From positions 1 through 64,000 of the IMG/VR virus record IMGVR_UViG_3300046003_004989: a stretch of DNA of 64,000 bases; one strand, given 5' to 3'. Shown here piece by piece: positions 1-64,000 of the stretch (position 1 is the first letter of the stretch; each line of letters opens with the position of its first letter). Both the position numbers and the translations under genes were made by a program. Under the pieces are notes generated by a model. That model worked only from the letters and a program-made list of their open reading frames with translations. It did no database searches and had not been told where the DNA came from. This DNA comes from a virus.

Positions 1-676
1 TTATATCGGTATCTGTGAATTGAGGATTCACTCTTTCACCTTGGTCTTTATCTGAAGCTAAGTAATTTTCTTTAACTACTTTGTTCGATAGTGGATAGTC
101 ATCTACTCGATATTTACCGTTTGGCATTTCATAAGCAAAGAATGCTCTTTCAGGAGTTTCATCGATATACTTTAAGTGTATAGTATTACGATTCCAACCA
201 TAACCATATTGATGTTTTGTACCCAATGTAGCAATATTGAATGTGCCGAGATAAACCATAACGTTACCTTGCTTACAGATTGCACTGATTACTCGATCAC
301 CTGGAGTTAACTGTCGAACCGAATATGTTTTTGCTTCTTCCTTTTCTTTTTTATCGTGAAGCATTTCCGCATAGTCTAGAGTATCTGCTCTAACAAGAAC
401 CATTGACCCACCTTGCATAATCTCTTCAACGAAAGTGATAGGATTCTTAATGACTCCATACTCTAATTGAATCTTATCGAGTGGTAATTGATAGAAGTCT
501 ACCCAAATGTTTTTTGGTAAATCAGGGTGACTTAATTGAAAACCTTGATCGTTCCATCTTTCAATTTTAACTCCAGTCATTGGATCGTTTTTGAACGGGA
601 CTGTTGTTTTGTCTTTTGTTTTTCGTACTCGGAGACCGATATGTACGTCCTTGAGAATTCTGTAACTGCAATTCAT
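1..676 (-). CDS. hypothetical phage protein, 3' end runs off the window (MNCSYRILKDVHIG...)
   Basis: Open frame read manually from ATG at 676 to the window start; absent from the ORF track because no stop is in the window. Confidence 0.7.
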   Translation of the reverse strand, partial: MNCSYRILKDVHIGLRVRKTKDKTTVPFKNDPMTGVKIERWNDQGFQLSHPDLPKNIWVDFYQLPLDKIQLEYGVIKNPITFVEEIMQGGSMVLVRADTLDYAEMLHDKKEKEEAKTYSVRQLTPGDRVISAICKQGNVMVYLGTFNIATLGTKHQYGYGWNRNTIHLKYIDETPERAFFAYEMPNGKYRVDDYPLSNKVVKENYLASDKDQGERVNPQFTDTDI

Positions 677-680
677 ATGT

Positions 681-836
681 TTAGTTTAATTCGTTTTCGA
701 TAATATCAAAACTTCTACCTAATGTATTTGCATATAGGTAAGCTTCATCCCAAGTAGAGAAACTCATAACTTCATTAGTGAATATTCCGTCGTCGGTATT
801 GAAAAAGTAAGGAATAACTGTGTAGATTGTTTTCAT
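681..836 (-). CDS. small hypothetical protein (MKTIYTVIPYF...)
   Basis: Track ORF 681..971, start moved to ATG 836 just downstream of the promoter at 858-865. Confidence 0.65.
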   Translation of the reverse strand: MKTIYTVIPYFFNTDDGIFTNEVMSFSTWDEAYLYANTLGRSFDIIENELN

Positions 837-845
837 ATGTATGAT

Positions 846-914
846 TAATTTGATATACAAATATAATACAAAAACTCGACAGTAAAAACTGCCGAGTCTA
901 AAAGTTATTAACAA
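846..914 (-). promoter_or_regulatory. class I cassette: TTGTTAATAAC box + terminator-like hairpin + TATATTTG Bacteroidota -7 element
   Basis: Minus strand TTGTTAATAAC...GACTCGGCAG-TTTTTA-CTGTCGAGT-TTTT...TATATTTG; near-identical copies at ~8.6, 19.4 and 30.5 kb. Confidence 0.75.
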
Positions 915-921
915 AAGTGGT

Positions 922-1185
922 TTATTTCCACTCATCCAACTTAGAAGTAAGATCTGATGAGCTAAGTACACCTACATGTTTAGCTACCAATTTATTATCT
1001 ACTTCTAAAACTGTTGCAGGAATAGAACGTATACCGTACTTCTCTGCTAATTCAGGTTTCTCGTCGATGTTTACCGATTCAAAAGTCCAGTCAGTCTTTT
1101 CACCTGCCACTTTGTTAAACGATGGTGCATATGCTTTGCATGGATTGCACCAATTAGCTGTAAATCTTATTGCTTTTCTTGTCAT
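922..1185 (-). CDS. trxA: thioredoxin
   Basis: WCNPC CxxC motif, 'YGIRSIPA', ~87 aa. Confidence 0.9.
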   Translation of the reverse strand: MTRKAIRFTANWCNPCKAYAPSFNKVAGEKTDWTFESVNIDEKPELAEKYGIRSIPATVLEVDNKLVAKHVGVLSSSDLTSKLDEWK

Positions 1186-1186
1186 T

Positions 1187-1450
1187 TTATCCGATTGTTA
1201 GTAATTTATAATCACGTTCCAAGATACGAGCTTTATCGTTAACGATATTGCTAACTTCTTGTTTGTGTTTGTTTGCGTTAAATTCCCCTTGAATTGATCG
1301 TACATCATTTTTGATCCACTCTTCGGCTTCAGCTATAGCTTCAGCTTCCCATTCAGCTATCTCTTCATTAGTAAGCTTAGACATCCAACCATAATTAACC
1401 ATAAAATTAATTTGTGGCATAGCTCTTAATTGTGGTATCGTATACTTCAT
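1187..1450 (-). CDS. hypothetical protein, C-terminus YKLLTIG
   Basis: ORF track, tight packing. Confidence 0.65.
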   Translation of the reverse strand: MKYTIPQLRAMPQINFMVNYGWMSKLTNEEIAEWEAEAIAEAEEWIKNDVRSIQGEFNANKHKQEVSNIVNDKARILERDYKLLTIG

Positions 1451-1451
1451 T

Positions 1452-2138
1452 TTATCGATTTGAATTTGTCGTATATGTTACTATTATTCTGCTAGGACAT
1501 GCAGTTGAGTAACATGGTTTTGTACCGTCGTTTCCACAATGACATGTAGGTCCGTTGTAGGGATTTGGTTGCGGTGGAGTGTAAGGTTGATAAGGCCAAG
1601 TAGTATTAGGACGATTGAATGGATTCTCTTTTCCTTCTTTCAACTGTTTCATTAGACGATCAAATTCTTCAATCATTTCTTCGATAGCCGCAGTATCTTT
1701 GAGAATACCATTTTCGTCGAAGATTCCTTCTGACTCTCTATTTGCTGGTTGATCTAGTTCTTCCTCTTCATCTTCTTCATCATCCTCGAAATCTGTATCG
1801 ATTTCTAAATCGAAATGTTCCAATATGATTTGAGCGGATTCTTCAGGAGAAATACCTCTTTCTTGATTAAGTAGAACGAGGTTAACAAGTTCTCTTGCAC
1901 CTATTTCTCTACTGAATTCTTCTGGAGTTAGTTCTTCAAAGAATTCTGGTGAACTCTCAACTACTGCAGCAGACAAATAGAATTGAGGTTCGGCTCCAAA
2001 TGATAGAGTCATATATTCTAACCCTGGATTGTCCTCTAATACTTTCTCTCTGATGATTAAAGTGTTTGGTTCGATTGTTGAAAGCTTTACAGTTTTTCCT
2101 CCGTGGTGTGTGTAAGCTTTGATTAATTTGTAGTACAT
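1452..2138 (-). CDS. hypothetical acidic protein with C-terminal Cys cluster (CHC...C...C)
   Basis: 228 aa ORF with acidic middle and Pro/Cys-rich tail. Confidence 0.7.
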   Translation of the reverse strand: MYYKLIKAYTHHGGKTVKLSTIEPNTLIIREKVLEDNPGLEYMTLSFGAEPQFYLSAAVVESSPEFFEELTPEEFSREIGARELVNLVLLNQERGISPEESAQIILEHFDLEIDTDFEDDEEDEEEELDQPANRESEGIFDENGILKDTAAIEEMIEEFDRLMKQLKEGKENPFNRPNTTWPYQPYTPPQPNPYNGPTCHCGNDGTKPCYSTACPSRIIVTYTTNSNR

Positions 2139-2152
2139 ATTTTGATTTTATT

Positions 2153-2593
2153 TTAGTCTTGTTCTGGATGTATGTAATATCTGAAACGGTATTCAATTCT
2201 ACCAAAATGGTTTATGAAATTGTCTTTAATATTATCCCCTGCATCAGGTGTAACGACATTAATGAACATATAGAATCTGAACTTCCAAAGATTCTTATCT
2301 AGAACTTCTTTAGCTATTTTACGAGCAACTCTATGAAACTCATAAGGTCCGTTCATATAAGATTCACCTCTTAAAGTGACAAGCACTTCATTATTATAAG
2401 GCAGTGAATAAGGATCAGTCTTTACGAGTGAATCAATGCTTAGCTTACCGAATAAATCTCTCAAACTCTTCTCTGATTCCCTTTCGAATTTTTGTATTTC
2501 TTTCAAATATTTTTCTTCGGTTCGAGATTTCTCTTTATGACCTAGAAGAGGACCTAATATCGATTTGTTCAGATTTGGTATGATTCTTTCCAT
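2153..2593 (-). CDS. hypothetical protein
   Basis: 146 aa ORF downstream of a CATATAA element at 2625-2631. Confidence 0.7.
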   Translation of the reverse strand: MERIIPNLNKSILGPLLGHKEKSRTEEKYLKEIQKFERESEKSLRDLFGKLSIDSLVKTDPYSLPYNNEVLVTLRGESYMNGPYEFHRVARKIAKEVLDKNLWKFRFYMFINVVTPDAGDNIKDNFINHFGRIEYRFRYYIHPEQD

Positions 2594-2670
2594 TACTAGA
2601 GTTTAAAATGATTACACTTATTTGTTATATGCTTCTCTGAAGATATTGGATATTTTTAGAGTATTCTTTG

Positions 2671-2979
2671 TTAGTAATTTTCTCTACTTCCTGCATTATA
2701 CGGTTGAGAAGCAGATATTGCTTGATTAATTTCAGACTTAGTTGCAAATCCGTCATTGGCTATTTCGGAAAGTTTTACAAGGTTTGCCATTGCTCTTTCG
2801 ATGTGATTAAGCACTTCTGTCTTTTGCGCAATAACAAAAGATTCATGAGATATTGCATGTCTTGGTTGTTCTTCAAGCTCAGTTAGTTCTGCTCTAAGAA
2901 CTATATGAGCAGATCTTAGAGATTCATAAGCTTGCTCGGCCCTTGTAAATTCATGCACAGGAATTATTACTGCTATCAT
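2671..2979 (-). CDS. hypothetical protein
   Basis: ORF track, operon packing. Confidence 0.65.
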   Translation of the reverse strand: MIAVIIPVHEFTRAEQAYESLRSAHIVLRAELTELEEQPRHAISHESFVIAQKTEVLNHIERAMANLVKLSEIANDGFATKSEINQAISASQPYNAGSRENY

Positions 2980-2983
2980 AGTA

Positions 2984-3226
2984 TTATGTATTTGATTCGA
3001 TTGTCTTCGGTCCTGAACCTAATTTGATGTCTCTTGCAAAAGCAGCTATATCTTCATAGAAAGCTTGTTTGATTGCTTCCATTCTTTTATGTACTGCATT
3101 TGCAGAATAATTTGTTCCGTGTGGAATATCACCTCTAGCTTCTTGTGAATAGCCTTCAATTTTTGCAATAGTCTTATTGAACTTTGCACGAACGATTTCC
3201 TCGTTATTTACTTTTAGTCTTATCAT
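2984..3226 (-). CDS. hypothetical protein
   Basis: ORF track, operon packing. Confidence 0.65.
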   Translation of the reverse strand: MIRLKVNNEEIVRAKFNKTIAKIEGYSQEARGDIPHGTNYSANAVHKRMEAIKQAFYEDIAAFARDIKLGSGPKTIESNT

Positions 3227-3228
3227 GA

Positions 3229-3453
3229 TTATCCGATTAGTAAGTATCTCATGTCTAATTTAGCTTCAGGTGCAGATGTTTCAGCTTTATGTCGAGTAGA
3301 CAAACCTTTCTTCTTGAATTCCGAAGGATGGTCTAATTCTCCCCATGCATTCCCGCTTCTGATCATTGCATCTATTTGCTTCGGATCTATGCCCATATCT
3401 CTTAGAGAATATGCATAAGTCTTATAGTCTCCGTATGTTGTTTCTTCTTTCAT
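3229..3453 (-). CDS. small protein with prohead-protease (gp21)-like GELDHP peptide
   Basis: AWGELDHPS resembles the T4 gp21 GELNHP motif, but the ORF is only 74 aa. Confidence 0.6.
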   Translation of the reverse strand: MKEETTYGDYKTYAYSLRDMGIDPKQIDAMIRSGNAWGELDHPSEFKKKGLSTRHKAETSAPEAKLDMRYLLIG

Positions 3454-3455
3454 AA

Positions 3456-3740
3456 TTATTTTGCTCCTTTACGTTTAATTACTTTAATCTTAGGAAGAAC
3501 TTTCCCACCTACAACTGCTAAATAAGTTTGATCTGCTTTTGTAGTATATGCTCCAAGAACCCAAAGACGATAACCTTCAGGACAAACAGAAGATGTTACT
3601 CTACATATTTCTGTAGTTCCGTCTTCGTTTGTATGTTCAATTCTAAAATAACCTTTTGAGTTAGCTAAGTCTTGTGCATACAAAGGCATTGCTTTGATCT
3701 CATCGTTTCCAAATGAAACAAATTCTTTATCTTTTGTCAT
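3456..3740 (-). CDS. hypothetical protein
   Basis: ORF track, stop/start overlap with neighbour. Confidence 0.65.
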   Translation of the reverse strand: MTKDKEFVSFGNDEIKAMPLYAQDLANSKGYFRIEHTNEDGTTEICRVTSSVCPEGYRLWVLGAYTTKADQTYLAVVGGKVLPKIKVIKRKGAK

Positions 3741-4276
3741 TATAGAAGCTTATTACCGATTAGTGGATTTTGTCCTAGGTTAATGGTTCCGTCTTCCATT
3801 GTTGGTACCATTATCATAGCTTCAGATATGACACCCATGATCTTCGCAGGTTCTAGATTTGTTATATAAGGGAAGAACTTATGAAGTAACACTTCTAGAT
3901 CTTCTACTGATGAACCAATATTTGTCATAACTATTCTTTCTTCAGTTCCGAAATCAACAGTAAGTTTTAACATCTTATCGGACTTAGGCATACGCTCAAC
4001 TGAAGTGATTTTACCGTAACGGATTTCTAATTGCTTTTCAATCTCTAAAAATTGATTGAAATTTATCTTTACTTTCATATTTGATTTGATTGTTTCTTCT
4101 ATCGGATCGTTATCAATTGTCAATTCCGACATTCGCAAAACTTCAGTAACATCTTCGAATTTAACTTTAACTAATATGTCATGTGGCTCATTAGTGTGAG
4201 GATTGATAAAATCGTTATCTTTCCAAATTAATCTTCCTTTCTTGCCATTGACGATTACTCTGCTATCTATTTGCAT
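3740..4276 (-). CDS. tRNA-binding (Trbp111/CsaA/MetRS C-terminal OB-fold) domain protein with extra N-terminal domain
   Basis: 'LEIRYGKITSVERMPKSDKMLKLTVDFG...NLEPAKIMGVISEAMI' is the tRNA_bind pattern; start moved to ATG 4276. Confidence 0.85.
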   Translation of the reverse strand: MQIDSRVIVNGKKGRLIWKDNDFINPHTNEPHDILVKVKFEDVTEVLRMSELTIDNDPIEETIKSNMKVKINFNQFLEIEKQLEIRYGKITSVERMPKSDKMLKLTVDFGTEERIVMTNIGSSVEDLEVLLHKFFPYITNLEPAKIMGVISEAMIMVPTMEDGTINLGQNPLIGNKLL

Positions 4277-4533
4277 TACTTTTTGATTGTCATGTTTAGT
4301 GAATCTACCATATGGACTGCATCTGACCAAGTAACCTCTTTTGAAAGTTGTATGGTATAGTCAGCTCCATTTTCTACATTTGCATTAATTGAAGGTACTC
4401 CATAAGAATATCTTCCATCTAATTCGTATTGAATTACTTTCTTAGGTGATGTAAGAAAATAAACAGCTACACTTACGAATGTAGCAATAACAGCCATTAA
4501 AAAGTATAGCCAAACCTTTTGCATTGTTTCCAT
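4276..4533 (-). CDS. membrane-anchored hypothetical protein
   Basis: N-terminal hydrophobic helix. Confidence 0.65.
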   Translation of the reverse strand: METMQKVWLYFLMAVIATFVSVAVYFLTSPKKVIQYELDGRYSYGVPSINANVENGADYTIQLSKEVTWSDAVHMVDSLNMTIKK

Positions 4534-4548
4534 AATTCGATATTTTTG

Positions 4549-4622
4549 TGGAAGTAACGGGACTCGAACCCGTGTTCTCGCAACTTCAGTCGCTTTATTC
4601 TATCCTATTAAACTATACTCCC
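4549..4622 (-). tRNA. atypical tRNA-like gene, G3.U70 acceptor stem, irregular anticodon arm
   Basis: Acceptor GGGAGTA/TACTTCC-A, D arm with GG, T arm ACGGG-TTCGAGT-CCCGT; anticodon arm pairs only as GCGA-CTGAAG-TTGC (6-nt loop); no encoded CCA. Confidence 0.7.
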
Positions 4623-4639
4623 ATTGTAGTTTTTGTAAT

Positions 4640-4788
4640 GCCCCCAGAACTACTAACTGTGCTAACCTACGATTTAGAATGTAGTGTGCATATCATTAAT
4701 CATATCCGAAGATAAGAAACCTAAACGGTGTAGTTGGCCGACATTGCCTTCGATACGTACAAGTGCACTTGCAGAGGTCTTTCTGATA
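4640..4788 (-). ncRNA. candidate structured ncRNA between the two tRNAs
   Basis: Nested pairings 4644-4649/4781-4786, 4661-4670/4730-4738, 4673-4678/4720-4725; C(UUCG)G hairpin 4703-4714; hairpin 4758-4773; no meaningful ORF. Confidence 0.4.
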
Positions 4789-4789
4789 G

Positions 4790-4860
4790 TGGCCAATGAG
4801 GGAATCGAACCCTCATCCTCGGTTTTAGAGACCGGTGTTCTGCCGTTGAACTAATTAGCC
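4790..4860 (-). tRNA. tRNA with CUA anticodon (amber suppressor), Trp-like anticodon arm
   Basis: GGCTAAT-TA-GTTC-AACGGCA-GAAC-A-CCGGT-CT[CTA]AA-ACCGA-GGAT-GAGGG-TTCGATT-CCCTC-ATTGGCC-A; CATATAA element 10 nt upstream. Confidence 0.88.
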
Positions 4861-4885
4861 TTGTATTGATTATATGCAATGACTA

Positions 4886-5104
4886 TTACTCTTGATTCTT
4901 GAGTTTAACAATCATTGCATTAACTTCTGATGTTTTTGCAAAGAAGACACATTTTTCATTATCAGTCATTGGACGTTGAAAGATGATCTTCATTGCTAAT
5001 GTTTTGATAACACCTTCAGGCACTTCTCCACTATCAATGAATTGATTGAATACTCGGTTGGTAACCTCAGTAGGCTCGAAGTATTTTTTGATTGATGCTA
5101 TCAT
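4886..5104 (-). CDS. hypothetical protein
   Basis: ORF track. Confidence 0.6.
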   Translation of the reverse strand: MIASIKKYFEPTEVTNRVFNQFIDSGEVPEGVIKTLAMKIIFQRPMTDNEKCVFFAKTSEVNAMIVKLKNQE

Positions 5105-5487
5105 TATCTTCTATTGATTGTTACTCCGTCTACTTTACCATTTACATTACCACATTGAATAGTTGTACCATCGACATTTCCACCGACATTACCTCCAATT
5201 TTAATTGTAGTTCCATCTACATTTCCTTGAACATCACCTTTAATTTCTATTGTTGTTCCGTCGACATTAGCGACTGGACCTTCCCATTTAATCTGAGTGA
5301 TTCCACTTAAACCGCTTTCTATCAATTTACCGTCAACGTATACCTTATCGTTTTTGATTGATACGTTGTTACCCGAAACAACATGAGTCTTTCCATTGAT
5401 AGTGATTACTGAATTTGAATTGCCTGAAATTGTAGTGGTAATTTTATTTCCTTTACCGATTACCATCTGTTTGATTGTGCTAAACAT
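5104..5487 (-). CDS. beta-helix repeat protein (GNVDGTTI repeats)
   Basis: Repeated G-N-V-D-G-T-T-I units. Confidence 0.65.
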   Translation of the reverse strand: MFSTIKQMVIGKGNKITTTISGNSNSVITINGKTHVVSGNNVSIKNDKVYVDGKLIESGLSGITQIKWEGPVANVDGTTIEIKGDVQGNVDGTTIKIGGNVGGNVDGTTIQCGNVNGKVDGVTINRR

Positions 5488-5492
5488 ATCTT

Positions 5493-6158
5493 TTATTTTA
5501 CGTTATCTAATTTAGTTAATTCTGCTGTTTCGAAATCAATTCGATAAATACCAAGAGGTAGAGTAACTTCTTTGTTATACCAATCGTATCGATGTTCAAT
5601 GATGATACAATTAACACCTTTGATAGTTGTTGAAGACTTTGGAGCAATAGCTTTAGCTGTTCTTAAATCGTAGATGTAATTTCCGATTGAAGCTAAATGA
5701 CCACCGATATGATAAGGGTGATCAGAAGACCAAGTTCCACCTTTCAAAGCAATATCACCTACTTCGTTAATAAGAACATGTGTACCGAAGTCGAATCCGT
5801 CTGTAGATTTCTTTGGATCTTTGCTTGGCACATAATGAATTAGAGCACAATAACCGTCTTTGAATCCACTACACGTACCACCTTTACGAAACACTTCGCT
5901 TGAAACTTTCAAATCGTTATGATACAAATGAGAGTACGAATTTCGATTATCGATAACTTCACCTTTCTTATCCTTCATTTCAATCTTACGTAATTCGAAT
6001 CCAGCACCTAATCTTTCATGTGGATATTTTTCTTTCTCTTCACGTTGCATTCCACTGAATATCTTACCCATTATATTATGAATGCCTCCAGGAGTTGCAA
6101 GCAATTGCATGAATTCGTCTAATTCTTCAAATCCTTCTGATTTTTTCTTATTTGCCAT
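5493..6158 (-). CDS. hypothetical protein
   Basis: 221 aa ORF. Confidence 0.7.
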   Translation of the reverse strand: MANKKKSEGFEELDEFMQLLATPGGIHNIMGKIFSGMQREEKEKYPHERLGAGFELRKIEMKDKKGEVIDNRNSYSHLYHNDLKVSSEVFRKGGTCSGFKDGYCALIHYVPSKDPKKSTDGFDFGTHVLINEVGDIALKGGTWSSDHPYHIGGHLASIGNYIYDLRTAKAIAPKSSTTIKGVNCIIIEHRYDWYNKEVTLPLGIYRIDFETAELTKLDNVK

Positions 6159-6552
6159 ATTTGTATTTAGTTTGCATTATTGTGTATTGTCTAGTTAGCT
6201 CAGATAGATGAGGTCCGCCTTGTGCTAGTTCTCTAAGAGATTGAAATTCACCTTTGTATATCGACCCTAATTCGTCTTTTGTTTCTGCTTTATCAATTAA
6301 GGCTTCTACTACTTTGGCATAGTCCCAGAATTTAGTAGACTTTCTCATCATTGATACCATGAGCATAAACATTAACCCGAAAGGTAAACCCATCGTAGCA
6401 CCGATACCTGCACTTTTTGCTAAATTGATTTGTGCTTCTACCGTACTAAAACCTGCAAATAGAATAAAAGTGAATGTTGCGGTGAATGCCCAACCGAATA
6501 AAAATACTTTGAATAGGTGAGCTTTGTCTAAGAAATTGTTAAGTGCTTTCAT
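6148..6552 (-). CDS. membrane protein (2 TM)
   Basis: Two hydrophobic segments; start moved to ATG 6552. Confidence 0.65.
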   Translation of the reverse strand: MKALNNFLDKAHLFKVFLFGWAFTATFTFILFAGFSTVEAQINLAKSAGIGATMGLPFGLMFMLMVSMMRKSTKFWDYAKVVEALIDKAETKDELGSIYKGEFQSLRELAQGGPHLSELTRQYTIMQTKYKYGK

Positions 6553-6553
6553 A

Positions 6554-7102
6554 TTAGTAATTATCATTTTCAGGTAATAAGTCATTTACGTCTAATGCAT
6601 GTACTATTGATTCGATTGCATTTTTCATGTTCTTCGTACTTTCATTGAAATGACGAGTCAAAGATTCAGTTGCGTTATTTCTGCCAGCTTCATAAGCATA
6701 ATGCATTAATAAGTTGAGGTAATGTTCAGAGAAACCGAATTTGCCATAGTCATCCGTACCAACTTTTTGTTTGAATGTATAAATCTTATCGTCGGTACGC
6801 TTATCTAAAGTTTCGATACGATAGATTGCAGCTGCTTTTAACCAAAGTAGATGTTGACCAATTTCTTTTGGAGATGCAGGTAATTTATTAGCATCTTCGA
6901 TATTTCTTTCTCGCATTTTTTCGTAGAAAGATTTTTCTTTTACTGGTTCGATGTAAATTTCACAATCAGATTTTAGAGGTCTAACCTTTGCAAATGGATG
7001 TAAGATTGAACTTCCTAGATACGATTTTGGATTGATTTTTTCTACAGTAACGATATCACCTGAAGGGATATGTTTTACTTTTGAACCGATAGTTATTTCC
7101 AT
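6554..7102 (-). CDS. hypothetical early protein
   Basis: Start moved to ATG 7102, downstream of the class I promoter. Confidence 0.7.
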   Translation of the reverse strand: MEITIGSKVKHIPSGDIVTVEKINPKSYLGSSILHPFAKVRPLKSDCEIYIEPVKEKSFYEKMRERNIEDANKLPASPKEIGQHLLWLKAAAIYRIETLDKRTDDKIYTFKQKVGTDDYGKFGFSEHYLNLLMHYAYEAGRNNATESLTRHFNESTKNMKNAIESIVHALDVNDLLPENDNY

Positions 7103-7114
7103 TTTGAATTGTTT

Positions 7115-7182
7115 TAATTTGATATACAAATATAATCATTTTCTGATGGAGTAAAAAACTTTATACTAAAAGTTATTAACAA
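7115..7182 (-). promoter_or_regulatory. class I promoter (TTGTTAATAAC ... TATATTTG)
   Basis: Box at 7172-7182, -7 element at 7127-7134. Confidence 0.7.
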
Positions 7183-7559
7183 TTTTCAAAATACTCTGGC
7201 TCGGTATGATACAATTCACATATTCGATCAATGGTCAAGTAATGAACTGCACTGAAAGGTAAGCCAGTAATTCCATATCCATCAATCAACCAATGAAGAA
7301 CTTTTCTCTTTTCGTCTAATTCGTCTAAACAATCTTGCACTGTCTTCTTAGTATTCATTTCAATATAATCGATAAGGAATTGCAGATCATCTACGTAATT
7401 TTCTCTTGACCCGACTATCGTGAATCCTCGATAATATCTACCGAATGCGGATTTGTGGTCATGCACCCAAACACAATCTTTTGGATCCTTCTTATGATAC
7501 TTTACATACCATAAGAAGTCTCGGTAGTATTTGCTGATTACAGCTAATTTATACCTCAT
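7176..7559 (-). CDS. hypothetical protein
   Basis: ORF track. Confidence 0.65.
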   Translation of the reverse strand: MRYKLAVISKYYRDFLWYVKYHKKDPKDCVWVHDHKSAFGRYYRGFTIVGSRENYVDDLQFLIDYIEMNTKKTVQDCLDELDEKRKVLHWLIDGYGITGLPFSAVHYLTIDRICELYHTEPEYFENC

Positions 7560-7858
7560 TATACTTTGAATCGTTTTAAGACTTTCATTCTGTCAATTTC
7601 ATAACCCATTCCTTCTAAACTTTTTGTATCGAATATCGGTTGATTTGTTTTGCCGTCTAACATTACTCGGTCATATACACCATTAGCTTTATTTCTAACA
7701 ACGAAACAATATACATTTAGAGCATCATCTTGAGTTCCACTACCCCAAAGTTCGGATTTCTTACGAGCATATTGAGTAGATGTCTTATCATGAAACCATT
7801 CATGAGTTTCGGATTCGAAGTACAATCCGTCATGTTCTAAAAATTCATTTCTATCCAT
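7559..7858 (-). CDS. hypothetical protein
   Basis: ORF track. Confidence 0.65.
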   Translation of the reverse strand: MDRNEFLEHDGLYFESETHEWFHDKTSTQYARKKSELWGSGTQDDALNVYCFVVRNKANGVYDRVMLDGKTNQPIFDTKSLEGMGYEIDRMKVLKRFKV

Positions 7859-8066
7859 TGTATACGTAGAATCTAGGGTTACTATTAACTGGAGTGTTCC
7901 AAACTGCTAAAGGTCGAGCATAATATGTGCCAAATTGAATTGAACGATAGATAACCATCGTTTCGTCAGTTTCTGTGTTATTAGCTAAGTGAAGAACTTC
8001 ATACAGACCGCCTTTGTAATGCTGATAAATCTTTCCAGGAATTACATTTTTAAATTCGATGTTCAT
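7851..8066 (-). CDS. DUF1653 family protein
   Basis: 'YQHYKGGLYEVL...ETDETMVIY...YARP...W...RF' signature. Confidence 0.85.
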   Translation of the reverse strand: MNIEFKNVIPGKIYQHYKGGLYEVLHLANNTETDETMVIYRSIQFGTYYARPLAVWNTPVNSNPRFYVYNG

Positions 8067-8067
8067 A

Positions 8068-8367
8068 TTATTTGATATGTTTGATTGTTCCTATTATATG
8101 CCCATTGTGTACAATATTATCTCCATCGATTTTACCCATCTGACGAAGACAATCTATTTCATTTGGAATCGGTAGAGGCTTCCAAGGTTTTCTCTTACCA
8201 CCGAATCGATAATCTAGTTGCTTTTGTAAATCTCGATAAGCTCCATCATTACTAGATGTTGCATTATTAAAGACTTCCTTAAACCAAAGGATGTTTGAAA
8301 GGTGTTGATGTCCTATTCGATCAAAACGTTTTCTACGTCCTAATGCTGTTGTCCAATATCTTGCCAT
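8068..8367 (-). CDS. hypothetical protein
   Basis: ORF track. Confidence 0.65.
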   Translation of the reverse strand: MARYWTTALGRRKRFDRIGHQHLSNILWFKEVFNNATSSNDGAYRDLQKQLDYRFGGKRKPWKPLPIPNEIDCLRQMGKIDGDNIVHNGHIIGTIKHIK

Positions 8368-8369
8368 AA

Positions 8370-8579
8370 TTATTTGATTACTTTAAAGTATGCGTTATTT
8401 GCATATCTACCATAGATTTTACTACCGTCATTGGTAATGATATATTTTTCATCTAGGTCTATGTTAACTACGGCAACCTCTCTGAAGAATATTTCATCTG
8501 AATCAGAATCTTCGTCTTTATAACCGACTTTGATTTTATCGCCTAATTTGATTTCTAAGATATTAACGTAATTTGACAT
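8370..8579 (-). CDS. small SH3/KOW-like hypothetical protein
   Basis: 'IKLGDKIKV' start; first gene after a class I promoter. Confidence 0.6.
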   Translation of the reverse strand: MSNYVNILEIKLGDKIKVGYKDEDSDSDEIFFREVAVVNIDLDEKYIITNDGSKIYGRYANNAYFKVIK

Positions 8580-8591
8580 AGTGTTTCTGTT

Positions 8592-8671
8592 TTAATTTAT
8601 AAGACAAATATAAAACAAAAACTCGACAGTAGAAACTGTCGAGTCAATTATTTTCAAAAAGTTATTAACAA
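8592..8671 (-). promoter_or_regulatory. class I promoter/terminator cassette
   Basis: Box 8661-8671, perfect hairpin ACTCGACAG/CTGTCGAGT, -7 element 8605-8612. Confidence 0.75.
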
Positions 8672-9553
8672 TTAGATGACTAATTCAGCAACTCCTACAG
8701 ATCTTCCGTTTTCATATGAGTAGAAACCTTTTCCACTTTTCATTCCTAAATTCCCTTGAAGAACCATTAGCTTAAGTAGAATGGAAGACTCATATTTGTT
8801 ATCATCAAGTCCTTCTTGCAATTCATTCATGATGCTTAGACAAACATCTAATCCAATATAATCTGCAAGTTGTAGTGGACCCATTGGATGAGCACAACCG
8901 AGTTTCATTGCAGTGTCTATTTCATTTACACCTGCAACTCCAGTATGTAGAATATCAATAGCTTCATTTAACATTGGAATGAGTAGTCTATTAACGATAA
9001 AACCTGGAGAGTTCTTTACATAGACAGGTGTCTTATCTAATTGAGTACATAGATGAGTAATTTCTACTGCAGTTTCAATTGATGTAGCTTCACCTAAAAC
9101 GATTTCAACTAACTTCATAGATGATACTGGATTGAAGAAGTGCATTCCGATGAATCTTGATCTGTGATTTGTTCGATGTGCTAAAGCATCAATTGAAAAC
9201 GATGAAGTGTTAGTAGCAAATATACAATCGGTTTGTGCATAATCTTCGATCAAAAGAAACAGATCCATCTTCTTCCTGAAAACCTCAGGGATAGCTTCAA
9301 TGACTAAATCGGCAACTCTAATAGACTCATAAGTCGTATCGAATGATAGATTTTCTTTGATGGTTTTTGCTTCTTCTTCGGTAATTCTACCTTTCTTAAG
9401 CGATGTTGCAACTGTTGAATTGATAGATTCTTCAGCAGCATTAATGGATTTCTCTTTAGGATTGATTAGAGTTACATCAAACCCTTTTGATGCAAATAGC
9501 TGAGCAATACCTTTACCCATTTGACCTGAACCGATAACTGAGATGTTCTTCAT
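8672..9553 (-). CDS. hbd: 3-hydroxybutyryl/3-hydroxyacyl-CoA dehydrogenase
   Basis: VIGSGQMG Rossmann motif, 'ATNTSS', 'GMHFFNP', 'PGFIVNR', 'PMGPLQLADYIGLD'. Confidence 0.95.
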   Translation of the reverse strand: MKNISVIGSGQMGKGIAQLFASKGFDVTLINPKEKSINAAEESINSTVATSLKKGRITEEEAKTIKENLSFDTTYESIRVADLVIEAIPEVFRKKMDLFLLIEDYAQTDCIFATNTSSFSIDALAHRTNHRSRFIGMHFFNPVSSMKLVEIVLGEATSIETAVEITHLCTQLDKTPVYVKNSPGFIVNRLLIPMLNEAIDILHTGVAGVNEIDTAMKLGCAHPMGPLQLADYIGLDVCLSIMNELQEGLDDNKYESSILLKLMVLQGNLGMKSGKGFYSYENGRSVGVAELVI

Positions 9554-9994
9554 TTATAGTAGTTTGTGCCAAAACTTATTTGGCAGATGAATGTTTCGTA
9601 CATATGTGCAATCTCTAAATAGAGGTGCTACATCTTTTGGCTTAAGCCCTGCTAACCCACAACCTACTTCCGTAACAAGGAATATGAGATGTGGATTGTC
9701 TTTTGCGAATTGAATAAAATCATCTACAAAAGGTTTAATTTCTGTTATTGTAAGAGTTCGACGAACCGATGCATCTTTTGTAGGTATTCCGTAAGTTCGA
9801 CCTTGCAGTCCAGCTCCTTGACCCCATTTAGCACCCCAACCCAAAGCAGTTTTTGCTGCACCCTTTCCATGTCTTCCAGAAAGGTTTGAGCCGAATACGA
9901 AAATCTCACCTTCAGATAATTTCTTTATTTCATCAGGTGTGATGCGATTATACACATCATTATCGTGCTGACGCATCAATTCATCTAGGCTCAT
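9554..9994 (-). CDS. macro-domain-like phage protein (A1S_2505-like)
   Basis: 'EIFVFGSNLSGRHGKGAAKTA...TYGIPTK...VTEVGCGLAG'. Confidence 0.8.
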   Translation of the reverse strand: MSLDELMRQHDNDVYNRITPDEIKKLSEGEIFVFGSNLSGRHGKGAAKTALGWGAKWGQGAGLQGRTYGIPTKDASVRRTLTITEIKPFVDDFIQFAKDNPHLIFLVTEVGCGLAGLKPKDVAPLFRDCTYVRNIHLPNKFWHKLL

Positions 9995-10655
9995 CTTTTA
10001 TCAAATTATAAAGTTTCATATTCCATTTAGCATCAATTAAAGCATCATGTTCACCTTCTGGATCAGGACAATTGTTATATTTCCATTCTGCTCCAAGACC
10101 TCGTTCAACCATCATTTGTTTAAGGTCCATACAGAAGTAAGGGAATCCTTTAGGTAAATCGATCATTCTACCGAACAACCAACAGAAAACTACCCAATCA
10201 TAATCAGCAAAATAACCGTAAAAGTCTACAGGAAATTTATGCTTAACTTCTTCCCAATTAGCAATTGCATTAGGATCGTTTATTCCAGATGTCTTATAGA
10301 CATATTCGGTAACTTCCTTTGCAATTCTAGCTCTAGATTTTCCGTGCCAATGAAGTAGATTTTTCAATCCACTCTTATTCCATTCCATTAGATCTGGATG
10401 ATATGTCTTACCGTAAGTTCCTTCATATGAGAGTAACTCTTGATAGACTTGATATAGGACGTTATCTCTTAACCATTCGTTATTCCATGCTGCATCGACA
10501 TCGAATTCATTACATATTGCATAGTAAGTTTCGTCATTTTCACTAACAATACCAATCGAGATCAGCTCAATTGTATCTACTTTATCAATGGTAATTCCTA
10601 AGAATTTTATAGGCTTTTTCCTTTCATGGAATTCAGTGTCTAAGAAGTATTTCAT
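9981..10655 (-). CDS. DEDDh 3'-5' exoribonuclease (Rv2179c-like)
   Basis: 'YFLDTEF', 'LISIGIV', 'YDWVVFCWLFG', 'HDALIDA'. Confidence 0.85.
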   Translation of the reverse strand: MKYFLDTEFHERKKPIKFLGITIDKVDTIELISIGIVSENDETYYAICNEFDVDAAWNNEWLRDNVLYQVYQELLSYEGTYGKTYHPDLMEWNKSGLKNLLHWHGKSRARIAKEVTEYVYKTSGINDPNAIANWEEVKHKFPVDFYGYFADYDWVVFCWLFGRMIDLPKGFPYFCMDLKQMMVERGLGAEWKYNNCPDPEGEHDALIDAKWNMKLYNLIKDEPR

Positions 10656-10664
10656 ATTTGTGTA

Positions 10665-10799
10665 TTAAAACCATAAGCCGGATAATCTAACTTCTCCGTC
10701 CGTATAGTGTATTATTTTGTATTTCCAAATAACGTAAGAATCCGGTTGTTTTGGAAATTCATGGTATGTTATTTTTTCAACAAGTTTATTCAATTCCAT
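10665..10799 (-). CDS. 44-aa hypothetical protein (MELNKLVEKITYHEFP...GLWF)
   Basis: Manually read ORF that fills the gap; below the ORF-track cutoff. Confidence 0.5.
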   Translation of the reverse strand: MELNKLVEKITYHEFPKQPDSYVIWKYKIIHYTDGEVRLSGLWF

Positions 10800-11304
10800 A
10801 TTGTCCTTTTACTATTCTGCCTTTGTCAATATCTGCTTGTATATAAAATGAAATAGCATCAATCCAAAATTCTACTGAACTCATTTCCATTCCAGGATAT
10901 ACTTTTAAGTCTTTGATGATTTTATCGTTGACAGCGATTCGATTTCCTCTACTTGCTTGAACTTTGTATTCGTTGAATTTTTCTTGTAACCCTTTAAGAA
11001 GTTGCCAATACGATCTGCACTTGTTTGCCAGATCGTTGTACTCTTCATCACCTGCAAACACCATTTTCCCACTTTCGTCAATAATGAAAAAGCCTTGCCC
11101 AAAGGCGTGTCCGTAGTCACCGTATAGATGTGTCGGATTGTAACTATGAATGGTTCTGCTACCATTTTCATAAACGGTAACATTATTTCCCATGTGGTCT
11201 TTGTAACTTTCTCTGATTTTTGGACCTTCCATCCTCGGGGATATTGGTATGATTTCTGATGCGATTGATTTGGCACTAACATTTTTTATTATAGGGAAGT
11301 TCAT
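10786..11304 (-). CDS. hypothetical protein with gp23 Gol-region-like N-terminus
   Basis: N-terminus FPIIKNVSAKSIASEIIPISPRMEGP. Confidence 0.65.
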   Translation of the reverse strand: MNFPIIKNVSAKSIASEIIPISPRMEGPKIRESYKDHMGNNVTVYENGSRTIHSYNPTHLYGDYGHAFGQGFFIIDESGKMVFAGDEEYNDLANKCRSYWQLLKGLQEKFNEYKVQASRGNRIAVNDKIIKDLKVYPGMEMSSVEFWIDAISFYIQADIDKGRIVKGQYGIE

Positions 11305-11305
11305 A

Positions 11306-11557
11306 TTAAGCTTTAAATTCTAACCATTCACCTTCTCTCTGCTCTGATCTCCAAACAATATCCTTCCAACCTGCTTCGATATATCTGCCTTTTAGAATTC
11401 TAAAGTGATTCGGTGTCATTCCACTAGGAATTGAAATAGATATTGAGGATCCGCCAGGAGAGAAGTGACTATTAGAAAGTAGATGATCTAATTTCTTTTC
11501 AATAATAGTTGCTTCAGATTTCAGTTTCTCATTGAGCATTTCTGGTGATATTGCCAT
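11306..11557 (-). CDS. hypothetical protein
   Basis: ORF track. Confidence 0.65.
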   Translation of the reverse strand: MAISPEMLNEKLKSEATIIEKKLDHLLSNSHFSPGGSSISISIPSGMTPNHFRILKGRYIEAGWKDIVWRSEQREGEWLEFKA

Positions 11558-11723
11558 TTGTCTTTTCTGTTAATCGGTTGTATAATAATTGGATAACGAA
11601 TTCAAGTCCTATGAGTTCTAACCAATGTTCCATTTTCATTATGTCTTCTCGTTGGTATATAAGTATGAATGATATAATAAATACGATAATCATACACAAT
11701 ACCCAAGTTGGTATTCTTTTCAT
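11529..11723 (-). CDS. small membrane protein
   Basis: Hydrophobic segments. Confidence 0.55.
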   Translation of the reverse strand: MKRIPTWVLCMIIVFIISFILIYQREDIMKMEHWLELIGLEFVIQLLYNRLTEKTNGNITRNAQ

Positions 11724-12200
11724 TTATTTCTGGTTTTGCCAGAACGTACGTATATTTGTTAGGATCTTTCCTAAATGATTTTGACCTTCACCATTTTCAT
11801 TACAACCCCATATCATGTCGTTCCAGTGATTAGTTTCTTCAAGATAAGCATTACCTGTTTCTAGAAGTTTTTCTCTAATGCCTTTGTTTCGATAGAATTT
11901 ATCAAAACATACGGTTGCCATTACGTCATACTTAACAGCTTCCCAATCTTCTCTCAATTTAATTTTTCTACCTAAGACTTTTGCTTCTTTAGGTTCAATG
12001 TATCTGAATTGTTCCCTTTGTAATGGGTCTACAGTTTTAGCAGCCATAAAAGCATTTTCAGTTGATGGGTACATGACACCATCGAAATACACTGGACATT
12101 GATGAAAGTTCGATAAGAATCTGTAAGGTCCGAAGAAGCCTTTGATTTCCTTTTCGTTATGTACGATATAAGGACGTTCTTGTAAATTAACTACTATCAT
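11724..12200 (-). CDS. NADAR family protein (YbiA/T4 gp30.3-like)
   Basis: 'FLSNF', 'YPSTENAFMAAK', 'LLETGNAYLEETNHWNDMIWG', 'GQNHLGKIL'. Confidence 0.92.
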   Translation of the reverse strand: MIVVNLQERPYIVHNEKEIKGFFGPYRFLSNFHQCPVYFDGVMYPSTENAFMAAKTVDPLQREQFRYIEPKEAKVLGRKIKLREDWEAVKYDVMATVCFDKFYRNKGIREKLLETGNAYLEETNHWNDMIWGCNENGEGQNHLGKILTNIRTFWQNQK

Positions 12201-12217
12201 AATTTTCTATTTAAGAG

Positions 12218-13063
12218 TTATATGAGCCCTTTTGCCAATTGGATTTGTTGAGTGTAATAGATTGTATTAGACTCAGGAGTTGCAAGTATTTGTGAATGTT
12301 CGATCAGAGAATAAGTCTTTGCCATATGTTCAGGGGATTGAGTCTCAATCACTTCTCGATTAACGAAGAAATAATGTACACCTGCATCAACTTCAGTTCC
12401 ACTGAATCCATAAACGATAGTCTCATCACTAAATGGCAAATATCTATTAGCATAAACTGTAATTCGATTACTGAGAACTCCAATCTTTTCTATTTCACCT
12501 GCAAAAGTCTTCTGTTCGAGTGGAGCATGAACAAATGCAGGATGTTCTTGCAAAGCAGAAGCAACTCTTGAATTCACTACAATAAAATTATACGAACCCT
12601 TGTAATTATATTTGTAACCTTCACCTGCAGATCGATGAATGAATGCGCCTAAAGTATTGATGTCATTGAACTTCGGTAAAAATCGATAACCAAACCATTT
12701 TGTGATGAGATTCTTCAACCAAGCAAATCTGATAGGTTTGATAGATGGATTCTTTGAACCTAACTCTCTCATCATTTCATAGATCTTAATTTCATTTTGA
12801 GTATCTAACTCAACTTCCATTTTAGATCTAGCATAATCTGCTAGTCTCAATCCAACAACTGATAACTGTCTTTCTTGTTCGTTAGTCACTCGAAGAGTCA
12901 TAGTTTTCATATCAGTCTTATAGACCATCTTCATCTTTTCAAGTTCGATATGATCGAATTGAGTTTCTTCTTTCTTATGAAGAGTTTCCATCGGCTTTAG
13001 GTATTCAAAAATACCTTGCATTGTCGGCTTCTTATGAGTTCGAATGATATTGAGTAGTCTCAT
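12218..13063 (-). CDS. short, divergent T4 gp23/gp24 capsid-fold-like paralog
   Basis: 'YNFIVVNSRVASALQ', 'IGVLSNRITVYANRY', 'VYGFSGTEVDAGVHY' parallel gp23 C-terminal motifs. Confidence 0.6.
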   Translation of the reverse strand: MRLLNIIRTHKKPTMQGIFEYLKPMETLHKKEETQFDHIELEKMKMVYKTDMKTMTLRVTNEQERQLSVVGLRLADYARSKMEVELDTQNEIKIYEMMRELGSKNPSIKPIRFAWLKNLITKWFGYRFLPKFNDINTLGAFIHRSAGEGYKYNYKGSYNFIVVNSRVASALQEHPAFVHAPLEQKTFAGEIEKIGVLSNRITVYANRYLPFSDETIVYGFSGTEVDAGVHYFFVNREVIETQSPEHMAKTYSLIEHSQILATPESNTIYYTQQIQLAKGLI

Positions 13064-13557
13064 TATGCTAATTTGAAGTTACGTAAAAAAGATCTTAATG
13101 CAACTACTCTTTCTGCTTCTTCTCTGTCTTCAGAGAATTGAGATATCCAAGGAGCATAATCGGATTCAAGAGGTTTAGAATCCCATCCAGTAGAAACATA
13201 AGCACCTTTATAATCAGGATATGCGTCTTTGTCCCAAATTCTATCATCTACTAAAAATACAACTGCTGTCAATTGATCTCCTAAGTCCGGTTCGAAGAAC
13301 TCTGCAGTAGGTACTCCATATACGTCTTTCAACATTTCTGCATACTGATTCAATGTTCCAGGAGTTAAACCGCTCGTATTTGTAGTTCCACCGTTTAGGA
13401 TGATAAAAGTCTTATCAATACGGGACCATCTGTGGTATGCAGGTTCTTGGCTATATTGAATACCGTATTCAACTACAGCATGTCCATATTGAATACCTTG
13501 TTGAATCGGAGAAATGTTATACGGAACTAAGCCGTACATTCTATATTTTCTTTCCAT
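13063..13557 (-). CDS. peptidyl-tRNA hydrolase type 2-like protein
   Basis: 'MYGLV..ISPIQQGIQYGHAVVE', 'FFEPDLGDQLTAV'. Confidence 0.7.
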   Translation of the reverse strand: MERKYRMYGLVPYNISPIQQGIQYGHAVVEYGIQYSQEPAYHRWSRIDKTFIILNGGTTNTSGLTPGTLNQYAEMLKDVYGVPTAEFFEPDLGDQLTAVVFLVDDRIWDKDAYPDYKGAYVSTGWDSKPLESDYAPWISQFSEDREEAERVVALRSFLRNFKLA

Positions 13558-13921
13558 TTTTTACTTTTTTACATTTGATTGTAGGGTACCAACTATCACC
13601 TATAACGTTATTCATAGCTGACCAATCCCCTCTAAGTTCTAATTCATCTTTACGAATACCAACTACTTCAAATTGTTCGTTTTCGTAATAATCTGTAGTG
13701 ACTTTATCTCCTAAAGAATATCGATCTTCATTATACTCACTTAAGACTTTGATAAAGATGTTCTTGTTCATATCACAGCCAAGCGGCATTCGAACTTCTC
13801 GGTTTTCCTCTAATACACCTATCTTGATTTGAGAGATGTTATCTTCGAAAATTGAAATAGCTTTATCAACATCCACATCAGGGAATTTAGTTCTCATGTG
13901 AGCTTTGAAAGGTGTTTCCAT
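13541..13921 (-). CDS. hypothetical protein
   Basis: Start moved to ATG 13921 (METPFK); the track's 5' extension overlaps the PspC-like gene. Confidence 0.65.
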   Translation of the reverse strand: METPFKAHMRTKFPDVDVDKAISIFEDNISQIKIGVLEENREVRMPLGCDMNKNIFIKVLSEYNEDRYSLGDKVTTDYYENEQFEVVGIRKDELELRGDWSAMNNVIGDSWYPTIKCKKVKNGKKI

Positions 13922-14094
13922 TATTTTTCTTCGGTTAAAATGAGTATAAGTAAGTAGGCAACTAACGATTGTGGAATGAAGATAAATGCTAATCTCCAAA
14001 AGATAGAGTCTATGCCTGTGTATTCCTCTAGACCTCCACAAACCCCTCCAAGCATACTGTTTTGCTTGGAGCGGTAGTATTTTTTATTATCCAT
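13921..14094 (-). CDS. PspC-domain membrane protein (57 aa)
   Basis: MDNKKYYRSKQNSMLGGVCGGLEEYTGIDSIFWRLAFIF...; missed by ORF track; start/stop overlap both neighbours. Confidence 0.85.
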   Translation of the reverse strand: MDNKKYYRSKQNSMLGGVCGGLEEYTGIDSIFWRLAFIFIPQSLVAYLLILILTEEK

Positions 14095-14663
14095 TATAGT
14101 ACTTCGTCTATTACGCCTAATTTGAGAGCTTCATCTGTTTCGATAAACCAATCTTTTTTGCCTTTGTAAATTCTTTCCAATTTCTTAGCAGTAATTTTCG
14201 TATACTCTAATGTATGATCTTCAATCATCTTTTGAAGTCTCATTGTTTCTACTACTTCTTCCTCTAGATCTTTTGCTTTACCGATAGCACCTGAAGATAC
14301 TTGATGATATAAGTAAGTTGATTTTGGATATCCGAAACGACGATGTCCTGCAATCGAGATTAAGAATCCACAACTCATGGCACAACCTGTTACGATGGTA
14401 TGGACTGGGATTTTACTTGCTCTCATAATTCCAAGTAAACCGAAACATTGATAAACATATCCGCCATATGAATCGATAAACAAACGGATAGGTTTCGGTT
14501 CGTATTTCAAATCATAAGCTGCGTATATTTTTTCTAATTGCTCGTCATCTTCATTGATTGCAATAATAGCTTTAGATATTTCATTGATCGATGCTTGATC
14601 GACTTGTTTTGCTAAGAACAATTTACGTTCTATCGGAGCAGGTAAGTTAAGTGCTGATGCCAT
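14094..14663 (-). CDS. clpP: ClpP-family serine protease subunit
   Basis: 'IRLFIDSYGG', 'GCAMSCG' (Ser), 'YLYHQ' (His), 'DWFIETDEALKLGVIDEV'. Confidence 0.88.
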   Translation of the reverse strand: MASALNLPAPIERKLFLAKQVDQASINEISKAIIAINEDDEQLEKIYAAYDLKYEPKPIRLFIDSYGGYVYQCFGLLGIMRASKIPVHTIVTGCAMSCGFLISIAGHRRFGYPKSTYLYHQVSSGAIGKAKDLEEEVVETMRLQKMIEDHTLEYTKITAKKLERIYKGKKDWFIETDEALKLGVIDEVL

Positions 14664-14672
14664 GTGTAAATT

Positions 14673-14909
14673 TTAAATTTTGTGATTTTCTATTGAATCA
14701 AGTACGTCTTTTACAGTTTCCCACTCTTCCATTTCTTTATCGGAAATTCTGATATCAAATTCCTTTTCAACTTCAAGTGTCAATTCAACAACGTCCAATG
14801 AGTCTAATTCTAAGTCGTTATGAAGATTCAATTCTAGTGAGATTTCTCCTCCTTCAAATGGAATACGTTCTATAATCATCATTTGAAGTCTTTCTAAATT
14901 AGTCTTCAT
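14673..14909 (-). CDS. acpP: acyl carrier protein
   Basis: 'DLELDSLDVVELTLEVEKEFDIRISD' phosphopantetheine-Ser motif; start moved to ATG 14909. Confidence 0.9.
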   Translation of the reverse strand: MKTNLERLQMMIIERIPFEGGEISLELNLHNDLELDSLDVVELTLEVEKEFDIRISDKEMEEWETVKDVLDSIENHKI

Positions 14910-15231
14910 CTTCGTCATCCTCATCTTCTTCATCATCCCAATACTCTACTTGAGTTAGGAATTCAGTGAATCCAAATTCATCTCCGACATATTTTCGGAT
15001 AACTTTTGCATCTTCATCTGATATTTTCTTAAATGACAGTTCACCTAATAGTTCAGATCCATCTGAATATTCGATATCTTCATTTGTTCCCACACAGATA
15101 GTGAAAGATGTTTGTCGATCATTTAATTTTTTCTTAAGGTCTTTCGCTTCTTTGTCTGATACGATAGAAAATCCTGCGATATCCATTTCATCAGCCCAAT
15201 TCGAATCCCAAGTGATAATTACTTTACTCAT
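14899..15231 (-). CDS. acidic hypothetical protein
   Basis: ORF track. Confidence 0.7.
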   Translation of the reverse strand: MSKVIITWDSNWADEMDIAGFSIVSDKEAKDLKKKLNDRQTSFTICVGTNEDIEYSDGSELLGELSFKKISDEDAKVIRKYVGDEFGFTEFLTQVEYWDDEEDEDDEDED

Positions 15232-15443
15232 TTTGCTTTTCGTTTTGCTGTTTTTAGTGCTTCTGTTAATTTTTGATATATGAGGTCAAGTTCTGCTTGA
15301 CTTTCAATTGAATATTGTGTTGAAGTTTCGAGGTCTAAAGTGATATAGCCCTCTAAAGAAACATGCACATCTATGTATTGACCGATATCATTTTCAAAAT
15401 GAAAATCATCGATAACGCATATTGTGCCTATTTTCTTTGCCAT
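15228..15443 (-). CDS. hypothetical protein
   Basis: Start moved to ATG 15443, which overlaps the infC stop. Confidence 0.6.
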   Translation of the reverse strand: MAKKIGTICVIDDFHFENDIGQYIDVHVSLEGYITLDLETSTQYSIESQAELDLIYQKLTEALKTAKRKAK

Positions 15444-15964
15444 TACTTTTTTGCTTTTGGACGAATCATAACGATCCATCGATTACCTTCATATCGAGGC
15501 ATGGTTTCTGGTAAGCCTACTTCTTGAACTTTCTGTATAAAATTAAGCATTGTGATTTCTCCTCTTTCTGGAGCAGCTTTTTGTCTACCCTTTACGAGAA
15601 GAACTACCTTAACTTTATCGCCCTTTTCTAGAAATTTGATAGCACGATTAGACATCGTATTCATATCATGCTCTGCGATATTAACCGAAAGTTGTACTTC
15701 TTTTAATTCTGTTTTGTGCGTATTTTTCTTTCTTTCCTTATCAGCTTTCTCTTGCTCATAAAGGAATTTACCGTAGTCTACAATACGAACTACTGGTGGA
15801 TTTCCACTTTCATTGATTAAGACCAAGTCTAATTCAAGTGATTGTGCTTCTTTGAAAGCGTCTAAAGAACTCATGATACGAGGTTCACCTACACCGATTA
15901 CTCGGACTTGAGGGAAACGAACTTCGCTATTGATTTTGTGTTTTCGAGTTGTTTTACTCATCAA
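15443..15964 (-). CDS. infC: translation initiation factor IF-3
   Basis: 'INSEVRFPQVRVIG', 'LDLVLI...PPVVRIVDYGKFLYEQ', 'FLEKGDKVKV'. Confidence 0.95.
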   Translation of the reverse strand: MMSKTTRKHKINSEVRFPQVRVIGVGEPRIMSSLDAFKEAQSLELDLVLINESGNPPVVRIVDYGKFLYEQEKADKERKKNTHKTELKEVQLSVNIAEHDMNTMSNRAIKFLEKGDKVKVVLLVKGRQKAAPERGEITMLNFIQKVQEVGLPETMPRYEGNRWIVMIRPKAKK

Positions 15965-15986
15965 TTTAATATGTGTTAGTATAGAA

Positions 15987-16015
15987 TTATATGATGTGAT
16001 TACTTACTGGTTTCG
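15987..16015 (-). promoter_or_regulatory. class II promoter (CGAAAC-N16-CATATAA)
   Basis: One of about 12 intergenic CATAWAA sites, most with an AAWC-like element 16 nt upstream. Confidence 0.55.
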
Positions 16016-16019
16016 TATG

Positions 16020-16391
16020 TTAACATTTTTTCAAATCCAATTTGTAATATTTTTCTTCTCTACGATCAGTATAGAAGTACAAAATAATATACTCATGACA
16101 ATCTGGCTGTTGATAAGATCTTAAATTCGTTACATTACCGTTGCTTTCATGACAAGTGTATATGAATTGATCGGTTCTTACAAACTGTTGCTTGCTGTCT
16201 ATGTAGAATGTATACGTCTTATACGGTGTTTGAACTACGATACTATCACCTAAGAATCGGACTTCTCCAGGAGCTTTAATAATCTCCCAACCTTTATCGG
16301 TTCTTCTGTCTATTGTTTGAAATTCATAATCTCCTCGTTGAGAGAAAGATGATAAACTAAACATTAATATGAGTAGATAAATTTTAGCCAT
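16020..16391 (-). CDS. secreted hypothetical protein
   Basis: Bacteroidota-style signal peptide MAKIYLLILMFSLSSFSQ; start moved to ATG 16391. Confidence 0.65.
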   Translation of the reverse strand: MAKIYLLILMFSLSSFSQRGDYEFQTIDRRTDKGWEIIKAPGEVRFLGDSIVVQTPYKTYTFYIDSKQQFVRTDQFIYTCHESNGNVTNLRSYQQPDCHEYIILYFYTDRREEKYYKLDLKKC

Positions 16392-16680
16392 GACTTGGTT
16401 TGTATTCGATTTCGTTATTAATTTTTTCTGATACTCGGCTTGCATGTACAGAAGGATAGAGTTCTTCATACTCAAATTCTTCTACAGGAGTAAATCGATT
16501 TGCTGTTCCAGTCATAATACCTCTTCCTCGGAATCCATCGATTTCTACAAAAAGGATTGCAACTAATTCTGGATTGCTAATTCCATTTGGTGTTAGTTTG
16601 ACATCACGTAGAATACCGATTCTGCCATCTTCAAATTTTACTGGATTGCCTATTGCAATCTCAATCAGGGATGTTCTCAT
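16384..16680 (-). CDS. hypothetical protein
   Basis: ORF track. Confidence 0.65.
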   Translation of the reverse strand: MRTSLIEIAIGNPVKFEDGRIGILRDVKLTPNGISNPELVAILFVEIDGFRGRGIMTGTANRFTPVEEFEYEELYPSVHASRVSEKINNEIEYKPSHG

Positions 16681-16909
16681 CTGCTAGTCTTTTTAGTTTT
16701 TGATAATTCTTAACAATTCTACCGAATTGAGCAATTGATTCAAAGTCTTGCTTTGTTACTTCGGTATGTAATAGGCCATGTTTAGGTTCGATAGGAATGA
16801 TGATATTTTTAAAATCGTCGTCCATCATATCGTACAAGTCCATCATATAGAAGTCTGATAATTGCTCAAGTTCTGTAATGGTAGGTTCTTTCTTTTTTCT
16901 ACTAAACAT
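16661..16909 (-). CDS. hypothetical protein
   Basis: ORF track. Confidence 0.6.
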   Translation of the reverse strand: MFSRKKKEPTITELEQLSDFYMMDLYDMMDDDFKNIIIPIEPKHGLLHTEVTKQDFESIAQFGRIVKNYQKLKRLADENIPD

Positions 16910-16911
16910 AT

Positions 16912-17442
16912 TTATGGTTTGAAGGTTTTAAAAGATTTTTGAATATCTGCTAAATCGAAGTCTACTAACATGTTATCAGCAGCCCCAAAGATTTGAAGCA
17001 TATCAAAGATTCCTTGATCAGTCCAATCTTGGATTTGTCTATCTCTTTTTGCTGGACGCATTTGACCCAATTGATGGAATCGCATGTGATTTTTACAAAT
17101 AAGAGCAACAGTATCAGGATTTGCATTATGTTGAGTACAGAAAGCTCGTACTTGCATATTGTCCATAATCAATTGAAAAGCAACATCATCGTGACCGGGA
17201 GAAGTCGGAAAACCTGTTTTAGGATTCTGACGAACCGTATCAAATTTTGCAATATCGTGGAGAACACCTGCCATTATCAAGTTAGGATTGCCGGTAGGAA
17301 TCAACCTATCAGTTACAATCTGTATATGATGAAATGCAGATGGCTCTGGGTGAAAGTCAGGTCTTTCTCTTAGGAATTTAAGTTGCTCCAATTTTCGTTG
17401 GATGATATGAGGAGCAGTTTGGATGATGTCGATGAATTGCAT
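16912..17442 (-). CDS. HD-domain phosphohydrolase resembling the HD domain of CCA-adding enzymes
   Basis: 'PDFHPE...HIQIV', 'AGVLHDIAK', 'PGHD', 'KNHMRFH', 'AADN'. Confidence 0.8.
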   Translation of the reverse strand: MQFIDIIQTAPHIIQRKLEQLKFLRERPDFHPEPSAFHHIQIVTDRLIPTGNPNLIMAGVLHDIAKFDTVRQNPKTGFPTSPGHDDVAFQLIMDNMQVRAFCTQHNANPDTVALICKNHMRFHQLGQMRPAKRDRQIQDWTDQGIFDMLQIFGAADNMLVDFDLADIQKSFKTFKP

Positions 17443-17443
17443 A

Positions 17444-17662
17444 TTAATAGTTTGCTTTATGTGTTTTACCAGTGCTTAGATCTACCCATGTTTGTGGTTG
17501 AGAATGTTCTTCTCGTAGTTTACCTAAACGTTTTAATTCGTTGATTCCAGCTTCATGAGCGGTATCTTCGGTAGCACCACTATGATATTTTAGGTGAAAG
17601 TTGTAAGCTGTTTTGTACATTACCTTTTCAACCCCTTTTAATGTTTCAAAAAATGCATTCAT
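17444..17662 (-). CDS. hypothetical early protein
   Basis: First gene after a class I promoter. Confidence 0.65.
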   Translation of the reverse strand: MNAFFETLKGVEKVMYKTAYNFHLKYHSGATEDTAHEAGINELKRLGKLREEHSQPQTWVDLSTGKTHKANY

Positions 17663-17674
17663 ATTGTTATTGTT

Positions 17675-17754
17675 TTAAATTGATATACAAATATAAAACA
17701 AAAACTCCACACTAAAAAATGTGGAGTCAATTATTTTCAAAAAGTTATTAACAA
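17675..17754 (-). promoter_or_regulatory. class I promoter/terminator cassette
   Basis: Box 17744-17754, variant hairpin ACTCCACA/TGTGGAGT, -7 element 17688-17695. Confidence 0.75.
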
Positions 17755-18296
17755 TTTTCTGATTCGTTCAGGGATGCTAGAATTTTTACTGCTGCTATCT
17801 TAGCCCAATCTTCAGGTAGACTTTTAGAATGCTTTTCATATTCTGTCTTGATTCGGCTTTCAATCATTTGAACTAAGCGTTCTCGTTTATTTGGCAGAAT
17901 AGGTCCTTCGATTTCATCTACTCGAATACAAGAACCTTGACCGTGCATGATTTGAATAACATAATTTCCGATATAATAAGCTTCACCTGTAAAGTCGTTC
18001 AAATACTTATCATCATCGCATTCAACGCAATAAGTACGAGCATATTCAAATGCTAACCAAAGCAAATCTTCTCTAGGTTCGTAACCCATTCGATACTCTC
18101 GGTCTCGATACTCATCAGATTCATATTTGGCTAACAGTTTTGCCATTGTGCCAGTGAGATCAGCTTCTGCTTTTTGTTTAAATCTTTCGACTTGTAAAGC
18201 TTTAATCTCGTCTTTACGTTTGAGAGTATTCCAATATCCGTTTGGATCTTCTAAGTCTGCTTCTAAAGCCTCTTTGAATTTATCTAAGTCTAACAT
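17748..18296 (-). CDS. hypothetical protein
   Basis: 182 aa ORF. Confidence 0.7.
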   Translation of the reverse strand: MLDLDKFKEALEADLEDPNGYWNTLKRKDEIKALQVERFKQKAEADLTGTMAKLLAKYESDEYRDREYRMGYEPREDLLWLAFEYARTYCVECDDDKYLNDFTGEAYYIGNYVIQIMHGQGSCIRVDEIEGPILPNKRERLVQMIESRIKTEYEKHSKSLPEDWAKIAAVKILASLNESENC

Positions 18297-18298
18297 TA

Positions 18299-18874
18299 TT
18301 AATCACATGAAGATGATGAATCGAATGAAGAACCGGAATCCCATGAAGAAGAATCCGATGATGAGTAGTCTGATGAACTAGATGATGAGTAGTCTGATGA
18401 ACTAGATGAACCATAATCAAAATCATTATTTGAGCTATGATCGAATGTAGAATGATTATTATTGTCATCCGAATTCATCATATCATATACTAACATAGAA
18501 GTTAAAAAGTCACCATCTCGAGTTTCTACTCTTCGAAGCAAAGACTTATCTTCTTCTACTAAATAGTCATTCATCGGAGCTTGTTTCTTCTTGATTTTCT
18601 TGATTTTCTCGATATGTGATGATTTTACTTCATCAACTGAAGTAGCTCCAATAGTCCATTTAGGATTCGATGATGGGAAAGATCCTGTCATTGTAATAGT
18701 TTCCGAAGCAGATTCTTCAATAGATCTTCCAACTTTAATTGCTGATATTGATTCCATTTTGGATTCTTCGGCTCTTACCTTTCTTGAATTTTTAGCTTTA
18801 GCGATTAAGTAGATTGTTAATAAGACAATTACTGAACCTACGCCAAATAAAATTACCATTCCTTCGTATTTCAT
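18299..18874 (-). CDS. membrane-anchored protein with Ser/Asp-rich low-complexity tail
   Basis: N-terminal TM; C-terminal SSSSDY repeats (24-bp tandem duplication ~18357-18409); start moved to ATG 18874. Confidence 0.7.
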   Translation of the reverse strand: MKYEGMVILFGVGSVIVLLTIYLIAKAKNSRKVRAEESKMESISAIKVGRSIEESASETITMTGSFPSSNPKWTIGATSVDEVKSSHIEKIKKIKKKQAPMNDYLVEEDKSLLRRVETRDGDFLTSMLVYDMMNSDDNNNHSTFDHSSNNDFDYGSSSSSDYSSSSSSDYSSSDSSSWDSGSSFDSSSSCD

Positions 18875-18875
18875 A

Positions 18876-19412
18876 TTAAGAGTTTTTAGAAGTCCAATCA
18901 ATTTTTGGACAGTATTTATTGTAAGATGCTTTTATGAATTCAACAATCAAGTTAGGATCTTTTTGTTTAACAGGTTCCCAGATTCGATAACCATATTCAT
19001 CATACTTGATTTTAGATTGTTTATGTTTTTCTACGAGCCATCTAACTAAAAGACCGATTGATGTTCCAATTGCTACAACCCAGAGCATCAATCCGAGAAT
19101 TTGCATACCTTGAGCAAACGAATCTTTCGGAAATAAACCAACAAAGAAAATTGTTAATGACCAGAACATAGAAGCTACTAAGCCAAGTCCTACCCATATT
19201 AAAAATCCAGATCCAGGTTTTTCACCCCATGCAGATGATTTGTCTTTACCATTCAAAACCATATAAGGTAATGATAGGATTGTGTAAGGGATAATTGTCA
19301 AATACATTATCACTACTTTCCAAAAGTATGGACAAAGGCTTTGAGGCATGTTTTTTGTTGCATAGTACCATCGGTACAACGATGCAGTTGTTGATTCTTT
19401 ACTTAATTGCAT
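18876..19412 (-). CDS. multi-pass membrane protein
   Basis: 'SLCPYFW' N-terminal and 'KYCPKIDW' C-terminal motifs, three hydrophobic segments. Confidence 0.75.
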   Translation of the reverse strand: MQLSKESTTASLYRWYYATKNMPQSLCPYFWKVVIMYLTIIPYTILSLPYMVLNGKDKSSAWGEKPGSGFLIWVGLGLVASMFWSLTIFFVGLFPKDSFAQGMQILGLMLWVVAIGTSIGLLVRWLVEKHKQSKIKYDEYGYRIWEPVKQKDPNLIVEFIKASYNKYCPKIDWTSKNS

Positions 19413-19424
19413 AATATTTACGTT

Positions 19425-19494
19425 TTAATTTATATGACAAATATAAACAAAAAAGCTCGACAGTAAAAACTATCGAGCTTTAAGTTATTAACAA
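19425..19494 (-). promoter_or_regulatory. class I promoter/terminator cassette
   Basis: Box 19484-19494, hairpin AAAGCTCGA/TCGAGCTTT, -7 element 19438-19445. Confidence 0.75.
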
Positions 19495-19497
19495 ATG

Positions 19498-20442
19498 TTA
19501 TCCGAGAAGTAGATACTTCATTGGATGTGAGTCAAGTACGAAACCAGAACCATATACCATGTCCATGTAATAGAGAGTTCCAGTTGGAGGACTCATCGGT
19601 TTAGGACGGATATCATTAAATGATACTGAACCGATACTATCTTCTAAAGATATGATAGGTTCAATTACAAAATCCTCAGCTATTCCACCGATACTTCTGA
19701 ATGCTTCTTCTACTGTATCTCTACTAGAACCTTCAACTCGGAAAGTTGGCATTCCGTCGATTCGAGAATCTCCGAGATAAGTGAAAGTATAACCTTTACG
19801 ATTAACTCCTTCGTTTTCTACCCATGACCACCAATGTGGTTTTCTCATAGAATAAACTAATTTGAAGCAAAGCGATATATGCTCTGGTTGATTTTCAGCT
19901 TCGAAATTAGTAGAATACCAATCACTAAAAGAATTTGGCAATTCAATTTCTGCACAAGGATTTGAACTATAAGGGTCCCTTGTATCACAAGCAACAACCT
20001 TTTCTTTGTAACTGAAAACTTTTTTGACTGGTCTGTCTGTCATGCAGTCGACATAAAGTGTAGCATAATCGGTCCAATCAGTAGGGTTATCTAAATCCAT
20101 TGAACGGAAATTTGAAACAAAAAGACCTTCTTCTTCAAGATTCTCTAAGCATGTGATAACTAAAATTCTATCATCTGCATCCTTAACTTTCTTTTCCGTT
20201 AGCATTCTTTCGAATACTTGTACTTGAGAATAGATACCCTTACCTATTGTTACTGAATAATCATCACATTCACTAGGAAGGATAATCATCGAATCACAAG
20301 CGAGTAAATCGTCATGTGAGTAATTACCTCTGCCACCTTTAAACTCCTTTAACTCAACGTTTAGAGTTTGAAGGTACTTTCTAACACGGTCTGCTACTTT
20401 CGTAGAGACCGCACTAGATTTCGCAAAGTATAGTTTACGCAT
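19498..20442 (-). CDS. mosaic hypothetical protein (possible TIR/NDT-like N-terminus; NPCAEI and gp23-like peptides)
   Basis: 314 aa ORF; motifs described in findings. Confidence 0.65.
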   Translation of the reverse strand: MRKLYFAKSSAVSTKVADRVRKYLQTLNVELKEFKGGRGNYSHDDLLACDSMIILPSECDDYSVTIGKGIYSQVQVFERMLTEKKVKDADDRILVITCLENLEEEGLFVSNFRSMDLDNPTDWTDYATLYVDCMTDRPVKKVFSYKEKVVACDTRDPYSSNPCAEIELPNSFSDWYSTNFEAENQPEHISLCFKLVYSMRKPHWWSWVENEGVNRKGYTFTYLGDSRIDGMPTFRVEGSSRDTVEEAFRSIGGIAEDFVIEPIISLEDSIGSVSFNDIRPKPMSPPTGTLYYMDMVYGSGFVLDSHPMKYLLLG

Positions 20443-20788
20443 TTTCAGTTCCGAACCACTCGTTAAAGATTTCTTCAGCTGCAGTTAATTCAATAACTTT
20501 CAACTTTAATTCCATCGTTGCTTTGTGAAGTTCTTTCACCCATTTAGCAGCATCGAAGTTTTCACCACCTGGACGTAAAGAGAAAGTAGTTTCTGGAGAC
20601 AAATCGGTCATATTCGCGATTTTGTTCTCTAAACTCAATTTTTCACGTTTCAAGTTTTGTACTAAAGTACTTGCTTCGATAGAAGCTAATTCACCAAGAT
20701 TTGCTGCTCTTGTTGATTTGATGTTTGCATCTGATGCAGATACTGTTGCAACGAATTTGTTAGTTGCTTTTACGTCATTTTTTGCCAT
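20435..20788 (-). CDS. coiled-coil hypothetical protein
   Basis: ORF track. Confidence 0.7.
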   Translation of the reverse strand: MAKNDVKATNKFVATVSASDANIKSTRAANLGELASIEASTLVQNLKREKLSLENKIANMTDLSPETTFSLRPGGENFDAAKWVKELHKATMELKLKVIELTAAEEIFNEWFGTENA

Positions 20789-20830
20789 GATACTTACTTT
20801 TAATTTGTTAAATTATTATTTAGATTAGTT

Positions 20831-21697
20831 TTATGCGTTTTCTTGTTCGAGGTTTTCGATGTTATTAACAACTTTTCCAGGAAGTAAATCCAAAATGAAT
20901 TTCTTGTCCTGAGAGAAGATTGGAGTTTCTACCGTTTCCCATTTAGTACGACGGATAGTTTGAGTCGGATCAATCACATGAGTTTTGTTATCATTAGCAA
21001 ATTTAAAGTCTTTTGCCAGATAAACATGTTCAACTTTTGTAATTACACCACCTCGTTTTTCTCGATAAGTGTAGTCATTCCAATTAATGCCTTTTTGAAA
21101 AATCATCTCTTGCATTTCATTAGTTTTCTTACCGTTTAGCTCTTTTGGAGAGTACATAGATTGTGCAACAGAAGAGATAGAGTTTCTAACTGCATCTTGC
21201 TGTCTCCAGATGAAGTAGTTAACAACCTCATCAATGAATGGAATCTGAAATACTCGAGCATCAAACATTGCTAGTTTGAAGTTTCGGATATCATCGTGAT
21301 CTAACATATCTTCGTAAATCCAATCGGCATGGGCTCGAGCTATTCGGAGTTGATTGAATTTTGCAGTTGCCATAGATGCAGCTACAGATGCCATTTTTTG
21401 AAGATTGTTATCGAACCAAGCATGAGTGCCTAGGTCGTCAAAGTCAGTAAGTACTAAAGAGATTTCATCGGATTGAACATATCCGAGTTTAGCACCTTGA
21501 ATGTTTTTGCAGAGGAAGGCAGTCGTTTCATTCATGTCTTCGATTAAACCTGCATCAAAAGGTCGTTTAAGTCCTTTCGTATAAGTGTGAAATGCTTTAC
21601 CATCAATACGGATGATAGTAAATGTTCTTCGAGGGAGCATAGTACGAGTTCTGTTTTCGTAGTAGTCCTTCATTCTGTCGCCTAATGTGTCGATCAT
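20831..21697 (-). CDS. thg1: tRNA(His) guanylyltransferase Thg1-like (3'-5' polymerase)
   Basis: 'LGDRMKDYYE', 'IIRIDGKAFHTYT', 'YVQSDEISL', 'FDARVF', 'YFIWRQQDAVRNSIS'. Confidence 0.95.
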   Translation of the reverse strand: MIDTLGDRMKDYYENRTRTMLPRRTFTIIRIDGKAFHTYTKGLKRPFDAGLIEDMNETTAFLCKNIQGAKLGYVQSDEISLVLTDFDDLGTHAWFDNNLQKMASVAASMATAKFNQLRIARAHADWIYEDMLDHDDIRNFKLAMFDARVFQIPFIDEVVNYFIWRQQDAVRNSISSVAQSMYSPKELNGKKTNEMQEMIFQKGINWNDYTYREKRGGVITKVEHVYLAKDFKFANDNKTHVIDPTQTIRRTKWETVETPIFSQDKKFILDLLPGKVVNNIENLEQENA

Positions 21698-21763
21698 AAT
21701 GTAAATTGTTTTTGTGTACTCGTTCGTTAGATTAAGTACGGGTTAGTAAAATTATTGTATGAG

Positions 21764-22201
21764 TTATTTTTCAATTTGTTTCACGATTACACCATTTGGA
21801 TAATTCGCTTTAAGATAGTTTCTTCGAATACAAATACCATAATGTCCATCATCTTCTCCACCTTCATTTAGATTACCATCAGTATCTACTAATTGCAGAT
21901 CATTCCAATCGGATACAATCGGTGCATCTAAAATAGGAAATAGATGACAAGCATTTACTGCTCGTTTTCTTTTTTCGAATGTGAAAGGATTTGTGATAGA
22001 ACCCCAAAGACCTCTTCGTTCTTCAACATCTTTTAATGTTGCTTTGAGATCGTTGAATTTTTCAACTACTCCAGTTACTACCATAACTGATCCATTAGAT
22101 TGTTGTGAGTAACCATACTTCTGTCCGATTACTACAGGATTTCCTAGAGCATCAGTCGGTGCTGCATTTAAGATTTCCTCGCTGTCTTTACTTTGTTCCA
22201 T
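21764..22201 (-). CDS. hypothetical protein
   Basis: ORF track. Confidence 0.65.
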   Translation of the reverse strand: MEQSKDSEEILNAAPTDALGNPVVIGQKYGYSQQSNGSVMVVTGVVEKFNDLKATLKDVEERRGLWGSITNPFTFEKRKRAVNACHLFPILDAPIVSDWNDLQLVDTDGNLNEGGEDDGHYGICIRRNYLKANYPNGVIVKQIEK

Positions 22202-22533
22202 TGTTTTAGTTTTGTATATAACAATTCAATTTCTTCGTTTGTTAAATTAGCTTTCTTACCGTTGATATCAACAGTACAAGCAACTACATTATCATCTACG
22301 TATCCGAGAGATGAATCTACTCTATCAACGCTTCTGCTAAGCGGTCCATCTTCTTCGAATGGTACGCCAGTGTAATAGCAAGTCTTTACTTGCAATAATT
22401 GTCTTACTTTCTTAAGCGTTAAATCAAAATCAATCTTTCTGTCTTTAGATGATTGATATAGCTTGATTAGCTTATTTGCTACTTCCAAGTCAGTTACGAC
22501 TTCGGAAGTCAGTTGTTCATTATTTTCTTCCAT
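22168..22533 (-). CDS. HNH-like (His-Me finger) endonuclease-fold protein
   Basis: 'CYYTG', 'SVDRVDSSLGYVDDNVVAC...IN..K'; start moved to ATG 22533. Confidence 0.75.
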   Translation of the reverse strand: MEENNEQLTSEVVTDLEVANKLIKLYQSSKDRKIDFDLTLKKVRQLLQVKTCYYTGVPFEEDGPLSRSVDRVDSSLGYVDDNVVACTVDINGKKANLTNEEIELLYTKLKQWNKVKTARKS

Positions 22534-22616
22534 ATCTGTTATATGACAAAACCCAACCGAAGAATCCAATTTCCCAACCGTCCATTAATTTTTGAAACCA
22601 TACTTGCTTCTTCATA

Positions 22617-23168
22617 TTAATTTAGCTTTTTGAAAAAATTGATATCGTCCATATTTTCTCGCATTCGAAGCATTTGCATGATTTCTTCCATTTCTTCTGG
22701 TGTAGGAAGTTTATCATCAACCGAATCGGACTTATCTTTAGAGTACATATCATGTTTAGAAACGAATGCATGTACAAGGAGTTTTAGCTCTTTCTGTTGT
22801 TGCTTTTTCTTTTTAAGAACTTCAGCTCTTAAAGCTTTACGATAGATTGGCCATCGTTCGCTAAAGTCGGACCACTCTTCATCGTTCATTTCCACTGCCC
22901 AATACCCAACTCCTCTACATTTATTGATTCGATAATCAGATCCAACTATCGAAGCAGTAAAGTTAATGAACATTTGTTTGATATCCCCACTAACCCCTTT
23001 GACTATTCGTCTTGTTCGAGTTTTCGGTTCGATATCTGTTATTTGAAGATCGTGCTTTTCCAAGTAAGATTGAAGCATAATCTTTGCAGTTTCTTGTTCA
23101 CCACCGATACCTTGTTGGGATAGAGCAAGTAGTTTACGACCTAGCTGAATAATTTTTTCTGATGCCAT
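22617..23168 (-). CDS. hypothetical protein with DUF2786-like N-terminus
   Basis: 'KIIQLGRKLLALS..G..GEQETAK.ML..YLEKH'. Confidence 0.65.
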   Translation of the reverse strand: MASEKIIQLGRKLLALSQQGIGGEQETAKIMLQSYLEKHDLQITDIEPKTRTRRIVKGVSGDIKQMFINFTASIVGSDYRINKCRGVGYWAVEMNDEEWSDFSERWPIYRKALRAEVLKKKKQQQKELKLLVHAFVSKHDMYSKDKSDSVDDKLPTPEEMEEIMQMLRMRENMDDINFFKKLN

Positions 23169-23177
23169 AATTAGTAA

Positions 23178-23300
23178 TTAAGAATTGATAGCTTTACAAA
23201 CCCATGATTGAGAAACACCTAGTCGAGATGCAATAATTGAAGTTGTTAGATTTTCATTGAAGAATAAATCTTTGGCCGTTTGAGTCTTAGTAATTTTCAT
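23178..23300 (-). CDS. 40-aa helix-turn-helix protein
   Basis: MKITKTQTAKDLFFNENLTTSIIASRLGVSQSWVCKAINS; missed by ORF track; TATATTTG at 23326-23333 directly upstream. Confidence 0.7.
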   Translation of the reverse strand: MKITKTQTAKDLFFNENLTTSIIASRLGVSQSWVCKAINS

Positions 23301-23367
23301 AATTGAATTGTTTTATTTTGATATACAAATATAATACTTTTCTACGAATAAAAAAAACTTTTTTGAA

Positions 23368-23712
23368 TTAAATTTTGATTACTCTCAAAACTTTTGCCGT
23401 ATCTTGTTTAATTACCAAGTGTTGAAATCTCTCATAGAATCTAACATCTTCTGCATGAAACTCATGAATGAACCATCCGTGTTCTTGTAACCTTTTGATA
23501 TCTTCTTGAGTAAACCAAGCGTATAGAGTATCTAAACTATCCGTTGCTGATAACCATCCGACTAAGCTTTCGTCAAAGTCCATTTTGAGTTCTCTATTCC
23601 GACAGAAATTGAACTCATTATGAATCAATCCTGTAAATTTACCGTTGAATGCATACCATAAGCCTTGTAAGCTTTCTTCATGGCATACTCTGAAATAAGT
23701 TTTGTTGCTCAT
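23368..23712 (-). CDS. hypothetical protein
   Basis: ORF track. Confidence 0.7.
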   Translation of the reverse strand: MSNKTYFRVCHEESLQGLWYAFNGKFTGLIHNEFNFCRNRELKMDFDESLVGWLSATDSLDTLYAWFTQEDIKRLQEHGWFIHEFHAEDVRFYERFQHLVIKQDTAKVLRVIKI

Positions 23713-23715
23713 ATC

Positions 23716-24192
23716 TTAGATGTTAAAAGGATTTGGACCGGAGTTTCCTCCGTGGATCCAGATTGAAAATTCTTTTGGTGTCATTTCTTCGAAAACTGAA
23801 GCATCTCCATCGATAACCTTATTGAAGATTCTTTGAACCTTTTCATTAGGTTGTACTACCGCTAATTTGTTAGTATTTTCGATAGTTGAATTGATATACC
23901 TAACGCACATTTTACCTTCAATGTCGTTACCTTCGTTACGTTTGTAATGATCAGGAATCATTACTGTTCCGATAATTCCATTCTTAGTGTGAGAAGGATG
24001 GAATGTGTCATACATCTGTCCTTGTGCATAATCTGCATGTAGTCGAATTGCTTTTACTTTGCCTTTCGCTTCGTCGAAACCAGTTATCTTATAGAGTATA
24101 GTTCCATACTCAGCTTTTACATTTCCTGCACCAGGGTAAGCACAGAAACATCCTATGGTAAGTTCGTTACCAATAAAGTCGTTAAATTTCAT
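23716..24192 (-). CDS. hypothetical protein
   Basis: ORF track. Confidence 0.7.
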   Translation of the reverse strand: MKFNDFIGNELTIGCFCAYPGAGNVKAEYGTILYKITGFDEAKGKVKAIRLHADYAQGQMYDTFHPSHTKNGIIGTVMIPDHYKRNEGNDIEGKMCVRYINSTIENTNKLAVVQPNEKVQRIFNKVIDGDASVFEEMTPKEFSIWIHGGNSGPNPFNI

Positions 24193-24426
24193 TTATGATC
24201 GTTTAAGTTCGTAATATCCCGTTTGTGAATTCAATTCTGTTCGATAAGTTTCCTTTACGCCATTCTTAATATCCCAATAGAATCTTAGCAATCGGTTATA
24301 AGTCCAAAATTTTTCATTAGACTTTGTTCTTTCGTTGTTATTGAAACCTTTAGGATTGTGCCCAAATTCTGCTTCTAAAGCTTCGATAATTTGAGTACGA
24401 GTTTCAAACGTAGGGACTAATTGCAT
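24193..24426 (-). CDS. hypothetical protein
   Basis: ORF track. Confidence 0.6.
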   Translation of the reverse strand: MQLVPTFETRTQIIEALEAEFGHNPKGFNNNERTKSNEKFWTYNRLLRFYWDIKNGVKETYRTELNSQTGYYELKRS

Positions 24427-24427
24427 A

Positions 24428-24679
24428 TTATATGAGATTAATTAATTGAGGTTGTATCGAATGACCTAAACGAGCAGAGTAAGTACCAACCCCTTTTCTT
24501 AAAAGAGTATCTACCATTTTGCCGAAGTCGTTTTTATCGATTTGAAATGAATATAGATTGAAGAATCCACCGTTCGTTTTTGCGTAATTCTGCTTGATGA
24601 ATTGCTTTTCATCTTCGGTCAATTTAGAAGCTACGGATTGAAAAGCGTTTTGAGAATGTGTGTGAAAATCTACTTGCAT
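24428..24679 (-). CDS. hypothetical early protein
   Basis: Start moved to ATG 24679, downstream of a class I promoter. Confidence 0.65.
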   Translation of the reverse strand: MQVDFHTHSQNAFQSVASKLTEDEKQFIKQNYAKTNGGFFNLYSFQIDKNDFGKMVDTLLRKGVGTYSARLGHSIQPQLINLI

Positions 24680-24689
24680 TATTAATTGT

Positions 24690-24769
24690 TTTAATTTGAT
24701 ATACAAATATAATACTTTTCTTTAGAAATAAAAAATGTTTTTACAATTATTTTCAAAAGTTATTAACAA
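24690..24769 (-). promoter_or_regulatory. class I promoter
   Basis: Box 24759-24769, -7 element 24704-24711. Confidence 0.7.
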
Positions 24770-24778
24770 TTTAACGCA

Positions 24779-24806
24779 CAAAAAGCTCGCCTTTCGACGA
24801 GCCTTT
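24779..24806 (-). terminator. intrinsic terminator
   Basis: GCTCG-TCGAAAGG-CGAGC followed by TTTTT on the minus strand. Confidence 0.65.
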
Positions 24807-24820
24807 AATTGAATTATCAA

Positions 24821-24985
24821 TTACTTCTTTTTAGCAGTAATTGACCAGATAACAGAAAATAGAGCCATTCCAGCACCAGTGAGTTCTACCCACATTACAT
24901 CTGAAATAAGTCCTTTAGCGATAAGAATACCACCTACTGCTGATAGTGCGTGACGCACTATACCTGTAACTTGTTCTTGTGTCAT
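24821..24985 (-). CDS. 54-aa two-TM holin-like protein
   Basis: MTQEQVTGIVRHALSAVGGILIAKG...VIWSITAKKK; missed by ORF track. Confidence 0.7.
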   Translation of the reverse strand: MTQEQVTGIVRHALSAVGGILIAKGLISDVMWVELTGAGMALFSVIWSITAKKK

Positions 24986-25025
24986 TTATACATTTTTGTT
25001 TAGGTAGACTTTAGCGTCTACTTCA

Positions 25026-25238
25026 TTAGTATGTCCAATCATCATGATGATGATGTTGATCTAGATGTGGATTTTGGTGTGGGTGTGAATCATGCTCATG
25101 ATGACGTTTTCTACCTCTTTCACGAACAGTTTTTCTTTCCTGTTCCATAGCCCATTTTTTTAGATTTTCCTCACGTCTAGAGCTAGGTCTACCTAAAACT
25201 TGTCCTACACCTATTTGTTTTAGAAATTGTAAAAACAT
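25026..25238 (-). CDS. small basic protein with His-rich C-terminus
   Basis: ORF track. Confidence 0.55.
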   Translation of the reverse strand: MFLQFLKQIGVGQVLGRPSSRREENLKKWAMEQERKTVRERGRKRHHEHDSHPHQNPHLDQHHHHDDWTY

Positions 25239-25247
25239 ATTTTTAGT

Positions 25248-26258
25248 TTATTTTAGTGCTACTAACCAAGTTAGTTTTGCTTTATAGTTATAAATTTTTA
25301 GACTCAAGTTTTGCATCCATTTAGAAAGACCTCTCCACTTATAAGCGAAATTCAATCTTCTAATCATTGCTTTATGCGATGTGGGTGTACATTTAAGTAA
25401 ACTAGGCATCCATTCAATATCATCTGATGCTACGATAGGAACCCCAGCAGTTACGAAATCTGCAGTTACAATATTGAAAGATTCAGAAAATGAAACCTGC
25501 ATACCAATGTCCATTTTAGATGCTGTATGTAAGAATTCTCTATGTTTCATCCAAGGATGTTCGATTAAATCATGTGGAGAATTATCGAATAGAGCTTTTA
25601 AATTCTTTAGAACATTATCACCTGATTGCTCTACTCTAGATGAATTGACGTGGAATCTTAGTCGTTTTCCTTTTCTTTCTGCAAATTCAATTGCTGCTAA
25701 AGCTTGCTGATAGTTATTTTTCATTGGACGGATTGCTCCAAAGCATCCAATATCAATTATAGTCTTTTTATGCTCATATACTGGTGAGTGGAATTTCTTA
25801 GCATGATATATATTTGGCAAAAATACAAATTTTCCTCTAGGAAAAGCCGCATGCAACTGTTCGGTTAGCTCTTTCGTATTAGGAGCAATTATAATGTTAG
25901 GATGTTTGATTGTAGTGTATTGTTGAATCCATCTTGTAGCAAGACCTTCATTAGCAAGAAATGGAGCTTTCGAGTGTATACGAATTATCCATTTTCTTTT
26001 TTTGTGACGGTCAATTTTAAGAAGTTCATCAAATTTAGCAGGTGGAACCCATAAAGCTTCGATGATAACTACATCGGGATTGAATTCAGTTACAACTCTG
26101 TCTATTGAATTAGAGTCGGGAATAGGGGTAAGAATTGCATCGAAACCTGAGTCTCGAAGGAAATTTGCAACAAATGAGGCCGAGTTGAATAGACCAGAAG
26201 TTATGCCGTAAGAGTCTTTAACTCGATCACAAGTAATGAATTGAATTCTTTGTGACAT
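25248..26258 (-). CDS. glycosyltransferase (GT-B/GT4-like)
   Basis: 'GCFGAIRPMKN', 'SFSESFNIVTADFVTAGVPIVAS'. Confidence 0.8.
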   Translation of the reverse strand: MSQRIQFITCDRVKDSYGITSGLFNSASFVANFLRDSGFDAILTPIPDSNSIDRVVTEFNPDVVIIEALWVPPAKFDELLKIDRHKKRKWIIRIHSKAPFLANEGLATRWIQQYTTIKHPNIIIAPNTKELTEQLHAAFPRGKFVFLPNIYHAKKFHSPVYEHKKTIIDIGCFGAIRPMKNNYQQALAAIEFAERKGKRLRFHVNSSRVEQSGDNVLKNLKALFDNSPHDLIEHPWMKHREFLHTASKMDIGMQVSFSESFNIVTADFVTAGVPIVASDDIEWMPSLLKCTPTSHKAMIRRLNFAYKWRGLSKWMQNLSLKIYNYKAKLTWLVALK

Positions 26259-26411
26259 TGATGAGTTGGTTTTTTATATCTATCTATCATAACGGAAAAA
26301 ATGACCTCTATTGCATATTTTTCTCTAGTAGACAATCTAGTTAAAAACACACTAAAGTATCAAAAACGTAATATAGAGATTACAAATACATACAGTCAAG
26401 CATATCAAATG

Positions 26412-26440
26412 AAAAAAGAGGACCCTTTCGGATCCTCTTG
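26412..26440 (-). terminator. intrinsic terminator of the DUF2828 transcript
   Basis: AAGAGGATCC-GAAA-GGGTCCTCTT-TTTT. Confidence 0.8.
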
Positions 26441-26460
26441 TGTTGAATGGCTGATAAAGA

Positions 26461-27897
26461 TTATTGAATTGCTTCGTATCTTTCAGTGTTAAGTGCTTTT
26501 AACATAATACTTACTGGATTCATTGAGTCACCAGAAAGTACTGCTTTCAAAATAGAAGGTGAGAATCCACTAATTAAAGCAGTATTTTCATCTTTAGATT
26601 GAACTGGGAAGTTGTTATGACGAGAACAAAGATTCCAGAAAACTACTTTTGGTAATTCATAACCTGATTCTTTGTACTTGTTTGCAATCATTTGGATTGC
26701 AGAAGATCTTCCATCGATAGCAGAGTTAAATTCCATATCTGACATAATCAAGATACAAGTTGGCATTTCGTTCGCTGGAACGTTATGTTTTGTTGCTTGA
26801 TCTAATACCATACGGAATGTAGCTTCAAGATCGGTTGACATACCCCAATCTGCTCTTTGCAATTGTTGGTAACGAGCTTTAAGGTCGCCTTTCAAATATT
26901 GCAATTGTGGACGAGATGAGAATGTTACGAATGCATCTTGGAAAGGACCTACATTTCTTTCAGAAATATAAAGACCTAATGAGATACAAACATCCATTGC
27001 AGTTGTCATTCCTGAAACAGCAGTGGACATTGATCCAGAGACATCACATACAGGAAGTACTCGTTCTTTCGAACCTTCCATGAAGTTAGGTAGAGATTTC
27101 CATTGTTCAGATGCCAAAGTTTGGTCACCTCTCTGAATAGTCTTTAAGATATCGTATGGGAATACGGCACCTGCATTTACCTTAGCTTCACCTTTCACTA
27201 AAGATGCTTTGTAAGTTTCGAAACCAGAAGGATCATTCTTAGCGAATGCTTTTGTATAACGAGACATTGCAACTGAAGGAACGTGTTGGTAGTTAATGTT
27301 AGCAAATTCCTTTGCACACATTTTTTGTTCAACTACTTGAGTTTGTTCAACCAACATTTTACGGAAGTCTTTTGGAGTCATTCTCATTGCTACTCTAACT
27401 TTGTTAGCAATAGCTTTTTTATCAGCACCAACTTTTCCACCAGTTCTTGGCATCCACTTAGCAAGTAAGCCATTACCTTCTTGAAGATTTTTCACAATCA
27501 TAGCGATTGCTGCATCTTCTACTGGAGTTCCGAATGTTACGAAAACGTCATCCCAACGACCATATTCGGCAATCAAGTGAATGTTATCAATAACTTCAGA
27601 TGGATAATTAGTTGAAGCATATTTCAACAATGTACGAAAAGCTTCTCTTTCACCGGCTCCACCTCTTACGTCTCTACCCCAGAACATCATCTTACGAGTA
27701 AGTAATGCATCTTCAGCATGAGCATGTTCGAATTTACCGATCAAGCGCTGTTTACCATCTTCTGTTTTCATTTGGTTACGAACTGCTCCCATAATGAAGA
27801 ACAAGTCTAGACAACCATTCAATGAAGAAGAGTTAGTCACCATTCCATTTTCGGTGTAAGTATCACCTGTACGCATTGCATCAATTAGCTTTGTCAT
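26461..27897 (-). CDS. DUF2828-type protein (TROVE/Ro60-like helical domain + vWA MIDAS domain)
   Basis: 'TENG', 'CLDLFF', 'RDVRGGAGER', 'YGRWDD', 'AKWMPR', 'CDVSGSM', 'SDMEFN', 'VFWNL', 'SGFSP'. Confidence 0.88.
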   Translation of the reverse strand: MTKLIDAMRTGDTYTENGMVTNSSSLNGCLDLFFIMGAVRNQMKTEDGKQRLIGKFEHAHAEDALLTRKMMFWGRDVRGGAGEREAFRTLLKYASTNYPSEVIDNIHLIAEYGRWDDVFVTFGTPVEDAAIAMIVKNLQEGNGLLAKWMPRTGGKVGADKKAIANKVRVAMRMTPKDFRKMLVEQTQVVEQKMCAKEFANINYQHVPSVAMSRYTKAFAKNDPSGFETYKASLVKGEAKVNAGAVFPYDILKTIQRGDQTLASEQWKSLPNFMEGSKERVLPVCDVSGSMSTAVSGMTTAMDVCISLGLYISERNVGPFQDAFVTFSSRPQLQYLKGDLKARYQQLQRADWGMSTDLEATFRMVLDQATKHNVPANEMPTCILIMSDMEFNSAIDGRSSAIQMIANKYKESGYELPKVVFWNLCSRHNNFPVQSKDENTALISGFSPSILKAVLSGDSMNPVSIMLKALNTERYEAIQ

Positions 27898-27928
27898 TGT
27901 TTATATTGTTTAAAAGTTGTTAAAAAAA

Positions 27929-27990
27929 TTCAGAGTGTGCTTTGGTCAAAATTAAAAGGTTTGAGTTTGTAAAGTTGCTGTATACACTCT
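27929..27990 (-). ncRNA. UACAGCAA-motif RNA unit 1 (Y-RNA-like candidate)
   Basis: Stem AGAGTGT/ACACTCT, then TACAGCAAC, followed by GAA. Confidence 0.65.
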
Positions 27991-28002
27991 TTGTATTAAA
28001 AG

Positions 28003-28062
28003 TTCAGGTAGAGGTTTTGCTATTTCCAATAATTGCTTTTAGTAAGTTGCTGTATTCTACCT
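28003..28062 (-). ncRNA. UACAGCAA-motif RNA unit 2
   Basis: Stem AGGTAGA/TCTACCT, TACAGCAAC, GAA. Confidence 0.65.
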
Positions 28063-28080
28063 TTAATGTGTTAACAAATT

Positions 28081-28147
28081 TTCAGGGTGACTTTCTGTTT
28101 AATTCAAATTTGGCTGAGTTGTAGAGAAAAGTTGCTGTATGCACCCT
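28081..28147 (-). ncRNA. UACAGCAA-motif RNA unit 3
   Basis: Stem AGGGTG/CACCCT, TACAGCAAC, GAA. Confidence 0.65.
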
Positions 28148-28157
28148 TTAAATAAGT

Positions 28158-28375
28158 TTCAGATTGGCTATTTATATTTTTAGAAGACCTATAGAAACTT
28201 CCATCATGTTTTTTAATTGGTAATGAACCCAATCATCGTGTTTTAAATTGGTAATGAACCAACCGTCATTTGTTTTGAATGTGACGAAACCATTGTATTG
28301 CTTGTGAGAGCCCGAAGGTTTTTACAAGCGTTGCTTATCATAGTTTTTGTATGGTAAGTTTGCTGTACCCAATCT
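28158..28375 (-). ncRNA. UACAGCAA-motif RNA unit 4 (long, multi-hairpin)
   Basis: Stem AGATTGG/CCAATCT, TACAGCAAAC, GAA; internal C(UUCG)G hairpin and duplicated TTGG-(G)TTCATTA-CCAA hairpins. Confidence 0.6.
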
Positions 28376-28415
28376 TTATTATATTTTCAATGAACTGTTT
28401 TGGTTATTGTTTAGA

Positions 28416-28444
28416 TTTTATGTAGCTGAATTTTGAAAGTTTCA
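28416..28444 (-). promoter_or_regulatory. class II promoter driving the RNA array + DUF2828 gene
   Basis: TGAAAC-N16-CATAAAA. Confidence 0.55.
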
Positions 28445-28445
28445 A

Positions 28446-28877
28446 CTAAATAATAATTTTTTCTAAAAAAGTGTAAGTACCGTTATCATACTTGAATATG
28501 ATATAGTATTTAGACTTGTTCCAATTACCTGTTCTTATGCGGTAAAGGTCGTTTTGAACCGATGGTGCATTTGAACTGTAAATGTTATATGCTTTGACTT
28601 CAATGAAGTTTCCTTCTGAATCAATTAAATCGTGATAGATATCAGAAGATAATCTGAAGTCGTAGTTTTCTGTTAACCAAACTTCTAATGTCTTTCCTTG
28701 TCTAACTGCTGATTTGATAGCTTCTAACGTTCTACCTTTTCTTGCTCTATCAGATTCAAATAACCTCTTTGCTTCATGTTCTATTTCTCTTTCTAACAGA
28801 TCTACATTTTTAATGTCAGATGCTGTGAATTTAGCATTATTCATTAAGGAGTGATTGTAAGTATTGAATACGTTCAC
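28446..28877 (-). CDS. possible PD-(D/E)XK nuclease-fold protein
   Basis: 'E..L', 'HDLID...IEVKAY'; ends in TAG. Confidence 0.55.
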   Translation of the reverse strand: MNVFNTYNHSLMNNAKFTASDIKNVDLLEREIEHEAKRLFESDRARKGRTLEAIKSAVRQGKTLEVWLTENYDFRLSSDIYHDLIDSEGNFIEVKAYNIYSSNAPSVQNDLYRIRTGNWNKSKYYIIFKYDNGTYTFLEKIII

Positions 28878-29082
28878 TCACTGCTGAATCAGCTGAAAAT
28901 CTTGATAGCTCTTTAATAGATAGCTCAATTGCTAATCTGCTATAAACTGCTTGTACTTCATCCATTGAGATAGATGTCTTCCAATCACATTCTTCACAAA
29001 TGTTATCTACCCATCTAGCGTAATTTTTCTGTATCTGTTTTCTAGGATTTGTTACTTCCAAATCTCTGTTGGTATCGCTCAT
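28837..29082 (-). CDS. hypothetical protein
   Basis: ORF track. Confidence 0.6.
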   Translation of the reverse strand: MSDTNRDLEVTNPRKQIQKNYARWVDNICEECDWKTSISMDEVQAVYSRLAIELSIKELSRFSADSAVSERIQYLQSLLNE

Positions 29083-29497
29083 AATCGAATAAGGTTTGAC
29101 GGATTCTTTCTCTGCCTGCTGGATTCATAGAATGAACCAAACATTCAGGTAATTCGATAGACACATCAATACAAAACTGAACAAAGAATTTAGCTGAATC
29201 CAATCCAGTTTTTTCTTTGAATTCGATTGCTTTGTTATTGTAAGCATCTACCCCATGATACATAGCTGGATCGTAATGTTCGTCTGCTAAGTCATGGTCA
29301 AATGAAACCAATTCAGGAAATTCACCTTCTGCCCAACGACTAAGAATAGTAGAGACAAATTCGTCATGAGTTCTTGCAACAACCCATTCACGAGTTCCAT
29401 ATCTTGGATCGTGTAAGTATGTTAAGCACTCTCTCGGCTCTCTAATATCGTCTAAAAATAGACTGTAGGTTTTCATATTCATGATGTGATTTTTCAT
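29042..29497 (-). CDS. cyclic-phosphate-processing receiver-domain protein (RNA-repair associated)
   Basis: 'LFLDDIR.P', 'VSFDHDL', 'TG.D.A', 'VHSMNPAG'; ends in TAG. Confidence 0.8.
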   Translation of the reverse strand: MKNHIMNMKTYSLFLDDIREPRECLTYLHDPRYGTREWVVARTHDEFVSTILSRWAEGEFPELVSFDHDLADEHYDPAMYHGVDAYNNKAIEFKEKTGLDSAKFFVQFCIDVSIELPECLVHSMNPAGRERIRQTLFDYERYQQRFGSNKS

Positions 29498-29595
29498 TAT
29501 AAGTTATATGAGGATGGATGTATTTTGATTAATTATCTTCTATCTTTTGTCATTAGATTAACTCTTGGTCTTCTTATTGCATACTGATACAATGC

Positions 29596-30144
29596 TTATA
29601 CCTTTTCATCAAAGAAAACTTCACAGTGATCTTTCGAATAGCAGCCAAGAATACCTCTTGCTTCATTTATATTTTTTGTTCCTAAATAATCGTCACTCGG
29701 CAGACGATAATTAAGAGACATTTTAGAGAAAGCTTTTTCCCAAGCTTTGATTGATGTTTTTACCCAAGAACCGTGTCGAGAAACAATTTCATTATGTTCG
29801 GTATATTCTGCTAAGTGATGCCAAATTTCACCTTTCGTTTTTGTGAATTCTTTTCTCATTCCAGAGATTGCTTTGTCGTATCGCTTATTAAAGTCATCCC
29901 AAAATTTATCAGATTCTTCGTCGGATAAATCTTCAGGCTGATTAGGATGTTTTGGTACAGTATAAGGTTGATAGTGACTCATACCACCGATCAAAAAGAA
30001 TTCTTGTGCAATCTTAGGCATTGCATAAAAACCTTTCGGTGCAGGAGGAGAGTGATAAGTTTTTTGCTCGGATGTATATCCTCTTTGCTTTTTGAGATTC
30101 AACCCACCAAATCTTACGAATACTGTTAATGTCTTTCCTTTCAT
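29596..30144 (-). CDS. hypothetical protein
   Basis: Start moved to ATG 30144. Confidence 0.7.
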   Translation of the reverse strand: MKGKTLTVFVRFGGLNLKKQRGYTSEQKTYHSPPAPKGFYAMPKIAQEFFLIGGMSHYQPYTVPKHPNQPEDLSDEESDKFWDDFNKRYDKAISGMRKEFTKTKGEIWHHLAEYTEHNEIVSRHGSWVKTSIKAWEKAFSKMSLNYRLPSDDYLGTKNINEARGILGCYSKDHCEVFFDEKV

Positions 30145-30145
30145 A

Positions 30146-30445
30146 TTATTTACGCTTAAACCAACGTCTAAAGAAGAATTTGAAAGATCCAAATTCAGGA
30201 TCTTCAACGAATTCGATTACATTTAGTTTGCTTTTTTCTGATTCATTATCAAAATTATAGAATGCTGAAATTAAATCGGATGCCATAATAATACCAATGT
30301 TGTCGTTAGTTTCCAAATTCTTACGGAAGAGTTTTTCAAATTCTTCGTTGGAAATGTGAATGTAATTTTGCAAAGTTTTGATTTTTGGAGATTTCTTTGC
30401 TTGGTTTTTACCTAAAGAAGATGGAACGATGATTGGTACGAACAT
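30146..30445 (-). CDS. hypothetical early protein
   Basis: First gene after a class I cassette. Confidence 0.65.
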   Translation of the reverse strand: MFVPIIVPSSLGKNQAKKSPKIKTLQNYIHISNEEFEKLFRKNLETNDNIGIIMASDLISAFYNFDNESEKSKLNVIEFVEDPEFGSFKFFFRRWFKRK

Positions 30446-30457
30446 AATGTTTTTGTT

Positions 30458-30537
30458 TTAATTTATAAGACAAATATAATACAAAAACTCGACAGTAAAA
30501 ACTGCCGAGTCATTTATTTTCAAAAAGTTATTAACAA
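30458..30537 (-). promoter_or_regulatory. class I promoter/terminator cassette; hairpin also closes the internal-protein operon
   Basis: Box 30527-30537, hairpin identical to the one at ~875-897, -7 element 30471-30478. Confidence 0.75.
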
Positions 30538-30852
30538 TTACGAGTTAATCTGTTCATCAGTAACTTCTCCCGTAGGATGTACTTGAGTTCCGTCTTTTTT
30601 CTCTTTTTGTATTTGATTAACCATGTAACCTGCAACTGCAAATTCAATACCTGCCCAGATAGCAATATCCGAAGAAGTCATTGTATCGATTTTCTTTACG
30701 AGAAATTCTATCATTCCCCACTGAGAAATTGCAAATGCTATACCTGATTCGATACGTTTTTTAGAGAAATAAGAATCTTTGGAAGAGTACATTTTCCCTA
30801 TTTCCGATATGAACCATTTAATGTTAGTCCATCCAAAGAAGTAAGTTTTCAT
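30538..30852 (-). CDS. small membrane protein
   Basis: 'FSKKRIESGIAF', two hydrophobic segments. Confidence 0.7.
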   Translation of the reverse strand: MKTYFFGWTNIKWFISEIGKMYSSKDSYFSKKRIESGIAFAISQWGMIEFLVKKIDTMTSSDIAIWAGIEFAVAGYMVNQIQKEKKDGTQVHPTGEVTDEQINS

Positions 30853-30866
30853 TCATATTGTTTATT

Positions 30867-31967
30867 TTAAAGCGATATTGCAAATGCTCCACCTTGAGTT
30901 CCAGCTGCATTTGAGAAGCTAGGTGGTGCAGTTATTTTAATCACGTTTTTATCGTAGTACGACATAAAGTCATTTGGATTGATAATTAGGAAAATTCCTG
31001 ATGAACTCGTCATCGAGAAATAATCGAATTTTTCAATTGCATAATAATAATCGAAAAAGATTTGCAATAGAGCTCTATTATAACCTTTAACGTCGATACT
31101 TCCGTCTTTATTGATACATTTTACAAAGGCTCCAGAATTAGTTGCTACATCTAAGTTGATTAAGTAAGTAGACCATGCATTAACAAGTTCAGAGGAAACA
31201 TAAACTATATCTCTAGGTTTGAATCCACCAGTTTGAGATGCGATAGCTTTTAAATTCTCTTCTAAACCTCTTGCATCTTTCTTAGTAATATTCCAATACT
31301 TATCATCTCCTGAAGTAACAGTGAAGTTTTTCAGTTTGAAAGATTTTGCTATTCTTTCCATTGTAGATTCGAAAGATTTTCTCATAGACTTAGCATCTCC
31401 ATAACCATGTTGTCCAACTAAACGAGCACCTGAACCTTTAACTTCCAGTTCAGATCCACTAACTACTACGTCACCTTTATCTTTTGTGCCTGGTCGTTTT
31501 CCACCATCAAGTATAGTACTCAAATAAACTTCACCAGGACCCATAGGTGGTGAGGTTCTCCATGAGAAATTAAAGAATTCTAATGAAGTCTTCTTATCAA
31601 TACCTAATGTAGAATTAATAACGTATGAATCAGTAACTTTACCGAGGAATGAATCCAGTTTATTTGTACGATTAGCAAAATAATTAGCTAATATGTTCAT
31701 ATCTGCTCCATGCATTAGAGTATCAAATAAGAAATTTGCTTGTTGTAGAGGATAACCTATATCAGTTAGGAAAGCTATGACTGAACTTTTAGAAGCTGAT
31801 GAACCAGCAATCTTAGTAATTTTGTCCTTTGCTTCACTATCATCCATTTTAATATGACCCACAATTTCTTTTCCGATCTCTACAGGAACAGTTGCACCAG
31901 CTTCATTTAGCCAATTTTGGAATTCTTTAAATTTTAACATTTTGTCTTCGTTTGAATTTGTATTCAT
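30867..31967 (-). CDS. leader-tagged (MLKFKEFQNWLNE) putative internal head protein, PD-(D/E)XK-like
   Basis: 'GPGEVYL...KGDV...LEVKG'; start may be the second Met at 31940. Confidence 0.7.
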   Translation of the reverse strand: MNTNSNEDKMLKFKEFQNWLNEAGATVPVEIGKEIVGHIKMDDSEAKDKITKIAGSSASKSSVIAFLTDIGYPLQQANFLFDTLMHGADMNILANYFANRTNKLDSFLGKVTDSYVINSTLGIDKKTSLEFFNFSWRTSPPMGPGEVYLSTILDGGKRPGTKDKGDVVVSGSELEVKGSGARLVGQHGYGDAKSMRKSFESTMERIAKSFKLKNFTVTSGDDKYWNITKKDARGLEENLKAIASQTGGFKPRDIVYVSSELVNAWSTYLINLDVATNSGAFVKCINKDGSIDVKGYNRALLQIFFDYYYAIEKFDYFSMTSSSGIFLIINPNDFMSYYDKNVIKITAPPSFSNAAGTQGGAFAISL

Positions 31968-33152
31968 TTATGCAAATAAATTAGGGAAGTCTTCTTCAAC
32001 TTCGGTTGGTACTGGAACTTTGGAAGAAACGATGTAAATCTTGAATCTTTGTAGAATTGCATCGAATTTATCCTTGTGAATGAAATTCTTATCTGTAAAA
32101 TGTTTCCAGATGTTTTCGAATGTCATTATATCTGACGGTTGTACATTAGGACCGAATGCAATTTCAGTAACCGCTTCTGGTGTATTCGTAACAAACTTAT
32201 CTTGATCGTGTAGAAGTTTAGCTGTTTTAACTAGACCTTTTGCACCCATAAGAGTTTTTGTTACTTCGAAAATACCTTGACCTAAACGTATAACGAATTG
32301 TTTGTATTCTTGAGTCTCACCTTTATCTGTAAGTTTCGTTGCTTCTTTTTTGCATTCAGAAACAACTGACATGAGAAGTACATTTCTGTACATCCCTTTA
32401 TATTTTGATTCTGCTGCTCTAAAATCAGGTGAGTGATACATGAAAGTTGACCAATCTAGTGAAGATGTCATCATCAAATCAACTTGAGCAATTCCATTAG
32501 ATGCTTTACCTGCAATTGGAACGCCAATAGAAACTTGATTAAATCCAACTGATTTTACTACAGTTATGCCGTTCTTCTTCATTGTTGCTTCAACAAAATC
32601 AAGAACATCAGGGATAGAAATTGAATTTACTCCAGCAATACGATCCATTGAACAAGCAATATCCAAGTCACCTGAAAGCTGATCAGCTAGTTTTTTATTG
32701 AATGAACCGATCGGTTTTGCAGAATCTTTATCTAAACCGATAAGTGGAAGAATCTTCTTTACTACATAATCGAATGTACCTACAGCTTCTTCTTGTGTCA
32801 TAGGACGAGATTCAACTGCATTACCACCCTCATTAACAAATTCTACGGATTCTTCAACGAAATTCTCAACTCGTATAATTGATTTCGGATGATCTTTCAT
32901 TGCATCGTGGTCATGAGGAACTAGGAATTCTTCACCGTCTTTCTTTCTAACATTATTCCAAACTCTTTTCAGGATGAATCCTTTCTTAGTATTGCTAATT
33001 ACACGAGAAACTTCTCCTACATTTGGTCCATCGGCAATATAATCACCTGGAGCAACGTCATCCCAATTAACATTTTGAGTTTTGTATTTGTTACTTGTTC
33101 TGTTGAACTTGTTTTCTAGAACAGTATCAACGAATTGTTTGAATTTTAACAT
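31968..33152 (-). CDS. leader-tagged putative internal protein with Pol-beta-type nucleotidyltransferase domain
   Basis: 'IGS-x10-GDLDIA' plus 'QVDLM'; leader MLKFKQFVDTVLE; internal FVNE-GG. Confidence 0.75.
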   Translation of the reverse strand: MLKFKQFVDTVLENKFNRTSNKYKTQNVNWDDVAPGDYIADGPNVGEVSRVISNTKKGFILKRVWNNVRKKDGEEFLVPHDHDAMKDHPKSIIRVENFVEESVEFVNEGGNAVESRPMTQEEAVGTFDYVVKKILPLIGLDKDSAKPIGSFNKKLADQLSGDLDIACSMDRIAGVNSISIPDVLDFVEATMKKNGITVVKSVGFNQVSIGVPIAGKASNGIAQVDLMMTSSLDWSTFMYHSPDFRAAESKYKGMYRNVLLMSVVSECKKEATKLTDKGETQEYKQFVIRLGQGIFEVTKTLMGAKGLVKTAKLLHDQDKFVTNTPEAVTEIAFGPNVQPSDIMTFENIWKHFTDKNFIHKDKFDAILQRFKIYIVSSKVPVPTEVEEDFPNLFA

Positions 33153-33769
33153 TATTTAATTTGGCTTATGTTAGTTACTTTTTTACCTTTTTTCTCTTCA
33201 TCATCAGCATCTGCAAAGAAAAGTAAACCTGCTTTAATTAATCTATTGTAGATTTCGTCTTTAACGATTCCAAAATCAATTGTGTCTGATGAATTTTCCC
33301 AAGTATCAGCAACGTATTCTGGATCGATCCAACCGTAACCTGATTTGATATTCTTAACCATGTCTGCAAAATCCATCTCAAATGCTTTTACTGCTCCTTC
33401 ATTCACAGACTCTTGAATATTCAACGGCTTCACTTTTGGATTTCTAGATCCTCTATAAACTGCGTTAAGCAATTTCTTATAGTCTTCAGGAGAATAGAAT
33501 TCTTCTTCCAATCCACAATAAACGAATTTAACATCCGAAGTGTTCATTGATTTTCCTGCATCTTTTCCGTGAGATATGAGGTTCGATGTTCTTTGTGTTA
33601 CAATTGCTGATCTTCCATCTTTCGTAAAGAAGATATCAATACCTTGACCTTCATATGCCTTAACAAAAGTTAAAGGTAAATCATGGTTCAGGTTATATGC
33701 AAGTTCTTCACCCCAAGTTATTCTTGCTTCATTGACAAAATCTTCGAAGCTTGGTATGTGTTTGTTCAT
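33152..33769 (-). CDS. leader-tagged putative internal head protein
   Basis: MNKHIPSFEDFVNE; internal IQESVNE. Confidence 0.75.
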   Translation of the reverse strand: MNKHIPSFEDFVNEARITWGEELAYNLNHDLPLTFVKAYEGQGIDIFFTKDGRSAIVTQRTSNLISHGKDAGKSMNTSDVKFVYCGLEEEFYSPEDYKKLLNAVYRGSRNPKVKPLNIQESVNEGAVKAFEMDFADMVKNIKSGYGWIDPEYVADTWENSSDTIDFGIVKDEIYNRLIKAGLLFFADADDEEKKGKKVTNISQIK

Positions 33770-33771
33770 TT

Positions 33772-34446
33772 TTATGATTGTTTGTTTAGTATTTCGAATG
33801 TTCTAGGTTGCTCGTCTAAGTATGCTTTAGTATCAACCCAAACTTGTCCTAAATGCTTCTCGTTTTCCTTATCAGTGATATCATATATCGTTAGTAAGGT
33901 TGTGTTAACTGATTGACCTTCCTTACCTTGCATTTTAAGTTGATAATCATTCAACCAATATTGAGAATTATGAATTCTGTATGTAGGTCTGTCTGGTCTA
34001 TTACCATGAGGCTTAACTATGAAATATTGAAAGTGTGCGAACATTGTTCCACCTTCAAAATCCCAGATTCTTTCCATTGCTTCATCCGTTGTTGCAGATG
34101 TTCTAGGCATAAGCTTCTTAAACAGCTTAGGATCGATAGAATTCTTTTTGTCCAAGACTACAGGTTTGAAATTATTAAATGTAGTTTCATTTAGAACTGA
34201 TTCATTTAGAATTTCTTGAACTCTAGAAATTATCTCGTCTTTCATTCCTTTCTTTGTAGCTTGGAATAAAGCTGGACTATATTTCTTAATTGCTTTTTCT
34301 ATTTGTTCATCAGTGAATTTTCCGTCTTCATCAGCACTAGTATGATTTGGCATAGAATAAGCTAGATCTTTTGCAGCTTTTTCTATTCCAGGATGAGATA
34401 TTTTAGCCTCATTAACGAATGATTCGAATGTAGGTATATTTTTCAT
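33772..34446 (-). CDS. leader-tagged putative internal head protein
   Basis: MKNIPTFESFVNE; internal ILNESVLNE. Confidence 0.75.
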   Translation of the reverse strand: MKNIPTFESFVNEAKISHPGIEKAAKDLAYSMPNHTSADEDGKFTDEQIEKAIKKYSPALFQATKKGMKDEIISRVQEILNESVLNETTFNNFKPVVLDKKNSIDPKLFKKLMPRTSATTDEAMERIWDFEGGTMFAHFQYFIVKPHGNRPDRPTYRIHNSQYWLNDYQLKMQGKEGQSVNTTLLTIYDITDKENEKHLGQVWVDTKAYLDEQPRTFEILNKQS

Positions 34447-35252
34447 TATGATAGATTCTTTTTAAGTTCGTTATAGAATGGATGTACAGACTTAGGAGTC
34501 ATTTCGTCAAATGTTTTCTTATCATCTGCAAGGATTGCTTCACGTACTTTAGTACCTGAAGGACCTCCAGTTTGACGATCATCTACATTTTTTAGAATGA
34601 ATGGTTCAGATACAGGTACGTCCGATTTTTCAGAATTGATGTATTTAATTTGTGGTTCGTAAGCTTTCATACGATCAGAACCAGCACCCATTCCGATTGA
34701 TTCATATCCTTTTTCACGTAGGAATTTAACCATTTGTGGAATTACTGTCTTTCTATCGGATGGATATAAGAAGTAGTCTGCCATAAAGCTAAATTCTTTT
34801 GCAACTGCTTTACCAATCTTTTGAAGTAAAGCATCAGGAAAAGGAGACTTATCAGTTTTAGATAGGATTTGAAGTGGAATAACTTTCACACCGAATTGTT
34901 TTGAAGTTCTTTCTAGAGCTGCAATATGTCCGTTATGAAAAGGTTGGAAACGGCCAGGGAAGATACAAACTCTTTCACCGCTAGCAGCTTCAAACATAAA
35001 TAGACCTGCAGTTTCATTAATGGCACCTTTCTGAATAAACATATTCAAATTGATAGTCATTGTGCTACCACCTTTAATAGGTTTTACTGTAAGTATTGCA
35101 CCATTGTTTTTAACGACTTCGTATCTTGATCCTAGATAGAGGACGATTGAACCTACTTCGATAGCTTCAAATTCCTCGACACTCATCTTTTGACCATAAG
35201 CTTTCTTAAAGCCTTCATTAATAAATTGGTCGAATGCAGGTATGTTTTTCAT
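34446..35252 (-). CDS. leader-tagged protein with HIGH-superfamily cytidylyltransferase-like domain
   Basis: MKNIPAFDQFINE; 'FPGRFQPFHNGH', 'GSDR', 'SGTKVR'. Confidence 0.82.
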   Translation of the reverse strand: MKNIPAFDQFINEGFKKAYGQKMSVEEFEAIEVGSIVLYLGSRYEVVKNNGAILTVKPIKGGSTMTINLNMFIQKGAINETAGLFMFEAASGERVCIFPGRFQPFHNGHIAALERTSKQFGVKVIPLQILSKTDKSPFPDALLQKIGKAVAKEFSFMADYFLYPSDRKTVIPQMVKFLREKGYESIGMGAGSDRMKAYEPQIKYINSEKSDVPVSEPFILKNVDDRQTGGPSGTKVREAILADDKKTFDEMTPKSVHPFYNELKKNLS

Positions 35253-35323
35253 ATTACTTTTTATAAGACAAATATAATCAATTTCTGCTTAACAGAAAAA
35301 CTTTTTGTCAATTATTTTTGATT

Positions 35324-35602
35324 TTATTTTACTTCTTCAGTTGAATCTTTGTCCCATTCACCCTTTTTAACAAATCCATGAACTGCAAAGTTAGCACGAG
35401 GTTCACCAGTAGTTTTCACCAATTTATCAATTGCCATATCTTCAGCTTTAGTGTTTTTAACACCTTTAATGTATCGAGCCTTGTATTGCTTTTTGGTTTT
35501 AAAATCTCCAAGAATAAATCCATCATAGAATTTAGTCATATCTCCTTCATTAATTATAGATTCATTAATGAAGTCTTCGAATGTTGGTATGTGTTTATTC
35601 AT
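35324..35602 (-). CDS. leader-tagged putative internal head protein
   Basis: MNKHIPTFEDFINESIINE. Confidence 0.75.
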   Translation of the reverse strand: MNKHIPTFEDFINESIINEGDMTKFYDGFILGDFKTKKQYKARYIKGVKNTKAEDMAIDKLVKTTGEPRANFAVHGFVKKGEWDKDSTEEVK

Positions 35603-35603
35603 T

Positions 35604-36071
35604 TTAGTATACTCTTTTTAGGTTTATTGATTTTTTATGACGATGTCCCATCATTTCATTTGCTGCAAATGATTCAAATCCAAGTTCTTTAATTGCATCA
35701 AGGATTCCATTTTCTCTTGTTATCCACTCTTCTAATGCATTGAACATATCTTCCAATTCAGCTTTTGATGTTTCTTTTGTAATTCCTCTCATAGGCAAGT
35801 GTTTATCACAAACACCTTTCCATTGTTGAACTAGGCTATCGAAGTATTGTTGATGATATAGTGTATAAGCTGCTTGGAATTCTGGATTCAAAACAATAGA
35901 AACTTTATCTTCTTTGGTTTTAGCTTTTGTAGCAGGGAATCTCTTTCCTACCTCATAGCTTTTACTAACCAACCATTTATGTATGTCGGCTGCTTTAATT
36001 TTTGGATCGTCTAATGTTTTGTATTGAACTGATTCATTTACAAAATCTTCAAATGTTGGTATATTTTTCAT
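35604..36071 (-). CDS. leader-tagged putative internal head protein
   Basis: MKNIPTFEDFVNE. Confidence 0.75.
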   Translation of the reverse strand: MKNIPTFEDFVNESVQYKTLDDPKIKAADIHKWLVSKSYEVGKRFPATKAKTKEDKVSIVLNPEFQAAYTLYHQQYFDSLVQQWKGVCDKHLPMRGITKETSKAELEDMFNALEEWITRENGILDAIKELGFESFAANEMMGHRHKKSINLKRVY

Positions 36072-36748
36072 TACTTTAATAATTTTCTAATGTTTTCGAT
36101 AACTATTGATCGATGATTGATAACTGCCTGAGCTTCTTTAGGATGTCTTTGCATAAGTTTCATCGTTTCTCTTGCCCAATTTTCTATTTCACGAGTTAGC
36201 TCAAGAGTTTTTGGCCAAGTAGAATCGTTAACGACATCAAAATCTTGATTACCTTCTAGAGATTCAATTCCAGTTTCTACGCTTTTATCGATGTTCGACC
36301 AATATCCACCTCCTTTAGAACTTATGATAGTTCCAACTGGTACTTTTACTTTTCTAGTTCCTCTGATATTTTTAACTTCGGTGTCTTTATTAGCAATATA
36401 AACATTCCAATATTCTCCACCAACTGATAAAAATCTAGATTCATTCATAGCCGATTCAGTAAGATTACCTCCACTGTCAATTCCAGCACTATGCCAATAA
36501 TCGCCTTTACCATTATAAGTTTTAGTAAATGCTACATATTCTTTTGTTTTAGGATTCCAAAAGTGACTTTCACCATTAGAGGCTGCCATCATTTTCAAAA
36601 TACCGCTTTTAGCATCTTTTATGAGTTTTAATTGAACTGCTCTAGTTAGAGGCTCTCTGACAGTTAATTTATCCGTAGATGCTGCAGAGAGAGCTTCATT
36701 GAGAACAGGCTCATTAACAAAGTCTTCAAATTGTGGTATATTTTTCAT
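36071..36748 (-). CDS. leader-tagged putative internal head protein
   Basis: MKNIPQFEDFVNEPVLNE; internal LTESAMNE. Confidence 0.75.
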   Translation of the reverse strand: MKNIPQFEDFVNEPVLNEALSAASTDKLTVREPLTRAVQLKLIKDAKSGILKMMAASNGESHFWNPKTKEYVAFTKTYNGKGDYWHSAGIDSGGNLTESAMNESRFLSVGGEYWNVYIANKDTEVKNIRGTRKVKVPVGTIISSKGGGYWSNIDKSVETGIESLEGNQDFDVVNDSTWPKTLELTREIENWARETMKLMQRHPKEAQAVINHRSIVIENIRKLLK

Positions 36749-36754
36749 AATTGA

Positions 36755-37621
36755 TTAGTTGCTCCAACTAGCTGCTACGCTTAATCGAAGATTATATTTT
36801 TTTGCGAATTTTTCTAATTGGTCCATGATTCTTCCTTGGAAAGTTGAGAATTTGCTATACTCTTTAGAAGATGTAGTATTTCCTCCATATTCATTTTCAT
36901 GACGATACTCTCTAGGTTCATCAATTCTCATACGAACTTCTCGATTTTTCAAATCTAAATAAGGAGATCTTACTTCAATTCTTAATTTACTAGCATAAGT
37001 TCTCATTTCATTGTATAGAGGATCTATCTTAGCAGAAAGTTTTCTGAAGTCGTCTTCAATACGCTTTCTATCATTAGCGAGTTTTTGAGCTTGTCTAGGA
37101 TTGAAATATGCACCCATTTTCTTTTCATATTCATCGAAAATATGTACAATATCTTGTAAAACTCCAGTATGATTAGAGATTGATTTGTAACCTCCATAAA
37201 CTACATTTCCAGTTTTAAGAATATCACCATCTGTGTCTCTTATACCGTCGAAATAATGACCGAATGAATATTGAGGCTTACTCGTTGAATTACCTGAAGA
37301 GTATTGGAAAGGTCCGTCTGCATAAGTAGATCTACTCATACCTTTCACAGCAATAACTACTACGAGATTTCCACCATAATTCCATTCAGAACGATAAACA
37401 TATACGTCTAGTGGAACTTTGAGATTTTTGCTTAGATATTTAACAGCTTCAATTCCTTTACCGAAGTTAGTATTAGTTTCGTTACCTTCAGGAGTTCCTT
37501 TAATAGCTTTTAAGAAATTAGCTGGAGACATCGGCTCCATTGAATTGAAAAGAGGTTTTTTGTCTTTAGTATAGAGCATATCTTCATTAATAAAGTCCTC
37601 AAATATTGGAATGTTTATCAT
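36755..37621 (-). CDS. leader-tagged putative internal head protein
   Basis: MINIPIFEDFINE. Confidence 0.75.
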   Translation of the reverse strand: MINIPIFEDFINEDMLYTKDKKPLFNSMEPMSPANFLKAIKGTPEGNETNTNFGKGIEAVKYLSKNLKVPLDVYVYRSEWNYGGNLVVVIAVKGMSRSTYADGPFQYSSGNSTSKPQYSFGHYFDGIRDTDGDILKTGNVVYGGYKSISNHTGVLQDIVHIFDEYEKKMGAYFNPRQAQKLANDRKRIEDDFRKLSAKIDPLYNEMRTYASKLRIEVRSPYLDLKNREVRMRIDEPREYRHENEYGGNTTSSKEYSKFSTFQGRIMDQLEKFAKKYNLRLSVAASWSN

Positions 37622-37658
37622 TATCTTCTTTTACTTTAGTTATTTATTCGAGATCAAA

Positions 37659-38417
37659 TTAGTCCCAAACTTCGGTGTATGTTCCACCAACAATCATAAC
37701 TCCTTGTTTCCAATCGAAATCAACTCTATCTTTTCTAAAGAAAAAATGATTTTTGATTATTTCTTCGGTTTGTTCTTCAGTCTTACCAAAAGCTACATTA
37801 AGATCTTTAATTACATAAGCTTTATCGTAAGATTTTGTGATATGAGTTGATGCTTGACTTCCATAACCCTGATCTCTTGTATTGATCGTTTTATAGTCGG
37901 CTTTTGATGATTTCCAGAATTGTATGATTCTATTAATCATATCATCATTAAGGGGTTGTTTCTGTGAGAATTTGATCCAATCTTTTACTTGCTTTGCGAT
38001 ATTAGCTTTCTTCGGATTTGATAGATCGAAAGCACGATAATTGTTAATGTAATCGTTTCCTGATACGCCAATTCCACCTCTAGGTTCTCTAGGCTGCTTA
38101 TCAGAAATTACTTCGGTGATCGTGATTGAAGCTTTTATCCACATATTACCAACATTACAGTTTTGTAAAATTTTTGCACGTTTAGCATCTATCCAAGACC
38201 AATCGTTAGTCTCATATTTATTAGATATGTGAATATGTCCGTTACCGTAGTCATAATACTTATCTTCTTTTCCACCTCTTTGATATGCTACATCTTTAAA
38301 GTTAGAAGTTAGTGCAGTTTGTAATTGTCTATCTAGAGCAGCATCTAGAGGATTGATTGTTCCTTCATTTAGAGTTGATTCATTAATGAAGTCTTCGAAT
38401 TGTGGGATATTTTTCAT
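37659..38417 (-). CDS. leader-tagged putative internal head protein
   Basis: MKNIPQFEDFINESTLNE. Confidence 0.75.
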   Translation of the reverse strand: MKNIPQFEDFINESTLNEGTINPLDAALDRQLQTALTSNFKDVAYQRGGKEDKYYDYGNGHIHISNKYETNDWSWIDAKRAKILQNCNVGNMWIKASITITEVISDKQPREPRGGIGVSGNDYINNYRAFDLSNPKKANIAKQVKDWIKFSQKQPLNDDMINRIIQFWKSSKADYKTINTRDQGYGSQASTHITKSYDKAYVIKDLNVAFGKTEEQTEEIIKNHFFFRKDRVDFDWKQGVMIVGGTYTEVWD

Positions 38418-38818
38418 TATTTGTAATTTTTATTTAAGTACCAATCAATATCAGCCTTATCATAACCTAAAAGCTCACCGATTTTTTTGCTTTCCTGTTT
38501 AGTAGCCTCATATGATAGAAACCCACCATATTTATTAGCAATCTTTGCTAATTCTTTGGCTTTTTTCTCGGCACCTTTATTAAAATAAATATAAGCTTCG
38601 TATGGATTTTCAGGTAATTTGATTGTTCCTAAATTATTAGTCTTAATTAAATTCCAAAATTCATCTTTATTTATATCGACCGAAGTTTTGATAGTAATAA
38701 ATCCCACATCTCGCTTTCCGTCGATAACAGTTTGTATACCACTTTTATCTCGGTGAGCTTCTTCCGCTTTGATACTTTCAGATACGAATTCGTCGAATGT
38801 AGGAATGTGTATGTTCAT
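38417..38818 (-). CDS. leader-tagged putative internal head protein
   Basis: MNIHIPTFDEFVSE. Confidence 0.75.
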   Translation of the reverse strand: MNIHIPTFDEFVSESIKAEEAHRDKSGIQTVIDGKRDVGFITIKTSVDINKDEFWNLIKTNNLGTIKLPENPYEAYIYFNKGAEKKAKELAKIANKYGGFLSYEATKQESKKIGELLGYDKADIDWYLNKNYK

Positions 38819-38827
38819 TTCACCTTT

Positions 38828-39517
38828 TTATATTTTTCCAGCTTTTACTCTATCTCTAGAAACACTGTTGATGTATTTTAGCTCATCTGCAGTCAATTTA
38901 GGAGAGATTAATTTTTTCCATTGTCCTTCTTGTTTAGCTTTAGGTAACTGCAAAAATTCAATAACGTCTTGATCGTTTTTTAGCTTATCAAGTATTGATT
39001 GAACTGCTTTATCTCTCTTATGTTCTCTCCACCAATCTTTTAAATCTTCAATTGGATGGAAGTCTACTCTATTTGCTAACATTGCAATTTGACCACCTAC
39101 TGCAGCTGCTTGTAGCATTAGTATCACTGTCATTGCGTCTTCATTAATAGGTTCAACTGATTCTCTAACGATATCGAAAAATTTCTTACGATCTGCAGGC
39201 CAAAATTGTTTTTGTCCTGGAATCTCGTCTAAGCATCTAAATGACATAGGCATAGAAGATCCTAAATCATTTTCATGTTCATCTTGATATGAAGTTACCC
39301 ATTTTCTAACTTTGTCATTTGCGTCTTTAACGACTACTCTAACAGCAAAACCTTTTGGGTGAGATTTTAACATTTGATAATCTATTGCATCAATTTTTAA
39401 TTCTCTTTCTAGGTCATCAATGAATTTAGCTGCAACTTTATTAGCTTTATCAGCAGCTGAGGCTTCGTTAAGAATAGATTCATTAACGAATTCTTCGAAT
39501 TGGGGAATATTTTTCAT
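38828..39517 (-). CDS. leader-tagged putative internal head protein
   Basis: MKNIPQFEEFVNESILNE; internal IVRESVEPINE. Confidence 0.75.
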   Translation of the reverse strand: MKNIPQFEEFVNESILNEASAADKANKVAAKFIDDLERELKIDAIDYQMLKSHPKGFAVRVVVKDANDKVRKWVTSYQDEHENDLGSSMPMSFRCLDEIPGQKQFWPADRKKFFDIVRESVEPINEDAMTVILMLQAAAVGGQIAMLANRVDFHPIEDLKDWWREHKRDKAVQSILDKLKNDQDVIEFLQLPKAKQEGQWKKLISPKLTADELKYINSVSRDRVKAGKI

Positions 39518-39777
39518 TTATGTTTAATGATTTTTATTTGTAAGTCTTTAGTCCCTTTGATTACTCGATGCATAGCACCTTTAGGGATGAATATCTCTTT
39601 ATTGAGCGATATAGGCAATTCATTATCGAATTGGAATTGCCAATCCGTTTTCTTAATTGCTTTTATCGTTCTGTCTTCTTCGTCCCAATGCCATTTTAAC
39701 TCCTCTTCTTCTGTTGATTGAAGGAAAGTTCGAATGTATGTGCATTCGTCTGATTGATATTCACAGTATGCTTTCAT
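39514..39777 (-). CDS. cupin-like small protein (no leader)
   Basis: 'KWHWDEEDR...FIPKGAMHRVIKG'. Confidence 0.7.
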   Translation of the reverse strand: MKAYCEYQSDECTYIRTFLQSTEEEELKWHWDEEDRTIKAIKKTDWQFQFDNELPISLNKEIFIPKGAMHRVIKGTKDLQIKIIKHK

Positions 39778-39778
39778 A

Positions 39779-40324
39779 TTACCAAGGTAGATCGGACTGA
39801 AGTCCTAATTGTTTATTGAAGAGTGAAGGTGCATAGCAAGACCAAAACTTTGCAGTTAGCGGATCTTGTGATTTTTTTAAGTCACATTGTTGTCTTGCCC
39901 AGTAAGAAGCTGCTGCTCCTGGATTGTCGTTTTTAATAACCATCTTAGGTTGACCCCAACCGATTTCAACGGCAATAATATTTCCGTCGTCGTCTTTCTT
40001 ACCACTATCATGATAGACTTTAAATTTTCTTTCTCCACCTCTAGTAGGTTCATCGAGTTTTACATCGATCCATTTACCATCAGCGGTTTCAAATTTCGCC
40101 TTTTCTCCGACTTTAAGATTCTTAGACATCCAAGCTTCTTTATCATTGAGAATAACGTTACCCTTATCCCACCATTCTTTAGTTTCTTCGAATAGTTTTT
40201 GATATGCTTCTGATCCAATACGGAATACAGATTCTGTAATGCCTAATCCACGATCTAAGTGATAAAGGAATGCTTCTGATGCATTCTCTCTCAAGTATTG
40301 ATCGAATTCTGGTATATTTTTCAT
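39779..40324 (-). CDS. leader-tagged putative internal protein with conserved Cys-containing C-terminal domain
   Basis: MKNIPEFDQYLRE; 'KFKVY...SYWARQQC...KFWSC...PW'. Confidence 0.75.
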   Translation of the reverse strand: MKNIPEFDQYLRENASEAFLYHLDRGLGITESVFRIGSEAYQKLFEETKEWWDKGNVILNDKEAWMSKNLKVGEKAKFETADGKWIDVKLDEPTRGGERKFKVYHDSGKKDDDGNIIAVEIGWGQPKMVIKNDNPGAAASYWARQQCDLKKSQDPLTAKFWSCYAPSLFNKQLGLQSDLPW

Positions 40325-40325
40325 T

Positions 40326-40847
40326 TTACTTTTCTGATTTTTCTATATGTTGATCAGCTTTCTTTTTATCGCTTGCTGATAATTCATTGTAAAGTTTTTG
40401 TACAAATACATCATGATTTTTACCGCTATCGTAAGCTCTTGGATCGTCTGCATACATATAGTATTTATCAGACATCTCGTAATGACGTAACCATTTATCG
40501 AAAGGTTTGTACATTTTATCTTCTATTTGCTTACGGATTTGAGAATCTTGCATTTTCTTTTTATTCAAATACCATTCCCAAGAACCTCTAAACTGTCCTG
40601 TCTTAAAAGCGTGAATTATATCACCATCTTTTAATTTGATTTCGAATTTAATGCCTTTCGCATCATCACTAACGTCTTCGATAGATTTGATTTGCTTTTC
40701 AGCTTCTTCCCATTTAACAGGAATCAAATGCTTAACTGAAATAGTAACATCCATCTTAAGGTCTTCGGGAGTTCCCCAACCTTTTTTGAAGTCTGAGTAA
40801 GTTTGATACTCATTTACGAATGATTCGAATGTAGGTATATTTTTCAT
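40326..40847 (-). CDS. leader-tagged putative internal head protein
   Basis: MKNIPTFESFVNE. Confidence 0.75.
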   Translation of the reverse strand: MKNIPTFESFVNEYQTYSDFKKGWGTPEDLKMDVTISVKHLIPVKWEEAEKQIKSIEDVSDDAKGIKFEIKLKDGDIIHAFKTGQFRGSWEWYLNKKKMQDSQIRKQIEDKMYKPFDKWLRHYEMSDKYYMYADDPRAYDSGKNHDVFVQKLYNELSASDKKKADQHIEKSEK

Positions 40848-40899
40848 ATTGTATGTTTATTTAGCAAATATAATCATTTTCTGATTAACAGAAAAACTT

Positions 40900-41337
40900 T
40901 TAGCTACATGTTTTTCTAATAGTTTCAACTTGTGAACCACTAAAGCCCATTTCTCTTAGAGCTTTTTCGCATTCAAGACCAACGTTGATTCTATCTTTTT
41001 CAACTGGTAAACCTCTAGAATAACCAACTGATTCTGAATATCCGTAATTTGAGATGAAAGCTTTACATCTTCTGATCATTTTAATTGGATCTTTGATAGC
41101 TTTTAATTGTGCTCTTGTCTTACCTGCATAAGGAGCTCTATTACCATAGAAAGAACTACCCATCCATTGCAAATCTTCTGCACGGTCTAGGTCTTTTTTA
41201 TCTGGCATGATTTTTGATATCTCTTCATCTGTCATAGATGATGGAATGACTGCTGATTCGTTGATAGCGTCATCTTGGTCAATAGATTCATTGATAGCGC
41301 TTCTATTCAAGAATTCGTCAAATGTAGTTAATTTCAT
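40900..41337 (-). CDS. leader-tagged putative internal head protein
   Basis: MKLTTFDEFLNRSAINESIDQDDAINES (duplicated AINES). Confidence 0.72.
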   Translation of the reverse strand: MKLTTFDEFLNRSAINESIDQDDAINESAVIPSSMTDEEISKIMPDKKDLDRAEDLQWMGSSFYGNRAPYAGKTRAQLKAIKDPIKMIRRCKAFISNYGYSESVGYSRGLPVEKDRINVGLECEKALREMGFSGSQVETIRKTCS

Positions 41338-41348
41338 TTCTTTATATT

Positions 41349-41645
41349 TTATTTTTCTATAACGTCTATTACGGAATCTTCAGATCCTTCGTAGTCTACA
41401 TCGAAACCTGATGAATCTGCTAGATCAATAAACTGATCAAACTCTCTCCTAGGAAGAGAGTAATATGAATCTCCTTTAATATCTTCAAAATCTAAATTAC
41501 GAGCAAACTTATCATTTAAGATTTGATCTAATTTATCATCATCTACACTAAATAAAACAACATCACTGTGTTTATATGTAGTTTTCATTCTCGCTTCATT
41601 AACAGATTCATTTACGAACTCATCAAAAGTTGGTATGTAATTCAT
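41349..41645 (-). CDS. leader-tagged putative internal head protein
   Basis: MNYIPTFDEFVNESVNE. Confidence 0.75.
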   Translation of the reverse strand: MNYIPTFDEFVNESVNEARMKTTYKHSDVVLFSVDDDKLDQILNDKFARNLDFEDIKGDSYYSLPRREFDQFIDLADSSGFDVDYEGSEDSVIDVIEK

Positions 41646-41659
41646 TTTTATGTTTGATT

Positions 41660-42109
41660 TTATTTTGCAGAATATGCTATATGTTTAAAGAATCTTTGTT
41701 GTACAAAACTTTGTATGCTAGATATTGCAAACATCGATGTAAAATTACCTTTAAATTTTTGTTTGTTTATATCCAATGAGCATGTAAGATAACCTTTAAC
41801 TACGTTACCTTCAGTTATCATTACCAGTGCCTGATCAGAAGATATCGATATTTGTCCGATATTCCACTTATTTTTATTGTCTTTGATTTTTTTCCAAAGT
41901 TCGTTCATTGGATTTTGGACTTGAACGTCAATTGAACCGGAAACAAAATTATAACTCATATTATTTGTTGCAGATTGAACCTCTTCAGCTGCATCTAAAA
42001 TAACTTCCCAAATCATTTGAGCAGTTTCTTCAGTTAATCTAACGTCTTTTATTGCTTCATTTATCGTAGATTCATTTATGAATTCTTCAAAACTCGGTAT
42101 GTAATTCAT
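41660..42109 (-). CDS. leader-tagged putative internal head protein
   Basis: Start moved to ATG 42109: MNYIPSFEEFINESTINE. Confidence 0.75.
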   Translation of the reverse strand: MNYIPSFEEFINESTINEAIKDVRLTEETAQMIWEVILDAAEEVQSATNNMSYNFVSGSIDVQVQNPMNELWKKIKDNKNKWNIGQISISSDQALVMITEGNVVKGYLTCSLDINKQKFKGNFTSMFAISSIQSFVQQRFFKHIAYSAK

Positions 42110-42210
42110 TTCTTTCTTTTTATTTTTATATCCTCTAAAAGGATTGTGATTGCAAATATTGCCAATATAGTGAATAATACTATTGGTGGACAAGTTGGGT
42201 CCTGTGACAT
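42106..42210 (-). CDS. 34-aa single-TM peptide
   Basis: MSQDPTCPPIVLFTILAIFAITILLEDIKIKRKK; ATGA overlap with the next gene; missed by ORF track. Confidence 0.5.
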   Translation of the reverse strand: MSQDPTCPPIVLFTILAIFAITILLEDIKIKRKK

Positions 42211-42222
42211 TTTTCTATCTAC

Positions 42223-43518
42223 TTATTTTTTATAAGCAAGGATAGATCGGATTTGATGCAATGGTGCAAAAATTCCAGTGTACTTGTAAAGTTTACCTTT
42301 GAATAAGAATGTAATACCTTCAGTCGGTACAATTGATTCTAATCCACCAGCAGCAGAAACACGAGTTAGCTCATGTTCCATCTTTTCTACATCAACTTCA
42401 TCTCCATTTGTACGGATCTTAGAAATTGTAGAATCGATTTCTTTACGCATATCTTCAGCGGCTTTAGTAGGATTTGCAGAAAGGAAAGATGAAATATTTT
42501 TCATCATTTCTGTTCCAATTTCGAGGAAGATAGATTCAAGTGGTGCATATACTGCACGTTTCCATTTCTTAGCCATTTTCTTTTCAAGATCAGTGAACCA
42601 AGTAGCATTATCACCTAAGTCTTTCTTAATCATAGGAACTGAGTAAGACTTATCGATATCTGCTATTCTTCTAGCAAGACCATCAAGAGATTGTTCAGGA
42701 AGTGTGATTTTTGCTGAAGCAGCTTCAGCTTTAATGATATTCTTACCCATACCTAGTGCATAATCACCTACAGTAGAATTCTGAGAACAACCACTTTCTT
42801 TCATGATTGATGCCAATTTAGATTTGTAGTATGATGCTCTAGCTTTTGTATTAGGGAGTGGTTTTGATGCGATGTCTTGAGGACCTCTAACAAAGAATGT
42901 TTCTTGTGCTGCTGCATTTGCATCTGCAACTATTTTACCGAGATCTCTACCAGCTTGTTTATCTTCATCAATTACTTTTCCTGCTTCGTCATATTCGAGT
43001 ACTCCATGGAATACTAACATATTAAGTCCGTAAGGAACAGTGTTTTGAGTTACAGGTGTAATGATTTCAATAGATGCGAATTTCTTACCTTCTGCGAAGT
43101 ATTTTTCTTTGTCTTTAGGTGAAAGTGCTCCGATTGAAGCAGTTAGATCTTTCATTGCTGCATTATAAACAATTTCTATATCACCTCTACCAGCGAAAAG
43201 ATCTGCAACACCTTGAATTGTCATTGCATTTTCACCAGCATTCTTTAAATGAGAACCGTTTCTAGCAGCTATTAAAGCACCATTTTTCCAAGAGATGGAA
43301 AGTTGTTGACCGTCAGTTTTTTCTTGTACGAAGTTTTCAGGACCGAAAGCTCCATTAACTGTAGTCATTAGCATTTCTTCCAAATCCAAAAAGGTCAACC
43401 CAATATCCTCGAAAGGATGTGTGAGATGACCGTAAGCACCACCTTCATTTAAAGGTTCTACTTTAATGGATTCATTAAGATATGCTACAAATTCTGTAAA
43501 TTTGAGTAATTTTCGCAT
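42223..43518 (-). CDS. leader-tagged protein with ligase-like KxDG motif
   Basis: MRKLLKFTEFVAYLNE...LNE-GGAYGHLTHPFED; 'QEKTDGQQL', 'EGITF', 'YKYTG.FAP'. Confidence 0.75.
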   Translation of the reverse strand: MRKLLKFTEFVAYLNESIKVEPLNEGGAYGHLTHPFEDIGLTFLDLEEMLMTTVNGAFGPENFVQEKTDGQQLSISWKNGALIAARNGSHLKNAGENAMTIQGVADLFAGRGDIEIVYNAAMKDLTASIGALSPKDKEKYFAEGKKFASIEIITPVTQNTVPYGLNMLVFHGVLEYDEAGKVIDEDKQAGRDLGKIVADANAAAQETFFVRGPQDIASKPLPNTKARASYYKSKLASIMKESGCSQNSTVGDYALGMGKNIIKAEAASAKITLPEQSLDGLARRIADIDKSYSVPMIKKDLGDNATWFTDLEKKMAKKWKRAVYAPLESIFLEIGTEMMKNISSFLSANPTKAAEDMRKEIDSTISKIRTNGDEVDVEKMEHELTRVSAAGGLESIVPTEGITFLFKGKLYKYTGIFAPLHQIRSILAYKK

Positions 43519-43574
43519 TGATTGTGAGTCTTTTATTTCATTTTATATATCTTCGAAGAAGACATAAGACTCAC

Positions 43575-43805
43575 CTAGTCCTTTTTAGCTTTCTTTGCAG
43601 CCTTTTCTTCGGCTTTCAAAGCAGCTTTTTCTTCAGCGATACGTTTAGCTTCTTCTTTACCGAAGTCTCTTACGTTAGTTTTCCATTCAGATTTCGGACA
43701 AAATGTCCAACCTTGGTAAGCAACAGCGTGATCTGCTACTTTATCTTCTGATCTACGGTATTCAACCTCATTAGTTTTCGGGTTGATTTTCTTTAATGTC
43801 TTCAT
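43575..43805 (-). CDS. small basic hypothetical protein
   Basis: 'GWTFCPKSEWK'; ends in TAG. Confidence 0.65.
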   Translation of the reverse strand: MKTLKKINPKTNEVEYRRSEDKVADHAVAYQGWTFCPKSEWKTNVRDFGKEEAKRIAEEKAALKAEEKAAKKAKKD

Positions 43806-43992
43806 ATTTGATGTATTTTTTGATTTCTATTTTAACTTGATTGTTTGTTTTTCGATCAATCAGAACGAGTAGAATTACATCATCTTTGGAGTCATCATGA
43901 GAATAAACTTCCCACTCAGGGGAAGTTATCTCTTTATCATTGATCCAAGAAGCAACCGTAATGTCTTCTCTTCTATTCAATTTTAGTTGCAT
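43771..43992 (-). CDS. hypothetical protein
   Basis: ORF track. Confidence 0.6.
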   Translation of the reverse strand: MQLKLNRREDITVASWINDKEITSPEWEVYSHDDSKDDVILLVLIDRKTNNQVKIEIKKYIKYEDIKENQPEN

Positions 43993-45230
43993 TATTTAGC
44001 GAAAAATTTCTTATTGTTTGTTAATCTCTCGATTTCCCATTCAGGTACGATACCACCCTTTTCTACTAATTTCCAAAGCTTTTTGAAAGTTTCTTCAGAT
44101 TCTTGTCTACGACCTGACCACCAACAAGAAATTGAATGTAGATCGTATATTTTCCAAGCATAGATTGCTCCATCTATGAATAGTGCAGATGTTGGCATTG
44201 GATTCTTACCAGCGAATTTCATAGCATGTGAGCTATAGATATATGCAGTGTCGAACTCCTTAATTGAATGATAGTGTAGAATGATAGGAATTAAGTGTTC
44301 TGTTCTATGAACGTTAGCTTTACCACATTTACGATAATCTTCTAGGATTTCATTAACTGGATAATTAAGAGCACCTTTCAAAGAAGCAACCATTAACAAC
44401 GAATAATAAACTTCTTCCCAGAATCCATCATTAATCATATTAGATCTTTTCTCGTACCACTCTAATGCTTTTGCTTGATTTTCTGGGGTTCCTGCATCTC
44501 GATAAGATTGAGCTAAATAGAATACCCAACGTGGATCTTTCTTCGGATCATTTTCTACATAATCAAGTAGAATCTTAGCATGACCTTCGTATTTTTGTTG
44601 TTGAGTTTCAGAAGTCCAAGAGTTACCATCTGGAGTTACTAAAGTCGTTAGACCTTCGGCTTCACCTACATGAAAACCGTTTGGATCGTCATTTACAAGT
44701 ACTTCGTGTACTGGACCGTACCACCTCCAAGGTGATGTCGTGCTAAAGAATTGCATACGGAAGTAATTCTGACCTCCATAAGAAACTTTAATATTTGCCC
44801 CTGTAAATTGTGTAAGATTTGCTTTAAACATTTGAAGATTGAATCGAGGATCGATAATCAATTGCTCATCGGCATCAATCCAGAAACCGAAGTCTGCTTT
44901 ACCTTCAACAGCTTTTAAAGCTGTATTACGAGCATCTTCGAAGTTTTTCCAAGGATGATCGATTACTTCTCCTGGAATATTTTTCTCTTCAAAGAATTTT
45001 CTGATAATGTCTTGAGTTCCATCAGTAGATCCTGTATCGATAACTACATAATAATCGAGAATAGGATAAACAGAGTTTAACATACGCTCTATTACTTTTG
45101 CTTCGTTCTTAACGATAATGGAAAGTGATACAGTAGCTGGTTTGCCTGTTGGCATTTTTGCTACTTGAGGTCTTTGTACCTGAGGCCTTTGATTTTGCGA
45201 GGGCTTACGCTTTTTGTTATTCTTCGCCAT
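43992..45230 (-). CDS. GT2 glycosyltransferase with TPR-like C-terminus
   Basis: 'IIVKNE', 'IDTGSTDGT', 'WIDADE', 'GPVHE', 'FYLAQSYRD'. Confidence 0.88.
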   Translation of the reverse strand: MAKNNKKRKPSQNQRPQVQRPQVAKMPTGKPATVSLSIIVKNEAKVIERMLNSVYPILDYYVVIDTGSTDGTQDIIRKFFEEKNIPGEVIDHPWKNFEDARNTALKAVEGKADFGFWIDADEQLIIDPRFNLQMFKANLTQFTGANIKVSYGGQNYFRMQFFSTTSPWRWYGPVHEVLVNDDPNGFHVGEAEGLTTLVTPDGNSWTSETQQQKYEGHAKILLDYVENDPKKDPRWVFYLAQSYRDAGTPENQAKALEWYEKRSNMINDGFWEEVYYSLLMVASLKGALNYPVNEILEDYRKCGKANVHRTEHLIPIILHYHSIKEFDTAYIYSSHAMKFAGKNPMPTSALFIDGAIYAWKIYDLHSISCWWSGRRQESEETFKKLWKLVEKGGIVPEWEIERLTNNKKFFAK

Positions 45231-45420
45231 GTTTTGTTATTTTTGTTTCTTCTCCACGAAGTGTGTCTTCGGTTCCGCGAATTCTACCTTCATCAAAGGC
45301 GAATCCTACAATATCATAAAGCAATTCTCGGTCACGTTGAGTAGCATCAATTCTACCAATGTAAGCGTCGATTGCAATCTGTAATGCTGGAGAAACGTAG
45401 TCTAAGTTTTTAAATGACAT
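45217..45420 (-). CDS. hypothetical protein
   Basis: Downstream of class II promoter 45444-45471. Confidence 0.6.
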   Translation of the reverse strand: MSFKNLDYVSPALQIAIDAYIGRIDATQRDRELLYDIVGFAFDEGRIRGTEDTLRGEETKITKHGEE

Positions 45421-45475
45421 AGGAGTTATTTAGAGTTCTATAATTATATGAAGATATTTGGTTTTGATTCAACAC

Positions 45476-45507
45476 GAAAAGCAATAAACCGAAGTCTATT
45501 GCTTTTC
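45476..45507. terminator. hairpin terminator
   Basis: GAAAAGCAATA...TATTGCTTTTC inverted repeat. Confidence 0.65.
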
Positions 45508-45526
45508 ATTGTTAAAATTTTAATTC

Positions 45527-46000
45527 TTATTTGATCCATCCATAATCGTCGATAGATCCATCATGCTTTAACTCTTGATATCTTGTGCCCTTATCGAAAA
45601 GAGTACCGAAATGTTTACCTTTATTAAAGAAGTAAATCTCTTCACCTCTACTAATATGTTCATAACGATCAAGCATATCTCGGAGTAAATTACTTTTCAA
45701 ACCTACTAGGATTTTAGTTTTACTTCCACTAAAATCTTTTACATCTTTCAATGTAACTGATTCATTTAGAAATTGTTCAAATGATTCAGTGAGTTTATTT
45801 AACTCAGCTTTATCATATGTACCGAAATCTTGATGAGGTAGAGTAGTTTTAGTTTGAACTTTTTTCACAGGATGTGTGAGTTCAACTCCTTCATAAGGAT
45901 CGGCTTTTACACCTCTCTTCTCCCAATAATCGAAGAAGTTCTTCCATGTTCCGTGATAATAGCGAATCTTTTCTAGATCGGAATCTTGTCCATGAGTCAT
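45527..46000 (-). CDS. hypothetical protein with internal leader-like motif (SFEQFLNES)
   Basis: Track ORF 45527..46069; start uncertain, ATG 46000 preferred. Confidence 0.65.
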   Translation of the reverse strand: MTHGQDSDLEKIRYYHGTWKNFFDYWEKRGVKADPYEGVELTHPVKKVQTKTTLPHQDFGTYDKAELNKLTESFEQFLNESVTLKDVKDFSGSKTKILVGLKSNLLRDMLDRYEHISRGEEIYFFNKGKHFGTLFDKGTRYQELKHDGSIDDYGWIK

Positions 46001-46001
46001 A

Positions 46002-46229
46002 TCAACTGTTTCTTGACCTGACCCCTTTGGGTTCTTTTCTGGTATTGGCATAATTTGAAATAACTTCACCTTTAAGATGAATGTTTAATTTTTTTATTCC
46101 TGCAAAATCTTCTTCGGTTTCCTTGATAATATCAAGTACTCTGACAAAAACCCCAGGTTCAACTTCTAAGATATCTCCAATTTGAAGAGAAGAATCAATA
46201 TCTTCACCTTCTTTAAAAAGTCGTATCAC
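46002..46229 (-). CDS. hypothetical protein
   Basis: GTG-start ORF. Confidence 0.5.
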   Translation of the reverse strand: MIRLFKEGEDIDSSLQIGDILEVEPGVFVRVLDIIKETEEDFAGIKKLNIHLKGEVISNYANTRKEPKGVRSRNS

Positions 46230-46244
46230 GGAAAAAGGCTTTTT

Positions 46245-46451
46245 TTAAGCCGTAGGTCCTTCTTCTAATGTTTCGGTTTCAGGTTCTACTGGCTGAGATT
46301 GGCCATTCATTGCCATTAAAAAATCGATTGAAGATTTTACGATAATAGCGTCATCGAATGATAGAATTCCACTCTTTTGAGCTAATTCTGCTGTTTGAAC
46401 TAATACGGAGATTGCTTCTCCAACATTTTCTACTTGTTTTCTTTTTGACAT
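46245..46451 (-). CDS. hypothetical protein
   Basis: Downstream of class II promoter 46470-46498. Confidence 0.65.
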   Translation of the reverse strand: MSKRKQVENVGEAISVLVQTAELAQKSGILSFDDAIIVKSSIDFLMAMNGQSQPVEPETETLEEGPTA

Positions 46452-46494
46452 ATGATTTGTTTTTAGAAGTTATATGATATTCTTGTTGTTTTGA

Positions 46495-47727
46495 TTAATC
46501 GTAGTAGTTTAGATTTGCAACTACTGCTCTAATTTTTGTAGATCCAGAAATTACTAAAGGTGTTACACATATCCACATAATATCTCGTGTTCCATCAATA
46601 CAAACACCCGGTTTAATCAAGTTGTCTAATAATTGGAAGTTATCTGTGGTTGCGGCATTACCTTTTCCAATATATGATTTGATGATATTTCCTGAAACAT
46701 TAACGGTCATAGTACCGTTACCTTGAGAGAATTCGACTGGAGTGTCTGGAATCTGAGTATAAGTAGGTGTACCACCTGTAATGCCAGGATTCATTTCAAC
46801 AGTAATTAGATAATCTGTACCTGTTACTTGATTCAATGCGAATAGAGAATCTAATACGATATTAGCACCTCTCCAATCTTGATCGCATCTATATCCGAGA
46901 AGTGGATATTTAACTCCAGGAGTTAGAAGAGTTCTTTCCGTTGAATTTTGTATCGATACTGCTTTAAGAAGTGCATTTTGAGAACCTTCTACAGCATAAT
47001 GAGAACATAATTGATGGAAAACTCCTGAACCTGCACCAGTTTGACGAATTTCATAACGGATAGGTTGATTAGGATTTGTCATGTAAGGATCTTCGATAGT
47101 GTTAGCTGAACAAACTTCACCAAATTGTACGAAACCTTCATCAGGTAGAACTAAACCGAAACGCATTCTACCAACACCTAACCATTGGAAGTCACACCAG
47201 AATAACTGATCTAATTGCCAATCTATAGTTAGAGGATCAAATTTATCAGTTCTCCATTGTGAGATATCAATGCTATAAATTTGAGTTCCAGTTCTCCAAA
47301 CCTGAAAAGTTATAGTATTTGTATCTCCATTGGATTCTAAAAAGAATCCATCTAAAGCTGTATTGTAAGGAGCCGTAGTACTGCTAGAAAAGTAACCTAC
47401 TCTCTTTATTACATTATCTTGAACGTGGAAATTCATAAATGTAGCTTCAAATAAACCACCTTTTCCAGGGGAATAAACTCCTCTAGCTTTAGTTGAACGG
47501 ATAACATAATCACCATTTAGTGACGTATCCATTTCAACGTCGGAATTAGTTGGAGTCCAAGTCGAAGTTGCTGATCCACCTTTAAGTTCATCGATAAGAA
47601 GAGGATTTTTATCGTAAACGTGTTTGATTTCTAGTATACTGTTTAATTGAGAAGTACGGAATCTGCTAAATGCATCAACCTGAGGAGTACCTTCAAATGA
47701 AACTGTATTATTAAATGCGTATGACAT
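46495..47727 (-). CDS. putative virion structural protein (beta-rich, lectin-like)
   Basis: 'DAFSRFRTSQ', 'YSPGKG', 'DFQWLGVGRMRFG', 'NPNQPIRYEI'; adjacent to the fibre gene. Confidence 0.7.
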   Translation of the reverse strand: MSYAFNNTVSFEGTPQVDAFSRFRTSQLNSILEIKHVYDKNPLLIDELKGGSATSTWTPTNSDVEMDTSLNGDYVIRSTKARGVYSPGKGGLFEATFMNFHVQDNVIKRVGYFSSSTTAPYNTALDGFFLESNGDTNTITFQVWRTGTQIYSIDISQWRTDKFDPLTIDWQLDQLFWCDFQWLGVGRMRFGLVLPDEGFVQFGEVCSANTIEDPYMTNPNQPIRYEIRQTGAGSGVFHQLCSHYAVEGSQNALLKAVSIQNSTERTLLTPGVKYPLLGYRCDQDWRGANIVLDSLFALNQVTGTDYLITVEMNPGITGGTPTYTQIPDTPVEFSQGNGTMTVNVSGNIIKSYIGKGNAATTDNFQLLDNLIKPGVCIDGTRDIMWICVTPLVISGSTKIRAVVANLNYYD

Positions 47728-47742
47728 TTGTGTATATTTATT

Positions 47743-49608
<1,866 letters not shown>

Positions 49609-49624
49609 TTATATTGTTCTTATT

Positions 49625-49960
49625 TTAGAATATTCTCGTACCAGAAAACTTAAACCATTGAGTGCCATTATGCACAAACATATCTGCACCAGTGGATCCG
49701 GTATTTCTAAATGCCATTTGACCTAAAGAACCAGCTGAGTTATAAGCGGTTGGTGGAGAAACTATAATATATGAACCCATATAAGTTCCACCAGTAGGTC
49801 CTAAAAGTCCAAATTTACCAGTCATACCGACAGGACCCATAAGAAGAGAGTCTTCAGCTCGATTATATGATGAGTCAATCAAATCTGTAAAGTATGATTC
49901 GGTTGCCATGTTTCCGTCTTGAAATTCGGCCTTAAGATTGTTTCTATTGATTACTGACAT
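49625..49960 (-). CDS. short paralog of the fibre N-terminal domain
   Basis: RNNLKAEFQDGNMATESYFTDLIDSSYNRAED vs [32 protein letters not shown]. Confidence 0.75.
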   Translation of the reverse strand: MSVINRNNLKAEFQDGNMATESYFTDLIDSSYNRAEDSLLMGPVGMTGKFGLLGPTGGTYMGSYIIVSPPTAYNSAGSLGQMAFRNTGSTGADMFVHNGTQWFKFSGTRIF

Positions 49961-49969
49961 TGTTTTATA

Positions 49970-50503
49970 TTAATTTGCGTAAAGTACGGATACTGAAACT
50001 GGATATGGAGATATGTTGTTTATCTTCATAGGAGTTGTTAATTGAGAATTTGAATTCAAATGAAACAAATCTTTCATAACCATGTGCTTATATGTAGTAG
50101 AAGTTGGCAATCCGATTAAGAAAGGAATTGTCATTCCAACGTATCCAGGTTGTTCACCTATACCAATTTCAATTAGCTTTTGTTCTTCTAATGCTGTAGA
50201 AGGCCAAGCAGCTTTTGCTAAAACATACTTGGAATATAAGTCAACATAAGCAACTTCTTCTGGTTGCAATAGAACTGTTACAAAATTGTAAGTATCTACT
50301 ACTTGAAACCAGCTACATAGAGCAAAGTCGTTAGATGTAAATAAAGTTTGTGAAGATTTGAATACGCTAGGCTTACATCCTACCCAACGTATAACTTTTC
50401 TGCCATCTGTATCATTACAACAAAAAGTAGATTGATTGTCTATTGTTTGTTGTGAGAAATGAGAAGCGTTAAGTCCTTCTACTGTAGTATAGATTTCTGT
50501 CAT
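49970..50503 (-). CDS. hypothetical (possibly virion) protein
   Basis: ORF track. Confidence 0.65.
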   Translation of the reverse strand: MTEIYTTVEGLNASHFSQQTIDNQSTFCCNDTDGRKVIRWVGCKPSVFKSSQTLFTSNDFALCSWFQVVDTYNFVTVLLQPEEVAYVDLYSKYVLAKAAWPSTALEEQKLIEIGIGEQPGYVGMTIPFLIGLPTSTTYKHMVMKDLFHLNSNSQLTTPMKINNISPYPVSVSVLYAN

Positions 50504-50506
50504 TTT

Positions 50507-51346
50507 TTACATTCCACTGGTTATTCTACGGACTTCCTGAGGTGCTTCAGATTCTTGATCTCCCTCGATCGTAGGTGTTTCAGTTTTAGTATATTTATCT
50601 TCTCCCTCGATTTCTCTTAGTTTGTCTTCAATTTGTTTTTTGATTTCAGGATTTTTAGCAATAACCTTTGCTATTTTCTGCTCTGTCTTCTTAGATTTCT
50701 CTTTGTTAGACAGATTTTCATCTTCTTGAATGTTTTCTATCTCAGTTTCTAATGCTTCTAGAGTAGGATTCTCGGCAGACTCCTCGATAGCTTCTAAAAG
50801 TTCTTCAGATATTCCAAGTTCTTCAGCAGCTTCTATTCTAGCCTCTCTTTCAAGTTCCTCTTCAATAGCATGTTTAGCTTCAAATTCAGCTTTAATCTCT
50901 TCTGCATTAGAAGGACGGATATAATCAACAAGGGATTTGATGAATCCTAAAGCAACAAGTGGAAGGATAGCTCCAGAAACAATGGATAGTACACGTTTCT
51001 GGAATATCGGTTCTTCTTCAATCAGACCAAATAGTTCTGACCAATTTTTATAGTCTTCTAAATGAGTATAAGCGAAGTACATATTACCCATCATTTGCAT
51101 TAATGTGATGGTTATAAATAGACCCCAAACCATACTTTTACTTGTTTTATCAAGAATGATAATAGCTGCCAATGAAGCAGCAGCACCAACCTCGAAAGCG
51201 ATAGCTAATGTTACAGCTAACCAATCAGGATTAGATAATTTAAAGAAGTCTATCACGTGGATAGTGGAGATTATCGATACCATCGCATATAGACCTACGA
51301 ATATCGAGATAATCGACCATTTAATAATGTTGTCTCTTTTACTCAT
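50507..51346 (-). CDS. membrane protein, 4 TM + acidic coiled-coil tail
   Basis: Hydrophobic N-terminal half, Glu-rich C-terminal half. Confidence 0.75.
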   Translation of the reverse strand: MSKRDNIIKWSIISIFVGLYAMVSIISTIHVIDFFKLSNPDWLAVTLAIAFEVGAAASLAAIIILDKTSKSMVWGLFITITLMQMMGNMYFAYTHLEDYKNWSELFGLIEEEPIFQKRVLSIVSGAILPLVALGFIKSLVDYIRPSNAEEIKAEFEAKHAIEEELEREARIEAAEELGISEELLEAIEESAENPTLEALETEIENIQEDENLSNKEKSKKTEQKIAKVIAKNPEIKKQIEDKLREIEGEDKYTKTETPTIEGDQESEAPQEVRRITSGM

Positions 51347-51351
51347 TTTAT

Positions 51352-51654
51352 TTAATTTTCTTTTACGAAAGTGCCATTGACCATTTGACCTTTACGTTTA
51401 GCTATTACTCCATAAGATCCGTTAATACAATCTTCAATGTTATAGCCTTTTAATTTTGCTAGATTTGTCAGAACGACTACACAATCACCAATAGCGTCTT
51501 GAAACTCATCATCATTTTTCTTTAATAATGACATTGCCAATTCACCCATTTCTTCGGATAGTTTAGCAAATTGTGTTAAAGGATCACCCTTTTCATAGAT
51601 GCCTTTGTCTTGTGCCCATTCTCTAATTGAATGGAATTCGTTAGTTAAGTTCAT
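51352..51654 (-). CDS. MazG-like nucleotide pyrophosphohydrolase
   Basis: 'QFAKLSEEMGELA...DAIGDCVVVL...RKGQMVNGTFVKE'. Confidence 0.9.
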   Translation of the reverse strand: MNLTNEFHSIREWAQDKGIYEKGDPLTQFAKLSEEMGELAMSLLKKNDDEFQDAIGDCVVVLTNLAKLKGYNIEDCINGSYGVIAKRKGQMVNGTFVKEN

Positions 51655-51681
51655 ATAGTTATGTATCTTGTTTAAAATTGA

Positions 51682-52041
51682 TTAAATTGAGAAGTGTTTT
51701 GTTACAAAATGTGATGTATTCATTTCAGTTGTTGCTGATTCAACTAGTCTATGAGAACCTTCAAAAATCATTTTCAGATCGAAGTTCACTCTAATCATAT
51801 CAGGATTCTTGATGTCTGGTGCTGTTTGATAGCCTTTAACTTCAAATACTCCAAGAACTTTGTTTGCTTTAACAGGGAATATGTACTTCATATTTTCTGC
51901 TACTTCAGGTTTCATGACCCACCAACCTCTTGAAACTTTTAGAAGATCCGAAAGAGGATATTTTCCGTTTGCTGTTGGTACCGATATCGTTACATTTACG
52001 AACGATGCATTGTTTGTTGAATTTTCCATTGAATTTTCCAT
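51682..52041 (-). CDS. hypothetical early protein
   Basis: Start moved to ATG 52041; TATCTTTG at 52066-52073 and TGTTAATAAC at 52112-52121 upstream. Confidence 0.65.
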   Translation of the reverse strand: MENSMENSTNNASFVNVTISVPTANGKYPLSDLLKVSRGWWVMKPEVAENMKYIFPVKANKVLGVFEVKGYQTAPDIKNPDMIRVNFDLKMIFEGSHRLVESATTEMNTSHFVTKHFSI

Positions 52042-52123
52042 TTTAGAATTATTTAAGATTATATACAAAGATAACAAAAAGTTCCCCTAAAAGGAAAGAT
52101 TTCGATCAAAAGTTATTAACATT

Positions 52124-52981
52124 TTACTCGGCTGATACAGCTCTTCCTACTTGTTTTGTCCAATCTAGATCTGTTCTTACTTCAGTATTTTTTGCAATAG
52201 TAGCAGTTAACATTGTAGTATCGACATTTAAAGATTTTGCTAAGAATTGTAAAGCTGCTATATCTTTAGGGAAGCAGTGTCCACCGAATCCAAAATCGCC
52301 ATCAGGGCCTGGAACTGACCAATGTGAATTACCTAAACGATCATCATAACGAGCATATTCAATTACCTTATCATAATCAATACCTAAGCCTTGACATAAT
52401 TGGAATATTTCATTTGCATAGGAAACTTTCATTGCTAAGAATGTATTTGTTACATATTTGATAGTTTCTGCAATAGTAGAAGATGTTTTGATGATAGGCA
52501 CTTTAGGGAATGCTTTTGCGAAAATAGCTTTTACTTTCGTAGAGCCAGGTCTTTCACCACCTACAATGATTCTATTTTGATTTTTGTAGTCTTCATTCGC
52601 ATTAGCTTCTGTTAAGAATTCTGGATTGAAAACGATATCTAGAGTTTGATATATTGAATTGAGTGTTTCTGTAGTTCTTGGTGGAATAGTTGATTTGATA
52701 ACTACGATATAACCGTCTTTATTAAGTGCTTTTACGCAATCAGCTATTTCGTTTAGTGCAGATGCAAGAATGCCTAAATCACATTCACCTGATTTTTTCA
52801 TTGGAGTCGGTACGCATAAGAATGTCATTTCTGTGTTTTCTACAACTTCAAAAATACTTCTTACCGTACTGTTTTTATTAGGGTCTTTGTCGAATGCAGC
52901 TATATTGTAATAGTTTTTCATTCCTTCTCGAACAGCTGATCCTACAAAGCCTTGTCCGATGATACCGATTGTCTCTTTCAT
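52124..52981 (-). CDS. UDP-glucose/GDP-mannose dehydrogenase family protein
   Basis: 'GIIGQGFVG', 'CVPTP', 'IKSTIPP', 'FNPEFL', 'GFGGHCFPKD'. Confidence 0.92.
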   Translation of the reverse strand: MKETIGIIGQGFVGSAVREGMKNYYNIAAFDKDPNKNSTVRSIFEVVENTEMTFLCVPTPMKKSGECDLGILASALNEIADCVKALNKDGYIVVIKSTIPPRTTETLNSIYQTLDIVFNPEFLTEANANEDYKNQNRIIVGGERPGSTKVKAIFAKAFPKVPIIKTSSTIAETIKYVTNTFLAMKVSYANEIFQLCQGLGIDYDKVIEYARYDDRLGNSHWSVPGPDGDFGFGGHCFPKDIAALQFLAKSLNVDTTMLTATIAKNTEVRTDLDWTKQVGRAVSAE

Positions 52982-52983
52982 TT

Positions 52984-53391
52984 TTATTTAGTTAGTTCTT
53001 CAATTAATTTAGTGATACGATTACGTCCTTTCTCTCCGATAGGAATTGGATTTCCTTCTTCGTCGATATGTACAAACTTTATATGCGTTTTAAGAACTAA
53101 AGTTTGCTTTCCAGTGTAAACGTTATGTGCTCTTGCTTCAAGATAGAGTGTGATGGATGAATTTCCTAATGCACTCGGTTGTCCGTATATTTTTAGTAAT
53201 TGACTCTCTTTTGCAGGTTTTTCAAATATACATTTGTCTATCGAAACAGTAACCATTCGTGGAGAATCACACAACTGCATGGAAAACCCTGCGGCTGCAG
53301 CGTCAATCCATGCTAGTAATTTCCCACCAAACAAATTGCCATGGAAACCAAGGTCAGATTTCTTAATGGGATGTGTGTTCAGTAATTCCAT
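52984..53391 (-). CDS. acyl-CoA thioesterase (hotdog fold, YciA-like)
   Basis: 'HGNLFGGKLLAWID', 'MVTVSID', 'FVHIDEEGNP'. Confidence 0.9.
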   Translation of the reverse strand: MELLNTHPIKKSDLGFHGNLFGGKLLAWIDAAAAGFSMQLCDSPRMVTVSIDKCIFEKPAKESQLLKIYGQPSALGNSSITLYLEARAHNVYTGKQTLVLKTHIKFVHIDEEGNPIPIGEKGRNRITKLIEELTK

Positions 53392-54041
53392 TATTGTACG
53401 TCTTTACGATCTTCTTCAGTGAAAGAAAGAGCATCAGCTACTGCAGCAGATGAGATATTAACATCCATCTTAGCTGAACGATAGTTAGAAATTTTAGATG
53501 AGAAGTTCATGTACATTTTTGAATTAGAAGCATCATTTGCATTGAAAGTCATTGAATTTCCAGCATTGATACCCATAGCACCACCTGCTTTAATTGCATC
53601 TTGATTAGCTGCTAAGAATAAGAAATTCCATCCATCTTTCTTTTTGTCTTCAATCAATTTGAAAACTTTTGCTTGATCGTATTCTTTACTTGCATTTTCA
53701 TAACCATCGGTGATGATTACGAATACTACATCATTTTTAGTTTTTACATCTTTTATCGTTTGACCTACTGCATCGTAAAGAGCAGTTGTTGCACGAGGTA
53801 CAAATGTTTCACCTAAAATAAGGTCTTTTGCTTCATTGATTGGAAGCTCTTTATAATCAACTTGATATTGATTATCGAATTGCACTAAAGTGATATTTGC
53901 TTCACCTTCTGCAGCTTTCTGTTCTTTAACGAAAGTATTGAATCCGTCTACGGTAGACTGACCAATAGAATCCATAGAACCAGAACGGTCTAAAACAACG
54001 ATAATATCAGTTGCTTTAGGAGTTACTTTTTTCTTTGCCAT
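53391..54041 (-). CDS. vWA domain protein
   Basis: 'VLDRSGSM', 'TALYDAVG', 'ITDGYENAS', 'FLAANQDA'. Confidence 0.9.
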   Translation of the reverse strand: MAKKKVTPKATDIIVVLDRSGSMDSIGQSTVDGFNTFVKEQKAAEGEANITLVQFDNQYQVDYKELPINEAKDLILGETFVPRATTALYDAVGQTIKDVKTKNDVVFVIITDGYENASKEYDQAKVFKLIEDKKKDGWNFLFLAANQDAIKAGGAMGINAGNSMTFNANDASNSKMYMNFSSKISNYRSAKMDVNISSAAVADALSFTEEDRKDVQ

Positions 54042-55312
54042 TAGTTATTGAGTTTTGCTTTTATTGTGTCGTGATGTTTATAATCTACAAGACGGAAATA
54101 TGAGATATCCATATCTTTACTTGTTATCATATTCCTAACTGGTGTATCGAATACTAATTTAGGAAGTGGGAAAGGTTGTCTTGTGTGGACTTGAATTTTT
54201 GAAACGAATTTTTTCTCTTCAGCTCTTGCAGCAGCTGCTTCTTCATATTTCTTTTCTTTAACCAAAGAAATTTTTCTTTTACGGATTTCTGCTAATTCTG
54301 GATGAGCTTCATCTAACTCTTCTTCAGTGAAGAATCTTCCAATTTGTTCTGCTGCTTGTTCTAAATGATTCAAGTATAAATGAGTATCACCTAGATTACC
54401 AATTAATTGATCTGGCATCATACCAACTTCTCTTGCTAAGATTTCTAATAGAAGACCGTAAGATGCTATATTGAAGGGTAAACCGAGTAGTGTATCTACG
54501 GATCTTTGATTCCACATTAAAGAAAGAGCTTTCTTTGGAATACGAAGAGCATCACAATGCATTTCAGATATAGTTTGACCAATTTTCCAAAGTTGATTAC
54601 GATCTCCATAAGCAATTCTTTCTTGCATAGTTAAATCTCTCGTATAACATTGAAAACCGTAATGACAAGGAGGGAGAGTCATTTTATCAATTTCTCCTGG
54701 ATTCCAAGCATTAACCATTAATCTTCTACTATCAGGATTATTCTTCAAGTCATGAATCAGATCAGCAATTTGATCGATATGATTTTCATTAACCATTGGA
54801 CGTGAACCGTTCATCCACCAATCTCCATGAAACCAATCTCTCCACTGTTTACCGTAAATAGGTCCAAGATTACCGAATTGAGTATTGAAGTCATCATTTG
54901 CGAGGATCTCTTCTTCAAATTCCTTTTCTGTTAACATAACCATTGCATCAGCTTTAACAAATTCTGCAATTGCTTCTTGTCCGGTTGTTTGTGGATTTGC
55001 TACAGAATCTTTTAAACCATTGAACCATTTTTGATACTTCTTATAAGCATCTCCTGTCCAAATATGAATTCCATTTTGTAGAAGATAACGTAAGTTTGTG
55101 TCTCCGTTCAAGAACCAAATAAGTTCTCCTACAACTCCTTTAAAAAACAACTTTTTAGTTGTTAATGCAGGGAATCCTTCTTGCATATTATGTCGAATCG
55201 TATACCCGAAAATGGATTTCGTTCCAACACCTGTTCTGTCTTTCTTTTCAATACCATACTCTAAAATGATTTGTAGTAAGTCTTGGTATTGTACGTCGAT
55301 GTTTCTTTTCAT
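54041..55312 (-). CDS. thyA: thymidylate synthase with insertions
   Basis: 'DRTGVGT', 'ELIWFLNG', 'GPIYGKQWR', 'SRR', 'LPPCH', 'QRSVDTLLGLPFNIASY'. Confidence 0.95.
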   Translation of the reverse strand: MKRNIDVQYQDLLQIILEYGIEKKDRTGVGTKSIFGYTIRHNMQEGFPALTTKKLFFKGVVGELIWFLNGDTNLRYLLQNGIHIWTGDAYKKYQKWFNGLKDSVANPQTTGQEAIAEFVKADAMVMLTEKEFEEEILANDDFNTQFGNLGPIYGKQWRDWFHGDWWMNGSRPMVNENHIDQIADLIHDLKNNPDSRRLMVNAWNPGEIDKMTLPPCHYGFQCYTRDLTMQERIAYGDRNQLWKIGQTISEMHCDALRIPKKALSLMWNQRSVDTLLGLPFNIASYGLLLEILAREVGMMPDQLIGNLGDTHLYLNHLEQAAEQIGRFFTEEELDEAHPELAEIRKRKISLVKEKKYEEAAAARAEEKKFVSKIQVHTRQPFPLPKLVFDTPVRNMITSKDMDISYFRLVDYKHHDTIKAKLNN

Positions 55313-55594
55313 TTAATTAACTTTGTGTAAAGGTTCGCCTATAAATTTTTCTAGTACTTCAAGTTTCGGTTTAGCGTTTGAATGTTCTTTAGCAAAATTC
55401 CATTCTTTGTTATGAGAATCTAATATTGAAGTTCGTCCTTCTATAAATTCTCGCATTTCATCATCTAGCATAATTGCTACAATTTCTTTCCATTGATCAG
55501 TAATAATGAATAGGTTTTGTCTTTTGTGAGCTACAAGGACATCACCTTCAAAATTTAGCAAACCTAGCTTAGGAAACGGAATCATTTTTTTCAT
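55313..55594 (-). CDS. hypothetical protein
   Basis: ORF track. Confidence 0.6.
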   Translation of the reverse strand: MKKMIPFPKLGLLNFEGDVLVAHKRQNLFIITDQWKEIVAIMLDDEMREFIEGRTSILDSHNKEWNFAKEHSNAKPKLEVLEKFIGEPLHKVN

Positions 55595-55814
55595 CTTCTA
55601 CGAATATTAGTTTAACGGTTTTCATTTCAGTTCCTTCAGGAAGGATAGTATTCTCGGGAAGAATACGAAACAGAATTTCCATATCTGCTTCGGGACTCAT
55701 TAATTGAGGCATCGATGAATGTCCCCAATGAACTTCATCAGATAGAGGAGAAAATTCGAAATGTACGAATTGACCGTGCTTAGCTTCCCATAATGTTTTG
55801 TAAGTGTTTTCCAT
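55569..55814 (-). CDS. hypothetical protein
   Basis: ORF track. Confidence 0.6.
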   Translation of the reverse strand: MENTYKTLWEAKHGQFVHFEFSPLSDEVHWGHSSMPQLMSPEADMEILFRILPENTILPEGTEMKTVKLIFVEDEKNDSVS

Positions 55815-55815
55815 A

Positions 55816-56691
55816 TTAATTGTTATATGTAGATTTTAGAGATAGAATATAATTCGATAGAATATGTTCGGCTTTCCAGCCTAATTTTGCATACGTTTCT
55901 ACAGTATTACATAGAGTATGTTGTCCTTCATTTTTTCTGAGTGGTACAAATTTTATTTTTGTAGTATCATTTCCACAATAAAGCATAGCTACTTCTAATA
56001 TGGAAATAGGCATACCTCTACCTAAATCGAAGTTATCACCTTTTCTTTTTTCGTTACTAGCTGCAATAAGTCCTTTACAAATATCTTCAACATGAGTAAA
56101 GTCTCTACTTTGTTTTCCGTCACCTACAATCGTTATCGGTTCACCTTCTTCAAATTGTCTACCGAATTTAGCTACTACGGTTGCCCATTCACCAATACGA
56201 GGTTCTCTCGGTCCATACACATTATAAAATGTACACATTGATGCATTCAAATCAAAACACTCAACATAAGTTTTTAGAATTCCTTCACCTGCTACTTTTG
56301 AGAACGTATAAGGTGTTAGATAGGGTGTTCCGTGATTCTTAGAAGAAGTTGTTGCATACACAAGAGATGCGTTAGAAATTCTTGCGAGTTCACATACGGC
56401 TGCAGTTCCAAGAGTATTTGCGTCGAAGTATTCAAGAGGTTTTTCAAATGAAGGTTGGATTCTAGCCAATGCGGCTAAGTGAAATATTTTATCAAATTTT
56501 ATGTTTGCATAATGTACATTAACGTTTTGTACATCTCCGAGGATGTATTCTGCAAACTCATTCGAATATTTTAAAGAAGAAGATTCAGAAGATAGATTAT
56601 CGATCCCATAAACTTCATGTCCTTGTGCTACTAACATATCTACCAGATTGGATCCGACGAATCCCAAAGCACCTGTGACTAAAATTTTCAT
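55816..56691 (-). CDS. NAD-dependent sugar epimerase/dehydratase
   Basis: 'LVTGALGFVGS', 'FHLAA', 'PYTFSK' (YxxxK), 'NVYGP', 'RDFTHVED'; start moved to ATG 56691. Confidence 0.92.
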   Translation of the reverse strand: MKILVTGALGFVGSNLVDMLVAQGHEVYGIDNLSSESSSLKYSNEFAEYILGDVQNVNVHYANIKFDKIFHLAALARIQPSFEKPLEYFDANTLGTAAVCELARISNASLVYATTSSKNHGTPYLTPYTFSKVAGEGILKTYVECFDLNASMCTFYNVYGPREPRIGEWATVVAKFGRQFEEGEPITIVGDGKQSRDFTHVEDICKGLIAASNEKRKGDNFDLGRGMPISILEVAMLYCGNDTTKIKFVPLRKNEGQHTLCNTVETYAKLGWKAEHILSNYILSLKSTYNN

Positions 56692-56737
56692 ATTATTTAG
56701 TTTATTATTGTTATATGAAGAAAGCACTCCAAAGTAC

Positions 56738-56763
56738 AAAAGACCGAATTTCTTCGGTCTTTG
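56738..56763 (-). terminator. intrinsic terminator
   Basis: AAAGACCGAA-GAAA-TTCGGTCTTTT. Confidence 0.75.
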
Positions 56764-56785
56764 TTGTTGAGTTAAGGCAACTCTG

Positions 56786-57076
56786 TTATTTTGAAAGGCT
56801 TTCTAGTTCTTTGTCTATTTGAGATTGACGATTAACATCTAGAATTTTACGATCAGTTGATTGTATCATTCTTTTCTCAGACTTAAGACCTTCAATTTGT
56901 AGGTCTTTCTTAGTGACAGTTGTAGATTGGAGCGTATCAACTTTTTCTGTAAGCTTATCAATTCGCTTATTGATACTTTTTGTGTCACTGCTGCAAGTTC
57001 GTAGGAATAGAATAACTAGCAAAGATAGAACTATTAGGTTGAAATACCTTCCAATAAATTCGTTAAATTTATTCAT
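56786..57076 (-). CDS. membrane-anchored/lipoprotein-like coiled-coil protein
   Basis: Hydrophobic stretch ending LFLRTC, then coiled coil. Confidence 0.65.
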   Translation of the reverse strand: MNKFNEFIGRYFNLIVLSLLVILFLRTCSSDTKSINKRIDKLTEKVDTLQSTTVTKKDLQIEGLKSEKRMIQSTDRKILDVNRQSQIDKELESLSK

Positions 57077-57311
57077 TTTCTTTCTTTTTAGGTTTTATGA
57101 TCTTGTTAGGTCTCGGTGTTTGCTGTGAGATTTTAGCATTATAATAATCATCGGTATAACATTCGCAAGGAAGTTTAGATTGTCCACATTTAGGACATGC
57201 TAGATTATCATCAGGGCTTGCATTCGGTTTAGGGACTTCAACCTCTTCGATATCCTTTTTGTTTGGTTTTTTACCTTCTACTAAAAACTCAATAAATTTC
57301 TTAAAAGCCAT
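57069..57311 (-). CDS. small Cys (CxxC-x6-CxC) protein with leader-like N-terminus
   Basis: MAFKKFIEFLVE-G; GATAAATAA upstream at ~57332-57340. Confidence 0.65.
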   Translation of the reverse strand: MAFKKFIEFLVEGKKPNKKDIEEVEVPKPNASPDDNLACPKCGQSKLPCECYTDDYYNAKISQQTPRPNKIIKPKKKENE

Positions 57312-57340
57312 TTTGTATGTGTACTTTTAAGTTATTTATC

Positions 57341-57874
57341 TTAGCGTCCTTGATTCTGTAATTGAGCTTGAGCTTCCAATGACTTAACCAAATCTTCTAC
57401 TGGAATTCCTTGTTCAATTGAAACTAATTCCAACGAAAGATCTCTCAATTCTTGACGGTCTTCATTAACTTCTTTCACAGGTAAAGCGAATTGGTCACAA
57501 ATACCTTTGAATAATTTAGCAGATTCTTGTCCACGAGATACGTAATTTTTCAAGAAGTGGAAGATAGCTTCAGTGATTTCTACTTCAGTTTTACCTTTCA
57601 ATTCACCTTTATCGTTTCTAAGAACTGATAAACGATCAAATGTTTCAGAGATTGCGTAAGACTCATAACCTTTCCATTCTACGTTATTATAAAAAGTATC
57701 GAAGAAGAATGCTGTTTGTTCAGCAGTTAAGTAGATGTCATACTTCTTAGTTTCTAGTAGTTGACGGAAATTGTCAAACTTTTCTTGTGCTGCAGCTAGA
57801 GCTTTTTGATCTACTACTGGAGCTTGAGTTGGTTGAGTTGCTTCAGCAACTTCATCAGCTTTAATTACTTTCAT
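57341..57874 (-). CDS. hypothetical protein
   Basis: Start moved to ATG 57874, downstream of CATATAA 57897-57903. Confidence 0.7.
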   Translation of the reverse strand: MKVIKADEVAEATQPTQAPVVDQKALAAAQEKFDNFRQLLETKKYDIYLTAEQTAFFFDTFYNNVEWKGYESYAISETFDRLSVLRNDKGELKGKTEVEITEAIFHFLKNYVSRGQESAKLFKGICDQFALPVKEVNEDRQELRDLSLELVSIEQGIPVEDLVKSLEAQAQLQNQGR

Positions 57875-57921
57875 GTTTATTGATTTGTTTAGTTTATTAT
57901 ATGTTGATTTTGAATTTTTGT

Positions 57922-58653
57922 TTATGCTGGACCGTTCTGTGCAAATAAATTTTTCCATTTATCGTTAAAAACTTTCTCTTGTTCTACCGTAATTTTGCTC
58001 TGTTCCGCAGAAGTGAGAGAATTACCAGTCTTTCCTAACATATTTTCGTGATGATTAACTACGGATGCAGGAACTAAAAAGTGATTGATATTTTTAGTTT
58101 GTAACTCTAATGCATAATCGTTATCACAATACCAAAATGTGAATTTTTCATCAAGTTCTCCAATGATATCATAGATTTTTCTTTGTTGAAATATACACCA
58201 ACCAGCAATTTCACCTCTTACTCGATATCCTGCAAATAGAGAATTGCCATGTGGTTTATTATCACCTTGTGTTTGAGGACACCAAGGAGAAGCTGAAAGG
58301 AATTGAGGGTGAGCTTCCATCGCTAAAATGATGTTAGAAGCCCAAGAATTTTCAAAAGTTAGATCAGAATTACAAAGAACTACATAAGGTGAATTACCTG
58401 CACGTCTTCCTATATTTAGGAATTTATGATATCCGAAAGTTTGGTTTGGGTGTATCGTGGTAGTTGTATGTTTACGATATGTTTGATTGAATTGATCGTA
58501 ATTTACATCTGGATTTGTTTCTACTACATATGCATGAAAAGTTACATCACCGGAAGGTTCAGATCCAAAAAGAGAATCTAAGCCTTGATGAGTTACTTGA
58601 AGAAGCTCTTCATTTTTAGCCCATGAAATAATTACTATGTCTACGTGTTTCAT
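57922..58653 (-). CDS. GT2-family glycosyltransferase
   Basis: 'VVLCNSDL', 'LDEKFTFWYCDND'; start moved to ATG 58653. Confidence 0.82.
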   Translation of the reverse strand: MKHVDIVIISWAKNEELLQVTHQGLDSLFGSEPSGDVTFHAYVVETNPDVNYDQFNQTYRKHTTTTIHPNQTFGYHKFLNIGRRAGNSPYVVLCNSDLTFENSWASNIILAMEAHPQFLSASPWCPQTQGDNKPHGNSLFAGYRVRGEIAGWCIFQQRKIYDIIGELDEKFTFWYCDNDYALELQTKNINHFLVPASVVNHHENMLGKTGNSLTSAEQSKITVEQEKVFNDKWKNLFAQNGPA

Positions 58654-59108
58654 TGATTTTTGTATTTTGTTATTATGTCCGAACATATAGCTATACATTC
58701 AGTTATGTTATCGTTATGTATTTCTGGCATTACTGCAATGCTATTTTTGATAGGTTGCTTTCCAGGATAAGCCCAAATATATTTATGTGAAGTTAGTGTT
58801 AATGTATCTTCTTCATGCCAAAAGAAATTATAGTCATATTCATGACTAGCAAAAAATTCAACAGCTTCAATATTTTTACAATGAATCCAAAGCTTATTAA
58901 TTCTATCAGAAAACCATCTAAAATCTACACCATACTGCGGTTTGTCATGTCCTAGAAAAAGCTGCCAACCGAATTGTTCAGTTTTAATGTACCAAACATC
59001 TACTTCTACATCGAACCCTTCTTTGATAGCTTGGTCTATGTAATTTGGTTCATTTTCATATGACTCAAATTTACCGTTAGTATTTCCTCTATGTGCAATA
59101 TACTTCAT
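58650..59108 (-). CDS. glycerophosphodiester phosphodiesterase (PLC-like) family protein
   Basis: 'IAHRGN', 'EN', 'DVEVDVW', 'LGHD', 'WIHCKN', 'ICSD'. Confidence 0.85.
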   Translation of the reverse strand: MKYIAHRGNTNGKFESYENEPNYIDQAIKEGFDVEVDVWYIKTEQFGWQLFLGHDKPQYGVDFRWFSDRINKLWIHCKNIEAVEFFASHEYDYNFFWHEEDTLTLTSHKYIWAYPGKQPIKNSIAVMPEIHNDNITECIAICSDIITKYKNQ

Positions 59109-59875
59109 TATGTGATGTATTTGATTAATTGTTCTTCAGTTATTCCGTAATTTTTTGCCATTTCTAAATTGAATACGCCTTTATCTTTAGGAATCCAGCC
59201 CAATCTTCTAACTAATTCTTGATCGTTTCCTGCAATAATATTATCTCCTTGAAAAGGAGTATTAGAATTTGCCATATGTCTGCTATAGACTTCATGTGGA
59301 TTCGGTTGATTGAACAAGCTAATCGAATCAAAAGTAGATTTTAATGTATGTAAATGTTTAGTGCTTAACACGAAATGAAAGTCTCCTCTATTACCTACAA
59401 AATTATTACAATACACTACATCTTGATTGTAATTAGAGAGAATCATATCTTTCCATAGCAAGACATCTGGACGATAGAAAATTAATCGATCATACTCATT
59501 AGCAAAAGGTTCAATTAATTCACAAGATTTTTTAATTGATAGAGCTTGTGAAACTTGACTAAATTTACTACTATCAGATAGGGAATCTGATAGTTTCTTG
59601 TTTATTGCGTCTTTGTATATATCGTTATCTTCGAAAGAATGAGCTATCGGTGAATATATTTCAATCAAATCTTCTTTTAGATCTGGATTCCAAGATTGAA
59701 TAAAAAAATCGAAATCGTATTCAGAGTTTGTTTCTATTATATGCTTTTGAATGCTCTCGAAGACACATTTAAAATTTATGTACTCATCATCTCTATAGAT
59801 ATCATTCGGATTCGAAAACCCTCCAGATATCTTGGACATTCCACCTCTTAATATTATAGCTACTTTTGATTTCAT
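59108..59875 (-). CDS. putative glycosyltransferase-like protein
   Basis: 'KVAIILRG', 'DFFIQSW', 'YD..IFYRPD'; gene context. Confidence 0.6.
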   Translation of the reverse strand: MKSKVAIILRGGMSKISGGFSNPNDIYRDDEYINFKCVFESIQKHIIETNSEYDFDFFIQSWNPDLKEDLIEIYSPIAHSFEDNDIYKDAINKKLSDSLSDSSKFSQVSQALSIKKSCELIEPFANEYDRLIFYRPDVLLWKDMILSNYNQDVVYCNNFVGNRGDFHFVLSTKHLHTLKSTFDSISLFNQPNPHEVYSRHMANSNTPFQGDNIIAGNDQELVRRLGWIPKDKGVFNLEMAKNYGITEEQLIKYIT

Positions 59876-59880
59876 TGCAT

Positions 59881-60561
59881 TTATTTCTTACATCTAACGT
59901 AAATCCAATTTGTATGATTAACGTCTGAATAAGGTTCGTGTATCTCGAAAGTGATATCTGTGAATCCGATTTTTATTAGATCGTCTACTAATTGCTGCGG
60001 ATCCGTAACTTTAGTATCATTTCCACCATTAGAAGTAGTTGCATCATATCCATTATCATAATAATCTCTATTATTACGATTTGAATCTTGTGTATCGTAT
60101 CCCATTTGAAAAGAGAATATTCCACCTTTCTTAAGGACTCTGAAAATTTCTTTCTTGATGTTATATCTAATCTCATGTACACATATATGTTGTAAAACTA
60201 TAGTAGACATTATGAAGTCATATTCGTTTGATTTCAAATCAGACAAATCTTCTCCATTATTTTTATAGAAGTTAGATTTCGTTAAGTTGAAATTTTTCTT
60301 ATTAGAATTGATGTTATCGACACTCACATCAACACCGTCAATTCTTGCAAAATCTGCTAAAGAAAACATATTAGTTATGTTTCTGCCTTTCCCACAGCCG
60401 AAGTCTAATGCTATTTTGTTTTCAAATAGTGATGGATTTTCTTTAATATCTTTTAGAAGCAAATCCCAATAAAGTGGATTTGAGTTATGTTCTGCGTGAT
60501 TAGTTGTACCTTTTAAATAAAACTCATTGAGCATTTGAAGATAATCGTTTACTGTTTTCAT
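59881..60561 (-). CDS. class I SAM-dependent methyltransferase
   Basis: 'ALDFGCGKGRN', 'GVDVS', 'IVLQHI', 'RVLKKGG'. Confidence 0.9.
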   Translation of the reverse strand: MKTVNDYLQMLNEFYLKGTTNHAEHNSNPLYWDLLLKDIKENPSLFENKIALDFGCGKGRNITNMFSLADFARIDGVDVSVDNINSNKKNFNLTKSNFYKNNGEDLSDLKSNEYDFIMSTIVLQHICVHEIRYNIKKEIFRVLKKGGIFSFQMGYDTQDSNRNNRDYYDNGYDATTSNGGNDTKVTDPQQLVDDLIKIGFTDITFEIHEPYSDVNHTNWIYVRCKK

Positions 60562-61301
60562 TAAAATCGTAGTATTTTTATTTTGTCCATTCTTGGATTT
60601 TCTAGACCTTCCAATAGAGGTCTTTCATATCTTTCAAATTCTTCAGGATGAGATTCTCTTGTGATTCCCATAATTTCCCACTGTTTCATTTCCCATGCAT
60701 GTACCGATTCATCATTATGTTCATGTGTCATACCGTATGTGTAAGGTGAATAGTCAATGAAAGAGTATATGTTAAAATTTAGATCAGGATATGCAGCTTC
60801 AATAGCTTCACATAATTCCACAGGAACAGAATTATATCGCATTAAGATGAAGTTGATTTTATCGTAATTGCTAAGATAGTATCTAAAATTCTCTATTCGT
60901 TTATTGTATCTTTCAATGAATAATTCAAAATTGTTATCGACAAAATGATTGATTCCGTTTGGCCATCTTTCATTCAGATACAAATCTCCATGTCCAGGAG
61001 ATTCATGATTAAAAACGAATCCGTAATATGTGTTAACTATTTGAAATTCGGTTTTTGGTTGTGCATGCATTGCAAAATGCTCAGAACAAAAAGTACCTTC
61101 AACTAATTTCAAATGATTTGGATCTGTAAAGTATTTAAAGTCATCTTTAATACATTCAACTACTCCAAGGTAGTTGCTATTATGTAAGTCAAAAGGACCT
61201 GTTCGATAGCCTTCAGATCTTACTCCACGTAAACCTAAATTTACGCCTATCTGTGCTGATTCACAACGCCATCCAAGACTAATTGCTTCTGTCTGTGTCA
61301 T
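60561..61301 (-). CDS. DUF1796-like (papain-like) protein
   Basis: 'ISLGWRC', 'GPFD', 'FNHE', 'RY.KRIENF'; start moved to ATG 61301. Confidence 0.7.
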   Translation of the reverse strand: MTQTEAISLGWRCESAQIGVNLGLRGVRSEGYRTGPFDLHNSNYLGVVECIKDDFKYFTDPNHLKLVEGTFCSEHFAMHAQPKTEFQIVNTYYGFVFNHESPGHGDLYLNERWPNGINHFVDNNFELFIERYNKRIENFRYYLSNYDKINFILMRYNSVPVELCEAIEAAYPDLNFNIYSFIDYSPYTYGMTHEHNDESVHAWEMKQWEIMGITRESHPEEFERYERPLLEGLENPRMDKIKILRF

Positions 61302-61303
61302 TT

Positions 61304-62665
61304 TTATATTTTGTTTTTGAGATAAAAATCGAGATCTTCTGGAGTTCCTATACCCCACATTTCCTCTGCGTTATAAGTTCTAATTTGCTTTCCGTCTTCA
61401 ATAGCTTGATTGAATACTGGACAAACATAAAATTCATTGTTTACTCTGATATCCTTTTCGATCATTTCTTCGGCATATTTAACAAAATCAGAACCATTCT
61501 TCCAATAATAGAATCCTACTGTTGCTAAGTCTGAAATTGGATTCTTTTCTGCTACTTCAGTAACAAAGCCATTTTCGTCAGTTTTAGCAAACGACCATTT
61601 AGGATGAGTGGCTTTAAATGTAACTATTCCACCATCGCATTGAGTTTCATTCATCTTGTACATAAATTCGTTAGAATCCCATTCTACATACTGATCAGAA
61701 TTTGCAAAAAATAGAGGAGCGTCATTATCAATAAATTCTTTTGCCATTAAAGCAGTACAAGCTGCACCTTCAGTTAGACCATTAACTTCAACAATTTTAC
61801 ATCCAGGAGCTATGATATTTAATAATGTGTCTAAATTGTATTTTTCTCTATGAGCTTTTTGTACGATAAAAATGTAATTTGCATCTATGTTAAGATTTTC
61901 AACTACTACTTGAATCATCGGTTTTTTGTTTACTTCTATAATTGGCTTAGGGAAAGTGTAACCGGCATTCTCAAATCGACTACCTGCACCAGCCATAGGA
62001 ATTAAAATGTTCAATTTAGAATCCTTCCATTTTGGTGTTGTCATAAGTTTATTTTCTTTTATGTTTTTTATCTTTTCGGAGATGTTTAGATAATTCACTT
62101 CTTCTGGATTTCTAACTCTCAATATATGAGATTTGCTTCTAGAAGCAGCTAATAAACCATAAGGTGAATCTTCAACGATTAATGTTTCTTCGGGTAAGCA
62201 ACTCATTTTGGATATTGCTTTCCAATACATTTCTGGATGTGGTTTAGAATTTTGAACGTCTTCGTTGGATACGATATAATCAAAGAATTCAATGATACCT
62301 AATTTAGAAAGAACCGTTAGTACAGTCTTTCTAATACTATTTGAACAAACGGCTAATCTATAACCTTCTGTTGTTAAATTTTGCATAGTAGAGATTAGAT
62401 TCTCATCAGCTTTTAAATTTCTTAAAGCTTGAAGAGTGTACATCTGTTTGTTGTCCCATACTTCTTTATGCATTTCTAAAGGAAGACCTTTATTTTGAGT
62501 TAACATATCCAATTTCTGATTAGTCTTCAGACCGTCATAAATTGATAAATGTTCGTTCCATTCGATGGAGTATTCAGGACCTAAAGCATCATTTAATGCT
62601 TCATAGTGTATTGTTTTAGCTTCAACTAAAACTCCGTCCAAATCGAATATGATTAGTTTTATCAT
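61304..62665 (-). CDS. HAD phosphatase fused to sugar-phosphate nucleotidyltransferase-like domain
   Basis: 'FDLDGVL', 'KPHPE', 'VEDS..G' plus 'IPMAGAGSRF...PKP', 'NNEFYV', 'GTPEDL'. Confidence 0.9.
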   Translation of the reverse strand: MIKLIIFDLDGVLVEAKTIHYEALNDALGPEYSIEWNEHLSIYDGLKTNQKLDMLTQNKGLPLEMHKEVWDNKQMYTLQALRNLKADENLISTMQNLTTEGYRLAVCSNSIRKTVLTVLSKLGIIEFFDYIVSNEDVQNSKPHPEMYWKAISKMSCLPEETLIVEDSPYGLLAASRSKSHILRVRNPEEVNYLNISEKIKNIKENKLMTTPKWKDSKLNILIPMAGAGSRFENAGYTFPKPIIEVNKKPMIQVVVENLNIDANYIFIVQKAHREKYNLDTLLNIIAPGCKIVEVNGLTEGAACTALMAKEFIDNDAPLFFANSDQYVEWDSNEFMYKMNETQCDGGIVTFKATHPKWSFAKTDENGFVTEVAEKNPISDLATVGFYYWKNGSDFVKYAEEMIEKDIRVNNEFYVCPVFNQAIEDGKQIRTYNAEEMWGIGTPEDLDFYLKNKI

Positions 62666-63324
62666 GCTCTATAATTGATTATTTTTCGGAATTGTGTATA
62701 TTGATCGTTAATCAATCGGTAATAATCATATGCGCCTTCTAGTGGATCGATATTAATTCCATACATATCGAAAAGAACACCCCAACCTCGTTCAAGACCC
62801 ATTTGTAACATTTTATTTGTAGGCCAAACTAGGTGTTTTTTATCAATCTTTTGAGCATCTTCATTCATGATAGCAAACATAGGACCGAAAATTCCTTGAC
62901 TAAATTCAGCTTTACCGAAGTTATTCAAGCAAAAGTCTATTTGTTCTTGACTATCATATGTGTTTGCTGGAAATGTTATGAGAGGAACTACAGTTCCCGG
63001 CTTTAATTTCGAATCGATATTTTTAAAGAAGTTCAATGTTTTTATACGAATCGAATCTTGTATAAAGTAAAAACGTTCAGCTTTTATATTATTTATCGCA
63101 TACATATATGCACCACTATCAAACCCACGATAAGGAGTTTGATGAATTTGTAATTTGAATCGATAAGGATTTTTTTCGTCTAGCTCATTAAGGAATTTTA
63201 TAGTTTCCTCATCATTAGATTGAGTGTCTATGATAGAAACTCCACAATCGGGGTTAATCACGTTTATAACCGAGAGTAGTTCGATCAAGTGATTCTTTCC
63301 ATTATTTGTTGCTATTACGATCAT
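62662..63324 (-). CDS. glycosyltransferase-like protein
   Basis: 'IIDTQS', 'GFDSGAY', 'FIQDS', 'ERGWG'; gene context. Confidence 0.6.
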   Translation of the reverse strand: MIVIATNNGKNHLIELLSVINVINPDCGVSIIDTQSNDEETIKFLNELDEKNPYRFKLQIHQTPYRGFDSGAYMYAINNIKAERFYFIQDSIRIKTLNFFKNIDSKLKPGTVVPLITFPANTYDSQEQIDFCLNNFGKAEFSQGIFGPMFAIMNEDAQKIDKKHLVWPTNKMLQMGLERGWGVLFDMYGINIDPLEGAYDYYRLINDQYTQFRKIINYRA

Positions 63325-63330
63325 ATTTGA

Positions 63331-63359
63331 TTATATGCTGATTAAACGGGTCAGTTTCA
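63331..63359 (-). promoter_or_regulatory. class II promoter of the glycosylation cluster
   Basis: TGAAAC-N16-CATATAA. Confidence 0.55.
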
Positions 63360-64000
63360 ATTATTAGGGAACTTCTCATGATACGTTCGTAGATCTTTAT
63401 GGAATTCATTAAACCAGTGTTTGATTTCCTCTCTACCCATTTCAAAAAGCTGAACTTCACCAGTTTCACAACTGATCCAAATTTCACATGAATCTGGAAA
63501 GATTCCATGTCTTTCATGTAAAGCTACGGAATATGCTGCTGTTTGTTTCTTATATCCTCCAATCCATTCCTCTTTCTTCGGTTTTCTACTCGTTTTAAAG
63601 TCGATAACTCTAGGAGATTTCGGTTTACCCCAAATAGACAAGTCCATTCTACCTGCATATCCACCTCCAATAAAAGACCAAAGTGGAATTTCTTGAAACA
63701 TAACAGATTCAATTCTTTCATAGAAGTCTGAATTGTTATGAAATTGTAAGAACAGATTTTTACCACATTCGATTTCCTCTTTGGTCAGTGTATTACACTC
63801 TGCCATAGCCTTAATAAATGCTTGTTGTAGTGGTTTTGCTTCATTATATACGAAGCGAGAATTAAGATAGTGTTCGTGAAGTGCATGCATGAAAGTTCCT
63901 CGGTTTGCAGAGAAAGTAGATATTCTTTCTGCTTCAGCTTCACCTACTCGATTTTTCCACTCAATTAACCCAGACTTATCAGAAGTCTCGGTTAATATTG
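63357..64000 (-). CDS. PD-(D/E)XK (Cas4/RecB-like) phage exonuclease, 5' end beyond window
   Basis: Frame stays open past 63890 ('EWKNRVGEAEA...RGTFMH'); 'AGRMD', 'IDFKTS', 'QTAAY'. Confidence 0.85.
   Translation of the reverse strand, partial: ILTETSDKSGLIEWKNRVGEAEAERISTFSANRGTFMHALHEHYLNSRFVYNEAKPLQQAFIKAMAECNTLTKEEIECGKNLFLQFHNNSDFYERIESVMFQEIPLWSFIGGGYAGRMDLSIWGKPKSPRVIDFKTSRKPKKEEWIGGYKKQTAAYSVALHERHGIFPDSCEIWISCETGEVQLFEMGREEIKHWFNEFHKDLRTYHEKFPNN

Follow-up and report, generated by a model that had tools for sequence, protein, structure and literature searches.

In bacteriophage T4, the internal proteins IPI, IPII and IPIII (and Alt) begin with a short N-terminal propeptide, in which two aromatic residues three apart are followed by I/V/L-x-E; their bodies are otherwise unrelated, and the sets differ between related phages (PMC3012670; PMC9026906). 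This capsid-targeting sequence (CTS) occupies the first 10 residues of ipII and ipIII, and mutagenesis has assigned targeting to residues 4 and 7 and processing to residues 8 and 10 (PMC9026906). The gp21 protease cleaves after L/I-X-E and also cuts the scaffold into many fragments (PMC9026906). In phiKZ, 201phi2-1 and SPN3US, giant phages that likewise package many inner-body or ejection proteins, a diverged gp21 homologue cuts after the Glu of a three-residue motif, and the propeptides contain redundant sites (PMC9026906).

The window analyzed here covers the initial 64 kb of a 144-kb fragment from an uncultured huge phage of a freshwater lake. Positions 30867-43518 form a single minus-strand block of 19 ORFs, 18 of which begin with a 13-residue leader, 14 in a strict form (M-x(2,3)-I-P-x-F-[ED]-x-[FY]-[VIL]-x-E) and four in an L-K-F or T-T-F variant. 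The array genes, each starting at its higher coordinate, and the features that accompany them are as follows.

42223..43518, minus strand: first gene (c19), 431 aa; variant leader, then a second L-N-E site; very conserved body
41660..42109, minus strand: 149 aa; strict leader and a tandem second I-N-E site
41349..41645, minus strand: 98 aa; strict leader and a second V-N-E site
40900..41337, minus strand: 145 aa; T-T-F variant leader and two I-N-E sites
40326..40847, minus strand: c15, 173 aa; strict leader; orthologs bear other leader flavors
39779..40324, minus strand: 181 aa; strict leader ending Y-L-R-E; 66-68% orthologs in relatives
39514..39777, minus strand: 87 aa; the one leaderless array ORF, kept within the array in relatives and leaderless there too
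38828..39517, minus strand: 229 aa; strict leader and a second L-N-E site
38417..38818, minus strand: 133 aa; strict leader with a V-S-E ending
37659..38417, minus strand: 252 aa; strict leader and a second L-N-E site
36755..37621, minus strand: 288 aa; strict leader; 67% orthologs with leader in two relatives
36071..36748, minus strand: 225 aa; strict leader and a second L-N-E site; halves occur separately in relatives
35604..36071, minus strand: 155 aa; strict leader
35324..35602, minus strand: c06, 92 aa; strict leader and a second I-N-E site
34446..35252, minus strand: c05, 268 aa; strict leader, 65-aa module, internal I-N-E, HxGH (cytidylyltransferase-like) nucleotidyltransferase
33772..34446, minus strand: 224 aa; strict leader
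33152..33769, minus strand: c03, 205 aa; strict leader; internal V-N-E ahead of the C-terminal half
31968..33152, minus strand: c02, 394 aa; L-K-F variant leader
30867..31940, minus strand: c01, 357 aa from Met10; L-K-F variant leader
30538..30852, minus strand: last gene of the unit, 104 aa, leaderless
45527..46069, minus strand: gene outside the array; an internal copy resembling the leader, at about residue 100, is matched by the leader HMM and conserved in a relative
57069..57311, minus strand: 80-aa gene outside the array; variant leader, loose core match

Two starts differ from the annotation: c01 (31940/31967) most likely begins at Met10 (31940), because 23 orthologs begin there, and for the gene annotated at 41660-42193 the start is the ATG at 42109. 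BLASTP among the array bodies detected no mutual similarity (all E > 0.05). An array of 18 leader-bearing ORFs among 19, with dissimilar bodies, had been reported in a preliminary description of this DNA, and its census holds. So do the extra leader that it listed at 57069-57311, which fits the loose core, and the internal copy in 45527-46069, which is also kept in the ortholog of a 294-kb relative. In the genome-wide HMM search that it proposed, covering six frames of the 144-kb genome, all matches above 9.6 bits were coding-strand ORF starts, and two weaker matches (9.1 and 8.8 bits, at 45784 and 86358) were internal. The loose core motif falls in the N-terminal 13 residues of 30 of 212 proteins, where 1.5 would be expected, and about 33 genes across the fragment carry the leader. 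The expansion in this half-genome exceeds the roughly 20 cargoes first proposed.

The leader could in principle be conserved as nucleic acid, with the peptide incidental, either as a translation-initiation region in a host that does not use Shine-Dalgarno sequences or as a gene-moving recombination cassette. Indeed, gene starts hold 14 copies of a 41-nt repeat, the region is A/T-rich with no Shine-Dalgarno sequence upstream, and gene shuffling is visible at leader junctions. However, the copies are only 66-80% identical to the reference copy, the amino acids I, P, F, V and E are constant although encoded by varying synonymous codons, there is no conservation in the DNA upstream, and other genes in the same genome begin without the repeat. 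The h-x-E boundary conserved among orthologs (see below) is likewise a protein-level feature. We regard action at the nucleic-acid level as very improbable; to judge from the codons, selection acts on the leader peptide rather than on the DNA. The roughly 40-nt DNA repeat of the preliminary description is therefore real in degenerate form, while its role as a dedicated recombination site gives way to that of a coding by-product.

As a peptide, the leader resembles the T4 CTS, its four near-invariant positions (F, F/Y, V/I/L and E, each in 15 of 15) aligning to CTS residues 4, 7, 8 and 10; the likeness spans only about seven residues and could be convergent. The head is also of T4 type: the 144-kb genome encodes a Pfam Gp23 capsid protein, a Portal_T4 (Gp20) portal and a Peptidase_S77 domain, the last within a 634-aa protease-scaffold ORF adjoining the portal and capsid genes. 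Lack of a gp21-type protease, which the preliminary description had named as fatal to its reading, can be set aside because this domain is encoded beside the portal and capsid genes. Compared with T4, the leader has 13 residues rather than 10, its core being preceded by a conserved I-P turn; protease and scaffold form one fusion protein; and the predicted cut site has the set form [ILV]-N-E and is often doubled, with the second site often 4-5 residues later. None of the bodies is a homolog of any T4 internal protein, and some cargo proteins here are multi-module, divided by internal sites. About 33 genes are tagged in half a genome, 18 of them in one operon, versus a handful in T4.

We consider it likely that the leader is a T4-type capsid-targeting propeptide cut by the gp21-type protease, and that the block is a cargo operon headed by a late promoter as well as a turnover hot spot. 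The leader would form a short N-terminal helix whose two aromatics dock the protein onto the prohead scaffold core; the scaffold-fused protease would then cut after the Glu of [ILV]-N-E, and the mature protein, freed within the head, would exit together with the DNA when the phage infects. For the leader proteins as a class, we infer docking, cleavage, packaging and injection. The central idea of the preliminary description, a T4-like CTS cut after Glu on many unrelated cargoes, has several independent computational lines in its favor; the description as a whole is partly supported.

One such line comes from the cut site. The protease-scaffold protein has ten [ILV]-N-E sites, a density higher than in any other protein of the genome (Poisson 6e-6; background 2.5 per 1000 aa), and its PTm1 homolog has nine. 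The capsid protein carries L-I-N-E and I-V-E sites at its N-terminus. Two findings count against the reading: in LR756500.1, the closest capsid relative, the scaffold protein has just two [ILV]-N-E sites and the leader is of a different flavor, and cargo bodies overall showed no [ILV]-N-E enrichment (1.77 versus 1.75 per 1000 aa). Among 116 orthologs of c19, the N-extension varies from 14 to 81 aa, and the invariant body opens at G-G-A-Y-G-H directly after h-x-E; P1 is E in 113 of them and P3 is L/I/V/M in 115. Orthologs of c01 have the same h-x-E boundary before the body.

The transcription signals in and around the block are as follows:

43543..43551, minus strand: putative late promoter motif GATATATAA; the first array gene begins 33 nt downstream
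40856..40915, minus strand: host-type promoter cassette inside the array, ahead of c15: TTATATTTG (TAnnTTTG) plus a hairpin box upstream of it
35260..35319, minus strand: another such cassette inside the array, ahead of c05
30486..30511, minus strand: strong hairpin resembling an intrinsic terminator (11 pairs), closing the unit

The motif GATATATAA has ten copies on the coding strand (nine intergenic) and none on the other; copies precede the protease-scaffold, capsid, sheath and other late-looking genes, and a one-base variant lies before the portal gene. Its single copy in the 64-kb window stands ahead of the array, and it is equally placed before the orthologous first gene in the 294-kb relative. 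The 12.6-kb block would then be one operon of cargo genes with a late promoter at its head and two internal host-type promoters; as these are probably early, part of the array may be made early too.

AlphaFold2 models of c19 and c01, which also speak for the propeptide reading, show a helical leader and, after it, a linker of low confidence (in c19, residues 7-17 are helical and 21-31 disordered). Short amphipathic N-terminal helices have many targeting roles. The leader might thus direct proteins to a non-capsid site, or bind a common partner (host chaperone, protease adaptor or phage regulator) that controls stability or timing. We think this quite unlikely: the leader lacks hydrophobic signal-peptide character, has at its end the tripeptide typical of the scaffold protein, is similar to the T4 CTS at functionally mapped residues, was confined, in the contigs examined, to phages with this head type, and heads an array that lies behind a motif common to structural genes.

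The bodies themselves bear on whether the tandem genes, with their shared N-termini, are diverged paralogs from a single family that has kept a recognizable N-terminus only. Their lengths run from 92 to 431 aa, no pair of bodies is similar, and their Pfam folds or fold leads differ. The c05 nucleotidyltransferase is matched by Pfam PF01467 and NCBIfam. The C-terminal module of c02 is likely a Pol-beta-type nucleotidyltransferase, its modeled structure matching NTP_transf_2/nucleotidyltransferase clusters (TM 0.78-0.81, Atlas). c01 is a possible PD-(D/E)XK nuclease, with E146, D166, E175 and K177 invariant and a confident model (pLDDT 88.9, leader helical) that has only weak fold matches to restriction endonucleases. 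c19, with 854 homologs and invariant K67/D69/G70, yields weak ligase-like fold leads.

The pairing of leader and body also differs between phages. One body bears strict, L-K-F or other leader flavors in different phages (a c02 ortholog in another contig has the strict form), and bodies with a gene of their own here form, in other phages, inner modules of longer ORFs, each following [VI]-N-E, as with c06, an internal module of 470-570-aa ORFs in relatives. Conversely, the C-terminal half of c03 stands directly behind a leader in other phages, as does the c05 transferase in three relatives; in Microcystis phage Mel-JY01 this transferase is fused to a c19-like domain. That one body takes different leaders, and that leaders sit directly on modules internal elsewhere, leaves common descent of these genes with almost no credence. 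By this comparison the leader is a portable module, and the array would be a hot spot in which cargo modules come and go, fuse and split at leader or cut-site junctions. The cassette turnover suggested earlier is clearly visible in relatives as gain, loss and shuffling of modules at these junctions, and the 294-kb relative has a syntenic array with 22 leader genes, only about eight of them in common.

A prohead-core propeptide could instead mark proteins that are mostly assembly, core or packing components, or are degraded in the head, rather than delivered effectors. The T4 protease also cuts the non-effector core proteins gp22, gp67 and gp68 (PMC9026906), the operon immediately upstream of the portal gene holds seven more leader genes, and most array bodies are orphans without readable function. 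But the HxGH nucleotidyltransferase, the Pol-beta lead, the nuclease-like triad and a RimK ATP-grasp gene (97441-98934), all enzyme-like leader bodies, have no obvious packing role, and fast turnover between relatives suits conflict genes better than assembly parts; we rate a mainly structural role as unlikely. For the favored reading, delivered cargo, anti-defense or takeover functions may be envisaged. The earlier claim that the array is rich in anti-defense effectors finds no support in the bodies, the few readable ones resembling nucleotide or nucleic-acid enzymes.

The phiKZ, 201phi2-1 and SPN3US substrates, unlike those here, have no common consensus leader, belong partly to paralogous families and are cut at an S/A-X-E motif, in a different head module and phage lineage. 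Encapsulin cargo-loading peptides are also short portable tags that direct unrelated cargo into an HK97-fold shell; unlike the leader, they are usually C-terminal, stay uncleaved and bind the shell protein directly, and their cargo is not delivered to another cell as proposed here. Given that about 33 genes bear the same putative load-and-cut tag, the packaged protein cargo of this phage can probably be predicted from its genome.

Our searches turned up this leader in no cultured relative. Across 596 Gb of cellular genomes, true N-terminal leaders occurred only in one phage contig filed as a MAG. Dozens of viral contigs have the leader at the start of ORFs, and about 66 of 72 IMG/VR pattern matches are at ORF starts. 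Five near-complete phage contigs of 207-425 kb have 6-15 leader cores each, versus 0-1 for the control.

Within 30867-43518 we counted 19 minus-strand ORFs, 14 of which open with the strict form of a 13-residue leader (M-x(2,3)-I-P-x-F-[ED]-x-[FY]-[VIL]-x-E) and four with an L-K-F or T-T-F variant; one (39514-39777) has no leader. The recount agrees with the preliminary description, which had placed the leader on 18 of the 19. Two gene starts were corrected: c01, the gene at the low-coordinate end of the array, most probably begins at Met10 (31940), the start used by 23 orthologues, and the ORF at 41660-42193 begins at 42109. No pairwise similarity was detected by BLASTP among the array cargo bodies, which, with the leader on 18 of the 19 genes, confirms the earlier observation of a shared tag on dissimilar proteins.

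The leader is a feature of gene starts throughout the record. When the whole 144-kb genome was searched in six frames with a leader HMM, all matches above 9.6 bits fell at coding-strand ORF starts, and the only internal matches were weaker (9.1 and 8.8 bits). In 30 of 212 proteins a loose core (aromatic-x(2)-aromatic-hydrophobic-x(1,2)-Glu) begins within 13 residues of the N-terminus, against 1.5 predicted from its internal rate. With variants included, this half-genome has about 33 leader genes, seven of them in an operon directly upstream of the portal gene. At the DNA level the leader is a repeat of 14 copies of 41 nt with an identity of just 66-80%. Synonymous changes occur in the codons of the fixed leader residues (I, P, F, V and E), while the DNA upstream is unrelated between copies, so it is the peptide that is under selection.

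Two genes depart from the common arrangement. The leaderless 87-aa gene at 39514-39777, which overlaps the start of the next gene by 4 nt, has a conserved W-H-W-D-E motif, and three relatives also keep it within their cargo arrays; it may serve the array specifically, as a helper or a regulator. The product of 45527-46069 has a leader-like segment near residue 100 instead of at its N-terminus, conserved in one relative; a long prodomain with a cut site behind it would be one possible reading.

The record (144,480 bp, CheckV completeness 53%, nearly all genes on the minus strand), of which the window is the opening 64 kb, encodes a T4-type head module with matches to PF07068 (Gp23 capsid), PF07230 (Portal_T4; the portal is Gp20-type) and PF03420 (Peptidase_S77, 46-48 bits, cut-off 27). 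The same genome thus encodes a gp21-type prohead protease, on whose presence the preliminary description had made its reading depend. The Peptidase_S77 domain opens a 634-aa ORF between the capsid and portal genes. This ORF (103909-105813, outside the window) joins the protease to a long scaffold-like region at the C-terminus, and the same fusion is found in Tenacibaculum phage PTm1, annotated there as scaffolding protein and protease. The capsid protein is most similar to that of an uncultured 462-kb phage (56% identity), followed by those of the Lak phages (35-39%) and of Tenacibaculum jumbo phages (32-33%).

Given these sequences, the best reading of the leader is a T4-like capsid-targeting propeptide. 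The N-termini of T4 ipII and ipIII, which we inspected, are the 10-residue capsid targeting sequence (CTS), in which mutagenesis assigned targeting to residues 4 and 7 and processing to residues 8 and 10 (PMC9026906). Like the CTS, the leader, at 13 residues, falls within the 10-19-aa range of a short propeptide and stands at the extreme N-terminus of otherwise unrelated proteins. The CTS pattern of an aromatic at 4, an aromatic at 7, I/L at 8 and E at 10 recurs in the leader with identical spacing, its counterparts being fixed as F, F/Y, V/I/L and E (15/15 each) in an alignment made by eye over 7 residues. Proteins so tagged would be packaged into the head, cleaved and injected with the DNA. 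In AF2 models of c19, the first array gene behind the putative late promoter motif, and of c01, the leader forms a short helix, behind which comes a linker of low confidence.

Gp21 cleaves after L/I-X-E and reduces the scaffold to many fragments (PMC9026906). The leaders end in [ILV]-x-E, mainly [ILV]-N-E, and the protease-scaffold protein has 10 [ILV]-N-E, by far the densest occurrence genome-wide (Poisson, 6e-6), all in its scaffold-like region; the capsid protein N-terminus opens with two [ILV]-x-E-type sites. We infer that the leader end is the cleavage motif of the head protease. The PTm1 homologue of the protease-scaffold protein has nine [ILV]-N-E and that of LR756500.1 only two. The motif is not enriched generally within cargo bodies. 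Among 116 orthologues of c19, the N-terminal extension is variable in sequence and in length (14-81 aa) and ends in hydrophobic-x-Glu right before an invariant body, with Glu at P1 in 113 of the 116 and L/I/V/M at P3 in 115. Such a switch to conservation at P1' is expected of a cleaved propeptide, and the c01 orthologues have the same boundary pattern. A complex prediction for the protease-scaffold protein with cargo c06 scored 0.00; it was run without controls and is evidence neither way.

About one third of the leaders have a second [ILV]-N-E 4-5 residues downstream, which resembles the redundant cut sites described for phiKZ propeptides (PMC9026906). A phiKZ-like inner-body or ejection set would be marked by a diverged protease with S/A-X-E as its cut site, by inner-body families of paralogues and by a chimallivirus-type genome. 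The present phage does not fit this description: its head genes are of T4 type, its capsid relatives are Lak, Tenacibaculum and uncultured huge phages, and its motif has I/L/V at P3.

No cargo body matched a Pfam internal-protein family that would relate it to T4 IPI, IPII or IPIII, and in a PHROGs scan of four array bodies (c01, c02, c05 and c19) none matched an internal-protein family. The T-even internal proteins are unrelated to one another and have only the CTS in common (PMC3012670; PMC9026906), so that such homology is not required for the mechanism.

The leader pattern extends to other uncultured phages. A degenerate form was found in 58 IMG/VR contig stretches, about 66 of the 72 matches lying 2-5 residues past the start Met. 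Five near-complete contigs of 207-425 kb have 6-15 cores each, where a reversed control gives 0-1; in four of these contigs all the cores share one strand. Across 596 Gb of cellular genomes the pattern occurs only inside unrelated proteins, the one exception being a 425-kb phage contig deposited with an archaeal MAG. This contig (JBBACR010000001.1, 425,361 bp; Candidatus Pacearchaeota MAG in GenBank) is a huge-phage contig that has the length of IMGVR_UViG_3300035208_004923 and the same leader genes, and its placement is probably a binning error. The strict leader pattern is absent from LR756500.1 and PTm1, and the N-termini at one 17-kb locus of PTm1 have no clear leader. LR756500.1, the closest capsid relative, has another leader flavour of the type M-K-F-x-K-x-Y-E-E-F-L-N-E, which is nearer the T4 CTS and suggests that CTS-like leaders form a continuum across T4-type heads.

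Leaders and bodies are shuffled among these phages. The bodies of c02, c14 and c15 and the C-terminal half of c03 each occur with different leader flavours depending on the phage. The c05 transferase stands directly behind the leader in three relatives; here and in one further relative, additional modules precede it. The c06 body and the c03 C-terminal half are internal modules of 470-570-aa ORFs in other phages. In a 294-kb relative whose flanks are 60-92% identical, the array likewise begins with c19 and has 22 leader genes, only about eight of which have a counterpart here. The exchange of cassettes proposed earlier therefore holds as a pattern, but the leader DNA repeat is too degenerate to count as a dedicated recombination site.

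Several cargoes have candidate functions:

Candidate functions of leader proteins
34446-35252, minus strand: c05 transferase, an HxGH nucleotidyltransferase (Pfam and NCBIfam matches)
42223-43518, minus strand: c19, invariant K-x-D-G motif and ligase-like fold (weak lead)
c05 and c19 together: adjacent genes or a single fused gene in other phages (Rosetta-stone link)
c02, C-module: Pol-beta-type nucleotidyltransferase cluster (lead)
30867-31940, minus strand: c01, invariant E/D/E-x-K set and restriction-enzyme fold (weak lead)
97441-98934, outside the window: leader followed by a RimK ATP-grasp (Pfam match)

The fold assignments of c19 and c01 are leads only. For c19, which had no sequence match in the PDB, the best Foldseek match was T4 RNA ligase 2 (E = 1), and VIA gave Z of 6.3 and 5.9 to a tRNA ligase adenylyltransferase domain. 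For c01, the best Foldseek match was HinP1I (E = 0.7), with VIA Z of at most 4.5 to restriction enzymes. In Microcystis phage Mel-JY01 (PP395634.1, 11243-13162) the c05 HxGH nucleotidyltransferase and the c19 family are joined in one 639-aa protein, and in several IMG/VR contigs a c19-family gene adjoins a 615-623-aa protein with the transferase at its C-terminus. This fusion and these gene neighbours suggest that c05 and c19 form a two-enzyme pathway. The remaining cargo bodies are orphans. The arsenal had been described as probably rich in anti-defence or host-takeover effectors; an anti-defence role was seen for none of the cargoes.

Phage proteins injected with the DNA are active ahead of all phage gene expression; among those of T4 are a restriction inhibitor and an enzyme that modifies the host. 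Finding such proteins normally requires virion proteomics of cultured phages. By analogy, the logic of the array would be that of the T4 internal proteins. What is new is the scale (a single operon with 18 such genes, half a genome with about 33), a leader that is distinct, longer and fixed in its [ILV]-N-E site, cargo of a modular and polyprotein-like build, and the setting in an uncultured clade of freshwater huge phages; the leader strings were found in no paper of the literature searched. A broader proposal, to which we give slightly less than even credence, is that this whole clade loads dozens of proteins per virion by one portable, genome-readable tag, including nucleotide- or nucleic-acid-modifying enzymes and multi-module polyproteins cut apart by the head protease. 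The array would then be the largest known injected-protein arsenal, its cargo swapped at tag junctions, and the tag would let effectors in uncultured phages be listed from sequence alone. Should the tag function as its T4 counterpart does, the packaged proteome of an abundant, uncultured group of lake phages could be listed by a sequence rule: this fragment supplies about 33 candidates, the relative's array 22 and public contigs hundreds. The array would be a turnover hot spot in which to search for new counter-defence or takeover functions, and the leader a natural cargo-loading tag with a defined protease site and a possible packaging tool.

A putative late promoter motif, GATATATAA, has 10 copies on the coding strand and none on the other; nine are intergenic, mostly 24-42 nt upstream of a start codon. 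The genes behind it include those for the protease-scaffold, capsid and sheath proteins, and the portal gene lies behind a one-base variant. Its sole copy in the window is 33 nt upstream of c19, and the 294-kb relative has the same placement before its array. The copy before c19 (window 43500-43570) is flanked by the arms of a perfect 9-bp inverted repeat (GTGAGTCTT ... AAGACTCAC) and lies in the 32-nt loop between them; the repeat has at most a weak counterpart in the relative. A strong, terminator-like hairpin at 30511-30486 ends the array unit.

A second element, TTATATTTG, with a -7 element of the TAnnTTTG type, has 20 sites on the coding strand versus one on the other:

Coding-strand sites of TTATATTTG
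30462-30521, coding strand: TTATATTTG site
35260-35319, coding strand: TTATATTTG site inside the array, before c05
40856-40915, coding strand: TTATATTTG site inside the array, before c15
17 others genome-wide, coding strand

Since the sites lie 25-37 nt upstream of start codons, often after a hairpin with a T run, we read them as terminator-plus-promoter cassettes that punctuate the genome. The two inside the array, which are of host type, qualify its reading as a late operon, as part of it may also be transcribed earlier. Six array genes were matched by short contigs from two metatranscriptome libraries; DNA carry-over is possible and the contigs have no starts, so they are of no use for the timing of expression. 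A sigma-70 scan of the block found fewer sites than in shuffles and is therefore uninformative for this type of host.

TAnnTTTG-type elements precede many genes of the record and a Shine-Dalgarno sequence precedes none; given what Bacteroidota promoters are like, this suggests a host in that phylum. Lake-water metagenomes from at least 15 studies contain the same DNA, and the entire array is covered at about 99-100% identity by contigs from other lakes. Among GenBank phages, megablast found no match to the array, tblastn found none to a widespread 169-aa cargo, and no cultured relative carrying the leader was found. The genes immediately upstream of the array (43992-45230, 54041-55312 and adjoining ones in the window) encode a glycosyltransferase and a thymidylate-synthase-family protein of 423 aa, and those beyond encode sugar-nucleotide enzymes; together these may constitute a DNA hypermodification module.
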